The notes below the pieces were generated by a model, which saw only the letters and a program-made list of their open reading frames with translations, did no database searches and was not told the DNA's origin. 64,000 nucleotides of DNA from an uncultured virus (IMG/VR IMGVR_UViG_2061766007_000169) (lineage: Duplodnaviria > Heunggongvirae > Uroviricota > Caudoviricetes), in IMG/VR virus record IMGVR_UViG_2061766007_000169; one strand, 5' to 3'. Of this stretch, positions 1 through 64,000 are shown one piece after another. The stretch's first letter is position 1. The number at the start of each line of letters is the position of its first letter. A program made the position numbers and the translations under genes.

Positions 1-1
1 C

Positions 2-3000
2 GCTACCTGGAATGAAGAAGACCAGATATGGGAAGAGAAAGAACAGAAGACGGTTATCTCCGATACTCCGATTGAAGTTGATGGTCTTGAGATTTATCCG
101 GTAAACAACGGCGTTACAGAAACAATCGAGACCGACAGCGGACCGGTAATCACTGGTCGGTTCAGTGCTGATCCGAACGGCATTACTACAGTAACGTACT
201 TTGCCGGCGCGGGTACACTCGACTACGCTATTAAAGACCGCATCTTCAACCTGTACGCCGTTGAATGGGATCCGATGATCCGTGATACCTTTATTAAGAA
301 CAACGGCAACTCGGTTATGATAACAGACTCCGATGTGAATGCGGTAGAACCTGGTACAGTACTTGCGGGTCATGTTGATTACTTCCACGCATCCCCTGTG
401 TGCAAGAACTTCTCAAGGGCAAACAACAAAGCCGGAGAGCAGGAGATCGACAGAGACTTTGCGAGATCTATCGTAAAAGCTTTGAAAGCATGGAAGCCGA
501 AAGTGTTCACGCTTGAGAACGTAAGAGGATACATCGGATCTGACTCTCTCAAGATGGTGACTGATGCTCTTACCGAAGCCGGATACAAATTCGATTACGA
601 TGTTTACAGAGCGTCTGACTATGGCGCTTCTACCATCCGAGATCGCCTGTTTGTACGTGCGGTTCTTGAAGGAGAACTTCCGGCTAAACCGGAGAAGACA
701 GGCAGCAGAACGTGGTGGGAAGCAGTTGAGGATCTTATTCCGGAACTCGATGAAGGAACGATAACCGATGCAAGAAGACAGCGGTTAGAAGATATGGGCA
801 TCGACATCGAGAATCTCGATCAGCCGTTGCTTATCCTTAGCGGTACGAAGGGCAGAGAGATCCAGGTAGCATATGCCGATCAGCCGTCTCCGACTCTGAT
901 GACAAATGGCGATGAAGCCAGAATCATTCTGACGGACGGAACGATTAAGAAAGTTTCACCGGATGTGTTCGCAAGGATACAGGGCATAGGAGATGACTGG
1001 ATTCATCCGAAGCAGATAAGAGATCCGAACAAAGTACATCAGACGAATGCGTTTAAGGTACTCGGCAATGGCGTTCCTGTAGAACTGTCCAGAGCGGTTA
1101 TCAATCCGCTGCTCGATACGATTGATAAGAACAAGGGCAAAGCTAGTATCGAATATTCAGATATCGACTATGCAAACACCACGAATGAAATCGGTCTAGA
1201 CGAAGTCTTAAAGCATTCTTTTGAATCGGAAGATCATTGGCTTGAGCCGATGGATGCGTATAGATGGGAAGATCCTATAACCAAAGAGCAGTACAAATTC
1301 CATACGAGACTAGAAGCGTTGAACAAGGCTGCTGAACTTGCGAAAGCTCGTGGATTAGAAAATAGTTTCGGAATCCCAGAAGAGCGAAATAATGGTGCGT
1401 TCTGTGTATGGAATCCTAAGACCGATAGAACAACAACAGTTTTGGGTAAGCCTGTTAGAGTAGAGCCAAAAGTAAAGCGGAAGCCTGTAGTAGTTGAAGA
1501 AACAGAGACATATACTCCGGAGAGCAACATAGAACATAAGCAGGCTCAGTTCGATATCATTCAGAAAACGAATCCTGCAACTGACGATATCCATACTTGG
1601 ATACGCTCTGTGGATGATATAAAGTCCTATGAGGAAGCACTCGCAGATGATGGTCTGTTGCTCGGTAAAGGCCAAGTGAAGCGTCTGACAGCGGTAACTC
1701 CGGACTATAAAACAAGCCAGATCGAAAGAGCTCTATGGGATGGTCGGATAACAGTCTACAGTAAACAGCCGATAGAAAACGGCGTATGGGTGTCTCCGTC
1801 TAAAATGGAAGCAAAGGCTTATGCTGGTGACGGCGAAACCTATTGGAAGAAAGTACCAATAGATTCTGTTGCCTGGGTTGATAGCGTTCAAGGTATGTAC
1901 GCAGATACGATTGATAAGAACGAGGGCAGAGCGAGTATCGATGACACCTATGATAAGTATCAGAGCATTGCTCTTATTAAACCAGAGACGATGGATAACT
2001 GGTTGTCATCTGATGGGTTCGCTGCATCTAATCCGGACTATGCACAGGCATACATCGGATGGATTGGCCCAAGACAATTCCTTAGACTGACTACTCGCAA
2101 TACAGAACAGCAGATAAGGGATGAAGGATGGTACGGAAATGTAGACGAAATGTCTAGAGTCGCACAGCGTGTTCCTATTCAGCTTATCATAGATTCCGAA
2201 ACAGGCGAAGTAACAGGGCATGAGGGTCGGCACAGAATGGCAAAGCTTGAGAGCATGGATGTTGATCTTGTTCCGGTTCTGTTCTTTGACTATAACAATA
2301 AGTATAGTAAAGTTCCAATCGATAGTATAACTCTCACCGGACAGTTTGATCCGAAGCGTGTAGTTGATGACATTCAGTTGACTCCGTTAAGCAACAGATA
2401 CAAGGACGATATCACAGAAGAGTTCGTTACAGGAAGATTCCTTAATGACGGCGAAGAAGAACATCCGGAAAGACCGATAGCTAGATTCTCCATCGACTCT
2501 CCTGTGGATGTCTTCGGAGATCCTGTATCCCTTGATACTTCCGTAGTGACGAACGCAACGCCGTCCGTACTGTCCGATCATGTGTTCTACGCCGATGGCA
2601 ATGCCTACGTTCAGACCGATGACGGACAGACCGTAGTAATTAATAATGTAACCGGAGACTCACCGGAAGCCAAATACATTAATACACTGGAGACGATTAA
2701 CAATGCTGACAGAACCGCAACGAAACCTTATACAATACCTGCTTCAACTCGGAATGCAGATGATGGATATAATCTCCGTGAACAGAATGCTGGCTTACGA
2801 CGAGGATCGGAAGAAGTTTCTGAGGAATATCAAGAAGAATCATCTGGACGCACAGGAAGCATTTCAGAACGCAATGAACAGGGTGAACCGCAGGGTACGG
2901 AGCAGGAAAGTGTAAAAGCTTCCCTCGACTTCAGCAAGATCCCGAACATTCAGTTCTTTAACGAGGACGGCGAAGTAGTTACCTCATCCAACCTGTATCC

Positions 3001-3546
3001 GATTGGTTCATTCCAGAGAGAGGTACTCCTCGACATCGCATCCAATAACCTCGCCGGACTTGAGAGAACGATCAACGCTCTGTGGGGCAAGAACAATCCG
3101 CCGAGTGAAGAGGTAGTTAGTTCTCTCCGTAGTCAGATTCAGATCAACAATAAGCTGACTGATACAGAAAAGCGGAATCTGCAAAACAAACTCAACGAAC
3201 TGATTCCGGAATACGGAGTACATCCGTTCGCTCATAAAGATCCTAAACGTGCTGATAAGCGCGAAGATGTGCATCTGCCGTTGCAGATCAACGATGATAC
3301 GAAGACACGGAAGTTTGTTCAGACCGCAGCGCGTAATGCGGACCGTACAGAATTCTCTGATCAGGCTCTGCTTGCTGCTCTGCGTGAGGACATCAGTTCC
3401 TACGAACCGATCTCCGATGCAAAGGCAAGGAACTATGCCGAGAGTATGCTTAACAACCAGGGATACACCAGATGTCTGTCGGTTATTAAGGCTAAAGTAG
3501 AATCCAACGAGAAGCTTACCAAGTACGATATCGCCCTTGCAGAGAT
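2..3546 (+). CDS. Giant multidomain (polyvalent, probably virion-ejected) protein with internal C5 cytosine methyltransferase domain; 5'-truncated and cut by a gap
   Basis: Frame is open from base 2, upstream of the listed ATG at 275. C5-MTase motifs occur in order: FAGAG (I), ASPVC (IV), ENV (VI), RDR (VIII), LGNGV (X). Later GHEGRHR ParB-like motif; repeated linkers IDKNKGKASI/IDKNEGRASI. Confidence 0.8.
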
Positions 3547-3556
3547 NNNNNNNNNN

Positions 3557-4358
3557 TCCGAGCGGATATACGTGGGGTGAAGCGTACTCCATCGCAAAGA
3601 CAAACCTTAAGACTCCTGCGGAACAGGCAGAGTGGCTGGCACAGAAGTACAGCACCGGATCGAAGATCAATAACCCCGACCGGAGTGCGTTCGTGATCTC
3701 GCTCACAGGCGCACAGCAGGCGGAGATTAAAGAAGACTTCGTGAAAGAGTTCGTACCGAGATACACCACGCTCGTGTCCTCAAGCGGATGGAGCAGTTTG
3801 TCAGAGGAACAGAGACAGGCTCGTATCAATGACCTGCAGAAGAAAGTAACATCTGTTGTCGAGGATGCCTACGCAAGGAAGATTGTCGACAGAGGTTACT
3901 ACTCCGAGGAACTCAGTACTGACTCAAGCTATGAAAAGTACTACACCATGCTTTCCACCGAGAAGCTTACCGATACACAGAGGAAGCAGCTTCTTAAAGA
4001 CAAGTATGTGGGCGGAACGATCTCCAATCCCGAAGCGAAAGAGTACCGCATCCAGGTGTACCGGAAATTCATAGATGACAACTACGGAAAGTACGTGAAG
4101 AACGGAACTGCCGCAGAGTTTGAGAAGCTTCATACAGAAGCATCCAATGCTTCCGGCGATGCTGTTAAGAAGAAATATGGTATCAAGAAGCTTGCCGATG
4201 TGCCGGACATTGAATACCCATCGTCCGGTGCAGTAAGTCTTACGACCGGCTACACTCCTACGAAACCTATTATTCCGATAGCAAGCACCAAGCCGAAAAC
4301 AACTACAACTCAACAGAGCGGACTCGCTTCCAAGTACGGAGTGATCCCTCGTAAATAA
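3557..4358 (+). CDS. C-terminal segment, probably of the same giant protein (after scaffold gap)
   Basis: Open frame from the gap to TAA at 4358, followed by a terminator. Confidence 0.55.
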
Positions 4359-4364
4359 GAACAG

Positions 4365-4401
4365 CCCCTTACTACATTAGTAGTAAGGGGTTTCTTTTTT
4401 T
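4365..4401. terminator. Intrinsic terminator between convergent arms
   Basis: Perfect 11-bp stem CCCCTTACTAC/GTAGTAAGGGG plus T-run. Confidence 0.85.
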
Positions 4402-4427
4402 ATTCTATAAAACGATATTCGCGCCTT

Positions 4428-4673
4428 TTAACCAAAAGCTTTCCGGGCATCTTCCTCATTATCGAAGAATCGACACGCCCACCAGGTGTTATTATTAATG
4501 GAGTAGTACTTAAAGAAGTCGTAGAGGTTTCCATGTGCTAAATCCATCGCGGCTATACGGCAGGCATTGGCAAAGTTCTCGGCTTTATACGTTCCGATGA
4601 ACTGCGCTGTGTTCGCCTGTCCGGTTGCCGAATAACCCTCGATCCACACATCGAACATAATTAGATCATCCAT
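4428..4673 (-). CDS. Hypothetical phage protein
   Basis: 81 aa, coupled to upstream ORF, last gene before terminator. Confidence 0.7.
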   Translation of the reverse strand: MDDLIMFDVWIEGYSATGQANTAQFIGTYKAENFANACRIAAMDLAHGNLYDFFKYYSINNNTWWACRFFDNEEDARKAFG

Positions 4674-5364
4674 TGTCTATACCCATCAGTTCTTTGGCAT
4701 AGGGGAGACCCTTAATCCAGTCGCAGAAGGTATGCCACTCATCAAGCTTGTGATCTTTCCTCGCATGGTAGATTCGCTTCAATACCTGGTAGTTCGCCAT
4801 CCATGTCCGCTTCTGGTTATAGGAAGAGGGGAGAAGCTGGATAAGCTGCCACCAGTAAGTCTTGTCCTTTGTTTCCAGATACTTATCCCTATAAGCGTTG
4901 AGAAGACCGACTGTGTCATACAAATGATCTGTAGCGCAATCCGTATAATCATTATCATCCCAAAGAACATTGACAATTTCCTCTGTCAAATGCTCATGCG
5001 AGAAATCGTCAAGAGTGAATTCCTTATCAGCGATCTTATGCATCGTACTGCAGCTGTCGGCTACAGTACCGATCTTGTAAGTATCCATTTCCTTCCACCA
5101 GTAAAGTGGCGCGGTTATGTCGCAGGATACTGTGATCATACGCAGGAACTTCCCATGATCATCTCCGGCATTTGCCAAAGTTTTTGCGAGATTCAGATCT
5201 CTGGGGCCGAGGACAAACGCCGGGAGAGTAAGCACACCGGGCGCATCATTCGGCGGAAGTAGGGCATAATAGCTGTCTATTTTATCCCATGAGTTTTTCG
5301 GATTCCGCATACCGCGTATAGCTACTTCGAACCCATGCACATCTGTGCCTTCTATTTTAATCAT
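4666..5364 (-). CDS. ThyX/Thy1-like phage protein
   Basis: AIRGMRNP..SW N-terminus, APLYWWKE.DTY, SCSTMH, LP.SY and HKL.EW motifs of the phage Thy1-like family. Confidence 0.6.
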   Translation of the reverse strand: MIKIEGTDVHGFEVAIRGMRNPKNSWDKIDSYYALLPPNDAPGVLTLPAFVLGPRDLNLAKTLANAGDDHGKFLRMITVSCDITAPLYWWKEMDTYKIGTVADSCSTMHKIADKEFTLDDFSHEHLTEEIVNVLWDDNDYTDCATDHLYDTVGLLNAYRDKYLETKDKTYWWQLIQLLPSSYNQKRTWMANYQVLKRIYHARKDHKLDEWHTFCDWIKGLPYAKELMGIDNG

Positions 5365-5858
5365 AATATATTTCTCCCATTTAACGTAGATGTATAAATA
5401 GTTGAAGGGTCAATCTTTCCGGTTGCGACACCCCGAAATACCGAAGAGCAGGCATTGTGTCTTAAAGAATTAAGGCACTCGTCAACCTTCTTCTGCTCGT
5501 TAACGATCTCGGCTTCTCCTTCCTCTTTTTTCTTCTGCTGATACTCCTCTATGTCTTTCAGCCACGCCTTCTGAAGTTCGCTTACTTCTTTTGGCTTAAT
5601 AACCGGAAGCAGAAGATAGCCGAATATAGTATTAGGATAAACATAATAAGCCGTAAATGAAGTGCTTGGATTTCTATAAGACATACAGTGCAAGGTAGGA
5701 CTGTAACCCCACTTCTCCGGAGCAATCTTTGAAAGGGTAAGCAGATCTTTTAAGGGCAGATGAGGACTGTCACCTACCTCTATCGACCGATACATCCCCT
5801 GTGCGACAACAGCAGCAATAGCCAATACAATCCCAAGTCCACAAAGTGCGGTCAGCAT
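5361..5858 (-). CDS. Membrane-anchored hypothetical protein
   Basis: Hydrophobic N-terminal helix; start region duplicated as an allele at about 5911-6003. Confidence 0.65.
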   Translation of the reverse strand: MLTALCGLGIVLAIAAVVAQGMYRSIEVGDSPHLPLKDLLTLSKIAPEKWGYSPTLHCMSYRNPSTSFTAYYVYPNTIFGYLLLPVIKPKEVSELQKAWLKDIEEYQQKKKEEGEAEIVNEQKKVDECLNSLRHNACSSVFRGVATGKIDPSTIYTSTLNGRNIL

Positions 5859-6387
5859 TCTTCATCCTCATCTTTCTGTACCATAAAATCATCAAGAGGG
5901 NNNNNNNNNNGCTGTCACCTACCTCTATCGACCGATACATCCCCTGTGCAACAACAGCAGCAATAGCCAATATAGTCCCAAGTGCGCAAAGTGCAGTCAG
6001 CATTCTTCATCCTCATCTTTCTGTACCATAAAATCATCAAGAGGGTCTAGCGGTGTTTCGTCATTCACAATAGGACACCAATCCGGTCTGCGCTGATACC
6101 GCTGTAGAACTACCTCTCTTACAAACTGTCCGTGATACCGGCAATAGTATTCCGGATTCGGCCATTGATGGTAATAATACCAGCATTGCCTGCAGTTAAC
6201 CTTTCCGTGTTTCTTCTTTTCTTTTACAGGTTTCTTCCACTCTTCTTCCTGCGGTTCTTCCTCAGGTTCTTCCTCAGGTTCTTCCGGCGGTTCTTCTTTG
6301 GGTACTTCCTTTGGCTTCGGTATATGGTATCGAAGCCACTTCTCACGGAAGTACTGAAGATCACACTCGTATGTTGCNNNNNNNNNN

Positions 6388-6804
6388 GTAATACCAGCAT
6401 TGCCTACAGTTAACCTTTCCGTGTTTCTTCTTTTCTTTTACAGGCTTCTTCCACTCTTCTTCCTGCGGTTCCTCTTCAGGCTCTTCCGGCGGTTCTTCTT
6501 TGGGTACTTCCTTTGGCTTCGGTATATGATATCGAAGCCACTTCTCACGGAAGTACTGAAGATCACACTCGTATGTTGCCCAGCCTAGGTCACCGCTAAG
6601 ATATAGATCTGCCCCGTGCAGTAGGCACATAACATCGTATACCAGTTCCGAGATCTCTTTATCGCACATGACATCACTCTCGGTAACTTTTTCAACAGCA
6701 TTATCATACCATTCGCCGGAGTCAAGACCCCACCTTATCGGCACACCCGGAAACAACTCGGCTGCGAGAGCATCGTCTTTATAATCGAATCTGCCACCGA
6801 TCAT
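6388..6804 (-). CDS. Hypothetical protein (gapped; C-terminus lies in the allelic copy at about 6000-6377)
   Basis: Coupled ORF with Pro/Glu linker and Cys motifs. Confidence 0.55.
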
Positions 6805-7751
6805 ATACTTACTTCTTTCCTGTCATGATCGTCCGGCAAATCAAAAGTATCACTAAAGAAATTACATAAGCAGTTCACGATGGCTGTATCGTAGGTTCGC
6901 GCATCGTGTCCGGTATTAGGGAGAATAACGAAGTCGCTCTTATCCGCAAGACCATGAACCCTGCCACAGAAAGTCCTGTACATTTCAATAGTCTGCTCTC
7001 TGGCATCATCCCTGTCTCCGCACCCTACATATAGATAATGTATAGGATACTTCTCCTGATCTTCATTAACGACTTTGATAGCGTCGGACAGAGGGGAGTG
7101 GAATATGGAAGACGCGCCGAACCAGGAGAACAGATCCAGGCACTCAGGCATAATGTACTTAAGGATCATCGTGCTTGTGTAGCTGAAGCCGAATATGCCG
7201 AAGTGGTCTCTCGCCTGACTTATCGAATACTCATCCGAACCTTTGGCATAGGTACGATAGTTGTTTATAATATATGGAAGAAGATCATACCGCAGTTCAT
7301 GAGTAAGCTGATTCCCATCGAGTTCCATAACCGGATGCCCCTCGGTAGTTGATCCGTAATAGGGGAGCGTGACAACGATTGACGGCTGCATTCGTCCGAT
7401 GTCGATCATATTGTCCAGAACATTCTTAAACTGTACGCTGTACAATTCCGCAGAATAGCGATGCGCTCTGCTCAGATAGCAGGAGTAGGGCATATCCATT
7501 CCGGGCAGAAGGACAACTACGTTATAGTCCTGGAGCGGATCATAGCCATACGGAAGATAAATACAGATAGGTTTCTTGAAAGCAGTGGGACTATTCCCAC
7601 TGTACCAATGCGTGTGGTACTGAAGCTTTATCACATCGCCCGGATGCTTTGACGGCTTCCACAGATCAGCATTGTCAAGATCAACGACACAGGGATATAA
7701 CAGATTACGTACTTCCATTAACAGGCTTCTCCTCTCTGCCATACGGCTCAT
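6801..7751 (-). CDS. Alpha/beta-hydrolase putative esterase (CE1/Fes-like)
   Basis: IYLPYGY..Y.VVVLLPG, nucleophile elbow GFS, G..D acid and GH catalytic His. Confidence 0.7.
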   Translation of the reverse strand: MSRMAERRSLLMEVRNLLYPCVVDLDNADLWKPSKHPGDVIKLQYHTHWYSGNSPTAFKKPICIYLPYGYDPLQDYNVVVLLPGMDMPYSCYLSRAHRYSAELYSVQFKNVLDNMIDIGRMQPSIVVTLPYYGSTTEGHPVMELDGNQLTHELRYDLLPYIINNYRTYAKGSDEYSISQARDHFGIFGFSYTSTMILKYIMPECLDLFSWFGASSIFHSPLSDAIKVVNEDQEKYPIHYLYVGCGDRDDAREQTIEMYRTFCGRVHGLADKSDFVILPNTGHDARTYDTAIVNCLCNFFSDTFDLPDDHDRKEVSI

Positions 7752-8046
7752 CCAGCCACTTTTCTACATCTATACCATTATATACAAGGCGCTCATGACA
7801 AAAGCCGCAGTCGAGCCAGGAAGCGGTCCCCAGACGAATCCCAAAGACTTCCTCAAACTTCTCGCGGTTTGTCTTTAATGGATGTCTCTTACCCCAGTTC
7901 TCAACTATCTCAACCGCTCTCTCCGGCTCGGCATCAGTAAAGTTTCTGCACCCATAGTCGAGAGAACTTAATTCGCAGGCAGCACAGGAGTGTATAGAGT
8001 TACACATCCGCTTTCTTGTCTTTATGAACTCTACTGCGTTTAACAT
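7705..8046 (-). CDS. Hypothetical Cys-rich phage protein
   Basis: 113 aa in coupled operon. Confidence 0.7.
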   Translation of the reverse strand: MLNAVEFIKTRKRMCNSIHSCAACELSSLDYGCRNFTDAEPERAVEIVENWGKRHPLKTNREKFEEVFGIRLGTASWLDCGFCHERLVYNGIDVEKWLDEPYGREEKPVNGST

Positions 8047-8233
8047 TTCTTTCTCTGCTCCTTTTATTCCAATGTCTTATAGCCATCTCCGGTGACTCAT
8101 AACGTGAGAGCAATACACAACGGCAAGCCGGGTCTTTATTTCGTGTACAGACTACACCGAATCCGGTTGTATAGGCGTCGTGAAAACACTCGGCTGCACT
8201 CCCACAGAATGGGCATGGCTTAATCTTCGTCAT
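8000..8233 (-). CDS. Lar-like restriction alleviation zinc-finger protein
   Basis: KPCPFCG N-terminus, second Cys pair, AI..WN.R C-terminus. Confidence 0.7.
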   Translation of the reverse strand: MTKIKPCPFCGSAAECFHDAYTTGFGVVCTRNKDPACRCVLLSRYESPEMAIRHWNKRSRERNVKRSRVHKDKKADV

Positions 8234-8520
8234 ATGTCAGCCTCCTGTTTCAGCCAAGCCAATACGCAATCTGTGCAACTATCGTATTTGCATGGTTCTT
8301 CTTCTGCACACCACGGATAGATTTCTTCTCCGCTCAAAGTCTTTGCCAACTCATCATCCGACATTGCTCTGATGCGGTCGGCATTGGTTTGCTTCTTCTC
8401 AACCTCAAATTGAATGCAAGAACCAACCCTATAACCATGCCCTCTGCCGACATTGCACTTGTCTCCGTATTTGCATTCACGGCAATTAATATCGTTTCCA
8501 TCTGTCACAAAACCGTTCAT
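8230..8520 (-). CDS. Hypothetical phage protein
   Basis: TNADRIRAMSDDELA motif common in small phage proteins. Confidence 0.7.
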   Translation of the reverse strand: MNGFVTDGNDINCRECKYGDKCNVGRGHGYRVGSCIQFEVEKKQTNADRIRAMSDDELAKTLSGEEIYPWCAEEEPCKYDSCTDCVLAWLKQEADI

Positions 8521-8765
8521 GTTCCACCTCTCATATCAGCACCGCAGTTGGGGCAGAAGTTATAATCGAAATTAGAATTGTGAAAACCGCATTCAGAACA
8601 TTCCCCACCATTACGCCATTTCCACTCCCCATGCCTGACTTCCGCAACATCTGCGGATGGGATATTCTTGATTGCCCTAACAGGAACAGCTTCTTCTTTC
8701 AACCCTTGCGAGTAGTAATCTCTTGACAGAACAAACAAATCATTACGCTTGATGTAGTCAGCCAT
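8517..8765 (-). CDS. Zinc-ribbon phage protein
   Basis: CSECG and FCPNCGADM motifs. Confidence 0.75.
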   Translation of the reverse strand: MADYIKRNDLFVLSRDYYSQGLKEEAVPVRAIKNIPSADVAEVRHGEWKWRNGGECSECGFHNSNFDYNFCPNCGADMRGGT

Positions 8766-9123
8766 CTGTCTCTCCCTTTGGCGGCTCTGGCAGGGGCATC
8801 CATGCTTTAACTCTGCCTTTATAATAACTCCAATACGGTATGTCAGTTGTATTGCTTATAACCATTCGGTCAATTTTAACCTCATCACCGTGAATTGCAG
8901 AGTGCATATATACCGCTACCATTTCCCCAAGTTTAGGCAACCGCTCCGTCACGGAAATCCACTTCATCGGCTTTTGCAGTTCCTCTATAGCATCTGCTGC
9001 ATCACCGACTATCTTTGTCATGCACTTCACAGGATTATTTCGGTCTTCGTGGTATGGGCAATGCTCCTCGCATATACAATCATTGCATTCTCGCAAGATT
9101 TTAAGAAGTTCATCGTACTTCAT
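8758..9123 (-). CDS. DUF551-like protein
   Basis: WISVTERLP...WMPLPEPP. Confidence 0.75.
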   Translation of the reverse strand: MKYDELLKILRECNDCICEEHCPYHEDRNNPVKCMTKIVGDAADAIEELQKPMKWISVTERLPKLGEMVAVYMHSAIHGDEVKIDRMVISNTTDIPYWSYYKGRVKAWMPLPEPPKGETDG

Positions 9124-9133
9124 ACCATCACCT

Positions 9134-9337
9134 CTACTTCTTTCTCTTTTTAATTGGCCTGTTTTCTATTATGCTAACAATAATAATACATAAAAGAATT
9201 AGAATCCCAAAAATCCAAGAAGGGGATAGTACCCATAACCATGACCAGGATATAACCCCAACAAGTTTCAGTACGATAAATACTATTGTAAGAACCCCTG
9301 AAAATCCAATACCTGAATTTCGTTTATATTCCATCAT
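9134..9337 (-). CDS. Small two-helix membrane protein
   Basis: LTIVFIVLKLVGVISWSWLWVLSP motif. Confidence 0.7.
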   Translation of the reverse strand: MMEYKRNSGIGFSGVLTIVFIVLKLVGVISWSWLWVLSPSWIFGILILLCIIIVSIIENRPIKKRKK

Positions 9338-9348
9338 TCACCATCCAT

Positions 9349-9843
9349 TCAATTATAGGGGCATTTGTCAGTCCACAGATATTCGCAATCAGACTGAAAC
9401 CCATCCATAGGGCAGGGCGTATTCGGCGGACAGGACTTTTCTCCCGTCTTGGTAGTGACACTAATGTCCTTAGCAGATGTACCGCTGAGAATGGTATCTC
9501 TGACAGTAGTCAGTAGGTTAATCTCCGCATTCACGTTTACCCACTCGCCGTTGTCCGTGTACCAGAGAATATCTCCGGATTTATACGAGACAGAGGAAGG
9601 CGGTTCAAACGAGATCAGAGTATAGAGCCGATCAAATAACTTCTCAGCTTTTTTCGAATCTCTTATATAGACATAGATAGCATCGTACTCGATATCTTCC
9701 AGCGTGTAACGTGTAATGAAGTTATCATCAAAGAACTGTACGGAAGACATAAGCTGCTTAAACTCATCCTCATATTCCCGGCATTCTTCTTCCGTACTGA
9801 ACTCGGTATCATCGTCTGCTATATAGGTAGTTTCAATCCTCAT
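9349..9843 (-). CDS. Hypothetical protein
   Basis: Likely start MRIETT at 9843 with GAGGAG RBS, overlapping the upstream stop. Confidence 0.65.
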   Translation of the reverse strand: MRIETTYIADDDTEFSTEEECREYEDEFKQLMSSVQFFDDNFITRYTLEDIEYDAIYVYIRDSKKAEKLFDRLYTLISFEPPSSVSYKSGDILWYTDNGEWVNVNAEINLLTTVRDTILSGTSAKDISVTTKTGEKSCPPNTPCPMDGFQSDCEYLWTDKCPYN

Positions 9844-10229
9844 AGCTTCTCCTCTTCCGAATGTAATTGCCCAGGAAGTTTTGGCAAGGGCATCCAATGA
9901 GTTACAAATTTATATTTCTCATATTCCTCAACCGGGTCGTACCAGTTGGGAGTATCTTTATACATATAAAAGACCGCTTCATGAACTTCAGGCTCTCCCC
10001 AGTCCAGAACCACCAGATAGTTTCCATTCTCTTCCGGTAGTCTCCGGTCTACCGGAATCCATTCGGCTTCGATCTTTCCTTTGTACTCACGATCCCACCA
10101 TGAGCAGGTTTTATCCGTCTGAAGATCGCAGTAGATATCGCAGTACAGACAGGGGCCAAACTGAAGCCGTGTCTTTCTTCCCTCGCATCCGAAGCCAAAG
10201 ACCTCTTTAAACTTTTCTTCGTTAGTCAT
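9840..10229 (-). CDS. DUF551-like protein
   Basis: WIPVDRRLP...VTHWMPLP. Confidence 0.75.
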   Translation of the reverse strand: MTNEEKFKEVFGFGCEGRKTRLQFGPCLYCDIYCDLQTDKTCSWWDREYKGKIEAEWIPVDRRLPEENGNYLVVLDWGEPEVHEAVFYMYKDTPNWYDPVEEYEKYKFVTHWMPLPKLPGQLHSEEEKL

Positions 10230-10396
10230 ACAGACCCTTCTCCTTTATTTAACAGGAGCAACCCAGCCGTACAGAATCATCCATGTCCAGAACTTTCTCT
10301 CTTCTTCTGTTTTAATGTTTACAGTAAAAGTCTCAGGCATATGGGTGTCATCGAGCGACCTGGATATTTCCGCTATCTTATCTGCCAGATTCATAT

Positions 10397-10603
10397 CTAC
10401 CCCCACGGATCTACATATCCGTTTTCCTTAATCCATTCTTTCTGCCGACGATCCTGCTCATCCCAATAGGCTTTCGTTAATCGATTACGATATCCAGTAA
10501 CGAGCTCCAGATCCCCGGTCAGTTCCTGGATTTTGTTTGCCATCTCGATCGCTATCGACCAAAGGGATTCAGTCTTCTTTTCGTTAGTCACGTTGCTGAT
10601 CAC
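10397..10603 (-). CDS. Hypothetical protein
   Basis: 68 aa ORF in operon. Confidence 0.55.
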   Translation of the reverse strand: MISNVTNEKKTESLWSIAIEMANKIQELTGDLELVTGYRNRLTKAYWDEQDRRQKEWIKENGYVDPWG

Positions 10604-10707
10604 CTTTCTTACAGAACTTCTTTTTCAGCTTATCTGCCCCATCTATGATACAGGCAACACCATAAAGAAGCAGAACAATTAGAAAGAAAGCAATTGCTAT
10701 CAACTCT

Positions 10708-10932
10708 TTAATCGAAACAACTATCTCCATTATCGCACCATAAATCTTTCAAATGATCATAAGCGTAATCCGCCTTAATAGCTTCCTCATCAATCTCCTG
10801 CCGATCAGACCAGTCATAAGCATCCTCTGAATCTATACAGCAGTCGCAGCCAAGGACATCTCCGGTTTTCTTATCGGTATAAATAGTTTCGCATTCCTCA
10901 CCGCAGATAGGACAGGCAGGAACTTCACTCAT
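10708..10932 (-). CDS. Small zinc-finger protein
   Basis: CPICG...GCDCC. Confidence 0.65.
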   Translation of the reverse strand: MSEVPACPICGEECETIYTDKKTGDVLGCDCCIDSEDAYDWSDRQEIDEEAIKADYAYDHLKDLWCDNGDSCFD

Positions 10933-11149
10933 CGTCCGGCTCCTTCGGCGGATGATTGTTCCGCCACCACCCTACGCTGGTCTCTCCGGTAACAGAGTTC
11001 GTCCACACCTGAACAGTACAGTCCGTGAAGATCTCTTCCTGGTCATACAGATTTGTCTCAACCTTCTGGATCTTTGGCCGCGGTTTCATAAACAAGATTA
11101 CCAGGTTGATAGTAAACAGAACAATCGCTAGTACCTCTAAGATATGCAC
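10925..11149 (-). CDS. Small membrane-anchored protein
   Basis: Hydrophobic N-terminus; coupled ORF. Confidence 0.6.
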   Translation of the reverse strand: MHILEVLAIVLFTINLVILFMKPRPKIQKVETNLYDQEEIFTDCTVQVWTNSVTGETSVGWWRNNHPPKEPDDE

Positions 11150-11384
11150 CCTCTATTCTCTCCTTTGCACAGTCATCACACCTGCTCTCGTACTCATCAC
11201 GATCCATGAACACAACTTTGTTGCGATCCGAGTTGTGGGCATATACATAATTTATAATCCACAGATCTTCCTCTCGGCTCAGCATCACACAGTACTCGTT
11301 CTTCCCATTCAGAAGAACATCAAGAATATGATAAGCATCCGCAGCAGTTCTAACGGATATCTCACCAACAGACTCACCCAGCAT
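11058..11384 (-). CDS. Hypothetical protein
   Basis: Coupled to upstream ORF. Confidence 0.55.
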   Translation of the reverse strand: MLGESVGEISVRTAADAYHILDVLLNGKNEYCVMLSREEDLWIINYVYAHNSDRNKVVFMDRDEYESRCDDCAKERIEGAYLRGTSDCSVYYQPGNLVYETAAKDPEG

Positions 11385-11664
11385 TTGGCTTTCTCCTTGC
11401 CGTCTTCCTCGTTTCCGTTTTCGGTACTTCCGGACTCTCCGGCTCTTTCTTCTTTCCGGTCAGCTTGCCTATGGACTCAAGAAGCGCCGAGATAGAAGCA
11501 GAGGACAACTCGCCATCATGGTCATCAAGCCTGGAGTCCAGAAGAAACACCCCGGTTAAAGATGAGGTATTACCACCGAGAGTCTTCTCGATATTAACTC
11601 TCGCAACCACAGGATCTACACCGATGATGGCGTTGTCCAGTTCAATCGTGTACTTAATTTTCAT
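11374..11664 (-). CDS. Hypothetical protein
   Basis: GGGGGA RBS; first gene after attP. Confidence 0.6.
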   Translation of the reverse strand: MKIKYTIELDNAIIGVDPVVARVNIEKTLGGNTSSLTGVFLLDSRLDDHDGELSSASISALLESIGKLTGKKKEPESPEVPKTETRKTARRKPNAG

Positions 11665-11804
11665 GAAATCAATCCCCCAAAAAAGTAATAGCTAAGTCTG
11701 TTCACGCTACAAAACAGACCTAGCTAACTACAATTTGTAGTGAATCAGCGTTGCAAAAGTGTTGCAATCGCAGATTTTCGGCATTGGTTTTTTGCTGTAA
11801 CCAC

Positions 11805-11877
11805 AGGGGAAAACAGGCAATTTGGATCGTCCGGTCTCCAAAACCGTAGGCCGAGGGTTCGAAGCCTTCTTCCCCTG
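11805..11877 (+). tRNA. tRNA-Trp(CCA)-like element, putative attP core
   Basis: Acceptor AGGGGAA/TTCCCCT; anticodon arm with CCA at 11838-11840; T-arm GAGGG-TTCGAAG-CCTTC; D-arm degenerate; no 3' CCA; immediately downstream of integrase. Confidence 0.75.
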
Positions 11878-11883
11878 CTTCAC

Positions 11884-11931
11884 AAAAGGTTCTTGATTTT
11901 GATCTAAATGGTTGAAATCAAGAACTTTTTT
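11884..11931. terminator. Inverted-repeat terminator after the tRNA-like att element
   Basis: GTTCTTGATTT...AAATCAAGAAC flanked by A- and T-runs. Confidence 0.7.
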
Positions 11932-12070
11932 GTTGTTTTAATACCGAAAACAAGAAATCGTGTAGTCTGTTTGTAGCGTTTAAAAGTGCAATTGTAGTGC
12001 CTATTTAGCGTGATTTACGTTGCACAAATGTTGCACTTTTTTCATCCCATTTTATTTCCAGACCGTAGGT

Positions 12071-13162
12071 CTACAAAGAAAGGGATGTATGCCGGATTTT
12101 TTCTGCTGTAGATGCAAGCTGTTGCTCCTCGATATAGTCGGTGTAAACAGCCATCGTAATGTCCGGCGATGCGTGACCCATGAGGTACTGTGCTTCTTTC
12201 GGCTGTACCCCATTTGCGATAAGGCGTGTGCAGTAGGTGTGTCTCAACTGATGCGGATGGACGGAGAAGTCTATCTTCTTCATAGCATCCATCGTGCCGG
12301 GGCCGCCTACTGATCTGTAGGAAACAAGATCCCACATCCGGCGGAAAGAAGCTTCGGAAAGGAAATGCCCATCTCTCATGGAGAACACATACTTCGAATT
12401 GCTCTTCCTCTTCTCGGCGATCAGAACATCGTACACTTCCTGCGAGAATGGGATCGTCCGTCTTGCAGAGTTCGTCTTCATATCCTTATTGATCTCACCC
12501 TGGCGATTGTCAAGAGTGTAGACGATACTCCGGTTGACTCTCAGATATCTGTTTTCAAAGTCGATGTCATCCCACATCAGACCGAGTGCTTCGCCTTTAC
12601 GCAAACCGCAGAAGAGAACTACTACGATGAATGGGTACACCCTCGATCCTTTGGTAGCTTCAAGAAGAACTCTGCACTGATCATCTGTCAGGGATTCAAC
12701 CTTATCCGGATCTTTAGCAATCGGTCTCTTCTTGTAGGTAGGTGACTTCGGAATGATGCCGTTCTCGATAGCGAGATCGAAAAGCATTCCGGCATAAGTC
12801 AAAACTTTTTTCTGCGTGGACTTTGACAGATGTCCGAGGTGCTTGAGCATCTTATCAATATGGATAGGCTTGATATCCGTTACACGCATACAGCCAAGTT
12901 CCGGAATAAGATACCGATTGATAATGCCCTCGGTAGTTTCGATTGTTCTCTTGTGGAGATCCCAGGTGCGGTAGTAGTCAAGCCATGACTCGGCGAGTTC
13001 CGCAAAGGTAAGGGTGCTTGCTGCATCATAACCCATCGCATACATAAGCTTTGCCTTATCACGCTTGCTCTCGGCTTCTTTCTTTGTTCTGCCGGAGTAG
13101 TACTTTCGTGTACCATCCGGCAGAGTCATTGTAACCCTTACAGGTTTTTTGGCATTAGCCAT
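12071..13162 (-). CDS. int: Tyrosine integrase
   Basis: CGLRKGE (R), HQLRH (HxxR), MGH, C-terminal VY; N-terminal arm-binding and SAM-like segments. Confidence 0.93.
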   Translation of the reverse strand: MANAKKPVRVTMTLPDGTRKYYSGRTKKEAESKRDKAKLMYAMGYDAASTLTFAELAESWLDYYRTWDLHKRTIETTEGIINRYLIPELGCMRVTDIKPIHIDKMLKHLGHLSKSTQKKVLTYAGMLFDLAIENGIIPKSPTYKKRPIAKDPDKVESLTDDQCRVLLEATKGSRVYPFIVVVLFCGLRKGEALGLMWDDIDFENRYLRVNRSIVYTLDNRQGEINKDMKTNSARRTIPFSQEVYDVLIAEKRKSNSKYVFSMRDGHFLSEASFRRMWDLVSYRSVGGPGTMDAMKKIDFSVHPHQLRHTYCTRLIANGVQPKEAQYLMGHASPDITMAVYTDYIEEQQLASTAEKIRHTSLSL

Positions 13163-13269
13163 TTTAATTTCCCTCCGTTCAGTGTCATATAGGTATAATA
13201 CGCAGAGGATTGATTTCGTGCGAATTATACCGTATAGACCTACGGTCAGTCAAGTGCAGGATTCTGCAC

Positions 13270-15601
13270 TCACCAACGCTCTCTGCTGAACGAGTGCCAG
13301 TACATATTGCCCTGTTTCTTTTCCGAGCAAGTGATTCCGTCTTTCTCAAGAAGCCTATCCTGGATCTGGCTGAGGTGCGTCCGCATCGCCCTGGGTTTGG
13401 ACGAGTAGGTTTCATCCTTAGTCTGCTGTTCAACTGCACGAATGAGATCAGGAGTAGTTATGGTATAGACAGCTTCATTTACATCGGAGTTCTCCTGGTC
13501 AAGAATATCCTCGGCTTCATCGAGGAAATGCACAATGGTTTTCACTACCGGATCATTGCGGTAAGCTGCGTCCTCTGCGGTCTCACGGACATCCTTCTCC
13601 TCGCCGAGGTTCTCCCACCGGAGATTCATCTCATTGAACTGAATGATAAAGGACTTCGACCTGACGAAACGCCCGGTAATATTCAGAACAGTAGTAGGAT
13701 CGTTCCTTGCTCTTCTGGTCATTCCATAAATGAAGTCGGCAGCACCTGTGATTCCGCTCGTGCCGTTTACATTCATAACGAAGTCATCGCTGTCGAGAGT
13801 CTTCCTCGTATGATGGACAAGAAAAATACCGACTTTCTTCTTGGTAACCCACTGCTTCAGAATAGAGAGTTCCTTATAGTCATGCTCATACGCACCCTCA
13901 TTCCTCTGTGCTGTTCCTCTGATCCGGACAAAGGTATCAACGATAATAAGCCGGATGTCAGGATACGTTTCCACATAGGAATCAAGCTGCTCTGTAAAAC
14001 CCTGCTGAAGAGTGAGCGCTTCATGCACATGATAGAAGTTCGAAAGATCTCCCCGGTCTTTAATGATCGGCCCCATACGATCCTTTAAGTTGGCGTCAAT
14101 ATCTTCAAGCGAGATATAAAGGACACCATTCTTATTTGTTGGCAGATTCAGAAACTTAGTTCCGGTTGCCACAGAGATAGCGAGATCAAGAACAAAGAAA
14201 CTTTTGCCGTACTTCGGAGGGGAGTACAACACCCCAAGACCTACCGGAAGAATACCCGGAATAATAAATTCCAGAGGGGCAATGTGTCTAGCCATTAATT
14301 CATCTCCGTTTTCTAACCATACTTTCTTTTTATTACCAGCACCGAGATCCTTGAAGTCCATCTTCGCATCTCTTGAAGCGAAGGGGATAGGATCGCCAGC
14401 CGGATATCTGAGAACGGAATGGATGGTATTCCGCAGTTCAAACTCAGGGAGCGGCGGAACGCAGTAGCGATCATTAAATAGTCTGCCCACATTATACAGG
14501 GCGTCCTCATCAAAACCAAACCACTCTCGCTGCTTTGCAAGATAATTGAATAAGGACTTATTCCGTCCGCCCTCTTCAATAGCATAGAGTTCTCCGTCCG
14601 TATAAGTTCCGGATACGAGTTTCCCTCTCGGCTCTTCCGGCTCTATGTTATTAAGATCTACACCCTCAAGAAGAACATCCGGGTCTATCACATCCCCGGC
14701 TATGTTCCAGTAGTGATACTCCGCTCCTGTGCATATGGACGGCCANNNNNNNNNNNNNNNNNNNNNNNNNNNNNNNNNNNNNNNNNNNNNNNNNNNNNNN
14801 NNNNNNNNNNNNNNNNNNNNNNNNNNNNNNNNNNNNNNNNNNNNNNNNNNNNNNNNNNNNNNNNNNNNNNNGTGTGTAGTGTGGATGAACACAGCATTGT
14901 CATACAGGCAGGAGTAATTATCGATGTCCTCTGCTGTTGCTTCGTCAGCATCAATCGTCAGGACNNNNNNNNNNAGTATAAGTTCCGGATACGAGTTTCC
15001 CTCTCGGCTCTTCCGGCTCTACGTTATTAAGATCTACACCCTCAAGAAGAACATCCGGATCTATCACATCTCCGGCTATGTTCCAGTAGTGATACTCCGC
15101 TCCTGTGCATATGGACGGCCAGAACATCAGACGCTCCGGCTGATCTGTGGTGTCGTCTACTGTGTTCGAACCAACCCACGGAATAACTATATTCACAAGT
15201 GCTTTGTACTCTTCAGCACTTACCGGACGAGACAAGGGGAACAGCCACCGGAGACGGAGCTGCTCGTCTGTACTTGTATGCGTAGTGTGGATGAACACAG
15301 CATTGTCATACAGACAGGAATAATTATCGATGTCCTCTGCTGTTGCTTCGTCAGCATCAATCGTCAGGACGCAACGGCTCTTGAGAAGATTCTTGTTTCG
15401 TTTATCGTCGGTAAACTCTCCGGCTACATAACCGCCGATATCCTTGATCGCTGTCCTCTCCTCGTTGGTCATCGCCTTATACTCCGCAAGAGTTTCGGAT
15501 GTAATGACCGGAGACTTCAGCCGTTCGACAAGATCATCCCAGGTTAACTCAACGCTTTTACCCGTTGTGGAAAATCTGTTTTTAAATTCAGTAATAATCA
15601 T
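13270..15601 (-). CDS. Primase-helicase fusion (primase, PriCT, AAA_25/RepA-like helicase); gapped with allelic duplication
   Basis: GGYVAG and TIDAD primase motifs, GGRN..LF PriCT, Walker A SPPKYGKS, Walker B LIIVD, LVHH.RK. Confidence 0.8.
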
Positions 15602-15831
15602 ACGTTGCGACCTGCTCTCTTCTTCCTTTCGGACAAGTACCGCACCGCTTGCTTACCGTATTTCTTTTCTATCCTTTCTTTTGATACTTCCGGATTCCAG
15701 CCACAGCTATCACACGGAGCAGATGGGGCGAGTTCCCTTTCGGCATAAACACAGCCAACATTCCTGCAGAATTTACAAGAGGGGAATAAATCATACGGCC
15801 CTGACCACAACTTATCTACTTCATACTTCAT
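15598..15831 (-). CDS. Cys-rich hypothetical protein
   Basis: Coupled ORF. Confidence 0.6.
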   Translation of the reverse strand: MKYEVDKLWSGPYDLFPSCKFCRNVGCVYAERELAPSAPCDSCGWNPEVSKERIEKKYGKQAVRYLSERKKRAGRNV

Positions 15832-16163
15832 TCAGAGTACCACCCCCCATTGATTCCTTTAAGTTCCATCCACTTCTGCAGGTTGCGGATACCACGCTCG
15901 GCTTTTTCAAGTCGAGCCTTTTCTTTTGCAAGCTTGTCTTCAAGAGACCGCTTCTCGCCATCAAGTATCTCAAGCATCCGTTTATACCGGAAAGCTTCGC
16001 TCATTAGTATATAGGTATCTTCTCTGTACCGCTCAAGTTCACGAATGATACCCCGCTGTTCTCTGTTCTCCTGCAACAACCTGGCAATGTCACGCTGCTG
16101 GCTTTCAATCGTCTCAAGCAGTACTTCCTTTTTTACTTCCTCAAGTTTCATGGATAATCCCAC
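15828..16163 (-). CDS. Coiled-coil hypothetical protein
   Basis: Charged heptad pattern; coupled. Confidence 0.6.
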   Translation of the reverse strand: MGLSMKLEEVKKEVLLETIESQQRDIARLLQENREQRGIIRELERYREDTYILMSEAFRYKRMLEILDGEKRSLEDKLAKEKARLEKAERGIRNLQKWMELKGINGGWYSE

Positions 16164-16495
16164 CTACACTGATATAGCATAAAGGCATCCGGATGTACTT
16201 TCCGTACATAACCAAGACCAAGCTGTTGACTCAGATTTGCTTTCTCGCAGAACTCGTTTACGCTGGTAGCATTCTTACCATACTTCTGAAACAACTCCTC
16301 AATCTGGTCAAGCCTTTCCTGCGTAATCTTCCTTGGCTTAAATCTTTTTGACAATGGACGCTCATCGCCAAGCGTCAGGCGATACTTGTCGCAATCATCT
16401 GTCGGCGGACAACCTCTGCACTTCCCGGTTATAATAAGGTAGTCACAGGTCATTGTGGTAGGAGAGTAGAACACGCATCCAAACTTATGGCACAT
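16148..16495 (-). CDS. Hypothetical protein
   Basis: Cys-rich N-terminus; coupled. Confidence 0.6.
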   Translation of the reverse strand: MCHKFGCVFYSPTTMTCDYLIITGKCRGCPPTDDCDKYRLTLGDERPLSKRFKPRKITQERLDQIEELFQKYGKNATSVNEFCEKANLSQQLGLGYVRKVHPDAFMLYQCRWDYP

Positions 16496-16775
16496 AACAA
16501 TCGCCGCCCTCTATCTCTCCGCCACAGGCGGCATACCCGGCGAGGTCTATCCAGTTGTCATATTTAGCGTGACCGGACGCTATCCTCGCAATCTTAAGAA
16601 GAGCCAGCATAGCTGCGACATCTTTCGAATCAAATTTGGTATCCTCTTCCAGACCGAGATAAGCAGACCACAAGTCCGCAATCCGCTGAAAGTTTGTTTC
16701 CGGCGTTCCATAGTCTGACTCACGTTCTCCGCATACGCAGACCTTCGCTCTGTCAAGAATCTCTGCTCTCGTCAT
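16485..16775 (-). CDS. DUF6378-like phage protein
   Basis: R..DYG.P..NF.RIA.LW and D.W.D.AGYAA motifs. Confidence 0.75.
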   Translation of the reverse strand: MTRAEILDRAKVCVCGERESDYGTPETNFQRIADLWSAYLGLEEDTKFDSKDVAAMLALLKIARIASGHAKYDNWIDLAGYAACGGEIEGGDCYVP

Positions 16776-17239
16776 ATATCAAGTATCTCCTTCTTATATT
16801 TACCTGTGAGATTAACCCAGTCGGCACAGTCCTTCAACGCTTTCTCGTGAGACGATCTCAAGACCGCCGGTCCAGGCTTATCATATTTTCTTAGCGAGTA
16901 TGCCATCGGCTCCCACCCCAGATTGTAGATGTACCGATTAATCAGGATGTCTCTATAGAAGTCAGACAGAGAACAATCCTCAATGAACGAACGGATAAGT
17001 TCCCTACGCTCTGTCAGGAGACCCCACCATTTCTCCGTACTGCCATCAGCGTCAGCAAGGTTTGCGAGGACAGCATTACGATCAGCACCACCACCGGACG
17101 GCATCCCTGTAATGTGGGATGTAGTCTTGGTTGCCCGCTCGTACAACTCCATGTACTTCTCACGCTTCTCTCTGGTAATGCTGTTGTAAATACTGCCTGA
17201 CCCTAAAAACTTTCTTATGTCTTGAGCATTAACTCGCAT
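16772..17239 (-). CDS. RinA/ArpU-like transcriptional activator
   Basis: Size; TS.ITGMP.GGG linker; IL..RY....W C-terminal HTH pattern. Confidence 0.55.
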   Translation of the reverse strand: MRVNAQDIRKFLGSGSIYNSITREKREKYMELYERATKTTSHITGMPSGGGADRNAVLANLADADGSTEKWWGLLTERRELIRSFIEDCSLSDFYRDILINRYIYNLGWEPMAYSLRKYDKPGPAVLRSSHEKALKDCADWVNLTGKYKKEILDI

Positions 17240-17661
17240 AACTTTTTAATACCATCCTCACCCCAGAAATGAAATGCCCGGTCATCTATATAGTAATGAG
17301 CCATGACTTTTCTTGGATTCGATCCGAACGCATCAATCACTTCAGGAATGTTATCGTTCACCGCATCCCACTCAAGTCCTTGCTCTGTACACCAGGAGAG
17401 TGCTTCGTTAAGCGAGCCACCACCACGGCAAGTCCAAAGGATCAGCTTCACACCGGACAGCTTTGCCATCTTAAGGACGGCAATCAGCTTCTCATTAGGT
17501 TTCCCTATATTCGGAAACTGACTGCCGACTGTAAGAGTGCCATCGAAATCAACCGCCCAGATCGTCGGAAGCTTTTTATCCTCTTTCTTTTCTTTAGGCT
17601 TTCTGCTCCCCGGTTTAGGCGGATGCTTTAACTGCTGCCGGATGATAGGGTTATCCGTCAT
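17215..17661 (-). CDS. HAD-superfamily phosphatase
   Basis: AVDFDGT motif I, LWTCR, YIDDR. Confidence 0.8.
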   Translation of the reverse strand: MTDNPIIRQQLKHPPKPGSRKPKEKKEDKKLPTIWAVDFDGTLTVGSQFPNIGKPNEKLIAVLKMAKLSGVKLILWTCRGGGSLNEALSWCTEQGLEWDAVNDNIPEVIDAFGSNPRKVMAHYYIDDRAFHFWGEDGIKKLCELMLKT

Positions 17662-17845
17662 CGGTTTTACTGTCACCATCCGCAACACCTTTCTCCCACA
17701 TATTGTGATACCAGTCAAGCACAGCTTCGTCCTCGGTAGGGAAACCATAGTCATCCACCCACATCATCGTGGCTACAACCGGGGGGCCGAAGCCGTACCT
17801 CTTTTCTTTTCCGGTCTGCTTTACAAACATACTCAGTTCAGCCAT
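17651..17845 (-). CDS. Hypothetical protein
   Basis: Coupled small ORF. Confidence 0.55.
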   Translation of the reverse strand: MAELSMFVKQTGKEKRYGFGPPVVATMMWVDDYGFPTEDEAVLDWYHNMWEKGVADGDSKTDDG

Positions 17846-18600
17846 CTTCGCACCTTTCTACCCATTGGAAATGAAGTCCTCTGTACTGCTTCCATTCACC
17901 ATTAGCCACAAGCCGGATGCAGTTCCTCTGCCCATGCAAGGCTTTGGCTGCGAAATTCAAAGACGGATAGATCACTCCGTTCTCCACACACAGCACAGCT
18001 TTTCTGGTCGGACTATGGATGCAACTCTTCAACCGCTCGTCATCTGTCCTTACACGGTTTCTTGCAGCCTGTGCTATATGCTCACGTATCGTTTCAAGTC
18101 TGGAGTTGAAATACATTCCGCCATCGCAAATGTTATATCCATGCTTCCGATCCTGTGTCTCAAAGGAAGCTATGTAATAAGTCTCAAGAAGATTCGCTTC
18201 ATCGAGTGTTACATCTTCAGCCAGAATCTCTGTCTCAATATTAGTCCAGCCATACTTCTTTACGGCGGCGGTCNNNNNNNNNNGTCCTCAATGAAAGAAC
18301 GGATAAGTTCCCTACGCTCTGTCAGGAGACCCCACCATTTCTCGGTACTGCCATCAGCGTCAGCAAGGTTTGCGAGGACAGCATTGCGATCAGCACCACC
18401 ACCGGACGGCATCCCGGTTATATGGGATGTAGTCTTGGTTGCCCTCTCGTACAACTCCATGTACTTCTCACGCTTCTCTCTGGTAATGCTGTTGTNNNNN
18501 NNNNNCCCCAACGCTTTCGTTTCTCAACAGGCTTACTCGTGATTCCGATATATGACTTACCGCTCGGAGTAATGTGCCGATATACTGTATACGTTATCAA
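17838..18600 (-). mobile_element. GIY-YIG homing endonuclease (pieces separated by gaps)
   Basis: VYRHITPSGKSYIGIT at the start overlapping the helicase stop; NUMOD-like C-terminus at 18272-17838. Confidence 0.65.
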
Positions 18601-20145
18601 GCAAAGTACCTCTTTAATGCTTCAAGTAATGAACGCTGTGTAGCATCTTTCTTTTGCAGAACATCGAGTACTTTCTCATCAAGGGTGTCATCGCAAATGA
18701 TGTGATGAACGATTACAGTTTTCNNNNNNNNNNTGCTGACTTAAACGAGGATAACTCATCTATGATCACAAGATCGAACGGCCACTTCCCATTGAGATAC
18801 TCAACAAGCCATTGTGTGTTCTCTCTGTTGATGACATAGATCTCGGCATCCGTCTCCAACGCAGCTTTCCTCTGCTTCAGGTTGCCAAGTACTTTGGATA
18901 TCCGTAAATCTTTNNNNNNNNNNCATTGCTCTGCTGATACTGCTCAAGAGAATAGGGGAGACCGAACCACACAATAATGTGAGACCCCTGTTGCAGATTG
19001 ATTCCGTATCCGGCTGAAGCCGGATGGCAGAGCAGCATCTGAATCTCTCCGTTGTTCCACCGATCAATATCATTCGGCCCCTTAAGAAGAACAGCGTCTT
19101 TGAATCTGTCACGTATCCTGTCGAGGTCATGCTTATAACAATAGAACACAAGGACAGGCTGTCCGTTCGATGTATCAACGATGTCCTCAAGAGCATCAAG
19201 CTTCCGGTCATGCAGATGAAACACGCCGTCCTTGTCATCGTACACCGATCCGTTCGCCATCTGCAACAGCTTACCGGACAGCACAGCTGCCGTATCAGCT
19301 ACAATGGCTGACTGCATATCGCCGATAGCTACTACCGAGTTCTGAAAAATGGGAAGCACTTTCTCTTTCTTGAATTCCTCGTACACCTCTCGCTCGTCCT
19401 CGGACATATAGACAGTTACCTTATTATAGATAATAGGCGGAAGCTGAAGCCAGTCCTCTTTGCTCATGCTCAGGCAGATGTCGGACAGCTTCTTATCGAT
19501 GAGTTGCTTCGCCCCCGGTTTAAGGTAGTACTCGTAAACAATGTTGCCCCGTCTTCTGCCCGGATCGAAATAAGCCATGCGGTATTTCGTTAGTGTCTTA
19601 CAGAGTCTCTCGCCATTATCTATAAGGAAGATCTCTGCCCACAAATCCATGTAGCCGTTGGATGCCGGAGTTCCGGTAAGACCCCACACATATCCCGACC
19701 CACGGATAACTCTCCGGAGTGTTCTGAACCGCTTGGACTTCGCCGACTTAAACGAGGATAACTCATCTATTATCACAAGATCAAACGGCCACTTTCCATT
19801 GAGATACTCGACAAGCCATTGCGTATTCTCTCTGTTGATAACATAGATGTCAGCATCATTCTCCAACGCTGCTTTCCTCTGCTTCAGGTTGCCAAGTACT
19901 TTGGATATCCGTAAATCTTTTAAGTGATCCCACTTGGCGGCTTCCCTCGACCAGGTGTCTTCAGCAACACGCTTCGGAGCGATCACCAGAACTTTGTCAA
20001 TAAAGAAGTCATCAAGTAATTCCTTCGCAACTGTCAGTGCAGTAACTGTCTTGCCGAGACCCATGTCCAGGAACAGGCAGCCACGGTTATGTTCACGAAG
20101 AAACTTCATCGCTATCTCCTGATGACGCTTAGGTTCAAATTTCAT
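18597..20145 (-). CDS. SNF2-family helicase (gapped)
   Basis: DMGLGKT, IIDELS, LTGTP, GINLQ; C-terminus at 18723-18597. Confidence 0.88.
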
Positions 20146-20396
20146 TTAGTCTGTGTACGCAACGAGTTCCTATAATTTTCTTCAAGCCTTTTCTTCCTCG
20201 CTTTCCGTTGTTCTCTCCTTCGCTCACGCTCTTCCCATATAGGATGCTCACACTTCTGTAAAGCATCGCATTGTCTTCCAAGACATCCGCGCCTTTTAAG
20301 CTGTGCCGGAGTAAGCGAAAGATGATGCTTATAACAATATGCACAAGTGTTGTCTGTGTTAGACCCCCAGAATGTTTTCCTTATTTTCTTATCCAT
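20142..20396 (-). CDS. Hypothetical protein
   Basis: Coupled, Cys/His-rich. Confidence 0.55.
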   Translation of the reverse strand: MDKKIRKTFWGSNTDNTCAYCYKHHLSLTPAQLKRRGCLGRQCDALQKCEHPIWEERERRREQRKARKKRLEENYRNSLRTQTK

Positions 20397-20734
20397 AGAT
20401 CGACAAAAGCCTGTCTGTCAATCTCGGAAGTAACAATAGTAGCTGGCGGAAGACCTAACTGTTTTCTGTACCGAAAAATTTTCGATACAGATATTCCGGT
20501 CTTCGCACTTATCTCCTTGTCATTTCCGCAGATAGCGTACACAGCAAGGACAGCTTTCTCTCCGGGCAGTAACGGACGATCGTAATCTATATCGTCCATA
20601 TCGTATGGAGTCTTCACAGCAACACAGTTAATGCATACTCGCTTCGTACATGACAAACATTTTTGTATCTGATCCGAAGTATCATGGATAAGATCTCCGT
20701 CTCCGGACTTATCTTTAAGTACTTTCTTTACCAT
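20381..20734 (-). CDS. Hypothetical protein with C-terminal HTH
   Basis: DKEISAKTGISVSKIFRYRKQLG. Confidence 0.6.
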   Translation of the reverse strand: MVKKVLKDKSGDGDLIHDTSDQIQKCLSCTKRVCINCVAVKTPYDMDDIDYDRPLLPGEKAVLAVYAICGNDKEISAKTGISVSKIFRYRKQLGLPPATIVTSEIDRQAFVDLWIRK

Positions 20735-20759
20735 ACCTCACTCTTTTCTGTTGCACAAA

Positions 20760-21177
20760 CTAGTAGTTCGATTCTTTGCCTGATCTTTTCTAGATATCCA
20801 CGCACAATTCTCTGGGCAATAATTACCGAACACATCAATGCGCTCAATANNNNNNNNNNNNNNNNNNNNNNNNTGCTTAATGCCCATTCACGAAAAGCAG
20901 TATAGCTGTCTGTCCACTCTTTGCAGATGGTAATACCCTTGGCCCCATACCATTGATAGGATTTCGAATTTGGATTAAAACAGCGTTGCTTTATAGCCTT
21001 ATAGACATTATATNNNNNNNNNNCCTATAAGATTCGTAGTCTTTTCGTGAAGAAGATCTAAGCGTAGACATCCGCAGCTTGCCGTATTACCATTAAGTAA
21101 TTCACCAGCAGTAACAACCTTTTCATTCCCACAGTCGCAACGGCAGAGCCATCTGGCTTTTCCGGCTTTGGTATTTT
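20760..21177 (-). mobile_element. Fragments of an HNH/AP2-type homing endonuclease (N-terminus at 23634-23858, + strand)
   Basis: RWLCRCDCGN, SCGC, KQRCFNPN...YGAKGI motifs; NTKAGKARW shared with the 23634 ORF. Confidence 0.55.
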
Positions 21178-21267
21178 NNNNNNNNNNTTGTTTACTTTTG
21201 ATTATCGGTGGCATAATTACTACCACTATTGGAATACTTCTACTGTTAGCGTGGCATATTTGGTGAT

Positions 21268-22148
21268 ATGAAAATAGGTCTTATTGATGTCGATGGGCAT
21301 AACTATCCTAATCTTCCTTTGATGAAACTGTCTGCGTACCATAAAGCTAAAGGTGATTCCGTTGAGTGGTATCAGCCAATGATTAGTGGGCATATGGATA
21401 TTGTTTACATGAGTAAGGTGTTTAGTTTTACACCGGATTATGAATACTTCGTTGACGCAGATACAGTTGTAAAGGGTGGTACAGGATATGCTATCTCTTT
21501 GGTAGATGGTAAGGAAATATATGACAAAGCTAAAGACCCACCCCTGCNNNNNNNNNNNNNNNNNNNNNNNNNNNNNNNNNNNNNNNNNNNNNNNNNNNNN
21601 NNNNNNNNNNNNNNNNNNNNNGGATGCGCGTTTTGTCACGTTGCTCCAAAGGAAGGAAAGTGTTCCCGTAAGGTTGCGGATCTATCTGAGTTCTGGAATG
21701 GCCAAAAGCATATTGTACTATGCGATCCTAACATACTTGCCTGTCCAGATTGGAGAGNNNNNNNNNNNNNNNNNNNNNNNNNNNNNNNNNNNNNNNNNNN
21801 NNNNNACAGTAAAGCTCATGTAGATTTTAATCAAGGCTTGGATATACGGTTAATGACTTTGGAAAAAGCAGAGATGCTGTCTCAGATTAAGATCGACTCT
21901 ATACATTTTGCTTGGGATAGATACNNNNNNNNNNNNNNNNNNNNNNNNNNNNNNNNNNNNNNNNNNNNNNNNNNNNNNNNNNNNNNNNNNNNNNNNNNNN
22001 NNNNNNNNNNNNNNNNNNNNNNNTAACCTGGCTTCGGGATAATGGCTATGCTCCTTACGTAATGCTCTATGATAAAGAACATATTCCAAGGGGGCATGAA
22101 CTTAAGAAGCTGCAACGCTGGGTGAATAACCGCTTTATATTCTGGAGC
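21268..22148 (+). CDS. Radical-SAM-like phage protein (gapped)
   Basis: MKIGLIDVDGHNYPNLPLMK N-terminus, GGTG, partial CxxC (CAFC), DFNQGLD. Confidence 0.65.
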
Positions 22149-22208
22149 NNNNNNNNNNNNNNNNNNNNNNNNNNNNNNNNNNNNNNNNNNNNNNNNNNNN
22201 NNNNNNNN

Positions 22209-24345
22209 ATTGACATTGAAACATACAGTTCGGTTGACCTCGGATCATGCGGAGTCTACAAGTATGCGGAAGCAGATGACTTTGAAATCCTGTTGTTCGC
22301 CTACTCATGCGACTATGGTGCTGTGCAGATCGTTAAGCTTGCCGAGGGTGAGCATATCCCTGAAGAGATCCTTGAGTACCTCTATGATAAGGATGTTGAA
22401 AAAACGGCGTTCAATGCTGCGTTCGAAAGAACGTGTCTGGCGAAAGCACTCGGCAGATACTGCGAACCGGAGCAATGGAGTTGCACGATGGTGCTTGCGG
22501 CTTCATGCGGATTGCCGATGAGTCTGAAAGGCGTAGGTGCTGCTCTTGGTTTGCCGGAAGACAAAGCGAAGATGAAAGAGGGATCTGATCTGATCAGATA
22601 CTTCTGTGTTCCCTGCAGACCCACGAAAGTTAATGGGCATAGAACACGCAATCTTCCTGCCCATGCTCCTGACAAATGGGAAACATTCTGCAAGTACAAC
22701 ATCAGGGATGTCGAGGTTGAGAATACCATAAGAGAGCAGCTTCTGAAGTGGAGACCTAATTACTCGGAGCATAAGCTGTGGTGTCTTGATCAGCGGATGA
22801 ATGATAAGGGCGTCCGCATCGAGCCGAAGCTTGCAGAGAATGCTATCCGGATTGGGAATCAGTATCGTGAGAAGCTTATTGAACAGGCGAAAGAGATCTC
22901 CGGTCTTGAGAATCCAAACAGCACAGCACAGATCAAGGCATGGCTGGAAGATCAGGAAGACATTGAAGTGCTTTCATTAAATAAGAAAGCAATTGCCCAN
23001 NNNNNNNNNNNNNNNNNNNNNNNNNNNNNNNNNNNNNNNNNNNNNNNNNNNNNNNNNNNNNNNNNNNNNNNNNNNNNNNNNNNNNNNNNNNNNNNNNNNN
23101 NNNNNNNNNNNNNNNNNNNNNNNNNNNNNNNNNNNNNNNNNNNNNNNNNNNNNNNNNNNNNNNNNNNNNNNNNNNNNNNNNNNNNNNNNNNNNNNNNNNN
23201 NNNNNNNNNNNNNNNNNNNNNNNNNNNNNNNNNNNNNNNNNNNNNNNNNNNNNNNNNNNNNNNNNNNNNNNNNNNNNNNNNNNNNNNNNNNNNNNNNNNN
23301 NNNNNNNNNNNNNNNNNNNNNNNNNNNNNNNNNNNNNNNNNNNNNNNNNNNNNNNNNNNNNNNNNNNNNNNNNNNNNNNNNNNNNNNNNNNNNNNNNNNN
23401 NNNNNNNNNNNNNNNNNNNNNNNNNNNNNNNNNNNNNNNNNNNNNNNNNNNNNNNNNNNNNNNNNNNNNNNNNNNNNNNNNNNNNNNNNNNNNNNNNNNN
23501 NNNNNNNNNNNNNNNNNNNNNNNNNNNNNNNNNNNNNNNNNGCGTTGATGTGCAAGGGCGCTTCGTGGATGAATGGTCTTCCGCTCAATGCAGATGGATA
23601 TCTTTGTGAATCATATAGAAAATCGGATTAGTTATGAGCGCATGGAATAAAAAGAACTTATTAGGAAATCGATTTGGTAGATTAACAGTTATTGCCCCGG
23701 CAGAAAATACCAAAGCCGGAAAAGCCAGATGGNNNNNNNNNNGTGATTGCGGTAATGAAAAATGGATTCCTTATCGAGGTCTAAAAGAAAAGACAACACA
23801 GAGTTGTGGGTGTTTATCTAGAGAGACTAGCCGGAAGAATGCAACAAGACATGGCTTCTNNNNNNNNNNTTTTGAGGACGGAGTGCTGTGGATGAATCTT
23901 CCATCCGGCAGACGGATAGCCTATTGGGGCGCAGAGATGGGCAAGGACAGATGGGGCCGAGCATCTCTTACTTACATGACTCAGAACCAGACAACGAAGA
24001 AGTGGGAGAGGACGGAGACNNNNNNNNNNCTTTGAGGACGGAGTGCTGTGGATGAATCTTCCGTCCGGCAGACGGATAGCCTATTGGGGTGCGGAGATGG
24101 GCAAGGACAGATGGGGCCGAGCATCTCTGACTTACATGACTCAGAACCAGACAACGAAGAAGTGGGAGAGGACGGAGACTTTCGGCGGTAAGCTTGTCGA
24201 GAACTGTGTCCAGGCTGTGGCGAGAGACTGCCTTAAAGAAGCTTTGTTCAACCTGGACCGAGCCGGATATGATGTACGTGCCACAGTGCATGACGAAGTA
24301 ATCATAACTGCTCCCATGAAGGATGGTATGCTCGATGAGATTATT
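22209..24345 (+). CDS. polA: Family A DNA polymerase fragments (probably misoriented, gapped contigs)
   Basis: DIETYS exonuclease I, AFNAAFER, YNIRDV, GKLVEN.VQA.ARD, VHDE motif C. Confidence 0.8.
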
Positions 24346-24523
24346 NNNNNNNNNNNNNNNNNNNNNNNNNNNNNNNNNNNNNNNNNNNNNNNNNNNNNNN
24401 NNNNNNNNNNNNNNNNNNNNNNNNNNNNNNNNNNNNNNNNNNNNNNNNNNNNNNNNNNNNNNNNNNNNNNNNNNNNNNNNNNNNNNNNNNNNNNNNNNNN
24501 NNNNNNNNNNNNNNNNNNNNNNN

Positions 24524-24868
24524 TCCCTTCAGACTCATAGGCAAACCGCACGAGGCTGCAAGCACCATTGTGCAACTCCATTGCTCCGGTTCGCAGTATC
24601 TGCCGAGTGCTTTCGTCAGACACGTTCTTTCGAACGAAGCATTGAACGCCGTTTTTTCAACATCCTTATCGTAGAGGTACTCAATGATATCATCCGGGAT
24701 CTGCTCACCCTCGGCAAGCTTAACTATCTGCACAGCACCATAGTCGCATGAGTAGGCGAACAGCAGTATCTCAAAGTCATCTGCTTCCACATATTTGTAA
24801 ACCCCACAGGATATCAGATCAACAGAACTGAATGTCTCGATGTCTATGCTTAAAGTGTGTGGCTTCAT
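24524..24868 (-). CDS. polA: Family A DNA polymerase N-terminus (allele in operon orientation)
   Basis: LSIDIETFSS; near-identical to the 22209 copy; coupled to upstream ORF. Confidence 0.75.
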
Positions 24869-25401
24869 TTATCGTACCCGCATTGTGCCAGCGTATATCC
24901 TACGTGCTGAATATCGATATCAATCGGTTCAAGAATTTCCTCATGATACGCGGTACTGTCATCCCAGTTATTGATCATGCCGCCTATCTTCTCCGCAAAT
25001 AGGTTGATCAAATGTGGGCAGTTGCGTATCANNNNNNNNNNTATCAATTGGCTCAAGAATTTCCTCATGATACACGGTACTGTCATCCCAGTTATTGATC
25101 ATGCTGCCTATCTTCTCCGCAAATAGGTTGATCAAATGGGGGCAGTTGCATATCAATTCTTTAGCGAACTCAGTCAATTCATCCGGCATCGTCTTGTCTC
25201 CTATATAATGGATATGGTATCTCTGTACACGTTTAATCCATTTAATTTATTTATTCAGTGCTTCCCTAATCTTTTTACGATTAAGATTCTTTACCGCTCT
25301 CCGCTCCTCAACCAGGGGCGGAAGCATAACCACTCCGATGCGGAGATACTCCCTCTGACGCCAATGGTTCTTGGCGTTCTTTGCTCCTGCCCGCTTCGCC
25401 A

Positions 25402-26372
25402 TTAGTCTGCAAGATCAGAGAACGAAGCTTCCGCTGTCTCTGCGGTACCGGCGAGTCTCTCTCCATCACGAAGCTTGATGACATTGCCAAGCGAGACTCC
25501 TACGCCACGATGCCCTTGCTGATCATATGGGAAGAAAGACACCGTGACAGCACCATAGCAGCCGGGGTAGATGTCACGCTCATCAGCAGAGACGAGACCG
25601 AGTTCTGCGTTCTTCACAACACACTGCGGAGCATAGGTATTGGAGCAGTTGAAGTAGAAGCAGTTGAAACACGCTTCATCATCCGGCTTCTCCTCATCCC
25701 CATCATGCAAAGGCTTAGCAAGGTTAGGGGGAACTTTGCCCTTCCAGAACTTATCCGCACCTTTCTTNNNNNNNNNNGTCACGAAGCTTGATGACATTAC
25801 CAAGGGAAACTCCTACGCCACGATGCCCTTGCTGATCATAGGGGAAGAAAGACACCGTGACAGCACCATAGCAACCGGGATAAATGTCACGCTCATCAGC
25901 AGAGACAAGACCGAGTTCTGCGTTCTTCACAACACACTGCGGAGCATAGGTATTGGAGCAGTTGAAGTAGAAGCAGTTGAAGTACGCTTCATCATCCGGC
26001 TTCTCCACATCCCCATCATGCAAAGGCTTGGCAAGGTTAGGGGGAACTTTGCCCTTCCAGAACTTATCCGCACCTTTCTTGGCGGCCGCATCAATAGCAC
26101 CGGCAATAAGATCAAGTGCTTCCTTGTTTCCCTTGTCAATGAGGATACAGCAACTGTACTTGCCTGATTCCGGATTAGGNNNNNNNNNNAGCGGCAGCAG
26201 CAATAGCGCTGTCAATAAGATCAAGTGCTTCCTTGTTGCCCTTGTCAATGAGGATACAGCAACTGTACTTGCCTGATTCCGGATTAGGCTCAAAGAGCCG
26301 GGGATAGCTGAAGCGAACCTCTCCGATGCGAAGAGATGTTCCATCGTTGTTTGTTACTTTGTTCAATGACAT
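25402..26372 (-). CDS. DUF2815-like ssDNA-binding protein (gapped, allelic repeats)
   Basis: VRFSY..LFEP, KYSC.ILI.K, PLHDGD, YPGCYG, GV...LGN, acidic tail. Confidence 0.8.
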
Positions 26373-26393
26373 AGTTTTATATCCTTTCAATTA

Positions 26394-27985
26394 TTAATTA
26401 ACCAAATCACCGAAATCAAGATCAACCGGAGCGTACTCTTCACGGCTGTCATCTTCCGGAACAAGGGCGAGATTGCCTTCGCCCTGATAGACATACGATC
26501 CGAGAAGAGAATCGAACGCCGCCTTGTGCAGTATCTTCTCAAGATCGGCAGGGGATCTGAGTTTAGGACTNNNNNNNNNNATACTCCTCACGGCTGTCAT
26601 CTTCCGGAACAAGGGTGAGATTGCCTTCACCCTGATAGACATACGATCCGAGAAGAGAGTCAAACGCTGCCTTGTGCAGTATCTTCTCAAGATCGGCAGG
26701 GGATCCGAGTTTAGGACTGGTGTAGTATTGCTCCGGTTTGTATCCGGCTCTTGCAAGCTGATCGATTACAAGGTCATCATCCTTCCATGTCCCGGACGGA
26801 CGCTTACCGCGGACAAGCTTGTAGCCTTTCCATTTCTTTCCCTGCATCGCCTGGTTATAGCAATACTCACGAACATTCTTTATCCACTTCTCTGCGGTAT
26901 CGAGGAAGGGAAGTAGTTCTGCGACTTTCGCATCGGATAAGATGTCCGGACTATCGAACATATTGCCAATAACATTTAATGAGGTAAGAACATTCTCCCT
27001 GCAAATAGCTTTCACATTACAGAACTTGCAATGCTCACCAGCTTTAAACTCACCCTCACCACGCCACGCCTTTTGTGCGGCGGGTTTGATAACTTCATCT
27101 GCCCAGCAAAGCAGATCGTTCACGTACATTATGTCTTCCGAAACAGAGTCGAGTCTCGGCTGACAGATAATCATCTTTACCTGTTGAAAACTGTACAGAC
27201 TATGGAACGCATCATACGCTCCGAGTGCATAGAGACGAAGCTGATAGTTATCTTCGGCGGATACAGGTACGCCTTTGCCAAACTTCATATCGACAACGAT
27301 CAGTCCGGCATCTGACACAATCACAGCGTCGCTTGTGCCGAAACACTCTGGCACCCACTCTGACAGATCGAGTTGCTGTTCTATAAATAATTGTGTGGCC
27401 GGATCTACCCGACGCATCGAGTAGTACTCAGTAAGAACACAATCCACATAATCATCTGTAAAGCGATCAATCTCAGGAGTAATGCCGTCAATCGCNNNNN
27501 NNNNNCAGACGAAGCTGATAGTTTCCTTCAGCCGTAACAGGAACCCCTTTGCCGAACTTCAAGTCTATAACAATCAGTCCGGCATCTGATACAATCACAG
27601 CATCGCTTGTGCCAAAACACTCTGGCACCCACTCTGACAGATCGAGTTGCTGTTCTATAAATAACTGTGTGGACGGATCTACCCGACGCAGTGCGTAGTA
27701 CTCAGTAAGAACACAATCAACATAATCATCTGTAAAGCGATCAATCTCAGGAGTAATGCCGTCAATCGCTGCAACCTGGACTTTGAAGTTGAATTCATTT
27801 ATCTCACCCAATTCTTTCCGGAGTTTCAATTCGGCAAGGCTGTGAGCTCGTGTTCCTTCTTCAGCATACACGCTTGATTTGTCGCCAAACATATCACGAT
27901 ACTTCTGACACAGCCTGCCGGACGGCGGACACATAACCCACCTGCGCGCGGCAGAGGGGGATAAAGTCGCATGGATGCTAGGCAT
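26394..27985 (-). CDS. DUF2800-like Cas4/PD-(D/E)xK nuclease (gapped)
   Basis: HA.LSPS.A.RW..CP, EGT.AH, FGTSD, D.KFGKG, QLRLYALG, C.FC. Confidence 0.82.
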
Positions 27986-28528
27986 TTAAATAACCTCTCC
28001 TAAACTATTGACATAGGCATAGGCTCTTCCGTTAAGTACATTACCAATAGCGCCTTTAACAACGCCATACATCTTCGCCAGTTGGGAATAGCTTAGTCCT
28101 TCTTCATGGAGTCTCCTAATATCCGCTGCATCTTTTGCAGATAACTTTGATCGAGTTTGTCTTCCCTTAATCCGGACAACATCTCTTTTATTTTCCGATA
28201 CGGAATCATAACGGAGATTACAAACCCTATTGTCATGAGAGTCTCCATTAGTATGGCACACTTGCATCCCATCCGGCCTAGTTCCTAAAAACGCTAAGGC
28301 TACAAGGGAGTGTACATAAAAGGTCTTTCTATTTTCTTTATGGCCGATGTCCACTTGATAGTAGTTTCCTTTATATGGGTTATTACGTGCCTTTAGAATA
28401 TGACCCTTCCTATGCTCTACCACACCGTTACATCTAATAATGTCTTGCGCTTTTACTCTCACGTTACCTAAGTCAGATACTTGGTAATCCTCATACCCTG
28501 GAATATCCTTCCAGACTTCTTCCATCAA
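27986..28528 (-). mobile_element. NUMOD4-HNH homing endonuclease
   Basis: WKDIPGYEDYQVSDLGNVR (NUMOD4), VH.LVA.AF, VCH.NG...DN...NL (HNH). Confidence 0.88.
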
Positions 28529-29298
28529 ATCACCCCAAGTTCTTTCAGCTTCTTCATAACCTCACCATACTTATTCGCCGGAAGAGCAGGGAAGCCTGTC
28601 ACACCCCAGTTCTCTTTGAGCCAGTCAGAAATCTTATTCACTTTTCCTGACGATCTCGCCTTGGCAATAGCACTCTTCACTTCNNNNNNNNNNGGCATAC
28701 TCGCTTGACTTATCACCGAAGATATCTCTGAACTTCTGGCACAGCCTGCCGGACGGCGGACACTCACACCACCTCTTGGCGGCGGATGGGGATAGAGCGG
28801 CATGAACACCAGGCAAATCAAATCACCTCAAGTTCTTTCAGCTTCTTCATAACCTCGCCATACTTATTCGCCGGAAGAGCAGGGAAGCCTGTCACACCCC
28901 AGTTCTCNNNNNNNNNNTGCTTCAGAGTAAGACTCCTCTGTCTCCGGCTCTTCAGGAGTATCCGGTTCTTCTTCCGGTTCTTCAAGAGTATCAGGTTCTG
29001 CTTCCGGTTCTTCCGGCTCTACCTTCTTGAACTTCGGACGAATGATCTCCGGCTCTTCTCCGGCATCCGCTGTTGGGGGGTCATCAAACGTGATGCCTTT
29101 CGCCGTATAGTACTTCGCAAACAGATTCCAAATATCAGGGAACTGTGTTGCTGCACAGGAGAATCTTTCTATGTTCTCAAGAAGCTGTGCATAGTCTCTA
29201 CTTCTGGGGTCTGTCTGATTGATCGTCGCAACCAAACGAACGAATTCCAGGGCGATAAAATCTTCACACGACATTGGCACATTAATTGTCTCTGCCAT
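28525..29298 (-). CDS. Acidic hypothetical protein preceding the DUF2800 gene (gapped, two alleles of the C-terminus)
   Basis: N-terminal ORF from 29298 with EP-rich linker; C-terminus ...KKLKEL(G/E)VI. Confidence 0.6.
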
Positions 29299-29329
29299 AA
29301 CTGTAGTTACCTCTCCTTANNNNNNNNNN

Positions 29330-29765
29330 AATCTCCCTCGACACCGAGGTCTTCATCACCGAAGTGCTTACGTGTTACAGCCATTGGGAACTCCTCGATC
29401 TCCGACTCCCACCGACAGGCATCCGCTCCGTTGTGCATTGCCCAACAGTATTCGAACCCACCTATGCCGGAGAACAGAGACCCCAATGTGTACGTTGGCT
29501 GCACTCCCATCCACTCATCAGTTTCGTGCAACTCCTGTGTAATGTTTCCAAGGAGTTTAAACCAAAAAGGAATTGCGATACTGTTACCGAGCGACTTATA
29601 TTTTGCGGACGAGGAATCCTTATGAACCTTACCCTTGCTGTCCGTCCACTCGCCGATGTCTACCCAGCTTACAATCTTTCCATCGACTTCCTTTTCCGGA
29701 AACCCCTGCAGACGATTGCACTCCAACGGCGTGAGTCTTCGTACTATATATTCTTTATCTTCCAT
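29330..29765 (-). CDS. C5-methyltransferase fragment carrying motifs IX-X-I-II (circularly permuted)
   Basis: RRLTPLECNRLQGFP, YKSLGNSI, then SLFSGIGGFE and SEIE; runs into a gap. Confidence 0.8.
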
Positions 29766-29968
29766 TCCATTACTCTCTCTATAGCAGGATATAAACCGCT
29801 TATCACATCCTGATGGGTTAGCTTCTCCGGATATCCTCTCGCACATAATGTACCGACAACATCATTCATGGTACTNNNNNNNNNNCTATAGCAGGATACA
29901 AACCGCTTATCACATCCTGATGGGTCAGCTTTTCCGGATATCCTCTCGCACATAATGTACCGACAACA

Positions 29969-31051
29969 TCATTCATGGTACTTCAAAAGGAATTCCGGAT
30001 CGACAGCCTTGAAGCTGTGCTTCCCATCGAGACTCCGGCAGACAAGTCCTTCACGGATAGTGTTACCTATCTGAGAGGGGCCGTGTGCGATCTCAAGCAT
30101 CTTCTCCACAGTTCTAGGTATGCTTCCGAGTCCAACTATCGGTACCCATTTCAGACCTGCTTCTCCGGCTATTCGCTTTCCGTCTCCGCTCGGCCACCGA
30201 CCATGATCGGATGTCACGAAGTTGAACACATACAGATCCGGCTCTGTCAGTTTATACTTGTTGCCCTGAATACCAGGACCGACACACTCGCCCTGGATAG
30301 CTACCCATTCAAGATTGTAAGTCCTTGCTATCTTCAGCAACGCATCCTCGATATTATATCTGTCGGATACTTTCCAATAGCTTGACTCATCCTTGTTGAA
30401 CAGACGGACATTCCTTGAGCAGACGATGTACTCATACCTCTTGCCGAACAGCCGGTGTGTTTTCTTCACGGCAAATGTTCCGCTCTGTCCGTCAAGCTTC
30501 TCCGTCAACAGCCAAGGTATATCCATATCAAGATAGAACGGAGCATTCTGAATCCTCGTCTCGTCTGTCTTCGAAATGAAATCCGGAAACGCCTTGCTGC
30601 CTGAATGATCAAAGCTATAGACAAGCTGTCTGAACCACTTGAATCTCATCAGCCACTTTGGATACTGCCGGAGTTTTTTCTTCTCCGTAGTATTCACCTT
30701 GACATCCGTAGCGTCCGGTCTCTCCCACTTTGTAATGCCGAGGATCTCTGTTACATCATCCCCCTCGTCGTATACCTGCCCGGCAGGTAGAATGCTGAGA
30801 GGGAAGCAGATGCCCTGGGATATACAGCCAGCCATTTTCATTGTCCGGATGTGGCGATCCTTAAGAAAGGAACACCACTCCGCATCCGGCAGAAGCGAGT
30901 CGATCTCGCAGAACACACACAGATCGCCCGGTTTGAACTCGGACTTCTGTACGATGACAGTCCATCCGTCAATCGTGGCAAGACCTATGCGGTCTTTGTT
31001 AGGTATATCCGAGACAGTAGCAATGCGTTTGATCGTCGCAAGCTGTCTCAT
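29969..31051 (-). CDS. ATP-dependent RNA ligase (DRB0094/Rnl2-like)
   Basis: N-terminal OB-like domain, TEKLDG motif I, QGE, YVFN, REGLV, SFKA. Confidence 0.85.
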   Translation of the reverse strand: MRQLATIKRIATVSDIPNKDRIGLATIDGWTVIVQKSEFKPGDLCVFCEIDSLLPDAEWCSFLKDRHIRTMKMAGCISQGICFPLSILPAGQVYDEGDDVTEILGITKWERPDATDVKVNTTEKKKLRQYPKWLMRFKWFRQLVYSFDHSGSKAFPDFISKTDETRIQNAPFYLDMDIPWLLTEKLDGQSGTFAVKKTHRLFGKRYEYIVCSRNVRLFNKDESSYWKVSDRYNIEDALLKIARTYNLEWVAIQGECVGPGIQGNKYKLTEPDLYVFNFVTSDHGRWPSGDGKRIAGEAGLKWVPIVGLGSIPRTVEKMLEIAHGPSQIGNTIREGLVCRSLDGKHSFKAVDPEFLLKYHE

Positions 31052-31470
31052 TTTTTCTCCTCTTTATCTCCGAATACATGAACAAGCATATGACCAAGGG
31101 CAGCGAGCTTCTCTTCAGGAGTCTCCTCATCGTCCTCTTCATCAGCTTCTTCAGCCTTACTCTCCTGCTCTTTAGTCTGTCCGGCAAGGGCGGCAAGGGT
31201 CTCCTCGTCATCGAGTTCGATCTCTTTCCTCTCGACAACAGCTTTGACAAAACGGAGAGAAGCACGACGAGTTCCATAGAGTTCGCAGAGTTTGTCAACA
31301 GCTTCTTCTGGGGCAACGAAACTCGGAGTAACAGTAATGCCCTCGACATCGCCGTATCTGGTATCGCACTTCACCTCGATGAACGGAGACATAATGATGT
31401 TCTCCGGCAGACGGAACAGATAAAGCTGACTGCATTTAGGATGTTTAACAACGACGAAATTCATAATCAT
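31048..31470 (-). CDS. Hypothetical protein
   Basis: Coupled to the ligase; acidic tail. Confidence 0.6.
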   Translation of the reverse strand: MIMNFVVVKHPKCSQLYLFRLPENIIMSPFIEVKCDTRYGDVEGITVTPSFVAPEEAVDKLCELYGTRRASLRFVKAVVERKEIELDDEETLAALAGQTKEQESKAEEADEEDDEETPEEKLAALGHMLVHVFGDKEEKK

Positions 31471-31480
31471 TTCTCCTTAA

Positions 31481-31846
31481 TTAATTTTTTATAATCATCA
31501 CAAGCGGTACATTGTTTCCGCCTGTGCCACAACGGGAAGTTAGGGATTGGACTATACCATCCTCTCTGATTGTTATCCGGCTATCATTGGGATGGTTGTC
31601 AAGACAGACCGGATCGTACTGATGCGCAATCTCAATCAGGCATTTAGGAGTTTCATCTCCACCATCATGAGAGCGTAACGGCTGTGCTACTTCTGCATCT
31701 ACCTGTTGGTTGTAACTATCGAATCCATAAGAAACTACTATCATAGGAATGTAGCCACCACCCATGCCCATGCTTGCCGGAAGCGTAGTGCATACTTCCG
31801 TATCTGTTATTGTCGCATGGTTTTGATTACTCTCTAACAAGATCAT
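31481..31846 (-). CDS. Methyltransferase TRD-like repeat protein
   Basis: TL.A.MG.GGG..P and SLTSRCGTGGNNVPLV modules typical of the variable region of phage C5-MTases. Confidence 0.6.
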   Translation of the reverse strand: MILLESNQNHATITDTEVCTTLPASMGMGGGYIPMIVVSYGFDSYNQQVDAEVAQPLRSHDGGDETPKCLIEIAHQYDPVCLDNHPNDSRITIREDGIVQSLTSRCGTGGNNVPLVMIIKN

Positions 31847-32022
31847 TCGTTCCCTTCAGTTGTTTGCGGTCTGTCATAAGCGATCAGCACTCCCTGATTT
31901 GTTCCGACGGTGAGACTCGGAGCGACCTCTCTTTCCCATCCCATTCCATGAGCGGCCGCACCCTGATCCGGTTTGAATCCATACGCAACAACTATTAAGG
32001 GCGNNNNNNNNNNTCGTACCAT

Positions 32023-32373
32023 TCAAAGAATCTCTTCTCTGCATAACAGATCATCTTCTGTCTCCTTCAGTTGTTTGCGTTCTTTAACCAACTGCAACAC
32101 ACACGGATACCCCTGTCCAGGCTTACCGCCATGCGTGGTAAGCTGATAAGCGATGTCGCTTACATAGACTCTTGCCTGCTGATTCTCATGCACAGAGTAG
32201 GCTTCAAGAATTAAGGGCGGATGTCCGTGATCTTCTGCTCTTAAAGTATGCGTGATATCCTCTGTGATATCCATCCGACCACCGCCCTGATCATTAAACA
32301 CAAGCACGTTCAACCTCGACAAGAATGCATCCGAAGTTATCCTTGTCCGGCATACGCTGTCCGCCGTTGGCAT
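32023..32373 (-). CDS. Methyltransferase TRD-like repeat protein
   Basis: FNDQGG, TLRAEDHGHPP, GGKPGQGYP modules. Confidence 0.6.
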   Translation of the reverse strand: MPTADSVCRTRITSDAFLSRLNVLVFNDQGGGRMDITEDITHTLRAEDHGHPPLILEAYSVHENQQARVYVSDIAYQLTTHGGKPGQGYPCVLQLVKERKQLKETEDDLLCREEIL

Positions 32374-32761
32374 TGTTCGCAGTTAAACAACCAACAACAT
32401 CCTCGCCATTCCAGAACATTGCTCTCTGCTGCACTACACACGGAACATGATCAGCATCTGAACTGATGGAGTTAAGGGTCTTGGCTACATCTCCTGTGAT
32501 GGTCTGGTTGTAAAGATCAACACCGGACAGAAACACAAGGGGCGGATCTTTATAATCCCTTGCCCTCAGACAGGGAACTANNNNNNNNNNAGTCTTGGCT
32601 ACATCTCCTGTGATGGTCTGGTTGTACAGATCAACACCGGACACAAACACAAGGGGCGGATCTTTATAATCCCTTGCCCTCAGACAGGGAACTACCTCGC
32701 AACCGAACACCGGAGTCGGCCCCACAGTCATAGCGTAGGAATCATTTCTGTTCAACAACAA
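32294..32761 (-). CDS. Methyltransferase TRD-like repeat protein (gapped)
   Basis: CLRARDYKDPP, DLYNQTITG modules. Confidence 0.6.
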   Translation of the reverse strand: MLLNRNDSYAMTVGPTPVFGCEVVPCLRARDYKDPPLVFVSGVDLYNQTITGDVAKTXXXXVPCLRARDYKDPPLVFLSGVDLYNQTITGDVAKTLNSISSDADHVPCVVQQRAMFWNGEDVVGCLTANNANGGQRMPDKDNFGCILVEVERACV

Positions 32762-33425
32762 CCATACCCCCTTGATGACAGGATGGGTTACCGCACTGCA
32801 TCCGGTCTAGACTCCTCGCTGTCTCGGCTTCATACACTCCGCTGTGCGGATTGCCGGACTTCCATGCATTGCTTCCGAAACTGCCGATGCCATAGCACAC
32901 AGCGTGTGGTGTACCATGAGAGTCAGACAGTACAGTAGGGGAGACATCCTCTGTAAATACGGCATTCCCTTTACCGCCTTGCTGATCTATCCCATAGCAC
33001 ACAACCTGATTGCTGTTTGCATTCCATCCACCGGATGATTTAGCCTGAAGTGTTCCGTTGATCTCCTCGTCAAGCTCTCCGTTTCGGATGTCTGCTCCGT
33101 AACACACGGACATCTGATTGTCTCCGGCTTTCGCTCTGAGCGATCCGCTTATGTTATCGCCATAGATATGACCGCCTACCCTGGATGCCGCCCCCGGCTC
33201 AAGAGCGAGGACATAGGACTCGCCCCCACCATACCGACACTCGCCGGAGTAAAGGGTCTCGGCTATTCCGTTCTCCGGCTGAATGTGTTTGCTCTGTACA
33301 TCCCACGGATTGTAGCACACACCATGCTGTTCAACATGATTCAATGTATAGGATACATCTGATACGGAATAGCCATCACCCTTGTGGCTTGGTCTGTAGC
33401 CGTTACCCTCGATTGCCACCGTCAA
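32742..33425 (-). CDS. Methyltransferase TRD-like repeat protein
   Basis: Repeated VCY(G) modules, TLQAKSSGG, NPSCHQGG. Confidence 0.65.
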   Translation of the reverse strand: MTVAIEGNGYRPSHKGDGYSVSDVSYTLNHVEQHGVCYNPWDVQSKHIQPENGIAETLYSGECRYGGGESYVLALEPGAASRVGGHIYGDNISGSLRAKAGDNQMSVCYGADIRNGELDEEINGTLQAKSSGGWNANSNQVVCYGIDQQGGKGNAVFTEDVSPTVLSDSHGTPHAVCYGIGSFGSNAWKSGNPHSGVYEAETARSLDRMQCGNPSCHQGGMVVVEQK

Positions 33426-33915
33426 GGGCGGCTTGTCGCAAAAGGGCAGCCTTCAGAATCTCCGGAAGTTCCTTGCCCCGTCTCTCCGCTCTGTTCAGAA
33501 TCCCCTGGCAGGCTTTCGGACTCAAGGCATACTTGCTCAGATCCGCATCCGGCTGGAGTATAGCAGAGAGACAGCACCTTATAGGCTGCCATGCCCCCAT
33601 AGTCGCAGACCAGAGAGACTCTCTTTCTTCTTTGTGGAACGCCGTGGAACTGGGCATCATGTACCGTCCATGCAAGACTCCAGGTATCTCCGACGACCAT
33701 TCCTTCAGGGGGCCATCCGTCTTTAGGTACAGAAAGACCGGGCGCTTCCGGCTCAACGACTCTAATGGATTCCTCAAGGACTTCTCTGAAGTCTTCTCCG
33801 TTGTGGCTGGAGAATATTCCGGGCACGTTCTCAAGGATTGTGAATCTCGGACGCACCCAGCTTCTAGCGTTTCGAACAGATTGATCTGTCCTTCGTAGTT
33901 GTTTATCATGCTCAC
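33403..33915 (-). CDS. Overlapping-frame methyltransferase accessory polypeptide (M.EcoHK31I beta-like)
   Basis: LSAILQ...KYALSPKACQGILNRAERRGKELP, encoded in an alternative frame inside the catalytic ORF; own RBS AAGGAG. Confidence 0.65.
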   Translation of the reverse strand: MSMINNYEGQINLFETLEAGCVRDSQSLRTCPEYSPATTEKTSEKSLRNPLESLSRKRPVFLYLKTDGPLKEWSSEIPGVLHGRYMMPSSTAFHKEERESLWSATMGAWQPIRCCLSAILQPDADLSKYALSPKACQGILNRAERRGKELPEILKAALLRQAALDGGNRG

Positions 33916-34118
33916 GCATCTCCTTTATTATCCGGATAGAATCAAAGAACAATCCGGAACGAGTTGTCTCTGCATCACCCTGCAGTTCTGATGTCATCCC
34001 CGCTCTTTTACCTGCGATGGAAACATCATGGCTACTGGCATGGAGAGCCGTAAGTGATAACATCAACAGGCTCTATCTCCCACCCATTGATCTTCGTCAC
34101 ATCACCAAGCTGCTTCAT
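33422..34118 (-). CDS. C5-methyltransferase catalytic fragment (motifs III-VIII) interrupted by 7 extra nt with a TAG after SPCQ
   Basis: MKQLGDVTKI...YGSPCQ-TAG; DVSIAGKRAG, RSGLF, ENVPG and PQRRKR continue in another frame. Confidence 0.75.
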
Positions 34119-34153
34119 GCTAGTTCCATCACCTCTTTTCCTTTTCCTTATTA

Positions 34154-34597
34154 TTAATCGGCTTTCTCTTCGCCGGACTTTATGCCGTACCTCGGCATGA
34201 ATGTTTTCTCAATGAGAGGAATGTTCTTGTTCCACGCCTTGGACGAAACGGCAAACGTGTAATCCTCAAAGCCGAGAATCTTCTGCAGGCTGTCGTTGTA
34301 ATACGCTACTGCTTCCGGCGGAATAGGCACATGGTCTGCCAGGAATCTGCTGATCAGCATGGATGCTATGCTAAGCCTTAAGACGGGTGCTTTGTCCTCT
34401 TCGGGAACATCGTCAAGAGCGGTAAGTTCCGCTTCTCTCTGGACATCGCTCCTGTCGTCCGGTACATCCTCGTCCTTTACGCTGTCCGACACCTCATCGA
34501 TGACACCGCACAGGCGAGACAGCTTCTCTTCAGCCGGAAGGTCTTCCCATTCATCGCTGAAGATACCGATTTTTTCCATTGCTTCCATTGTTGTCAT
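34154..34597 (-). CDS. Hypothetical protein
   Basis: Start MTTMEA with AAGGAG RBS. Confidence 0.65.
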   Translation of the reverse strand: MTTMEAMEKIGIFSDEWEDLPAEEKLSRLCGVIDEVSDSVKDEDVPDDRSDVQREAELTALDDVPEEDKAPVLRLSIASMLISRFLADHVPIPPEAVAYYNDSLQKILGFEDYTFAVSSKAWNKNIPLIEKTFMPRYGIKSGEEKAD

Positions 34598-34610
34598 TGC
34601 TTTATCTCCT

Positions 34611-34904
34611 TTAAAAATATTTTTGATAGCGTTCAGGAAGGATGCCACTCCCATATACGATACGCTCATAGTCCTCGTAGTCATAGGAATCATCCTCGTA
34701 CTCATCCGGATCATCCACCGGATCGTTGTCATACCTCCACTTTGGGCAGATGTAATCATTGCACAGAGTCCTGTTATTAATGTGGGTTATCTTCATGCCC
34801 TTGACATTGCACGTTCCTGTCTCCCAGTCATCACGGCTGTGGCACATCGCCCTGCAATCAAGACAGATCCCCGGTCTTTTCTTTGAATATCTCATAGGGT
34901 TCAC
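34611..34904 (-). CDS. Cys-rich hypothetical protein with acidic tail
   Basis: 97 aa in operon. Confidence 0.55.
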   Translation of the reverse strand: MNPMRYSKKRPGICLDCRAMCHSRDDWETGTCNVKGMKITHINNRTLCNDYICPKWRYDNDPVDDPDEYEDDSYDYEDYERIVYGSGILPERYQKYF

Positions 34905-34906
34905 AG

Positions 34907-35197
34907 CTAAAACCCCCGGCTTTCTATGGCATAAACAACAGGGAACTGATCAAGCTTCTCCGGATGGGCAAGGAATACCGTTTCGAAATCGAGGTTCAGT
35001 ATCTTGCATACCTTGTAAGCTTCCGCTACATACCAGTTTCCCCATGACAGCCTGTTCCATATCGTCCGGAGACTTACACCGAGCATATCGGCAAGCATCT
35101 GTCCGCTTACACCCTGCTCCGTCATCGCCGTTGTGATCGCCACAGAATCTACCATCCGGTTCTCTGTAGCACAGTAGTCATTCTTTGATGCACTCAT
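34907..35197 (-). CDS. XRE-type HTH protein
   Basis: LADMLGVSLRTIWNRL. Confidence 0.7.
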   Translation of the reverse strand: MSASKNDYCATENRMVDSVAITTAMTEQGVSGQMLADMLGVSLRTIWNRLSWGNWYVAEAYKVCKILNLDFETVFLAHPEKLDQFPVVYAIESRGF

Positions 35198-35203
35198 ATC
35201 TGT

Positions 35204-35650
35204 TCACCACTCATCATCCGGAATTCTCATCCACGCAGCAACTGTGATCGTCTCATCGAGGACTGAGCCGTCCGACCTTGTCTCGTACCATATCTTCTTC
35301 CGGCTGTCGAACCACAGCACAGCGTAGGTCTTCAGCCTTGACCTACCTACCGGAACTACCCTGATGCACAGGTAGTAGTCAGACTCACCCGGATAAGTTC
35401 CGGCTACCCACTGGCTTGGCTTCTTACTCCCTGCGAGTACCGCTTCATCAACACCGAGGGCGGAAGACAGCAAGCTTATCGTTGTCGCTGACGGCTGTTG
35501 CTTCTGCCTTTCGATATTGGCGATGGTTATTCTGTGGACTCCGGATCTCTCAGACAGTTCCGCCTGCGTAAGTCCGGCACTCTTCCGCATCTCACGTACC
35601 CTGTTCTTCGGGAGATAGTCACGGCGGACTACCCTTGGACTACTCTTCAT
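35204..35650 (-). CDS. XRE HTH fused to a DUF551-like domain
   Basis: GLTQAELSERSGVHRITIANIE; C-terminal VAAWMRIP. Confidence 0.7.
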   Translation of the reverse strand: MKSSPRVVRRDYLPKNRVREMRKSAGLTQAELSERSGVHRITIANIERQKQQPSATTISLLSSALGVDEAVLAGSKKPSQWVAGTYPGESDYYLCIRVVPVGRSRLKTYAVLWFDSRKKIWYETRSDGSVLDETITVAAWMRIPDDEW

Positions 35651-36031
35651 CGAACCAGTCCCTCCCAAACAGTTCACGCTCCGGAAAATCTTTTCCGGTC
35701 TGCTCCCATAGCATCGCTTCAAGAAGCTTGTTCCAAAGCAGTACCATAAGATAAACGAACACACAGATGACCGCCAGGATTGAATAGATGTCTGCTCTCA
35801 TTGTCATAACTCCTTTCATTAATGTTACATAATTGATCGTGCAGACTGTTGCAAAACAGGACATTGCGTAGGGGAATGATGCGCGAAAGTACTGTTCAGA
35901 TCATAAGTTGTGCCGATGCTTTAAACCGCAACACTAATGAGGTATTAAAACGTGACACTAATTTGTAATCTGATGCTTTACTTTTGTAGCGTTTTGTGTT
36001 ATTCTTTTTGTTACAAAAGGGGATGATAGCT

Positions 36032-36358
36032 GTGCAAAAAAAGTTCCAGGATATAATAAGGGATATCCGGAAAGCCAATCGCATGAGCCAGGAAGAAGCT
36101 GCGAAGCGGATGAAGATCGCACGAAGCACTCTCGCTTCCTACGAAGCAGGACTCCGCAAGCCGGGTTATGATATCCTTAAACGGATGTCGGCTGCCTACG
36201 ATGTGGACTATGATGTTCTGTTAAAGCAGACAGGGGATTGGATCGACGAGGAAACCATGCTTGATAAGCCGAGGAGAGTTCTGCTTCAGACTATCTCTGA
36301 TGCTTCCGAAGAAGAAGTAAACCGGATCATCAGAGTGATAGAAGCAATGCGGAGTTAA
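36032..36358 (+). CDS. CI-like XRE repressor
   Basis: MSQEEAAKRMKIARSTLASYEAGLRKP; divergent from the leftward operon; GTG start after AAGGGG. Confidence 0.8.
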   Translation: MQKKFQDIIRDIRKANRMSQEEAAKRMKIARSTLASYEAGLRKPGYDILKRMSAAYDVDYDVLLKQTGDWIDEETMLDKPRRVLLQTISDASEEEVNRIIRVIEAMRS

Positions 36359-36516
36359 ACGATATCTGCGCCTTTGAACCATGAGGTGAACAGTTCGCCC
36401 GGAGAGTATATGCTTTACAATCTGATGGAAGAATTCGGAGATATTGATTCTAACGACAAAGCTATGGTTTCTCTCCCTGTCTGCTGTTAAACATTATATC
36501 AGTTCATCAGAAGAAA

Positions 36517-36843
36517 TCAAGTGCAAGATTCTGCACACCCAGTCTCCTCTCTGATGCGTTCCACAAGGGCATCAACATCTCTTCTGTTCCAGATCACTTC
36601 GACATTCTGACCATCATCACGCAGTTCTTTATGCCGGAGTTTCTGCACCATGCTCAGATGCCCGCTGTCTGTCTTCAGTTCTATCCATAATACCCTGCCG
36701 TCCGGAAGAGTGAGCAGCCTGTCCGGCATACCTATCCGGTTGTCCGGAATAAACTTATAGGTATGAAGTCCTATGTCAGCCATCCGCTTCACAAGATAGG
36801 ACTCAACTTCTTTCTCTCTGTTAAGCTTCCGGTATGTCATCAA
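36517..36843 (-). CDS. VRR-NUC nuclease
   Basis: EK.VE, GMPDRL, IELK, LS..Q motifs. Confidence 0.85.
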   Translation of the reverse strand: MMTYRKLNREKEVESYLVKRMADIGLHTYKFIPDNRIGMPDRLLTLPDGRVLWIELKTDSGHLSMVQKLRHKELRDDGQNVEVIWNRRDVDALVERIREETGCAESCT

Positions 36844-37640
36844 CCAGCCACCCTTCTCTCTTCAGCATCAGCAAGATCGTGCCGTCCTATATCATGGTAG
36901 ACAAGACAGATTATAAATGGTGAAAGAAGTCCATCACGTTCCAGGCGGAGCAAAGAATGAAGGAGAGGATCATCGTCAATGTATGCCCCTGTGGTAGGAA
37001 TGTCGTACTCAAGTCGGACCGTGCATCCGCTCTTTCTTCTGTAATAACTGTAAGGCACCGGCGGTACTCTCCGCAACGGCATACCCAGCAGAACATCTCT
37101 GCTGTCAGCGTACTGCCGGATCAGTTGCTGCACATAAGCCGGATCGAAGCCATTGAGTTCAAGCTGCGAGACAACAAGCGGATGCTCCGGAGGTATCCGT
37201 ACATCGAAATGAACAACACGGATGCCCTTTTCCTTTTTACTCTTCCGCTTCTTTACTTTCGGCGGTCTGATTCTGTCCGGACAATAGACAGCATCGGCAA
37301 GTTCATGCTCACCAAGATCATGGTAGACAAGGGAGCAGAAGTAGGAACTCAGACTCCCGGTCTTTCCGGTAAGGAACTGTATCAGATCAGCGTCGGTCTC
37401 CGTATTCAGCCGGAAAGAAACTCCTATATCAGAATAGGATTCAAATCGTGGTGGCGGAAAGAATGTACGCTGTCTGTTAACAAGGCTGTCATGGTCGGTA
37501 AGATCAGCAAGGGCAAGATCTCTCAGATAGATGTTCAGGTTCTTCTGTCCGGACACACTCTTCAGCCTGTCAAGAACAAGCGGATGATAGGAATGAAACC
37601 GCAGACAGAATCGTTTGCTCGTTTTATTTTTTGATGTCAT
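36840..37640 (-). CDS. Internally duplicated protein with ribbon-helix-helix-like repeats
   Basis: Two halves, each containing HPLV and ending LVYHD(L/I)G.H.LADA. Confidence 0.6.
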   Translation of the reverse strand: MTSKNKTSKRFCLRFHSYHPLVLDRLKSVSGQKNLNIYLRDLALADLTDHDSLVNRQRTFFPPPRFESYSDIGVSFRLNTETDADLIQFLTGKTGSLSSYFCSLVYHDLGEHELADAVYCPDRIRPPKVKKRKSKKEKGIRVVHFDVRIPPEHPLVVSQLELNGFDPAYVQQLIRQYADSRDVLLGMPLRRVPPVPYSYYRRKSGCTVRLEYDIPTTGAYIDDDPLLHSLLRLERDGLLSPFIICLVYHDIGRHDLADAEERRVAG

Positions 37641-38217
37641 GGTTAGTTCTCCTAAACTGCAACTAGTGATTTAACGCATTTCGAAAAATGATGTCACGTT
37701 TATCTTACTACGAATTGTCCGAAAACGCAACAGAAAATTTCAGATCATGACATCAAAATCCAAAATGGGTTACGTGAAAATGCCTGCAGCTTTGCACCCT
37801 GTGAGTAAAGCATGACATCATTTTTCGAAATGGGTTACGTGAAAATGCCTGCAACTCTGCACCCTAGGTTGACATCAGACATCAAAATCCAAAATGGGTT
37901 ATACATATCACCCTGCAGCTTGACACCCTAATCATGACATCAGACATCAAAATCCAAAATGCGATATACATATCACCCTGCAGCTTGACACCCTGGCAAC
38001 AGCACAAGGTATAGTATATAAAAACAACCAACCACTATATATTGGTATATATATGCTTTAAAACCCTATCTAGTACTATTTATAGTAGTGATGTCATTTT
38101 CTATAGGTATAGGGTGCAAGTATACATATTATACCTGTTTTGGATTTTGATGTCTGATGTCATGCAACTGTACACACTATACCCATTTTGGATTTTGATG
38201 TCTGATGTCATGCAACT
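37632..38217. repeat. Iteron-like array: four ~60-bp direct units plus two inverted copies around an AT-rich core
   Basis: GACATCAAAATCCAAAATG-type units starting at 37744, 37811, 37870, 37931; inverted copies near 38139 and 38181; nine TGACATCA cores. Confidence 0.85.
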
Positions 38218-38235
38218 CTCTGGGAAGATGCCTAG

Positions 38236-38559
38236 TCAGGATTCCTGGTCTTCAGCTAGGCTTTCCTCTGGGTAAATACCTAGGCTATTGTCCGTTACTG
38301 TCCGGATGAAATGCCTTGCTGCCATGTCTGAACGGATAAGGGATTTGATATAGCCTTGCTTGTTAGGGATGGTGGTGAGGAAGTCAAGTATATCCTGATC
38401 GGTGGTGTTGTTCAGCTTCACGTTCAACCTGGTTGTGTTCTCCTTGTCATAGACAGCGTTGTATTTCTGGTGCTGTCTCTTCTTCTGTTCTTCTGTCTTG
38501 GTCTTCGGTCTGCTCATGCGGTAAGTAGTCCTTCCTATTCTCATAGTGATGCTCTCCAT
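38236..38559 (-). CDS. RHH-like DNA-binding protein
   Basis: LNVKLNNTTDQDILDFL...NKQGYIKSLIRSD. Confidence 0.65.
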   Translation of the reverse strand: MESITMRIGRTTYRMSRPKTKTEEQKKRQHQKYNAVYDKENTTRLNVKLNNTTDQDILDFLTTIPNKQGYIKSLIRSDMAARHFIRTVTDNSLGIYPEESLAEDQES

Positions 38560-38582
38560 TCTATCACAAAATATTTTTTAGA

Positions 38583-38768
38583 TCAATGCCGGGATGCCTG
38601 TGCCGAAATAGATTTCTCTACCTCGGCAAAGGAATCGGCAGCTTTCTCATTCAGCAGACGATCAGATGGTGACTGACTGATACGTGCTGATTCTTCTGCA
38701 TGGACTTTAGCCATTGCAAGGGCATACCGGATAAGCAGTATGTCTTTCTGTGTGAGATCAACTGTCAT
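38583..38768 (-). CDS. Small early protein
   Basis: Strong AAAGGAG RBS. Confidence 0.6.
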   Translation of the reverse strand: MTVDLTQKDILLIRYALAMAKVHAEESARISQSPSDRLLNEKAADSFAEVEKSISAQASRH

Positions 38769-39043
38769 GGCTGGTTCTCCTTTCTCTTACGATCGAGTTC
38801 AACTCTTTGCTGTTTGTTCCGGAGTTGTTCGACGATGCAGATGGCATAGTTGATGGTGTCTCTTTCTTTCCGGAAAGAGGATGGTATATCCCACAGGATG
38901 TACTCAAGAGCAGAGACAACAAGCTGATAGGAGTCCGCCGGAATCTCTTTCAGTCCGTCTTCACGGTCGAGTCCTTTGGTGAAGAGTTCAGAAAAGACAG
39001 CGTCTGTAACGTGGAAGTCATATGGTTTCAGTTCGATAGTCAT
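38765..39043 (-). CDS. Small early protein
   Basis: Strong RBS leader. Confidence 0.65.
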   Translation of the reverse strand: MTIELKPYDFHVTDAVFSELFTKGLDREDGLKEIPADSYQLVVSALEYILWDIPSSFRKERDTINYAICIVEQLRNKQQRVELDRKRKENQP

Positions 39044-39213
39044 TGTTCAGTTCTCCTTTACACAATAATATAGAAGGTTTTCAAGTTCGCTGATGGCATT
39101 GTCTAGTCTCCGGAGTATCTCTTTGTTCTTTCTGATAGTCGGAATGTCTGAAGAAATGCGGATGAGTACATCCTCTGCTTCTGCTATCCGGTCGATGATT
39201 TCCTGTGGCATGG

Positions 39214-39606
39214 TTAGTTCTCCTTTCTTTCCTCGGAGTCAAAGCCGAGGTCTCTTCTGATTCGATCGACAGGGAAGTTCCGGATGTCGTGATACTCTAG
39301 CCAATCCATATAGGACATATCGAATATTCCGGCATCAACTCCAACTCTCACCGCCTGGATGTACTCCTCACGGAAGCTTGCTTCCGGTCTTACTTCCAGG
39401 GTATCGTAATACTGCATGAGTTCTTCCTCGCTGTTCAACAGCGTGAGATCGATTGTTCCGTAGGTGTTCATGACTTCTTCTCTCTCGCAGAAATTGCAGA
39501 AGATGTTTTCACCATCTCTGTGGAATCTCTCTCCGGCAAGGGTAGTCATGTGGAAGTGTCCACACTCCGAGCATCTCCAAAGGTCTGCTAAAAGTTTCTT
39601 ACTCAT
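39214..39606 (-). CDS. Early protein with zinc ribbon
   Basis: CSEC...CNFC; strong RBS. Confidence 0.65.
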   Translation of the reverse strand: MSKKLLADLWRCSECGHFHMTTLAGERFHRDGENIFCNFCEREEVMNTYGTIDLTLLNSEEELMQYYDTLEVRPEASFREEYIQAVRVGVDAGIFDMSYMDWLEYHDIRNFPVDRIRRDLGFDSEERKEN

Positions 39607-39622
39607 TGTTCAGTTCTCCTTT

Positions 39623-39868
39623 TCATTTATTGATGTCTTCCATATAGTCCTCTTCGTAGGACGGAAGATTCTTTTCAACGAGGTCTACGAAACGATGGTA
39701 TGGTGTATGCTCTCCGTTGGCATGGATCGGCATTTCGAACATGAGACAGGATATGTCATAGGCTTTATGGGATAGCCATGCTTCGTGAAGATCCTTTGTC
39801 TCCACTATGTCGATGAGGAAGTCTCCGTCTGTAAAGCGTTTGATCTTGTATCCGATTGCTTCTTTCAT
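39623..39868 (-). CDS. Small early protein
   Basis: AAAGGAG RBS. Confidence 0.6.
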   Translation of the reverse strand: MKEAIGYKIKRFTDGDFLIDIVETKDLHEAWLSHKAYDISCLMFEMPIHANGEHTPYHRFVDLVEKNLPSYEEDYMEDINK

Positions 39869-39883
39869 TTCATATCTCCTTTC

Positions 39884-40165
39884 TTATTCCTCTGCTGTGG
39901 CCGCTTCAATTGCCATCCGGATGAATTCCTTAATTGGTTCGTGTGCTACCACATCTCCAGTGAGACGATCTGTGCTGACAACTTCCTCGTCATTGATGAC
40001 GATGAAATCCTGGTAGTCCCAGTCGGTAAGATGCTTTAGGTTCAGCTTGGCATCTTCGGAAAGAGCCAGCCATTCCTCTCTGTCGAGGTGTTCGTCGATG
40101 AGATCGTACGCATCGTGGTAAACGCAGATGTTGCTGATCTCTGTGGTGTTGATGATTGCTTTCAT
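39884..40165 (-). CDS. Small acidic early protein
   Basis: AAGGAGG RBS. Confidence 0.65.
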   Translation of the reverse strand: MKAIINTTEISNICVYHDAYDLIDEHLDREEWLALSEDAKLNLKHLTDWDYQDFIVINDEEVVSTDRLTGDVVAHEPIKEFIRMAIEAATAEE

Positions 40166-40183
40166 TGTTCAGTCCTCCTTAGC

Positions 40184-40429
40184 TTAAATCCTTTCATACT
40201 CTTCTTCCAGGAGTTTAACAACTTCGCAGTTCTTGTGTAGATCAATCCAATGCTGCACAGTATGCCGAAAATTATTTTTAAATTCTTCGGAATGCGCTTT
40301 TTCTCGCTGCTCTTTGCACACTTCCACAAGACTCAGAACATGATTCTTTTCATATTCTACAGCGTCGAAAGGTTCTTCTCCCTGAATATAGGCACGTGCT
40401 TGTTCGTAAGTTAAAGGTTTTCTTTTCAT
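40184..40429 (-). CDS. Small early protein
   Basis: Coupled; RBS. Confidence 0.6.
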   Translation of the reverse strand: MKRKPLTYEQARAYIQGEEPFDAVEYEKNHVLSLVEVCKEQREKAHSEEFKNNFRHTVQHWIDLHKNCEVVKLLEEEYERI

Positions 40430-40833
40430 TGTTCATTCTCCTCTTCTGAATAGTCAATGGGGATTGCGATGTAAACTGTCTCGTCAAGCTCGATGTCATA
40501 TCCGCCACCATTATGATCCGGATCGTACCTCAGATCGACAGTGTAGATATTGTAATCCCACACGTTCTTGTCCTGACGGCAGTCCAGGCGAGTGGCATAG
40601 ATTCCGGTGACCTCATAGTCAAACATGAATCGGTCTCCGATCTCCGGAAGCTTCCTCATGATCTCCGCATCAGCATAGATACGCTGTTTTGTCCGTAGGT
40701 TTTCACTTAAGCAGAATGTGATCTCGCTCATCTTTAATCTCCTTTCATTTTTAATTTGGACGAGAGCAGACGATCTGCTCTCCGCTTTGAGCCTAACCAA
40801 CTGTTTATACTCGCTCAAACGAGTTAATTCCAT
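40426..40833 (-). CDS. Early protein (true start may be the internal MSEI)
   Basis: ORF in early cluster. Confidence 0.55.
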   Translation of the reverse strand: MELTRLSEYKQLVRLKAESRSSALVQIKNERRLKMSEITFCLSENLRTKQRIYADAEIMRKLPEIGDRFMFDYEVTGIYATRLDCRQDKNVWDYNIYTVDLRYDPDHNGGGYDIELDETVYIAIPIDYSEEENEQ

Positions 40834-41000
40834 TCCGGTTTATATCTTTCAATTTTGAAATCATGGAAAACTGATCTGCTTAAATGTGGTATCTTTTCCA
40901 ATACCTTTTGGCTTGCGTAGAATTCATTTTCAGCTTCAACAAGGTAACTATGCAACATCCCTGCAAGCTTATAGCTTACTGAATAAGTGTATGTCATTGC

Positions 41001-41204
41001 TCATTCTCCTTTCCTGAATATCCGCAAAGCTGTTGCTAATTCTCTCCGGAATTCTAACTCTTCCTCACGCTCTGTCTTATTTTTCGGAAGTCCTATCGAC
41101 AGATAATCCTTTGCCATCTTTACTCCGGTCTCTGCTCCGTAGGACATGAGATCGAAAAAGAAAGCTAAACCATTCGCATAACTCATTGCGTATTCTCCTC
41201 TCAT
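41001..41204 (-). CDS. Small early protein
   Basis: ORF with RBS. Confidence 0.5.
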   Translation of the reverse strand: MRGEYAMSYANGLAFFFDLMSYGAETGVKMAKDYLSIGLPKNKTEREEELEFRRELATALRIFRKGE

Positions 41205-41274
41205 TAAATCAGTCTGTTTCCTATCTCCCCGGCAATCAGAGAGATCGTACCAAGCAATACGAATGATATCCAGA

Positions 41275-41682
41275 TCATAAGCTTATCTCCTGAAGCTTCA
41301 TCGTGATCGTGTAGTAAGAATCGTTTTCTACGATGGCATCCAGGCGAAATAGCTTTCTGTAGTTATGCTCCCAATGCATCGGATTGTTCTGCATTCTGCT
41401 AGTGATGAAAGCTTCATGATCAACACCATCTTTTCTGATACCGAAGAACCAAGTATTGTTCTCCAGGCATCCGGAGTTAATCCACTTTTCAACAGACTGC
41501 CAATCGATAAACAGATCAGAAGCATATCTCTCTGCGAATCGTCCGGTATCTTGGATCAGCTTGGTAAGGATGGATGAAGCGTTGATGTCCCATACTGTCT
41601 CGTTTTCATAGTTGCGAGTAAGATAGCCATCTGCCATGATCGGCTTTTCATATTCGGATGGTCTGAGATCGAATGCTGTCAT
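41275..41682 (-). CDS. First early-gene product, hypothetical
   Basis: AAAGGAG RBS directly after a strong promoter. Confidence 0.7.
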   Translation of the reverse strand: MTAFDLRPSEYEKPIMADGYLTRNYENETVWDINASSILTKLIQDTGRFAERYASDLFIDWQSVEKWINSGCLENNTWFFGIRKDGVDHEAFITSRMQNNPMHWEHNYRKLFRLDAIVENDSYYTITMKLQEISL

Positions 41683-41718
41683 TGTTGTTATCTCCTTTTC
41701 GTTTCATTTCATTTCGAA

Positions 41719-41776
41719 CAGTGATCACTGCTCTTTACAGTTTCGGATTTTAGCACAGTGATCACTGTGCTGTCAA
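41719..41776 (-). promoter_or_regulatory. Sigma-A early promoter with two palindromic operators
   Basis: TTGACA (41776-41771), 18-bp spacer equal to the perfect palindrome GCACAGTGATCACTGTGC, TAAAAT; second CAGTGATCACTG at 41719-41730. Confidence 0.8.
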
Positions 41777-41993
41777 GCATTTTTTTACGATTTTTTGAAA
41801 AAATTTTTGGCGGATTGTTTGCCTACATTATTATACGCACCGCAAAAATTCGCTTTCATTGCCTAGGCAAAAACCAGGAAGTCATCACCGGACAGCAGAA
41901 AATAGCGAAAGAAAAACGAGAGGAAATCGGAAGCTGAAAACAATAACCTATAAACCTACCTAGTTGGTAGGTTAATGACTCGCAGCGTGACGG

Positions 41994-42245
41994 TCTGCTG
42001 ACCGGACGATCTGCTGACCGGATGACCGGATGATCTGCTGACGATCCGCTGATGATCTGCTGATGATCTGATGTTGCACAGATGTTGCACAAGCCGATGA
42101 TCTGCTTTCGGTTTTCCTCTGTGATTCCGGCATAAGCTGACCACATAGGGCGTCGGTCTATCTGTCCGTCCGCCGATGCTCTGCTGACCGGAAGCTGTGC
42201 TGATCTGACCGCCTGTGCTACCACCATAAACAGCAGACCGCAGAA
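41994..42245. repeat. Degenerate short tandem repeats (GATCTGCTGA / CTGACCGGA)
   Basis: Many imperfect copies in the non-coding gap between divergent arms. Confidence 0.7.
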
Positions 42246-42457
42246 TTTTGATAGGTATTGCGGAGACCAGGATGGTTCGTGTTGATCTTGATCTTTTAAA
42301 TAAGGAAGCGGCCCCCCATGGCTCCAGGCGGCCCCCGGGCTTCGCACTATATACTATATATAAATATTTCAGCATATTACCTGCCTACTTTTTTTCGGTA
42401 GTTTACATAACATCAAATACTAGGCTACGGATATTACTCTGCATGATATACTCGGCT

Positions 42458-42512
42458 ACGGATATCGCTCTTCATAAAACGGATATCGCTCTTCACAAAA
42501 CGGGTATCGCTA
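42458..42512. repeat. 21-bp tandem repeat, about 2.6 copies
   Basis: ACGGATATCGCTCTTCA(T/C)AAA units. Confidence 0.8.
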
Positions 42513-42650
42513 CATCAAAATTTGCTGTATTCCTGAATTACAACATATTCTGCTGTACCCCCATAGCCGGAAAAGGGGGTAGGGGGTTTGAAAATCGTTT
42601 CCAGTCTCCGGCTAATTTATGTATAAAATATGAAATTGAAAAATGCACTA

Positions 42651-42679
42651 TTGACTTTTCGTCTTTGATCCGCTATAAT
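42651..42679 (+). promoter_or_regulatory. Sigma-A promoter for the packaging arm
   Basis: TTGACT-17 bp-TATAAT. Confidence 0.75.
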
Positions 42680-42719
42680 GTATGTTGGTAAAATAGGAAC
42701 TTATAAGGGGGCGATTCTT

Positions 42720-43172
42720 TTGGCTAAGACTAAAGAAGAACTGCTTGCCTGTAAGCGGGAGAGTATGGCTTACGCACGAGAGGTGTTTGCTAATATGTCT
42801 CCTGAAGAAAGAGCGGAAAGACGGGCGAAGTGCAAAGCTGAGAGGGAGCAGAAGAAGAACTTCCATGTGCTGGCTAAGTACATGATGGAAGCGGAGATCC
42901 CAAGCGAAGATGCTGCCCGTGAAGAACTTGAACGGCATGGCTTTGTCCAGACGGACTACCAGGCGGCTGTGTTCTGGAGTCAGTTGAAGAGAGCCATTTA
43001 TAATGGTGATACAGAAGCTGCGAAGTATGTTCGTGACACTGCTGGGTATAAACCGACAGACGCCATGCAGATCGGCAACCTTGAGGATAAGCCGTTTGAG
43101 ACTCTTGATCTGAGCAAGCTGACGAACGAAGAGTTACGTAGTCTTATAGCAAAGCGTACTTCTGAAGAGTAA
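42720..43172 (+). CDS. Probable terminase small subunit
   Basis: Position before TerL; GDTEAAKYVRDTAGYKP and DLSKLTNEEL motifs; TTG start after AAGGGGG. Confidence 0.65.
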   Translation: MAKTKEELLACKRESMAYAREVFANMSPEERAERRAKCKAEREQKKNFHVLAKYMMEAEIPSEDAAREELERHGFVQTDYQAAVFWSQLKRAIYNGDTEAAKYVRDTAGYKPTDAMQIGNLEDKPFETLDLSKLTNEELRSLIAKRTSEE

Positions 43173-43188
43173 GCTGTCAAAAAAATTA

Positions 43189-43225
43189 AAGACTCATAGT
43201 TTTTGACTATGGGTCTTTTTTATTT
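43189..43225 (+). terminator. Intrinsic terminator
   Basis: AAGACTCATAGT/ACTATGGGTCTT plus T-run. Confidence 0.7.
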
Positions 43226-43329
43226 TCTTTCCGCAACTGTTCAAAGGCGCGGAAATCATTTTGAAGTGACTTTGTAGTTTACTTCAATAACTTCAAAGAG
43301 TTACGCCCGGCAGGAGAGGAGTACGTGTT

Positions 43330-43404
43330 TTGACGACAAATGTTGATAAAGAGAGAAATGATCTGTATGCCGAACTTGCCGAGCGTGAACTTATTGTCAT
43401 TTGA
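43330..43404 (+). pseudogene. Orphan copy of the terminase large-subunit N-terminus (24 aa)
   Basis: MTTNVDKERNDLYAELAERELIVI vs TerL MQQSKELDELFAELAQREL; own RBS GGAGAGG. Confidence 0.65.
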
Positions 43405-43457
43405 GGGTTATGCATGGGTGGTATACCCCACCCGCCCTTTTAGGAAAGGGAACTCAA

Positions 43458-44162
43458 ATGGAACATGAAAAAACGTATAAGCTTTATATGCATATCTCGC
43501 CATCCGGGAAAAGGTATGTCGGCATAACCAGTTATAAGAATCCGAATACCAGGTGGCAGAGTGGGCGTGGGTATCCTAAGAATCCGCACTTATCAGCAGC
43601 GATTGAAAAGTATGGATGGGAGAATTTTAAGCATATTATTCTTGCGGATGGTCTTACTAAAGAAGATGCTGAGAGAGCGGAGATAAAGTGCATAAAGCAT
43701 TGGGATCTTCGGAATCCTGAAAAGGGATACAATATTAGTCGTGGTGGTGATGCTCCGACAAAGGGGTGGCATCACAGCGAGGAGTCCAAGAAAAAGATCT
43801 CATTGGGGAATAGAGGAAAGATTCGCACTCCGGAGATGAGGGCCAGAAATTCCTCGATTGTAAAGAACTTACCATACAGACCATACACAGATAAAAGCTA
43901 TGAATCGCATCGTCATGTTTGGCGGGATAAGAAACGAGCCGTGTGGTGCGAGGAATTAGGGAGTGCTTTTAACAGCGGAACTGAAGCCGCCCGTTTTCTT
44001 GGGGCAAGCAGAAGCGGTATTAGTCAGTGCTGTAATCATAAAGCTAATAGAGTTACCGAAAAAGGGTATCACTTTCGATGGGCAACGGAAGAGGAGGCTA
44101 TTGAGTGCAACAGAGCAAAGAACTTGATGAATTATTTGCCGAACTTGCCCAGCGTGAGTTAG
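43458..44162 (+). mobile_element. Free-standing GIY-YIG homing endonuclease
   Basis: LYMHISPSGKRYVGIT, GYN, NUMOD3 HSEESKKKIS, NUMOD1-like C-terminus. Confidence 0.85.
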
Positions 44163-45625
44163 CTAAACGATCCTTTGCGGAGTATCTGGTTTTGTCTCAA
44201 GGCAAGACTTGGAAGCGTACACGGATGTCTGACTTCCTTGCGAATAGAGTGCAGGAGTTTGTGGAGACGAAAACGGAGAACGCTTACGACATCCTGGTCA
44301 TAGAGTGTCCTCCGCAGCATGGGAAATCGACTACGATAACGGAGTCGTTCCCGGCATGGTACATGGGAAAGAACCCAACGGCGAATGTGATCATTGCCTG
44401 TTACTCCAAGGACTTCAGCGAGAGGTTCACACGAAGGAACAAGGAGAAGATCAGAGCGCTTGGTACTGAGCTCTTCGGATCGAGCATCGGTGCGATAGAC
44501 AGGGCGGACGAGTTTGAGCTCGACAACGCAAAAGGAAGACTGATCAGCCGTGGCATTATGTCCGGCATCACAGGTAACCCGGCGAATCTGATCATAATGG
44601 ATGACCCTATCAAGAACCAGCAGGAAGCAGATAGTCCTACTTATAGAAATAATCTGTGGGAAGAGTGGCAGTCATCCATCAAGTCTCGTCTCGCTGCCGG
44701 TGCGAAAGTTATTGTAATACTTACGCCGTGGCACGATGACGATATTGCTTCCAGAATACTGGCGAACGAGCCGAACAGCACGTTGCTCAGACTTCCAGTT
44801 GAAGCGGAAGAGAACGATCCGCTTGGCAGGGCGGTAGGTGATGCCCTCTGTCCGGAGTTGGGTAAAGACAATTCGTGGCTGGCTGACTTCAAACAATCCT
44901 ACATCAACGATCCGCAGGGCGGTATCCGGGCATGGACCGCTCTTTTTCAATGTTCTCCGAGGGTGGAGAGCGGTAACCTTGTACGGAGAGACTGGTGGAG
45001 GTTTTACGATCCGGACGATCAAACCTTATTATTTGGGTCTGAACTGATATCCGTTGACGCCGCATTCAAGAGTGCGGACTCAAACGACTTTGTTGCGATT
45101 CAGGTATGGGGTAAGAGACGGAACGATTACTATCTTCGTGCATCATTCAATAAGCATCTGGACTTTCCGGGTACTGTGGCGATGATCAGAAATGTAAAGG
45201 TTATGTTCCCGAATGTAAAGGCTGTGCTGATAGAGGACAAGGCGAACGGCCCGGCTATTGTGCAGACTCTGCAGCGTGATCCTGATATGTTTGTATTAGC
45301 AATCAATCCGCAGGGCGGCAAAGTGGCGAGGGTGAATGCCGTATCCGCAGCCATTGAGTCCGGTCATGTGTTTCTTCCTCAGCCGGATAAAGCTGTGTGG
45401 GTGAATGAGTTCATCGATCAGTTCACGGCGTTTCCCAATGCCGCTCATGACGATATGGTTGACGCCGCTTCACAGGCATTGCACCGGATGATCTACTTCT
45501 CCGGTGACTTTGAGGTGTACGTTCCTACAGAGACAGAGATAGCAGTTAAGAGAGAAGAGTCGGAGTTTAATGACCCCGGCGTTCTTTTTAATCCGTATGG
45601 TACGGATATAAATTCATTGATATGA
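44105..45625 (+). CDS. terL: Terminase large subunit
   Basis: PPQHGKS Walker A, IIMDDP Walker B, SVDAAFK, IEDKANG, HDDMVDA nuclease motifs. Confidence 0.93.
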   Translation: MQQSKELDELFAELAQRELAKRSFAEYLVLSQGKTWKRTRMSDFLANRVQEFVETKTENAYDILVIECPPQHGKSTTITESFPAWYMGKNPTANVIIACYSKDFSERFTRRNKEKIRALGTELFGSSIGAIDRADEFELDNAKGRLISRGIMSGITGNPANLIIMDDPIKNQQEADSPTYRNNLWEEWQSSIKSRLAAGAKVIVILTPWHDDDIASRILANEPNSTLLRLPVEAEENDPLGRAVGDALCPELGKDNSWLADFKQSYINDPQGGIRAWTALFQCSPRVESGNLVRRDWWRFYDPDDQTLLFGSELISVDAAFKSADSNDFVAIQVWGKRRNDYYLRASFNKHLDFPGTVAMIRNVKVMFPNVKAVLIEDKANGPAIVQTLQRDPDMFVLAINPQGGKVARVNAVSAAIESGHVFLPQPDKAVWVNEFIDQFTAFPNAAHDDMVDAASQALHRMIYFSGDFEVYVPTETEIAVKREESEFNDPGVLFNPYGTDINSLI

Positions 45626-45636
45626 GGTAATGACAG

Positions 45637-46029
45637 ATGGCAAATAAAGCAGATACGAGTTCTAACGCAGCGACTGGTCCGATGATACAGCAGTTGACGA
45701 AAGCGCAGAAACAGAAGAATTTTGTGAACGGAGCGTACCAGTCGGCTAAATCCGCCGCTGAAGGAGAATGGCTTTCGCACCCGATAAAGAAGAGAGGAAG
45801 AGAATACAATGGTACTTCTCAGAAAGCCACGCACTCTACTGTTACGCATGGTACGAAACCGCGGTTTAATCCGGAGAAGAATCCTTCCGGCGGTACCGGT
45901 ATCAATACGAAATTTGATGACTACGCACCGAGAGGGTACTATCCGCCAAAGAAAGGCGAGACCCGCGTTCTTGAATCAGCGAATGGTCGTATTAATGTGC
46001 AGCCGCGTAAGCTGAAAGAGAAAGGATAA
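45637..46029 (+). CDS. Basic hypothetical protein
   Basis: GAGG RBS; in operon. Confidence 0.6.
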   Translation: MANKADTSSNAATGPMIQQLTKAQKQKNFVNGAYQSAKSAAEGEWLSHPIKKRGREYNGTSQKATHSTVTHGTKPRFNPEKNPSGGTGINTKFDDYAPRGYYPPKKGETRVLESANGRINVQPRKLKEKG

Positions 46030-46035
46030 GAAACT

Positions 46036-46593
46036 ATGGATGAACCTATGAATACCGGATTTCCTATTCCGCCCAGCCGTCCGATGTTTGGCGGCGATGA
46101 TATAGAAAACACACCGCCTGCTGAGGGCGGTTTTATTATGTCCTTTGCCAATGAGACCGGCGATAAAGCCGTTGTCCTTACTTCTGTTGAAGTAGCGGAC
46201 GGCGAGGTTGTCAAACGGCATGACAGAAATGAACTTGAGGGATATGCCATGGATCTGCTTGACGGCGGAGAAGACGAGATGGGTCTTCAGATCGGGAGCA
46301 TTTACGAGGGAGAGAACGCAGAAGAGGATGCCAGCGATGAAGCGACAAGACTCGACGATATGTTCAATCCGGGTGAAGATGCCGACGATGAGGAACTTGT
46401 CTCTGCTGTAGAGGACGCCAGAGCGGATGCCGGTACAGAGCAGGATCTCGACCTTGGCGGTGAACTGCCCGACGAGGATGTTATGCCCCCTGTTCCGACA
46501 GAGGAAGAAGAGGAAGCTGACGAGGAACTCGCCGAGGAAGAGCCGGAAGATGAAGAGCCTATGCTCGATCAGTTAAAGAAAGCGAAGAAATAA
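46036..46593 (+). CDS. Highly acidic hypothetical protein
   Basis: D/E-rich, 185 aa. Confidence 0.65.
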   Translation: MDEPMNTGFPIPPSRPMFGGDDIENTPPAEGGFIMSFANETGDKAVVLTSVEVADGEVVKRHDRNELEGYAMDLLDGGEDEMGLQIGSIYEGENAEEDASDEATRLDDMFNPGEDADDEELVSAVEDARADAGTEQDLDLGGELPDEDVMPPVPTEEEEEADEELAEEEPEDEEPMLDQLKKAKK

Positions 46594-46596
46594 AGT

Positions 46597-46857
46597 ATGG
46601 AACTGTTGATGAGTTTGCTCGGCGTACTGCTTGGTGTTGGTCTTGTTGCTTGCGGTTTCCTTTTAGGTAAACACGTATACGCTCCTAAGTCTCTGCCTGT
46701 TCCGGAACTGTCTGAAGAGGAAAAGACAAAGATAAGGGAAGAGCGTGAGCAGCTTATCGCAGAACAGAAAGCCTTTCGCGCTTTGATGGACTATAACGCT
46801 GACATGGCGTATGGCATCAATGACTCCGCTCTTCCAATTCAAAAGGGGAGTGGGTGA
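46597..46857 (+). CDS. Membrane-anchored small protein
   Basis: N-terminal transmembrane helix. Confidence 0.65.
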   Translation: MELLMSLLGVLLGVGLVACGFLLGKHVYAPKSLPVPELSEEEKTKIREEREQLIAEQKAFRALMDYNADMAYGINDSALPIQKGSG

Positions 46858-46861
46858 TTGG

Positions 46862-47602
46862 ATGGAGGGTGGCTACTCCGTTTATAAGCACGTATTTCCA
46901 AACGGAAAACAATATGTTGGGTACACTTCTAAAGATCCAAAGGATAGATGGAAGAATGGAAGTGGGTATGGTACTCAGTCCGTATATAGAGCAATTAAGA
47001 AATACGGATGGGATAATATTGAGCCTATTGTTATCCGGAGCGGATTAAGTGAAGAAGACGCTTTAATGTTGGAGAGAAAGCTTATAAAGCATTACGATCT
47101 TTGTAATAGAGACAAGGGGTATAATTTCCATCCAGGTGGTAAGGCATCTCCATCTGCTTGTATGGAAGCTAGAAGAAAGATAAGTGAATGGCGAAAGCAG
47201 AATCAGTTTGGGGAAAAGAACCCAATGTTTGGGAAGCACATATCTGATGAAAATAAAGCACTTATATCTTCGGTAAATACTGGGCGGAAACATACGGAAG
47301 AAGAGAGACAAAAGATGCGTGATAGGCATTGGGATGTCTCCGGTGTTAATAATCCGCATTATGGTGTTCCTTGTTCAGAAGCTACCAAAGAAAAGATTAG
47401 AGAGTCGCAGAGGAAAAGGATGCGACCGGTTAATCAGTATACATTGGGTGGAGAATTCATCGCCTCCTTCGAAAGTATCCATGAAGCTGTTAGGCGTACT
47501 GGCGTATGCAAGTCGGGCATTATGGATTGTTGCAAAAAAGACATTAAATATACGCATGGCTTTGTGTTTAGGTATGCGGATGAAGAGGGTGGTAGTGGTT
47601 GA
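46862..47602 (+). mobile_element. Free-standing GIY-YIG homing endonuclease
   Basis: VYKHVFPNGKQYVGYT, NPMFGKH and HTEEERQKM NUMOD3, VNQYTL NUMOD1. Confidence 0.85.
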
Positions 47603-49710
47603 AACAAGAATACACAAACACCAAGACTGACGTATTTCGCTACTACGAATTAGGTCGGCAGTATAATAACCAGCTTGTACCGAATCAGTACACTCTGGTT
47701 AATACGAACATTGAGTTCTTTGCCGGTAACCAGTGGCTGCATATTACGGAATCCCCGGCTATGCAGAGACTTGCGAGACCGACATTTAATATTATAAAAC
47801 GAATTACATCGCTGTTTGTTGCGTCGCTTACATCGAGCAACACAACGATTAACTTTGAGCCTTTGTCCTATTACGATGGGGATAATATGAAAGATCCTGA
47901 GAACAACGCTGCGGTGATCGCAACAGCGGAAGTGCGGAATCTGTTTGAGAAATTCAAAATGGAGTACCGCATTCGTGAAGCGTTGTTTGACGGCGCTCAG
48001 ACCGGAGATTACTGCGCCCATTTCTACTGGAACGCAGACGCTGTTCCGTATGGCGGTGCATTCGGCCCCTACAAAGGCGAGATAGAAATGGAACTCGTGG
48101 ATGGGATCAATGTCATGTTTGGCAATCCGAACACACCGGATGTGGAATCCCAGCCGTATATTCTTCTCCTTGGGAGAGATACAGTAGAGTTCCTGAAAGA
48201 AGAAGCGGAGTTATTCGCTAAGTCACGAACAAAACGTGGCGGAACAGCCGAGAATGACATTGTTATTGACTCACTGAATGCAGACTCCGAGTGGCAGTGG
48301 CAGGCAGGTATCGGCGGAAGAACAGAACTTACTCCGTCTGATGACCGTACAGGGAAAGCCTTGTACGGCATTTTATATACGAAAGTTACAAAAGAAGAAC
48401 CTGTGATCAACCCAAAGACCGGACTTCAGGAGCAGACTCCGATGCTGGACGATAAGGGCGATCCGATTCAGATGACAACTGATGACGGAACTCCGATGGT
48501 GGATTCCGACGGCGAACCTGTTTATAAAATGAAGCCAGCGACACGGCTTAGGACATCTGTCCACGTTACGAAAGCAACGAAGACGATGATCATCTACGAA
48601 GATGTGGATACCGGACTGAGCAGATACCCGGTTGCCTGGGGCAACTGGGAGAAGCAGAAGAATCAGTATCATGGTCGTGCATTGGTTACCGGAATCGTTC
48701 CGAACCAGATCTTCATCAACAGTATGATGGCGATGATCTTCCGGCATCTGCAGCTTCAGAGTTTTCCGAAGACTATCTACAATGCCGATCTGATTGGTCA
48801 GTGGAACAACGAGGTAGGTGCAGCTATCGGCGTTCATAATCTTCAGCCTGGTATGAGTCTGAGAGATGTGGCTACATCGATTCAGCCTGCGGATATGTCC
48901 AACCAGATTGTTATGTGTATTGACCGTGTGATGCAGTACACGAGAGACTGCCTTGGTGCTACGGACGCACAGATGGGTAATGTGAGACCGGACAATACTT
49001 CCGCTCTGATGGTATTGCAGTCATCCGCTGAAGTTCCTCTTGAGAATACGAGGGCGGGTCTTCACGAATGGGTGGAAGACATCGGTGCTATTCTCCTGGA
49101 TATGATGGGAACGTATTACGGAAAGCGTCCTCTTGTTCGTGAGCGTACATTTGAGGATGTCGCTATGGGAAAGGGTCAGACTCCTATGATCGATCCGACT
49201 ACCGGACAGATGATGACTCAGACAGCTACCCATCGTGTGCTTGAGGACTTTGACTTCACACAGCTTAAGAAACTGTGGTTCAATATCCGTGTTGATGTCG
49301 GTGCTACTACTTACTACTCCGAGATCGCTATGGTTCAGACTCTGGACAATCTTCGCCGTGATGGTACGCTTGAGATCATCGACTACCTTGAGCGTATACC
49401 GGACAAGCTGATCCCAAGGAAACAGGATCTGATTGAGGATATTAAGAAGCGTACAGCCGAGGTAGCACAGCAGACGGCTGCTATGCAACAGGCTACGCTT
49501 GAACAGCAGGGTGGCATGATGCCCGGTCAGCAGGGGCCACAGATATCCAAGAAGCCAAGATCTGATCTTCAGAATGCCGGATTCCCTAGCATGGGCGGAG
49601 ATATTTCCGCCGAGAAAGCGATAGGCAATCTGCCTGGGTCAATACAGGCTAAATATAATGATTTGCCTAGGTCTGCTCAAAAAGCCCTAGTGCAGAAAGG
49701 ATCTATGTAA
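47599..49710 (+). CDS. Portal protein (podovirus/P22-like)
   Basis: 703 aa after TerL; FFAGNQW, PTFNII, Q-rich C-terminus. Confidence 0.8.
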   Translation: MKQEYTNTKTDVFRYYELGRQYNNQLVPNQYTLVNTNIEFFAGNQWLHITESPAMQRLARPTFNIIKRITSLFVASLTSSNTTINFEPLSYYDGDNMKDPENNAAVIATAEVRNLFEKFKMEYRIREALFDGAQTGDYCAHFYWNADAVPYGGAFGPYKGEIEMELVDGINVMFGNPNTPDVESQPYILLLGRDTVEFLKEEAELFAKSRTKRGGTAENDIVIDSLNADSEWQWQAGIGGRTELTPSDDRTGKALYGILYTKVTKEEPVINPKTGLQEQTPMLDDKGDPIQMTTDDGTPMVDSDGEPVYKMKPATRLRTSVHVTKATKTMIIYEDVDTGLSRYPVAWGNWEKQKNQYHGRALVTGIVPNQIFINSMMAMIFRHLQLQSFPKTIYNADLIGQWNNEVGAAIGVHNLQPGMSLRDVATSIQPADMSNQIVMCIDRVMQYTRDCLGATDAQMGNVRPDNTSALMVLQSSAEVPLENTRAGLHEWVEDIGAILLDMMGTYYGKRPLVRERTFEDVAMGKGQTPMIDPTTGQMMTQTATHRVLEDFDFTQLKKLWFNIRVDVGATTYYSEIAMVQTLDNLRRDGTLEIIDYLERIPDKLIPRKQDLIEDIKKRTAEVAQQTAAMQQATLEQQGGMMPGQQGPQISKKPRSDLQNAGFPSMGGDISAEKAIGNLPGSIQAKYNDLPRSAQKALVQKGSM

Positions 49711-49711
49711 T

Positions 49712-49852
49712 ATGACAGAGATTTTAGTTGACAGCGTTGGCCCCGGCGGTCGTGAGATGATTCCCGTTGAAGTGGAAGAAGAACCGGAAGTAAAAGCCGA
49801 ACAGCCAAAGAAGCCAGCAAGAAAAAAGAAAACTGATTCGGGGGTAGAGTGA
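49712..49852 (+). CDS. Small hypothetical protein (46 aa)
   Basis: Fills the gap between portal stop and DGR target start; AAAGGA RBS. Confidence 0.5.
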   Translation: MTEILVDSVGPGGREMIPVEVEEEPEVKAEQPKKPARKKKTDSGVE

Positions 49853-49853
49853 G

Positions 49854-51098
49854 ATGCCGAATGTATATATGGATTCGGTTCCGGTAGTGCAGACTATCGG
49901 TCCGAATGGGATCGGGGTGTATCCTCCGGTTCCGATTGAGAAGGTAGAGAAGATAGATGGATCGGTTCGTGAAATGAAGGAGCTTACTTCTCCTGCTAGG
50001 CGTCTTCCGAATCCTATCGGCGAGATTGATGGGCTGATTATGCATACGAAGGATGAGGCTTGGCAGAAGTCCGGCGAGATCATTACGCTCGAGAAGGATG
50101 TGGAAGATCTTAAGAAGTACGCAGATATTAAATCTCCAGCGGATCTGAAGGCCATTGCTGCAAGCGGAAAGGCCAGAGAGTATTTTGATATCGGAGATAT
50201 CATTTATATTCCGTGGACAAACTATACACCGAGTACACCGGTTACTTATTACGTTCCGTTTGCGGTTGTGCATTTTGGCGACGCATATGATGAGGACGGT
50301 GTCAAACATGAGAACCCAATCTGGTTAATGTCGGTTTATGCACAGCCGGAGGAGATTCCATTTGATGCTGCTGAAGATACTGTAGTTGATCTTACGAGCG
50401 AACCGAATGCCCTTGAGGGTTGGTACTACTGGGGTCTTACTGGTGCGTCTTATACAGCTTTGAATCTTTCCGCTGGTACTGCAATTCCGGATACTTACGA
50501 TAGCGTTCATAAGTGCGGAGTGAATAGCCTTGATGTTCTTCGATATGGGTATAATCGATGGAAGGTCTCTGCTTATAGGCAGTGGCTTAACTCCGATGCC
50601 GCGAAGAATGAGAACTGGTGGGAGAGTCAGCATACAGGGGATATCGCTCCTACGACTACGTATACGAATAAACCTGGATGGCTGTATGGCTTTGCTCCAG
50701 AGTGGAGAGAAATTTTCCAGAAAGTGAAAGTGGACACCGCGGCGAATACTGTAACAGACAGTGGAGTTACGGACACTACTTATGATTATTTCTTCCTGCC
50801 GTCCTTGGAGCAGATGTATGGCTCTCCGCAGGCGGCTGGTGTTGAAGGGGATTACTGGGAGTACTGGAAAGAAGAGACCGGACTCGATGCTCCGTCTAAT
50901 GGGTCTGCAAGCGATACGAATGATGCGAGAAAGATTCCTCCGGTAACGAATTTCCATGCCTCCGCCGTGTACTGCCGTTTGCGTTCCGCGTATCGCTCCT
51001 ACTCGAGCACTGTGTGGAATGTCAGCGCCGCGGGATATCTCGGCAACGGCGTTGCGTACGCCGCGTATAGGGCGCAGCCGGCTTGTGTCATCTTTTAA
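49854..51098 (+). CDS. DGR target protein with C-terminal variable region (CLec/DUF6273-like)
   Basis: RW..S..RQWLN, FFLPS..Q and RLRSA motifs; last codons match the TR except at adenines. Confidence 0.9.
   Translation: MPNVYMDSVPVVQTIGPNGIGVYPPVPIEKVEKIDGSVREMKELTSPARRLPNPIGEIDGLIMHTKDEAWQKSGEIITLEKDVEDLKKYADIKSPADLKAIAASGKAREYFDIGDIIYIPWTNYTPSTPVTYYVPFAVVHFGDAYDEDGVKHENPIWLMSVYAQPEEIPFDAAEDTVVDLTSEPNALEGWYYWGLTGASYTALNLSAGTAIPDTYDSVHKCGVNSLDVLRYGYNRWKVSAYRQWLNSDAAKNENWWESQHTGDIAPTTTYTNKPGWLYGFAPEWREIFQKVKVDTAANTVTDSGVTDTTYDYFFLPSLEQMYGSPQAAGVEGDYWEYWKEETGLDAPSNGSASDTNDARKIPPVTNFHASAVYCRLRSAYRSYSSTVWNVSAAGYLGNGVAYAAYRAQPACVIF
50964..51088 (+). repeat. DGR variable repeat (VR)
   Basis: 125-bp ungapped match to 51590-51714; 18 mismatches, all opposite TR adenines. 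Confidence 0.97.
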
Positions 51099-51108
51099 TC
51101 CCACAATC

Positions 51109-51128
51109 CCGGGCGCCCTAGCGCCCGG
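51109..51128 (+). promoter_or_regulatory. DGR target-recognition hairpin downstream of VR/IMH
   Basis: CCGGGCGC-CCTA-GCGCCCGG perfect 8-bp GC stem. Confidence 0.8.
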
Positions 51129-51137
51129 AGAAAGACC

Positions 51138-51557
51138 TTGAATATGAGTGTACCTGAAGGAAAAAGAAGCAAGAACCGTTTGGAAGTCCAAGTAAAGGCG
51201 CAGGCGCTTGCTTCCTATACAGTTAAGATTTGTTCAAATAAAAATGTTTTTAAGCCGGAGTTTGATGATGAACTCGTTCGAAGGATAAAGGCTTGTGCTT
51301 ATGACATTTGTGTAAAGCTTTGGTCTGCGAATAATATACGGGCGGAAACGAGTCTTGTTGATCGCCGTATGCGGTACGAATTGCAGGAAGAAGCTATCCT
51401 CCTGTGTGATCAGATGCTCGTTTATATCGGTATCGCTAGATCGGTTTTTCATTTGAAGAGCAAGAGAATGAAGTACTGGACAGAACAGATTTTAGCTGTT
51501 AAGGCCCTGGCACAGAAATGGAAAGAATCGGATGTTAGCCGTTATGGGAAGCCGTAG
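51138..51557 (+). CDS. avd: DGR accessory variability determinant (Avd-like four-helix bundle)
   Basis: Position between target and TR; size; MSVP..KR, AN.I, W..SD..R motifs. Confidence 0.82.
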   Translation: MNMSVPEGKRSKNRLEVQVKAQALASYTVKICSNKNVFKPEFDDELVRRIKACAYDICVKLWSANNIRAETSLVDRRMRYELQEEAILLCDQMLVYIGIARSVFHLKSKRMKYWTEQILAVKALAQKWKESDVSRYGKP

Positions 51558-51589
51558 CGTTTAGCATAAAAGGGTGTAGGCTATTGATT

Positions 51590-51714
51590 GCCGTGAACTG
51601 CCGTTTGCGTTCCGCGAATCGCTCCAACTCGAACAATGTGTGGAATGTCAACAACGCGGGATATCTCAACAACAACAATGCGAACAACGCGTATAGGGCG
51701 CAGCCGGATTGTGT
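51590..51714 (+). ncRNA. DGR template repeat (TR)
   Basis: AAC/AAT-rich copy of VR (14 Asn codons, 34 adenines) between avd and RT. Confidence 0.95.
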
Positions 51715-51870
51715 TACTTCTGTCTACAGATGGTTCGCACATAGTGTGAATTGTAAGATGAATTAAGACACAAGGAGCCGAATCCCTGTCCTTACGGGCG
51801 AACAATACGACTTTGATGCGATCAGCTTACGAGCTGGTATCGCTGTAGACAAAGGAGAAACATTTACGAT

Positions 51871-52911
51871 ATGGATGATGGGGCTGTCGTAGGGTATGAT
51901 GCCTTGTGGGATTCGATGATGAAATGCAAGTGCGGTGTTATGTGGAAATGTTCTGTAGCGAATTTCGTTCTGAATGGCGTGAGAGAAATCGGAAGACTTT
52001 CGGACGAGTTGCTTAACGGAGAATATCACGAGAGACCGCATAAGTATTTTACAATAACCAGTCCAAAGAAGAGAGACATTATGAGCATCTCTTTTCGTGA
52101 TAGAGTTTATCAAAGAAGCTTGAACGATGTTGCGATATACCCAGTTATGATTCGGTCTTTCATCCATGACAACGGTGCGTGTCAGAAAGGGAAAGGAACT
52201 GATTTTGCTAGGGATAGGTTTAAATGCCACCTGCAGAGGTTCTATCGAAAACACGGCAGAAATGGGTATGTTCTTAAGCTGGATATCCGTGGATATTATC
52301 CGAATATGCGGCATGACGCGGTTAAGGATAAGTTTCGCAGATATCTTGATGAGAATGTATATGATAAAGCATCGGCTATTCTGGATAGCTTTCCGGGTGA
52401 CGTTGGTTTTAATCCGGGCAGTCAGATTATTCAGATAGCTGGTATCTCACTTCTTGATGACCTTGATCATTACGTTAAGGAGCGGTTAAGGGTGAAGTAC
52501 TATGTTCGCTACATGGATGACATTCTGATTATAGGAGAATCGAAAGAGGAGCTTCTTAAGATTAAGGAAGTGATTCGTAAAGAACTTTTTAAAATCGGAT
52601 TTGAACTTCATGAAGAGAAGAGCAAAGTAATATCGCTCTTAAAGGAAGTACTGTTCCTAGGTTTTAAGTATAGGATTACGGAGACCGGGAGAGTTCTTAT
52701 GATAGTCGATCCCGCCCGCGTAAGAGCCGAACGGAAGAAGTTATTTAGGCTGGTAGGTTTGGCGAAACAAGGAAAAATATCGAAAGAGAAAGTAGACCAG
52801 TGCTACCAGAGTTGGCGCAGTCATGCGCTGAAAGGAAATTCGTGGAAGCTTATTCAAAGGATGGATAGGTATTATCGCAATTTATGGAGGAAAGATACCA
52901 ATGGGTTTTGA
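51871..52911 (+). CDS. DGR reverse transcriptase
   Basis: PKKR.I, FRDRVYQ, GKG, KLDIRGYY, YVRYMDD, FLGF; 346 aa; no maturase or endonuclease tail. Confidence 0.95.
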   Translation: MDDGAVVGYDALWDSMMKCKCGVMWKCSVANFVLNGVREIGRLSDELLNGEYHERPHKYFTITSPKKRDIMSISFRDRVYQRSLNDVAIYPVMIRSFIHDNGACQKGKGTDFARDRFKCHLQRFYRKHGRNGYVLKLDIRGYYPNMRHDAVKDKFRRYLDENVYDKASAILDSFPGDVGFNPGSQIIQIAGISLLDDLDHYVKERLRVKYYVRYMDDILIIGESKEELLKIKEVIRKELFKIGFELHEEKSKVISLLKEVLFLGFKYRITETGRVLMIVDPARVRAERKKLFRLVGLAKQGKISKEKVDQCYQSWRSHALKGNSWKLIQRMDRYYRNLWRKDTNGF

Positions 52912-53092
52912 AATTTTAAGAGGCCCTCTCGCAAAGCTGTTCCGGGAAAACAACAGACTTGCATTGGGGCTCGCGGAAGAGCAACAGCAAAGAAGCGATT
53001 TGGAAGACGCCGTTGTGGAACTCGGCGAATTGTTTGCCGAGCAGGATGACGCCATCGTAGAACTCGCTGAAATAATTTCTGAAGGAGAATAA
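52901..53092 (+). CDS. Small coiled-coil protein
   Basis: Repeated DA.VEL.E motif; coupled to RT. Confidence 0.6.
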   Translation: MGFEILRGPLAKLFRENNRLALGLAEEQQQRSDLEDAVVELGELFAEQDDAIVELAEIISEGE

Positions 53093-53096
53093 AGTC

Positions 53097-53207
53097 ATGG
53101 CAAAGATCTATTATAAGAGAATTAAATCCGGTCTTATGACGCTTGAAGAAGTCCCCGCCCGCTGGCGCGAAGCTGTTCAGAAGCTTTTGGACGAGGACGC
53201 GGAATAA
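53097..53207 (+). CDS. CD1375-like small protein (36 aa)
   Basis: MAKIYYKRIKSGLMTLEEVPARWREAVQKLL; AAGGAG RBS. Confidence 0.7.
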   Translation: MAKIYYKRIKSGLMTLEEVPARWREAVQKLLDEDAE

Positions 53208-53274
53208 CATTTTTAACGATGAATATTAAAGAGCCGTTTGTTTTATAAAATAAACATTACTGCTCTTTTTATAC

Positions 53275-53346
53275 TGCGGGGTAGAGGAGCGGTAACCTTG
53301 TGGGCCTCATACACCCAAGACGCCGGTTCGAATCCGGCCCCCGCTA
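53275..53346 (+). tRNA. tRNA-Met(CAT), initiator-like
   Basis: Unpaired 1:72, GCGGGG/CCCCGC acceptor, GAGG/CCTT D-stem, GGG/CCC anticodon stem with CAT at 53308-53310, GCCGG-TTCGAAT-CCGGC T-arm; no encoded CCA. Confidence 0.85.
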
Positions 53347-53660
53347 TTTAATTTGCGTTGACTTGCGAAAGCAAGATGGAAAGGGCATTAGGTTTTCCTA
53401 GTGTCCTTTCTCAACATAAAAAAGAACAAACACTTACGAGTGGCTTTTTNNNNNNNNNNNNNNNNNNNNNNNNNNNNNNNNCGGGATTGGTAGCAATTCT
53501 GCCAATGGCTTTTTATGCTCTCCACGCCTATCTGAAGAAGCGGACCACGGAGAGATCCTTATGGCAATAGGCGAAAGTCTATTGCCCAAATTTGGTATAA
53601 CCCGCCATCCATAGCGGTTTATATAAATATATCTTTCTCGCCATGAAAGGAAATTAATTT

Positions 53661-54632
53661 ATGGAAAATACAAACGAAAAGGCTCAGGCCATTACCAACG
53701 AAGACGATGCCATTCTGCCGGACGGCTGGACAGGAGACGGAGACTTCTTTGAATGGGCGGCTGGTGGACAGACTGACGAGTCTAAATCATTAGCTGACGC
53801 ATTTGGACTTGGAGATGGAACAGAGGAATCTACTCCTGCCCCCGCCACGGGCGAAGGTGGAGAGGAAGCTGCTGAACCTCAGACTGACGAGGGTGACCAG
53901 CCCGCCACGCCGGAAGAACCTAAAGAGCAGTCTACAACAATAAGATTTGATGCGAACATCAACCATCGTAAGAAGAGTGTTGAGATCGATCAGTCTGAAC
54001 TGCCGGAGATATACGAAAAGGCTTATGCCGCTGATAAGTTCAGAAAGAAGCTTAGCGATAAGACGGCTGAACTTGAGGAAGCGGAAGTAGTAAGTCAGCT
54101 TCTTGGCTATTCAAGCGTTAAAGAGATGCTCGCCGCAGCGAAGAAGAGCTATGAGGATTCTGAAGTTGAACGCCTTGTAAGTGAAAAGGTTCACCCTGAC
54201 ATTGCGAAGGACACCGTGTCACGTAAGGTCAGAGAGATCGAGGATAAGGCTATTAAGAACAGGAAATCCTCTTCCGCAGAGGAAAAGGAAGAAACATCAG
54301 AAGACACCACGACGAAGTCCGGAACCAGAGATTTCAAACCGGAAGTCGCAGAACTTCTTAAGGATTTTCCTGAACTCCATGGAAAGACTCTTCCAAAGGA
54401 AGTTGTCGATGACGCTCTTTCCGGGAAACCGCTGACTATTGCCTACAGACAGTATATCCAGAAGCAGTTGAAAGCCGAAAACGCCAAACTCCAAAAAGAA
54501 AATGAAACATTAAAACAGAATGCGGAGGCGGCTAAACGCGCACCTGTCAGGGGTGTCACGAGGGGCAGCGCAACACAGGAAGGACCGGAAGATCCGTTTC
54601 TTCGTGGTTTTAATGCGACAGGCTTATACTGA
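53661..54632 (+). CDS. Capsid scaffolding protein
   Basis: Acidic N-terminus, coiled coil, DPFLRGF end; directly before the capsid gene. Confidence 0.75.
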   Translation: MENTNEKAQAITNEDDAILPDGWTGDGDFFEWAAGGQTDESKSLADAFGLGDGTEESTPAPATGEGGEEAAEPQTDEGDQPATPEEPKEQSTTIRFDANINHRKKSVEIDQSELPEIYEKAYAADKFRKKLSDKTAELEEAEVVSQLLGYSSVKEMLAAAKKSYEDSEVERLVSEKVHPDIAKDTVSRKVREIEDKAIKNRKSSSAEEKEETSEDTTTKSGTRDFKPEVAELLKDFPELHGKTLPKEVVDDALSGKPLTIAYRQYIQKQLKAENAKLQKENETLKQNAEAAKRAPVRGVTRGSATQEGPEDPFLRGFNATGLY

Positions 54633-54697
54633 TCTTTATTTCCTGACAGCCGCGTGACTGTCATCCGCATGGCCATATAGAAAGGAATGATTAAATT

Positions 54698-56754
54698 ATG
54701 GCAGGCGGAATTAATCTCGCTACTAAATATTCTCCCGTCGTAGACGAGAGATGGTGACAGAGTTGCCCACTACGGCAGTAATGTCGTAGATGAATCGACC
54801 AAAATCGGTGAAAGCTAAATGAGTGAAGAATATTTAATCTATAAGCATACCTCACCAAGTAATAAAGTTTACATCGGAATAACAAGCCAAACACCGGAGA
54901 AGCGGTGGCATGGCGGAGCGAACTATAGCGGTCAGCCTTATTTCTATAACGCTATTCGTAAGTATGGATGGGATAATTTTAAGCACGATATTATCCGATC
55001 CGGTCTAACGGAAGAGGAAGCTAAAATAGCGGAGAGAAAATTAATTAAGAGGTATGACAGTCGTAATAGGGAATTCGGTTATAATGCCACATCTGGTGGG
55101 GATATAAGTCCTATGAAGAGTATGCAAGCGAGAGCGAAAAGCTCGGCTTCTCATAAGGGGAAAGCGATGCTTCCTCAGACGAGGGCAGCTCTTCTTAATA
55201 GTAGGCTTGGTATTTCTCTTTCCGAGGATCATAAGTCTAAAATATCATCTTCCATTTCAGAACTTTGGAAAGACCCTGAGTATAGGAAGAGGAATGTTTC
55301 TAAGCATCTCGTTAGATCTGTAGAACAATACAGTATGGACGGGTCTTTTGTTGCTCGATATACTAGCTTGAAAGAAGCAGATCTATCTACGGGTGTTGAC
55401 TATAGGAACATACAGGCTTGCTGTAAGGGGAGAAAAAGACAAGCAGGTGGTTTTATTTGGAAGTATTCTTCTTCACAAGCTAATACCGAGGTAAATACAG
55501 AAACTAAAGAGTCTGTATCACTGTAACGAGTAGGGATTGAACCTGTTAACACAGAATAAAATATCCCCAAGAGTGGTCGATATCCGTTACAATTCCTTTC
55601 TTGTATCGGATAAAAATGTACTCTGAACTTATGGGAAACCATAAGAGCTATCGGATAAAGAGCCGATAGGCTAACAAATTGATCTCGAATCCCAGGCAGT
55701 TATGGCTCTGGGTAATAAATATGATTTCACCGGAGAAAAGACCGTAAAAGTTTATAGTATCCCCATCAGCGTGATGAAGGACTACTCCCGCACCGGCATT
55801 GCTCGTTATGGTTCTCCGGACGATCTCACTCGTAATGTCCAGACCCTGACGATCACTAAGGACAGGGCATTTAATTTCATAATTGACAAGGGAGACAAAC
55901 TCCAGTCTGAGATGGTCTCCGATGCAGGTCAGGCTCTTGCCCGCCAGCTTCGTGAAGTTGTTGTTCCGGAATTTGACAGCTACTGCTTCGCCAAGTTCGC
56001 ACAGGCCGCGAAAGACGCAGGTGGTTATGCAACTACGGCTGTGACCGCTTCCAACGCTTATGCCTGCTTCCTTGCCGCTATGGAATATCTGGGTGACCAC
56101 AATGTTCCTGAAGCCGGTCGTGTAGCTTTCTGCACTTATAAGTTTGCCAACTTTATGATGCAGGACCCGGCCTTTATGAAGTACAGCGATAAGTCCCAGG
56201 AGATGGTTGTCAAGGGTATCCTTGGCGAAGTCGATGGGTGCAAGATCGTTAAAGTTCCTTCTAGCCGTCTCCCTGCCGGAGCAGCGTTTATTCTCGCTCA
56301 TGCAGAAGCCGCTGTCGGCCCGAAACAGCTTGAAGACTATCGTATTCATGATGACCCTCCTGGAATCTCCGGCTGGCTTGTTGAAGGCAGGACGATCTAC
56401 GACTGTTTCGTTCTCAACGAGAAGCGTTATGCTCTCTACTACCACGGCGGACAGACCGTGTTCAAGGTGCTTGATGCTATGAGTGCTGCAACCGACACTG
56501 GCAAGACTACTCTTATTATCAATGCGCAGCTTGATGCTCCCACCAATAAGTGGTACTACATGACCGCAACTTCCGCTGCAGGTCTGACGGCTATCACTTA
56601 TGGTACTGCGATCACTACCGGAAACTGGACTCAGCTTACGGCTAATGCCACTGAGATCACTCCGACCGCGAACCATGTTATCGCTCGTATCGTAGAGGTC
56701 GATAGCGCCAATAAGCCGATCGCATTTGCGGATGTTCCGCTGAATATCGGCTGA
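54698..56754 (+). CDS. Major capsid protein, spliced: exon 1 54698-54755, exon 2 55682-56754 (376 aa)
   Basis: Joined frame MAGGINLATKYSPVVDERW-Y-LESQAVMALGN...; DRAF.F.IDK, VVPEFD.Y, EGR.IYD.FVL capsid motifs. Confidence 0.85.
54756..55681 (+). mobile_element. Group I intron in the major capsid gene
   Basis: P1 GGTGAC/GTTGCC with U.G at the splice site; P2 with GTAA loop; P3 ATCGACC/GGTCGAT; P4 TCGGT/ACCGA; P7 AGAGT/ACTCT; P8 and P9 hairpins; terminal G; removal restores frame. Confidence 0.88.
54819..55526 (+). CDS. Intron-encoded GIY-YIG homing endonuclease
   Basis: IYKHTSPSNKVYIGIT, GYN, NUMOD3/NUMOD1 segments. Confidence 0.88.
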   Translation: MSEEYLIYKHTSPSNKVYIGITSQTPEKRWHGGANYSGQPYFYNAIRKYGWDNFKHDIIRSGLTEEEAKIAERKLIKRYDSRNREFGYNATSGGDISPMKSMQARAKSSASHKGKAMLPQTRAALLNSRLGISLSEDHKSKISSSISELWKDPEYRKRNVSKHLVRSVEQYSMDGSFVARYTSLKEADLSTGVDYRNIQACCKGRKRQAGGFIWKYSSSQANTEVNTETKESVSL

Positions 56755-56770
56755 TAGTTTTTAACTTTAT

Positions 56771-56808
56771 AGAGGGATTACTGTAATGGTAATCCCTCTA
56801 ATTTCTTA
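56771..56808 (+). terminator. Terminator after the capsid gene
   Basis: AGAGGGATTAC/GTAATCCCTCT 11-bp stem. Confidence 0.7.
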
Positions 56809-56829
56809 TGTTAAGGAGAAGAGAGATAA

Positions 56830-57465
56830 ATGACATACGGCGAATTAAAGAACAGAGTACTCCAGTATATCTTCTCCTATTCCATAGCTGGAGACGAAAT
56901 TCAATTGTCTTATAACAATCAGGAAGACTATGTGAAACAGATCCCGGGTCTTTTGAACTCTGCTCAAACTTACATTTATCAGGTGAAGCATTTTGAAGCA
57001 GCTGTTAAATTAAGCGATCTGGCGAGGGAAGACTTCGGAGACAGCGATATGTATATTCTTCCGGATGATTGCCTTAAGATGAAACCCGGTTTGATTCTCC
57101 CACAGGGCGGTGGATTCAGACCACAGTTTGTACGTTTTAACAACTATAAACTCTTTGGGGGAAATAAGCTTCTTGTTCCGAAAGGAATGGGCGATAAGCT
57201 TCTTATGGAATATTGGAAGCGCAGTGTTCCTCTTCCGGAGAATATTCCGGACAGTTATGTTTTGAAAAATACGGACGAGGTGAATGAACTTCTTCCGTTC
57301 TATATTGCAGCATTCGTTGTGATGTATGACGATGCTTTCCGATACTCCGCACTATATAATGAATTTGAAACCAGACTTCAGAGACTCGCTCCGAATCCGA
57401 CCTATGTCGAGGAGAACGAGGTCTTTGATGTCTATATGGGGTTTAATCCGGCATGGTGGTGTTGA
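56830..57465 (+). CDS. Probable head-tail adaptor
   Basis: MTYGELK start, Y.LP.D motif, size and position after the capsid gene. Confidence 0.6.
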   Translation: MTYGELKNRVLQYIFSYSIAGDEIQLSYNNQEDYVKQIPGLLNSAQTYIYQVKHFEAAVKLSDLAREDFGDSDMYILPDDCLKMKPGLILPQGGGFRPQFVRFNNYKLFGGNKLLVPKGMGDKLLMEYWKRSVPLPENIPDSYVLKNTDEVNELLPFYIAAFVVMYDDAFRYSALYNEFETRLQRLAPNPTYVEENEVFDVYMGFNPAWWC

Positions 57466-57468
57466 GTA

Positions 57469-59772
57469 ATGGCATATGTTAACCTTAGTAAAATGCCCTC
57501 TGCCAAGAGGGAATATGTTACTAGTTTTGATACACTCGCCGGTGGTCTGAATCTGCAGGAACTGGACTATCGTATAGATAACAACGAGAGTCCGGAGATG
57601 AAGAATCTGCTCTGGCGAGAGGGCGTTCTTAGCTGCCGTGATGGTCAGGTATGGGTAAACGGCACTGACGGCGGAACATTCTATACTGCTTACGAGCGGC
57701 TGTGGAATGGCTGTATGTTTGCCCATTCCGGTGACAGTATCTATGCCGTTGATACAGACGGCACGAGGACTCTTCTGTACACCGCCTCCGATACGATGGA
57801 TGTCCGCGGAAAATTCTTTCCGTATAATGAGAAGCTGTATTATAAGACAGAAGGGCATTACGTTTGTATTGAGTATAACAATGGTGCTTTCTCTGCCAGT
57901 GATGTAGAGGGATATGTTCCGGTAACTTACATTAACTGTTCTCCGCTTAACGGCTCAGGTACTATCTACCAGCCTGAGAACAGAATAAGTTCGAAGAAGA
58001 CTCTCTGGTACAATGCTTCGTATGTATTAACTCCGTCAGTATCCGGAGACTTCAGCGTGTCTGTTGAGGAGACATACTTCCGGATCATGTGCAATAATGT
58101 TCCAGGTACGTATGTATTTACCTATACAACGGAGTGGAAGCTGAACGGAAATGCGGTAGATCCTCTCGCCTATGGAATAGCGATTGGCGGAACTCCGGTA
58201 AACGGAGATACGATTACCATCTATTATGCGTTTTTGAACAGATACTATCTTCCTTTGGCCGGTCTTAATATAGACAACATTACGGTTGACGGTGTTACGA
58301 AAGTACAGGAGAGCCTAGAGTATGAGGTAAGCACTCTGGGTGTTACCGCAACGCTAGATAAAGAAACGTGGAGAAGTTACGTAACAGTTTCCGGCACATA
58401 TGCTTTTGTTTATGACTATGATAATGATGTCTGGACTCTTAATGGCTCTTCCGTTTCGCTTGCCACATATGGTATCGCGGTTGTCGGTAGTCCGGTTGAT
58501 CAGACAACGATTACTGTGGAATATGTGCGAGGGGATTACTATTTAGATAATGACGGCGCTTCTGTTATCTTTTATGATGCGCCCCCTGTTACCTATCCGG
58601 AAACGAATAATACTGTTCATGTTACATATTCTGCGGATAATGACACAGCGTATGAAAACATTATGGATTGCCGATATGCTGCTGTCTATGGCGGAACCGG
58701 GGCGTTGTGTATCGTAATGGCCGGGAGCAAGACCCAGCCTAATGCCTACTTCTGGAATGGTCAGACGAGTATCGCTATGGACGCTTCGTACTTTCCAATG
58801 ACACAGTATCAGCTCGCCGGTGACTCGGTTGATCCTATTACCGGATTCGGTAAGCAGCAAGGGTATCTTATTATTTTTAAAAAAGGATCTGTCGGCAGAA
58901 CGACACTCGGTACAGAAACTGTTGATGAAAGAATGACGATTGATCTTCCGTATGTCGGCATTAACTCCAAGATCGGCTGTGATCTTCCGCATACTATACA
59001 GCTTGTGGAGAATAACCTGGTATGGTGCAACACAGTAAGAGGAGTTCATTTCCTGGCGAACACATCCGCTGCATACGAAAACAATGTTGTCTGTCTTTCC
59101 GATAAGGTTAATGACTCCGGAAACTCGTGGAATCCCGGATTGCTCTATGATGTTCGTAATGTGGATGCCGAAGTGGTTGTATCTCACGATGATGAGAAAC
59201 GATACTGGCTTGTGGCGAATGGTCATGCGTGGTTGTGGGATTACTTCGTAAGTCGGTATACGGATCCGTCATGGTTTTATTTTGACAATATAAATGGAAG
59301 AGCCTTTATCCAGGAGCATGATGATGTGTGGCACTTCGATTCCAGAAGCAGACTCACGCACATGGAGCGGTGCTATTATGACTACGATCCGATAGGAAGT
59401 TCCGGTGCTATAGATAAGGTGTTCCGTTTTGCTACGCAGTTCTTCGGAACGTATGACAATCTTAAGACGGTAAACTCCGTGATTATAAATACAAGGTCTG
59501 ATACGAACTCTATTATTAGTCTTCGGTATCTGACAGACTACGAAACAAGGGATGACCTGACTCCGCTTGAAGCTGTGTCATGGAGACTTGTTCCGAGGAA
59601 TTTAACATATCGTAATTTGACCGGCTCCGGTTTTGCTCATGTGTTCAGGAGAAAACCGCACTGCCGTAGAATAAAATTCTTTACTATGCGGCTTGAGAAT
59701 AACAGTCCGTCTATGGATATGTCTATTGTCTCAGCACAGATTTATTATACATTCCAAGGGAGGCAGAGATAA
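57469..59772 (+). CDS. Probable tail nozzle/stabilisation protein (P22 gp10-like)
   Basis: GGLN...ESP.M.N start, beta-rich 767 aa, position after the adaptor. Confidence 0.7.
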   Translation: MAYVNLSKMPSAKREYVTSFDTLAGGLNLQELDYRIDNNESPEMKNLLWREGVLSCRDGQVWVNGTDGGTFYTAYERLWNGCMFAHSGDSIYAVDTDGTRTLLYTASDTMDVRGKFFPYNEKLYYKTEGHYVCIEYNNGAFSASDVEGYVPVTYINCSPLNGSGTIYQPENRISSKKTLWYNASYVLTPSVSGDFSVSVEETYFRIMCNNVPGTYVFTYTTEWKLNGNAVDPLAYGIAIGGTPVNGDTITIYYAFLNRYYLPLAGLNIDNITVDGVTKVQESLEYEVSTLGVTATLDKETWRSYVTVSGTYAFVYDYDNDVWTLNGSSVSLATYGIAVVGSPVDQTTITVEYVRGDYYLDNDGASVIFYDAPPVTYPETNNTVHVTYSADNDTAYENIMDCRYAAVYGGTGALCIVMAGSKTQPNAYFWNGQTSIAMDASYFPMTQYQLAGDSVDPITGFGKQQGYLIIFKKGSVGRTTLGTETVDERMTIDLPYVGINSKIGCDLPHTIQLVENNLVWCNTVRGVHFLANTSAAYENNVVCLSDKVNDSGNSWNPGLLYDVRNVDAEVVVSHDDEKRYWLVANGHAWLWDYFVSRYTDPSWFYFDNINGRAFIQEHDDVWHFDSRSRLTHMERCYYDYDPIGSSGAIDKVFRFATQFFGTYDNLKTVNSVIINTRSDTNSIISLRYLTDYETRDDLTPLEAVSWRLVPRNLTYRNLTGSGFAHVFRRKPHCRRIKFFTMRLENNSPSMDMSIVSAQIYYTFQGRQR

Positions 59773-60650
59773 TGAGCCTTACCCAAATGGCTTTTGACAG
59801 AGACTGGACAAATCCGGTTGATTTTCCTACGCACGAGACGCAGGAAACCAAAGTACGTGAGGATATACAGTATCTGTTCAACAGCATAAGAGATCAGTTT
59901 AATAACTTTCTTTCAAATGAATTCGTAGCGGCTAATATGTCATTTGCTCCTACCCCAGACAATATCGAGCAAACCAACGTACAGGATGCTATTGAATATG
60001 TGTTTTCTCAGATACAGGAAGCCTATTCCGGATCTATACCGGATGGCGCTGTAACGGAGTCAAAGATTCATACCGGGGCGGTATCTACAAGTAAACTCGC
60101 TGATGGTGCTGTTACAGAAGATAAGATAGCAGATGGGGCGGTAACTGGAGATAAGATAGCTGCGAATGCTATATCCGGCGAGAGTTTTGCTCCGAATTCT
60201 ATTCCGGCCGGTAAACTTGGATCGCAGGCGGTCGGTACAGATAATTTATCCAACAACTGCGTTACATCCGGTAAGCTTGCAAATAAGGCGGTAATTACTG
60301 CCAGACTTGACGACCTTGCTGTTACTACGGATAAGCTTGGGGATGGGAGTGTAGCTGAAGGGAAACTAGCTACCGCTCTTGCTACTAAGATAAATGGTAA
60401 GCAGCCACAGCATACGGAAGTTACTATAACTTTGTCAGCGAATGCTTCTTCGTGGAGCGATGTTGCTGCTACAGGAGTTACGGCTACGAATCTCGTGTTT
60501 GCTAGTCCGAACGAAGAGAGTGATGACTACTTCGTTCAATGGACGAACCATGGAGTGCGGATGTATTCACAGGGTGCTGGCAAAGTCTCATTTAAGGCGA
60601 ACTCCAATATAACCGCTGCAATCAAAGTTAATCTTGCAATATTCGATTAA
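59772..60650 (+). CDS. Tail fibre-like protein with 10-residue repeats
   Basis: Tandem (D)GAVT..K(I/L)A repeats. Confidence 0.65.
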   Translation: MSLTQMAFDRDWTNPVDFPTHETQETKVREDIQYLFNSIRDQFNNFLSNEFVAANMSFAPTPDNIEQTNVQDAIEYVFSQIQEAYSGSIPDGAVTESKIHTGAVSTSKLADGAVTEDKIADGAVTGDKIAANAISGESFAPNSIPAGKLGSQAVGTDNLSNNCVTSGKLANKAVITARLDDLAVTTDKLGDGSVAEGKLATALATKINGKQPQHTEVTITLSANASSWSDVAATGVTATNLVFASPNEESDDYFVQWTNHGVRMYSQGAGKVSFKANSNITAAIKVNLAIFD

Positions 60651-60653
60651 GAG

Positions 60654-60998
60654 GTGTCAGCCATGGTTAATCTTGCGTTCGCCATCCTTGGACAGAAGTT
60701 GACTCTTCTTACTCCGACTAGATTCGTGTCCGGTACTTTGAATGCAACTACTGCCCGGTTTGATTTTCATTCTTCAGAGTGGGATGAAGCGGGAAAAACT
60801 GTATATTTCAAAAACTATGATACTGAGGAAGAACTGTCTTTTGTTTTGATAAACGATGGTATCACTACTGACAGAGGGCTGGATTTTGCTCCCGGTGTTT
60901 GGAGTGTGTATCTTGTTGGGGAGATACGAGAGGGTGAAGAAGTTTTGAATCGGTTTACTACTGAAAGCGTTACTTTTAAAGTAGTTGCCCCAGATTAA
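60654..60998 (+). CDS. Small tail-associated beta protein (BppU-N-like)
   Basis: F.F.S.EW...KTV.F motif. Confidence 0.5.
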   Translation: MSAMVNLAFAILGQKLTLLTPTRFVSGTLNATTARFDFHSSEWDEAGKTVYFKNYDTEEELSFVLINDGITTDRGLDFAPGVWSVYLVGEIREGEEVLNRFTTESVTFKVVAPD

Positions 60999-61019
60999 AG
61001 AGAATAGGAGAGATATGTT

Positions 61020-61223
61020 ATGAGAACTCTTATGAGTAGGTTGCTCGCCGTTGAAAGCAGTGGGCAGGTATGCTACGTGGAATTAAGCGGTGATAGCGAT
61101 GAAACAAAACCGACGAGTGGTATAGCGGACGGTTCTATATTTACGGAGAGCGATACCGGGGATGTTTATCTTTTTAATGAAGCTAGCGGGGATTGGGTTA
61201 AGCAATTTTCGCTTCAGACTTAA
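61020..61223 (+). CDS. Small tail-associated protein
   Basis: KPT.GI.DGS.F.E.DTG.VY.FNE motif. Confidence 0.6.
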   Translation: MRTLMSRLLAVESSGQVCYVELSGDSDETKPTSGIADGSIFTESDTGDVYLFNEASGDWVKQFSLQT

Positions 61224-61235
61224 GGGAGTTAGAGC

Positions 61236-62876
61236 ATGAGTATTAATCGAGATTTCGTGTCTGGCTACGGAGCAGGCAAAGCTTCAAAAACAAGTCAGGA
61301 TATTATCAATGAAGTCGACGATTGGCTTGAAGATAATATCGCACAGGAAACAGGGTACGTTCTTGACCGCACCCTTTCAATGGAAAATGCAGCTGCCCCT
61401 GCCGACATGGTTGGTGATTTAAAGTCTGCTTTTGACATTGAAGAACATAAGAGCCTTAATCTTCTTGATCCTGATGAAGTAGAACAGGGATATTATTGGG
61501 TAGATGGGTGGCACTCAAGCGGTTCTTATGTTAATACTGGATTTATCGAACTTGAAGCAAATAAAACATATACAATGCAGTACGGTGCTTCTACGGTTTC
61601 AGCAGGAAGACAAAAAGACTCTGCAAGATTTGTAGTGTATTTTGCTGATGATAAAACAACAGTAAAAGGAAGCGCAACATATTCCACAGAATTGACACTT
61701 CCTGACGGTGCAAAATATGTTGTTGCTTCTTATAATGTTGTAAGTGTTCAAACATTTCTTTCTGATAATCGTTCTTTCGTTGAGGGAACAACATTACTTG
61801 ACTATATTGAATATTTCCCACCTTACACATCAAAAATACTAAAATCCGAGTGCAATAATGACCCACATATTCAATCTATAGTAAATCAGACTATTGCAAA
61901 TGAATCTGAAAAGCTTATATTCATAGCAACATCTGATTCTCTTTCATCAAATACAAATCTAATCTGTTGCGATTACTCCAACAATAAAAAGAATGAATAT
62001 ATTGAGTTAACGGCATACTTTTCAACATTCGATGAATTGACAATATCTCACGGAAAAGGTTCTCATATGGGTGGATATATAAAAATAACATCGACAAAAA
62101 TTCAAATATATTCTAATGAAACATTTATAGAAGAATTTGAACATGGTTTAACTCTATCAGATTTTATTAACGTAATTATTTACACAAAGAATAATTCAGA
62201 TTGCAGGTCATCAATTACCATCATGACAGCAGGTGGCGATTATACAGCAGAAACAACACGGTATTATGGCATTAGGGGTGCTGTTCTGTGCAATGCAAAT
62301 TTCGCAATGACAAACGTAAAGATTAAATATACCGTAAACGATGCAAAAGAAGATGTTTGGGTATTTGGTGATTCGTATATTTCTCTTGGTGATCCTAACA
62401 GATGGGCAACGCAATTGGTTTCATCGGGTCATAAGAAACTACTGTTGGATGGATGGGGTGGCGCAATGTCAGAAAATGTGTACCCTGTTGTAGAATATTT
62501 TGGCAATATTACAAAACCTAAATACATTGTATGGTGTTTGGGAATGAATGATGGCGATAATAATGCTATAAATTCTGCATGGAAATCGTGCGTTGATAAT
62601 CTACTTGAATATTGCGAAACAAAAGGAATTATACCTATTCTTGCTACAATACCAAATGTTCCTAACATTGATAACACTTATAAAAACGCTTATGTAAAAT
62701 CTTTGAGCGTTCGATACGTAGATTTTGCTAAGGCTGTCAACGCAGAAAATGCAGGAGCAACGTGGTACGCAGGTATGCTTTCTAGTGATAACACACATCC
62801 AACTGCACTTGGGGCAAAAGCATTGATGAGACAGTTTCTGCTTGATGTTCCCGAAGTGCTTTTCGCTGAAGAGTAA
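61236..62876 (+). CDS. Tailspike-like protein with C-terminal SGNH/GDSL hydrolase
   Basis: FGDS block I, GGA block II, GMND block III, DNTHP block V; N-terminal D.TLS...AA.A..VGDLKSA anchor motif. Confidence 0.8.
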   Translation: MSINRDFVSGYGAGKASKTSQDIINEVDDWLEDNIAQETGYVLDRTLSMENAAAPADMVGDLKSAFDIEEHKSLNLLDPDEVEQGYYWVDGWHSSGSYVNTGFIELEANKTYTMQYGASTVSAGRQKDSARFVVYFADDKTTVKGSATYSTELTLPDGAKYVVASYNVVSVQTFLSDNRSFVEGTTLLDYIEYFPPYTSKILKSECNNDPHIQSIVNQTIANESEKLIFIATSDSLSSNTNLICCDYSNNKKNEYIELTAYFSTFDELTISHGKGSHMGGYIKITSTKIQIYSNETFIEEFEHGLTLSDFINVIIYTKNNSDCRSSITIMTAGGDYTAETTRYYGIRGAVLCNANFAMTNVKIKYTVNDAKEDVWVFGDSYISLGDPNRWATQLVSSGHKKLLLDGWGGAMSENVYPVVEYFGNITKPKYIVWCLGMNDGDNNAINSAWKSCVDNLLEYCETKGIIPILATIPNVPNIDNTYKNAYVKSLSVRYVDFAKAVNAENAGATWYAGMLSSDNTHPTALGAKALMRQFLLDVPEVLFAEE

Positions 62877-63135
62877 GCTAAAGGAAACCTTAAATAACTA
62901 CCAATAACCACTAGTGGGCAACTTTGATTCACTTTCGGACAGAGCCGTTCAAGCCTCTCGACGATGCTGATATACGAACGGACTTTTAAGAGTCTTGCAG
63001 AGGACTATAAACCGCTGTATAGGGGTAAGACACCCCGGCACAAACTGCATCGGCTCAGTTCCAAATGACAGATGCCTGCATCAGTCGTAGTTTTACAACC
63101 GATATTTAAAGGAAAAAAAAGAAGAGGGGTTACCC

Positions 63136-63321
63136 TCAATAACCTCTCTTCTTGAGATACTCATCGAGTGCTTTTTGGATAGTCCATGATCTATTGCGTT
63201 CTTCCTCTTTCATGTACTTTTCCAATCTCTCAATGAGTGACGGTGGCAATGTGATGTTGTATTTGGTATAACCACCTGTTTCCTCGATCCCACGGAGAGA
63301 TCGTCCTCCGTTGATACCCAT
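63136..63321 (-). CDS. Ribbon-helix-helix (CopG-like) regulator
   Basis: YNITLPPSLIERLEKY...NRSWTIQKALDEYL; GGAGG RBS. Confidence 0.8.
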   Translation of the reverse strand: MGINGGRSLRGIEETGGYTKYNITLPPSLIERLEKYMKEEERNRSWTIQKALDEYLKKRGY

Positions 63322-63364
63322 GTAGCATCACCTCCACCTACTAGTGTACCACAATCTGTCAATG

Positions 63365-63394
63365 TAGGACAGAAGAGGACAGTATAGGACAGTA
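63365..63394. promoter_or_regulatory. Three AGGACAG direct repeats upstream of the RHH gene
   Basis: About one-helical-turn spacing, typical of RHH operators. Confidence 0.5.
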
Positions 63395-63458
63395 ATTAGA
63401 CATACCTAACTTTGTCCGGAAACTTTAAGTTACTAAAAGCATAATAAAATCAGGAGGA

Positions 63459-63680
63459 TTATTCCTCCTGATTATTCGGAATCCAAGATAAGAGATCCCC
63501 TGGTTGGCATTGGCATAGTTCACATATTTTATCGATTGTATCTGTCGTGATTGGGTCTCCGTGACGGAGCCGATCTATTGTGCTGCTTGCAATTATTTTT
63601 TCTTTTGTGAGTCGATAGGCAGACCATCCGCAATCAGATAACTTACCGAGGATGTTATTAAAAGCAATCAGTAATACCAC
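63459..63680 (-). CDS. Cro/C1-type HTH regulator
   Basis: STIDRLRHG..IT..TIDKICELCQCQPGDLL. Confidence 0.8.
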   Translation of the reverse strand: MVLLIAFNNILGKLSDCGWSAYRLTKEKIIASSTIDRLRHGDPITTDTIDKICELCQCQPGDLLSWIPNNQEE

Positions 63681-63693
63681 CTCCTTCTCCTTT

Positions 63694-63788
63694 ATTATAT
63701 CAAAAATTTTTTCTTAGTCAACCCCCAAAAAGGACTTGACACATAGTCCTATAAAGGATTATAATGCTTTTTAGAAAGGGGTTGACTA
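63694..63788. promoter_or_regulatory. Back-to-back sigma-A promoters with an 11-bp inverted repeat
   Basis: Rightward TTGACA-18-TATAAT; leftward TTGACT-16-TATAAT; TAGTCAACCCC (63715-63725) / GGGGTTGACTA (63778-63788). Confidence 0.7.
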
Positions 63789-63791
63789 TGA

Positions 63792-64000
63792 ATGTCTATT
63801 GTAGATAAACAGACGTTTGCAACAGAATTGCGTGAGAGATTGAGCGATAAACTGACATTAAAAGACATAGAATCTGTTGTCGGTGAACTCACGGATCAAA
63901 TGGCGTACTATGAAATGGAGCGCAGAGGGGATGATGCATTTCAAAAGGATTTTAACGAAATGCTAAATATCTTCTGCGACACGAAACGGATTGAGGGAAG
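63792..64000 (+). CDS. N-terminus of a probable second tyrosine recombinase (truncated by window end)
   Basis: MSIVDKQTF...LNIFCDTKRIEG; F...K..EG resembles the start of an integrase SAM-like domain; catalytic part not visible. Confidence 0.5.
   Translation, partial: MSIVDKQTFATELRERLSDKLTLKDIESVVGELTDQMAYYEMERRGDDAFQKDFNEMLNIFCDTKRIEG

Follow-up and report, generated by a model that had tools for sequence, protein, structure and literature searches.

The window, by which we mean the whole 64,000-nt stretch of phage DNA analysed, carries at the end of its tail genes a tail-fibre gene (61236..62876, + strand; 546 aa), a leader-like non-coding stretch (62902..63097, +), an RHH (Arc/CopG-like) regulator gene (63136..63321, − strand; 61 aa), an HTH_26 regulator gene (63459..63680, −; 73 aa) and the start of an Xer-like tyrosine recombinase gene (63792..64000, +), which runs off the window after the first 69 codons of a 328-aa protein. 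The 292-aa protein encoded upstream of the fibre gene matched tail-fibre PHROGs in a profile search. The fibre itself, for which 459 homologues were found, is a widespread anchor ending in VGDLKSA (residues 1–65; 61236..61429, +) fused to an exchangeable module with lectin-like and SGNH-esterase parts. Residues 1–70 were common to 103 proteins in the homologue search, with C-termini of many differing kinds behind them (SGNH, GDPD, metallophosphoesterase, collagen, beta-helix, GH32/43, sialate-esterase and M14). The anchor alignment stopped at query residues 61–70 in 57 of 101 anchor-bearing proteins; V59 was kept in 100 of the 101 and G60 in all of them, and confident folding in the fibre model began at residue 66. 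These homologues bear out the fixed anchor with exchangeable C-termini proposed in an earlier note on this DNA, and support its suggestion that DLKSA is the swap point. The 15 bases encoding VGDLK (GTT GGT GAT TTA AAG) were the same in the window and in two further loci, L014 and L016; in this comparison all five VGDLK codons were the same, against 6/24, 8/25 and 10/24 (25–42%) for the other shared residues. TTA/AAG codon use in L001, tried as a further gauge of such constraint, gave no information.

Beyond DLKSAF the gene turns AT-rich, as the same note had observed: the GC content was 0.448 in the anchor, 0.352 in 61430–62876 and 0.45 window-wide, and CCGG, with a mean spacing of 156 nt in the window, was absent between 61156 and 63035. 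This C-terminal module (61430..62876, +), delimited from GC, Pfam and a structure model, comprises two beta-sandwich domains (residues 66–205 and 227–367) followed by an SGNH esterase domain (374–546). The module was modelled with a pLDDT of 89, and its fold matched those of carbohydrate esterases and of gp63.1, a tail fibre of phage G7C (4qnl). The SGNH domain scored 24.1 bits against PF00657 (cut-off 23.6) and 32.1 against PF13472, slightly below 32.9. The catalytic blocks FGDSY, GMND and DNTHP were found by reading the protein, and S380, G436, N438, D518 and H521 were invariant across 45 sequences; by family profile and catalytic blocks (GDS, G, N, DxxH) the C-terminus is predicted to be an SGNH/GDSL hydrolase. 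An SGNH domain is likewise terminal on the tail fibre or spike in G7C gp63.1 and crAss001, and tail fibres of the crAss001 group were 30–32% identical to the window fibre over residues 374–539, whereas the anchor and middle domains of the window fibre are unlike theirs. A 57% identical module was found behind another N-terminus in locus L001.

The 3' half of the leader-like stretch was homologous to the spacer between fibre and endolysin genes in L014. The earlier note had seen here a structured RNA-like unit, delimited like the SGNH module and the RHH gene by short sites; the delimitation stands, since four joints bound these units, but the RNA-like fold is weakly supported. A fold z-score of −3.65 was reached only when the terminator of the RHH gene was included, and without it the score was −1.57, with 15 of 200 shuffles folding equally well. 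A weak abiF-like hairpin lies at 62945–62982; the abiF RNA model (RF03085) gave 23.8 bits, well under its gathering score of 37 (E 0.52 and 0.079), and no abiF-type gene was found near the stretch. An orphan antitoxin-like decoy RNA (RCd22 paper) is no more than a lead. The RHH gene scored 27.8 bits against PF01402 (cut-off 20.5) and matched the Arc-like repressor family phrog_3180. It has an intrinsic terminator (63119..63153, −; inverted repeat I22, terminator scan) and, upstream, three AGGACAG direct repeats with 10-nt spacing (63366..63392, read from the sequence), which may be operator-like. With its own terminator and upstream repeats, and its place between late genes, this unit resembles phage morons; it differs in sharing the type of short joint at its borders with the fibre module.

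The HTH_26 gene (Pfam E 2e-12; terminator at 63448–63473) and the recombinase gene are transcribed away from back-to-back consensus promoters (63694..63765; promoter/terminator scan, inverted repeat I12), with hexamer matches of 12/12 and 11/12 and TTGAC-type half-sites flanking them. An invertible promoter at the inverted repeat 63711–63725 / 63778–63792 was considered and rejected; operator half-sites round back-to-back promoters fit better, and the layout in locus L006 was alike by eye. Over its 69 aa, the window recombinase was 97% identical to P0137 (328 aa), which carries Phage_integrase (PF00589) and SAM-like domains and in which the catalytic residues read as R189, K213, H275, R278, H303 and Y312; the window copy ends at residue 69. 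The best solved relative of P0137 was an XerC-like protein (E 5e-31); P0137 scored 216.1 bits against an XerA-type model (cut-off 220) and fell far under the cut-offs of the XerC and XerD models. Judged by the catalytic set and Phage_integrase fold of P0137, the enzyme is predicted to be an Xer-like tyrosine recombinase, lacking an arm-binding domain. The tyrosine recombinase with a divergent HTH named in the earlier note is thus upheld by the identity to P0137, as are its SGNH, RHH and HTH genes by their matches to PF00657, PF01402 and HTH_26.

An HTH_26 homologue, 56% identical, adjoins the recombinase gene in L006 and L007. In four other loci (L007, TPELB_ph1, phiCp-D and L011) an Xer-like gene separates the last tail gene from the lysis genes, in L007 with an endolysin gene immediately 3' of it; the Xer-like relatives in phiCs5676-1 and L012 belong to early or replication regions, away from tail genes. 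The species genomes gave just distant Xer relatives (27–36% identity; loci L002–L005, left out of the later comparisons). The best match of the recombinase among phage records was 41% identical over 271 aa and lay amid hsdS segments (L010); the coding ends of these segments bear a 15-nt site in both orientations, and an HTH_26 gene is close by. No DNA match to 60600–64000 was found among the phage records. Exact window stretches were not found in viral contigs, and those contigs held no relatives of the 69-aa fragment, A1, P0137 or a conserved 114-aa neighbour protein; the last had no match in the metagenome contigs either.

Four joints, A to D, separate the fibre module, the leader-like stretch and the self-contained RHH unit. 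Site A (61411..61429, +) consists of a 13-nt left arm and a 6-nt centre, in frame at VGDLKSA; the arm was identical in L014 and L016 and matched at 12/13 in L006. The palindrome TAAAG-TCTG-CTTTT lies at 61420–61433, where the frame reads L-K-S-A-F. Site B (62870..62901, +; arm scoring) is a degenerate full site across the fibre stop codon, with the centre GGAAAC and a right arm matching at 9/13; within it TAAAG-GAAA-CCTTA (62879–62892) has its first base 3 nt past the TAA stop. The fibre stop in L014 also directly precedes a site-B equivalent (centre GGACAC, right arm 10/13), and the fibre 3' end was alike in three phages, the stop codon being followed by an A-rich stretch and then GGAAAC or GGACAC. 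Right-arm scores of at least 9/13 (as in the window) and at least 10/13 (as in L014) were reached by just 0.11% and 0.016% of window 13-mers. Locus L015 has the anchor but reads VGVMNS, and sites A and B are both absent from it. Site C (63098..63116, +) is a left-arm-like sequence (8/13) with the centre GGAAAA, at which the homology with L014 stops; the half-site TAAAGGAAA lies here, at 63107–63115. Site D (63405..63436, +) has the centre GGAAAC and a 13-nt right arm, and includes the half-site GGAAACTTT (63419–63427); 62883–62900 matched 63418–63435 at 15 of 18 positions. All these palindromes, half-sites and the 15/18 repeat were therefore found where the earlier note had placed them.

We compared the window with contigs assembled from other samples, at 88% likeness and with a single contig for each joint. 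A 1060-nt contig in X6, a run from another study, joined 61429 directly to 63425; 83 letters lay on one side of the joint and 576 on the other, with one extra letter between. The natural variant seen is the presence or absence of 1995 bp, i.e., a deletion rather than an inversion. An aligned block in X9 ended at 61433, another contig block started at 62880 and a contig ended at 63423, and in X1 a second contig departed from the window at 63112, in site C. X1 also has a contig of 38,285 nt that spans the window from about 54.5 kb onwards and extends some 28.8 kb beyond its end. X5 and X9 gave no cover over 61874–62674 at 88% likeness, such gaps not being evidence of absence. No circular or minority junction was found among the contigs compared with the window.

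Counted within the window, the sites did not stand out. TAAAGN4CTTTA with at most one mismatch occurred 5 times against 2.22 expected (7 of 100 shuffles reached 5), a refined core pattern occurred twice against 1.52 expected, and a repeat scan of 3.1 kb returned many other repeats equal to the sites in quality. By the arm scan, the window has a single good left arm and a single good right arm. What raises the sites above chance is the outside evidence, since breakpoints seen in further samples, in other phages and among protein homologues fell on all four; on that evidence all four are real mosaic joints, and the observation of the earlier note is confirmed in part.

The short TAAAG-type sites turned out to be parts of something larger. 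Each joint is a whole or a half copy of a single element of about 32 bp, in which a 6-nt centre separates a left and a right arm of 13 nt each, the arms being inverted repeats; this site model is built on three to five DNA loci only. Between the left arm and the reverse-complemented right arm, 10 of 13 positions agreed in the window and 9 of 13 in L006 R2. The right arm of site D was found at 13/13 in L006 R2 and 11/13 in L006 R1, and this 13-mer was the longest word common to the non-coding DNA of the two loci (P 0.007–0.02). No right arm could be recognised at site A (5/13), nor a left arm at site D (2/13). The undivided element was found in two places: in the X6 relative, where the anchor is joined to the flank of the HTH-recombinase pair, and in L006, where one strand carries the left arm (12/13), a 6-nt centre differing at 5 bases and the right arm (13/13), 270 nt from an HTH gene (56% identity) and a recombinase gene (65% identity). 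The arms of the window and L006, inverted around the centre, fit the core-type architecture of Xer/dif and Cre/lox sites (inverted arms, 6–8 bp centre). Arms inverted around a 6-base centre are the core-site layout of tyrosine recombinases. We favour reading the locus as a junction zone of cassette type, lying where the tail genes of this bovine-gut phage end, with the element as the probable core site of a recombinase; we put the chances of this reading close to even, on the lower side. In its favour count the reused anchor, the conserved VGDLK DNA, the X6 joint, the L006 element, the dyad, the like 3' ends of the modules, the lack of sites A and B in L015, the hsdS setting of the 41% match and the four loci with an Xer-like gene between tail and lysis genes; against it count the missing enrichment of the motif, the incomplete arms of A and D, the joints without an Xer-like gene in L014 and L001, and the Xer-like relatives away from tail genes. 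The centres are unlike (GTCTGC in A; GGAAAC in B and D), and a classical two-strand exchange between A and B or D is therefore not expected.

The same joints could have arisen by homologous or microhomology recombination at conserved linkers between co-infecting phages, with crossovers in the VGDLK DNA and the post-stop stretch, and the Xer-like enzyme doing other work, e.g., multimer resolution. Identity confined to the junctions is the expected trace of recent crossovers, mosaic breakpoints were common throughout 56–64 kb in the contig comparison, and the phage has recombination functions of its own (an Enc34-type SSB and a DUF2800/PD-(D/E)XK nuclease). L014 (8.3 kb) and L001 (17.5 kb examined) have joints and no Xer-like gene in the DNA covered. 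Polymorphic toxins (CdiA, Rhs) offer a parallel: a short conserved peptide motif, conserved also as DNA, marks the point at which their C-termini are swapped by homologous recombination with orphan cassettes of the same genome. The VGDLKSA boundary resembles this in its conserved-motif swap point and conserved motif DNA; it differs in that no orphan modules were seen here, and a dyad site and a recombinase are present. Toxin C-termini are reported to diversify by recombination with stand-alone cassettes (PMC3482391). Homologous exchange leaves unexplained the inverted-repeat relation of the linkers around 6 bp (10/13), the L006 arms (12/13 and 13/13) amid flanks that could not be aligned, and the homologous HTH-recombinase pairs lying next to the sites in the window, X6 and L006; moreover, the anchor-to-flank joint of X6 had about 4 nt of shared sequence only. 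We regard this explanation as possible rather than likely, and as a serious rival.

The pair itself might be a small integrative element targeting TTTAAAG-type sequences at fibre-gene ends, in which case the intact site of X6 and L006 would mark the left end at which the element is attached, and movement of the fibre module would not be its doing. Compared with L014, in which fibre, leader and endolysin follow one another, the window has the RHH, HTH and recombinase genes inserted right after the left-arm-like sequence of site C; the HTH-recombinase flank abuts site A in X6, and the L007 endolysin gene directly follows the recombinase gene. This account appears improbable: no right end came into view up to 64000, no clear second junction was seen by eye after the recombinase gene of L007, and the full sites of type B past the fibre stops (window, L014) and the module boundaries in L001 go unexplained.

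Rin shufflons, described in Bifidobacterium and Eggerthella prophages (PMC6109161; PMC8778435), are a close precedent. They share with the window a phage XerD-like tyrosine recombinase without an arm-binding domain next to a receptor-binding protein gene, a constant N-terminus followed by C-termini that vary, with short crossover sites where the two meet, and a separate canonical integrase elsewhere in the genome (at 12074–13162 in the window). Rin inverts several Rv segments with an 11-bp site between them, whereas the window has a single C-terminal module, accompanied by a leader-like stretch and a regulator gene, and the natural variation seen is the presence or absence of 1995 bp. The hsdS shufflons of phase-variable type I restriction-modification systems, which also use an Xer-like recombinase, are represented by L010, with its 41% recombinase match, its HTH_26 gene and 15-nt sites in frame at the coding-segment ends; they differ in their target gene family and in having multiple inverted sites against split direct joints here, the function of L010 being read from its layout.

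By analogy, the recombinase could flip the stretch that runs from site A to an inverted site and so switch or silence the fibre C-terminus. The left arm (61411–61425) and right arm (63422–63436) do form an inverted pair (I24, 80% complementary), the L006 sites are oppositely oriented relative to the recombinase gene, an hsdS shufflon is among the nearest relatives of the recombinase, and the Bifidobacterium prophages supply a precedent (PMC6109161). This we hold to be very improbable: the ORF list gave no alternative C-terminal coding segment on the minus strand of 61430–63790, by sequence reading an inversion would yield merely a truncated anchor, the X6 variant is a deletion, and the recombinase gene of L007 is followed by one for an endolysin. 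The inversion search found no close relatives of phiCp-D and TPELB_ph1 in the phage collection, and repeat scans of L008, L009 and L011 gave nothing convincing. Since no inverted alternative C-termini are visible in the window, nor inverted full sites, the shufflon that the earlier note had considered is not supported. Nor is an integron in the strict sense, the other comparison made there: P0137 scored 56.4 bits against the integron-integrase model TIGR02249 (cut-off 265) and 39.4 against NF011946 (cut-off 435).

Returning to the cassette reading with the element as a core site, the adjacent Xer-like recombinase, a putative catalyst, would be the most likely enzyme for the exchanges, and the divergent HTH would control the strong promoter of its gene. 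Units would be inserted and excised at the boundary of centre and right arm; the module placed first would be read in frame onto the anchor, and later units (leader, RHH) would ride along as accessory cargo. The likeness to integrons lies in a recombinase gene beside the primary site, successive unit insertion at that site, expression of the first unit from the platform and an 'empty' platform in a relative. The differences are that a recombinase of the window type fails the integron-integrase models, that the sites read as short double-strand dyads of about 32 bp and not as folded attC, and that an in-frame fused protein domain, not a whole gene, makes up the first unit. One could go further and propose a phage 'fibre integron', in which an HTH-silenced Xer-type recombinase captures and releases receptor-binding modules as cassettes at the dyad site, accessory units (regulators, leaders, possible anti-defence RNAs) enter at the same joints, and the anchor-bearing proteins with unrelated enzymatic C-termini are the cassette pool. 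Here a captured module would be expressed as an in-frame fusion, because the left arm encodes the last conserved residues of the anchor. This extended proposal we consider possible rather than likely. Taken as a whole, the claim of a recombinase-driven cassette system is partly supported, and the locus probably represents a new form of recombinase-linked receptor-binding diversification.

Receptor-binding modules set the host range of gut and rumen phages, and their movement is mostly ascribed to an undefined 'mosaicism'; the layout described here may allow such phages to exchange the modules by which they recognise hosts in cassette form. If so, a dedicated recombinase acting at a site of about 32 bp would provide a testable mechanism for module exchange, a means of spotting exchangeable modules in metagenomes and a natural tool for retargeting phages of laboratory strains. 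Two observations stand even if the recombinase is unrelated to the exchanges, namely the sharp VGDLKSA boundary of the anchor, found in about 100 fibres with differing enzymatic ends, and the DNA-level conservation of the last 15 bases of the anchor; both are markers for annotating receptor-binding proteins.

Residues 376-531 of the 546-aa fibre (gene 61236..62876, + strand) make up an SGNH domain, in which S380, G436, N438, D518 and H521 were invariant among 45 homologues. The fibre model (pLDDT 89) was poorly defined at the N-terminus to residue 65, formed beta-sandwiches over residues 66-205 and 227-367 and then the SGNH fold; its fold matched carbohydrate esterases and gp63.1, the esterase tail fibre of phage G7C. 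The GC content fell from 0.448 in the anchor (residues 1-65) to 0.352 in 61430-62876, the module encoding the C-terminal part, and CCGG, whose mean spacing in the window is 156 nt, was absent from 61160 to 63034, as the earlier note had it. Alignments to 119 fibre homologues started at query residues 1-42 (22 proteins), 43-56 (16), 57-67 (28), 68-187 (13) and 188-255 (40). Residues 1-70 alone retrieved 103 anchor-bearing proteins, with C-termini that included SGNH, GDPD, metallophosphoesterase, collagen, beta-helix, GH32/43, sialate-esterase and M14 types; the anchor alignment stopped at residues 61-70 in 57/101 proteins, mostly at 66-67, in agreement with the breakpoint proposed at DLKSA. On these alignments the anchor is a reused adaptor, sharply ended.

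We examined the conservation of the anchor end in the 101 proteins, which was 100 for V59, 101 for G60, 87 for D61, 82 for L62, 83 for K63, 67 for S64 and 71 for A65. Residue 66 varied (L, I, F or V), with F in only 17 anchor proteins; thus, of the palindrome previously noted at DLKSAF, the left half is conserved and the right half, CTTTT (Ala-Phe codons), is not. The anchor at locus L015 reads VGVMNS where the window has VGDLKS. The window shares the string GTT GGT GAT TTA AAG letter for letter with two viral contigs, L014 and L016; elsewhere in these anchors only 6/24, 8/25 and 10/24 of the common residues had identical codons. The left half of site A (61411..61429) is, by this codon comparison, kept at the DNA level. 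Homologous exchange between conserved linkers, a process familiar from polymorphic toxins, accounts equally well for the protein and codon data, and we regard it as an unlikely but serious explanation.

The sequences quoted for the sites were all found where they had been placed, and the 15/18 identity of 62883-62900 with 63418-63435 was borne out. Counted inside the window, the motif did not exceed chance: there were 5 matches vs 2.22 expected, with at least 5 in 7/100 shuffles. The refined core pattern was observed twice (1.52 expected), and a repeat scan over 3.1 kb gave numerous pairs as good as these sites. Judged by window-internal statistics alone, the site finding would fail.

Contigs from four runs (X1, X5, X6, X9) were compared with the window at 88% likeness; the runs with DNA near-identical to the window were labelled bovine gut or bovine metagenome, and X1 may be the sample from which the window came. 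A 1060-nt contig from X6 joined 61347-61429 (83 letters), through one extra letter, to 63425-64000 (576 letters), skipping 1995 nt; across this joint the anchor ORF would end three codons past DLKSA. A 1215-nt contig from X9 matched 60969-61433 and was unlike the window thereafter; another X9 contig matched 62880-62917, skipped or replaced 215 nt, matched 63133-63423 and ended; and the second X1 contig departed from the window at 63112. These breakpoints coincide with sites A, B (62870..62901), C (63098..63116) and D (63405..63436). Breakpoints were frequent throughout 56-64 kb in the contig alignments, and a lone coincidence with a site is weak; the X6 joint, with both its ends on sites, is the strong case. 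In all four runs an abundant unrelated contig touched the window at 61777-61790, and the bin 61607-61873 showed a depth spike with matching loose ends on either side; the contact probably reflects a short shared word and not part of the phage.

An undivided form of the element was present in metagenome contig L006, whose recombinase shares 65% identity with P0137 (the 328-aa counterpart of the window's partial recombinase ORF) and whose HTH protein shares 56% with that of the window. The L006 composite has 12/13 of the window left arm (61411-61423), a six-base centre and 13/13 of the right arm (63424-63436), is arranged as in the X6 joint, and sits on the opposite strand 270 nt from the HTH gene. 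The right-arm 13-mer was the longest word common to the non-coding DNA of the window and L006 loci, a result matched by 2/300 shuffles and 6/300 random window stretches. The left arm agrees with the reverse complement of the right arm at 10/13 positions, and the element is therefore a 13-6-13 dyad. This is the core-site layout of Xer, Cre and Flp-type enzymes, a likeness of general architecture. A second L006 copy had the centre and right arm (11/13) with a different left side, and a 27-codon ORF lies between the two copies; at L006 96-247 two 23-nt direct repeats, including the right arm and GGAG, surround a 27-codon hydrophobic ORF. This repeat part of L006 is AT-rich; its HTH-recombinase part is not.

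In the window, the fibre stop codon is followed in turn by a run rich in A, by GGAAAC and by a 13-mer resembling the right arm (9/13); L014 shows GGACAC and a right arm (10/13) at the equivalent place, and only 0.11% of window 13-mers reach 9/13 and 0.016% reach 10/13. The module of locus L001, 57% identical to that of the window, lies behind a different N-terminus and is followed by GGACAC, with unrelated DNA thereafter. A site at the module 3' end was looked for in L015 and was absent. Site D combines the centre GGAAAC with a perfect right arm; at site C a sequence resembling the left arm (8/13) is joined to the centre GGAAAA.

The simplest account is that the dyad element is a recombination site, with site-specific exchange given somewhat less than an even chance. 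This would explain why the element is conserved beside homologous HTH-recombinase pairs, why the window carries it in two parts separated by 1995 bp, and why module ends are marked alike in three phages; homologous exchange fails on the dyad symmetry, the L006 conservation and the X6 joint, and only on these. The units between element copies would be cassettes, each junction can be expressed as a crossover at the centre/right-arm boundary, and recombination of an A-type with a B-type site would give the X6 form. Against site-specific exchange, the centres of A and B/D are unlike, A is without a right arm and D without a left arm. A recombinase gene was not found in the L014 and L001 DNA examined (8.3 kb and 17.5 kb).

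The downstream ORF (63792..64000, +) is a tyrosine recombinase, as had been supposed: its 69 residues are 97% identical to P0137, which has SAM-like and catalytic domains, reads R189, K213, H275, R278, H303 and Y312, and came closest to Xer-type models and fell far short of the integron-integrase cut-offs. Since a canonical integrase is also encoded (12074-13162, -; Phage_integrase, SAM_3 and Phage_int_M domains; adjoining an AAA_25 protein), the phage has two tyrosine recombinases. Between the HTH_26 gene and the partial ORF are two consensus promoters placed back to back; the HTH_26 gene and the Arc-like RHH gene are both on the - strand, each with its own terminator. Window 62991-63112 is homologous to the L014 fibre-endolysin spacer as far as site C, where the similarity is lost. 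By comparison with L014, the RHH, HTH and recombinase genes thus form an insert lying between the leader and the lysis genes. In L007 endolysin and holin directly follow the recombinase gene.

Six of 27 phage-record matches to the recombinase were examined. In TPELB_ph1, phiCp-D and L011 the relative follows the last tail gene and precedes the lysis genes, and in phiCs5676-1 and L012 it is in an early region. That the HTH-recombinase pair is itself a self-mobile element seems improbable to us. An inversion switch is more improbable by far. Inverted alternative C-termini were sought at the tail-adjacent relatives (TPELB_ph1, phiCp-D, L011) and none were seen. The best match by identity among phage records (L010, MT835621.1; 41% over 271 aa) sits amid type I restriction-system hsdS segments, with an HTH_26 gene nearby and a 15-nt site present four times, in both orientations, at coding-segment ends. 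Positions 5557-8974 of this unannotated "Bacteriophage sp." record look like a textbook hsdS shufflon, with three hsdS segments around the Xer-like recombinase. The Rin shufflon, as outlined in PMC6109161, is the closest published system; Xer/dif cassettes in tail fibres and integron-like fibre systems were sought in open-access papers and preprints, and no account of the present arrangement was found there.

The leader-like stretch (62902..63097) had been called a structured RNA-like unit; its fold was not significant without the RHH terminator (z -1.57). Its hairpin fits the abiF model from end to end, with every base pair present, at 23.8 bits, below the gathering score of 37, and no abiF-type gene was found near it. 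As abiF-motif RNAs are described as neutralising AbiF toxins in trans (10.1101/2025.04.15.648962), a decoy role for the hairpin may be taken as a lead. The stretch also contains a 35-codon basic ORF (62964-63071, +) with no ribosome-binding site visible by eye.

Elsewhere the window encodes a terminase, P22-like portal and SU10-type adaptor, a DUF6273 protein (49854-51095), and a DGR-type reverse transcriptase (RVT_1; 51871-52908, +) followed by a tRNA-Met gene (53275-53346, +). Its homing endonucleases include GIY-YIG genes within the structural region (46811-47599, 54819-55523) and an HNH/NUMOD4 gene (27989-28528), which adjoins a seemingly split DUF2800/PD-(D/E)XK nuclease gene (ORFs 27491-27985 and 26566-27447, -). 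There were 1423 N-masked bases in 33 runs, between 3547 and 53481, and 0 within 56000-64000. A Pistol self-cleaving ribozyme lies amid small early genes at 40756-40824 (-), scoring 66.8 bits vs a gathering score of 34.5 (E 5.7e-10).
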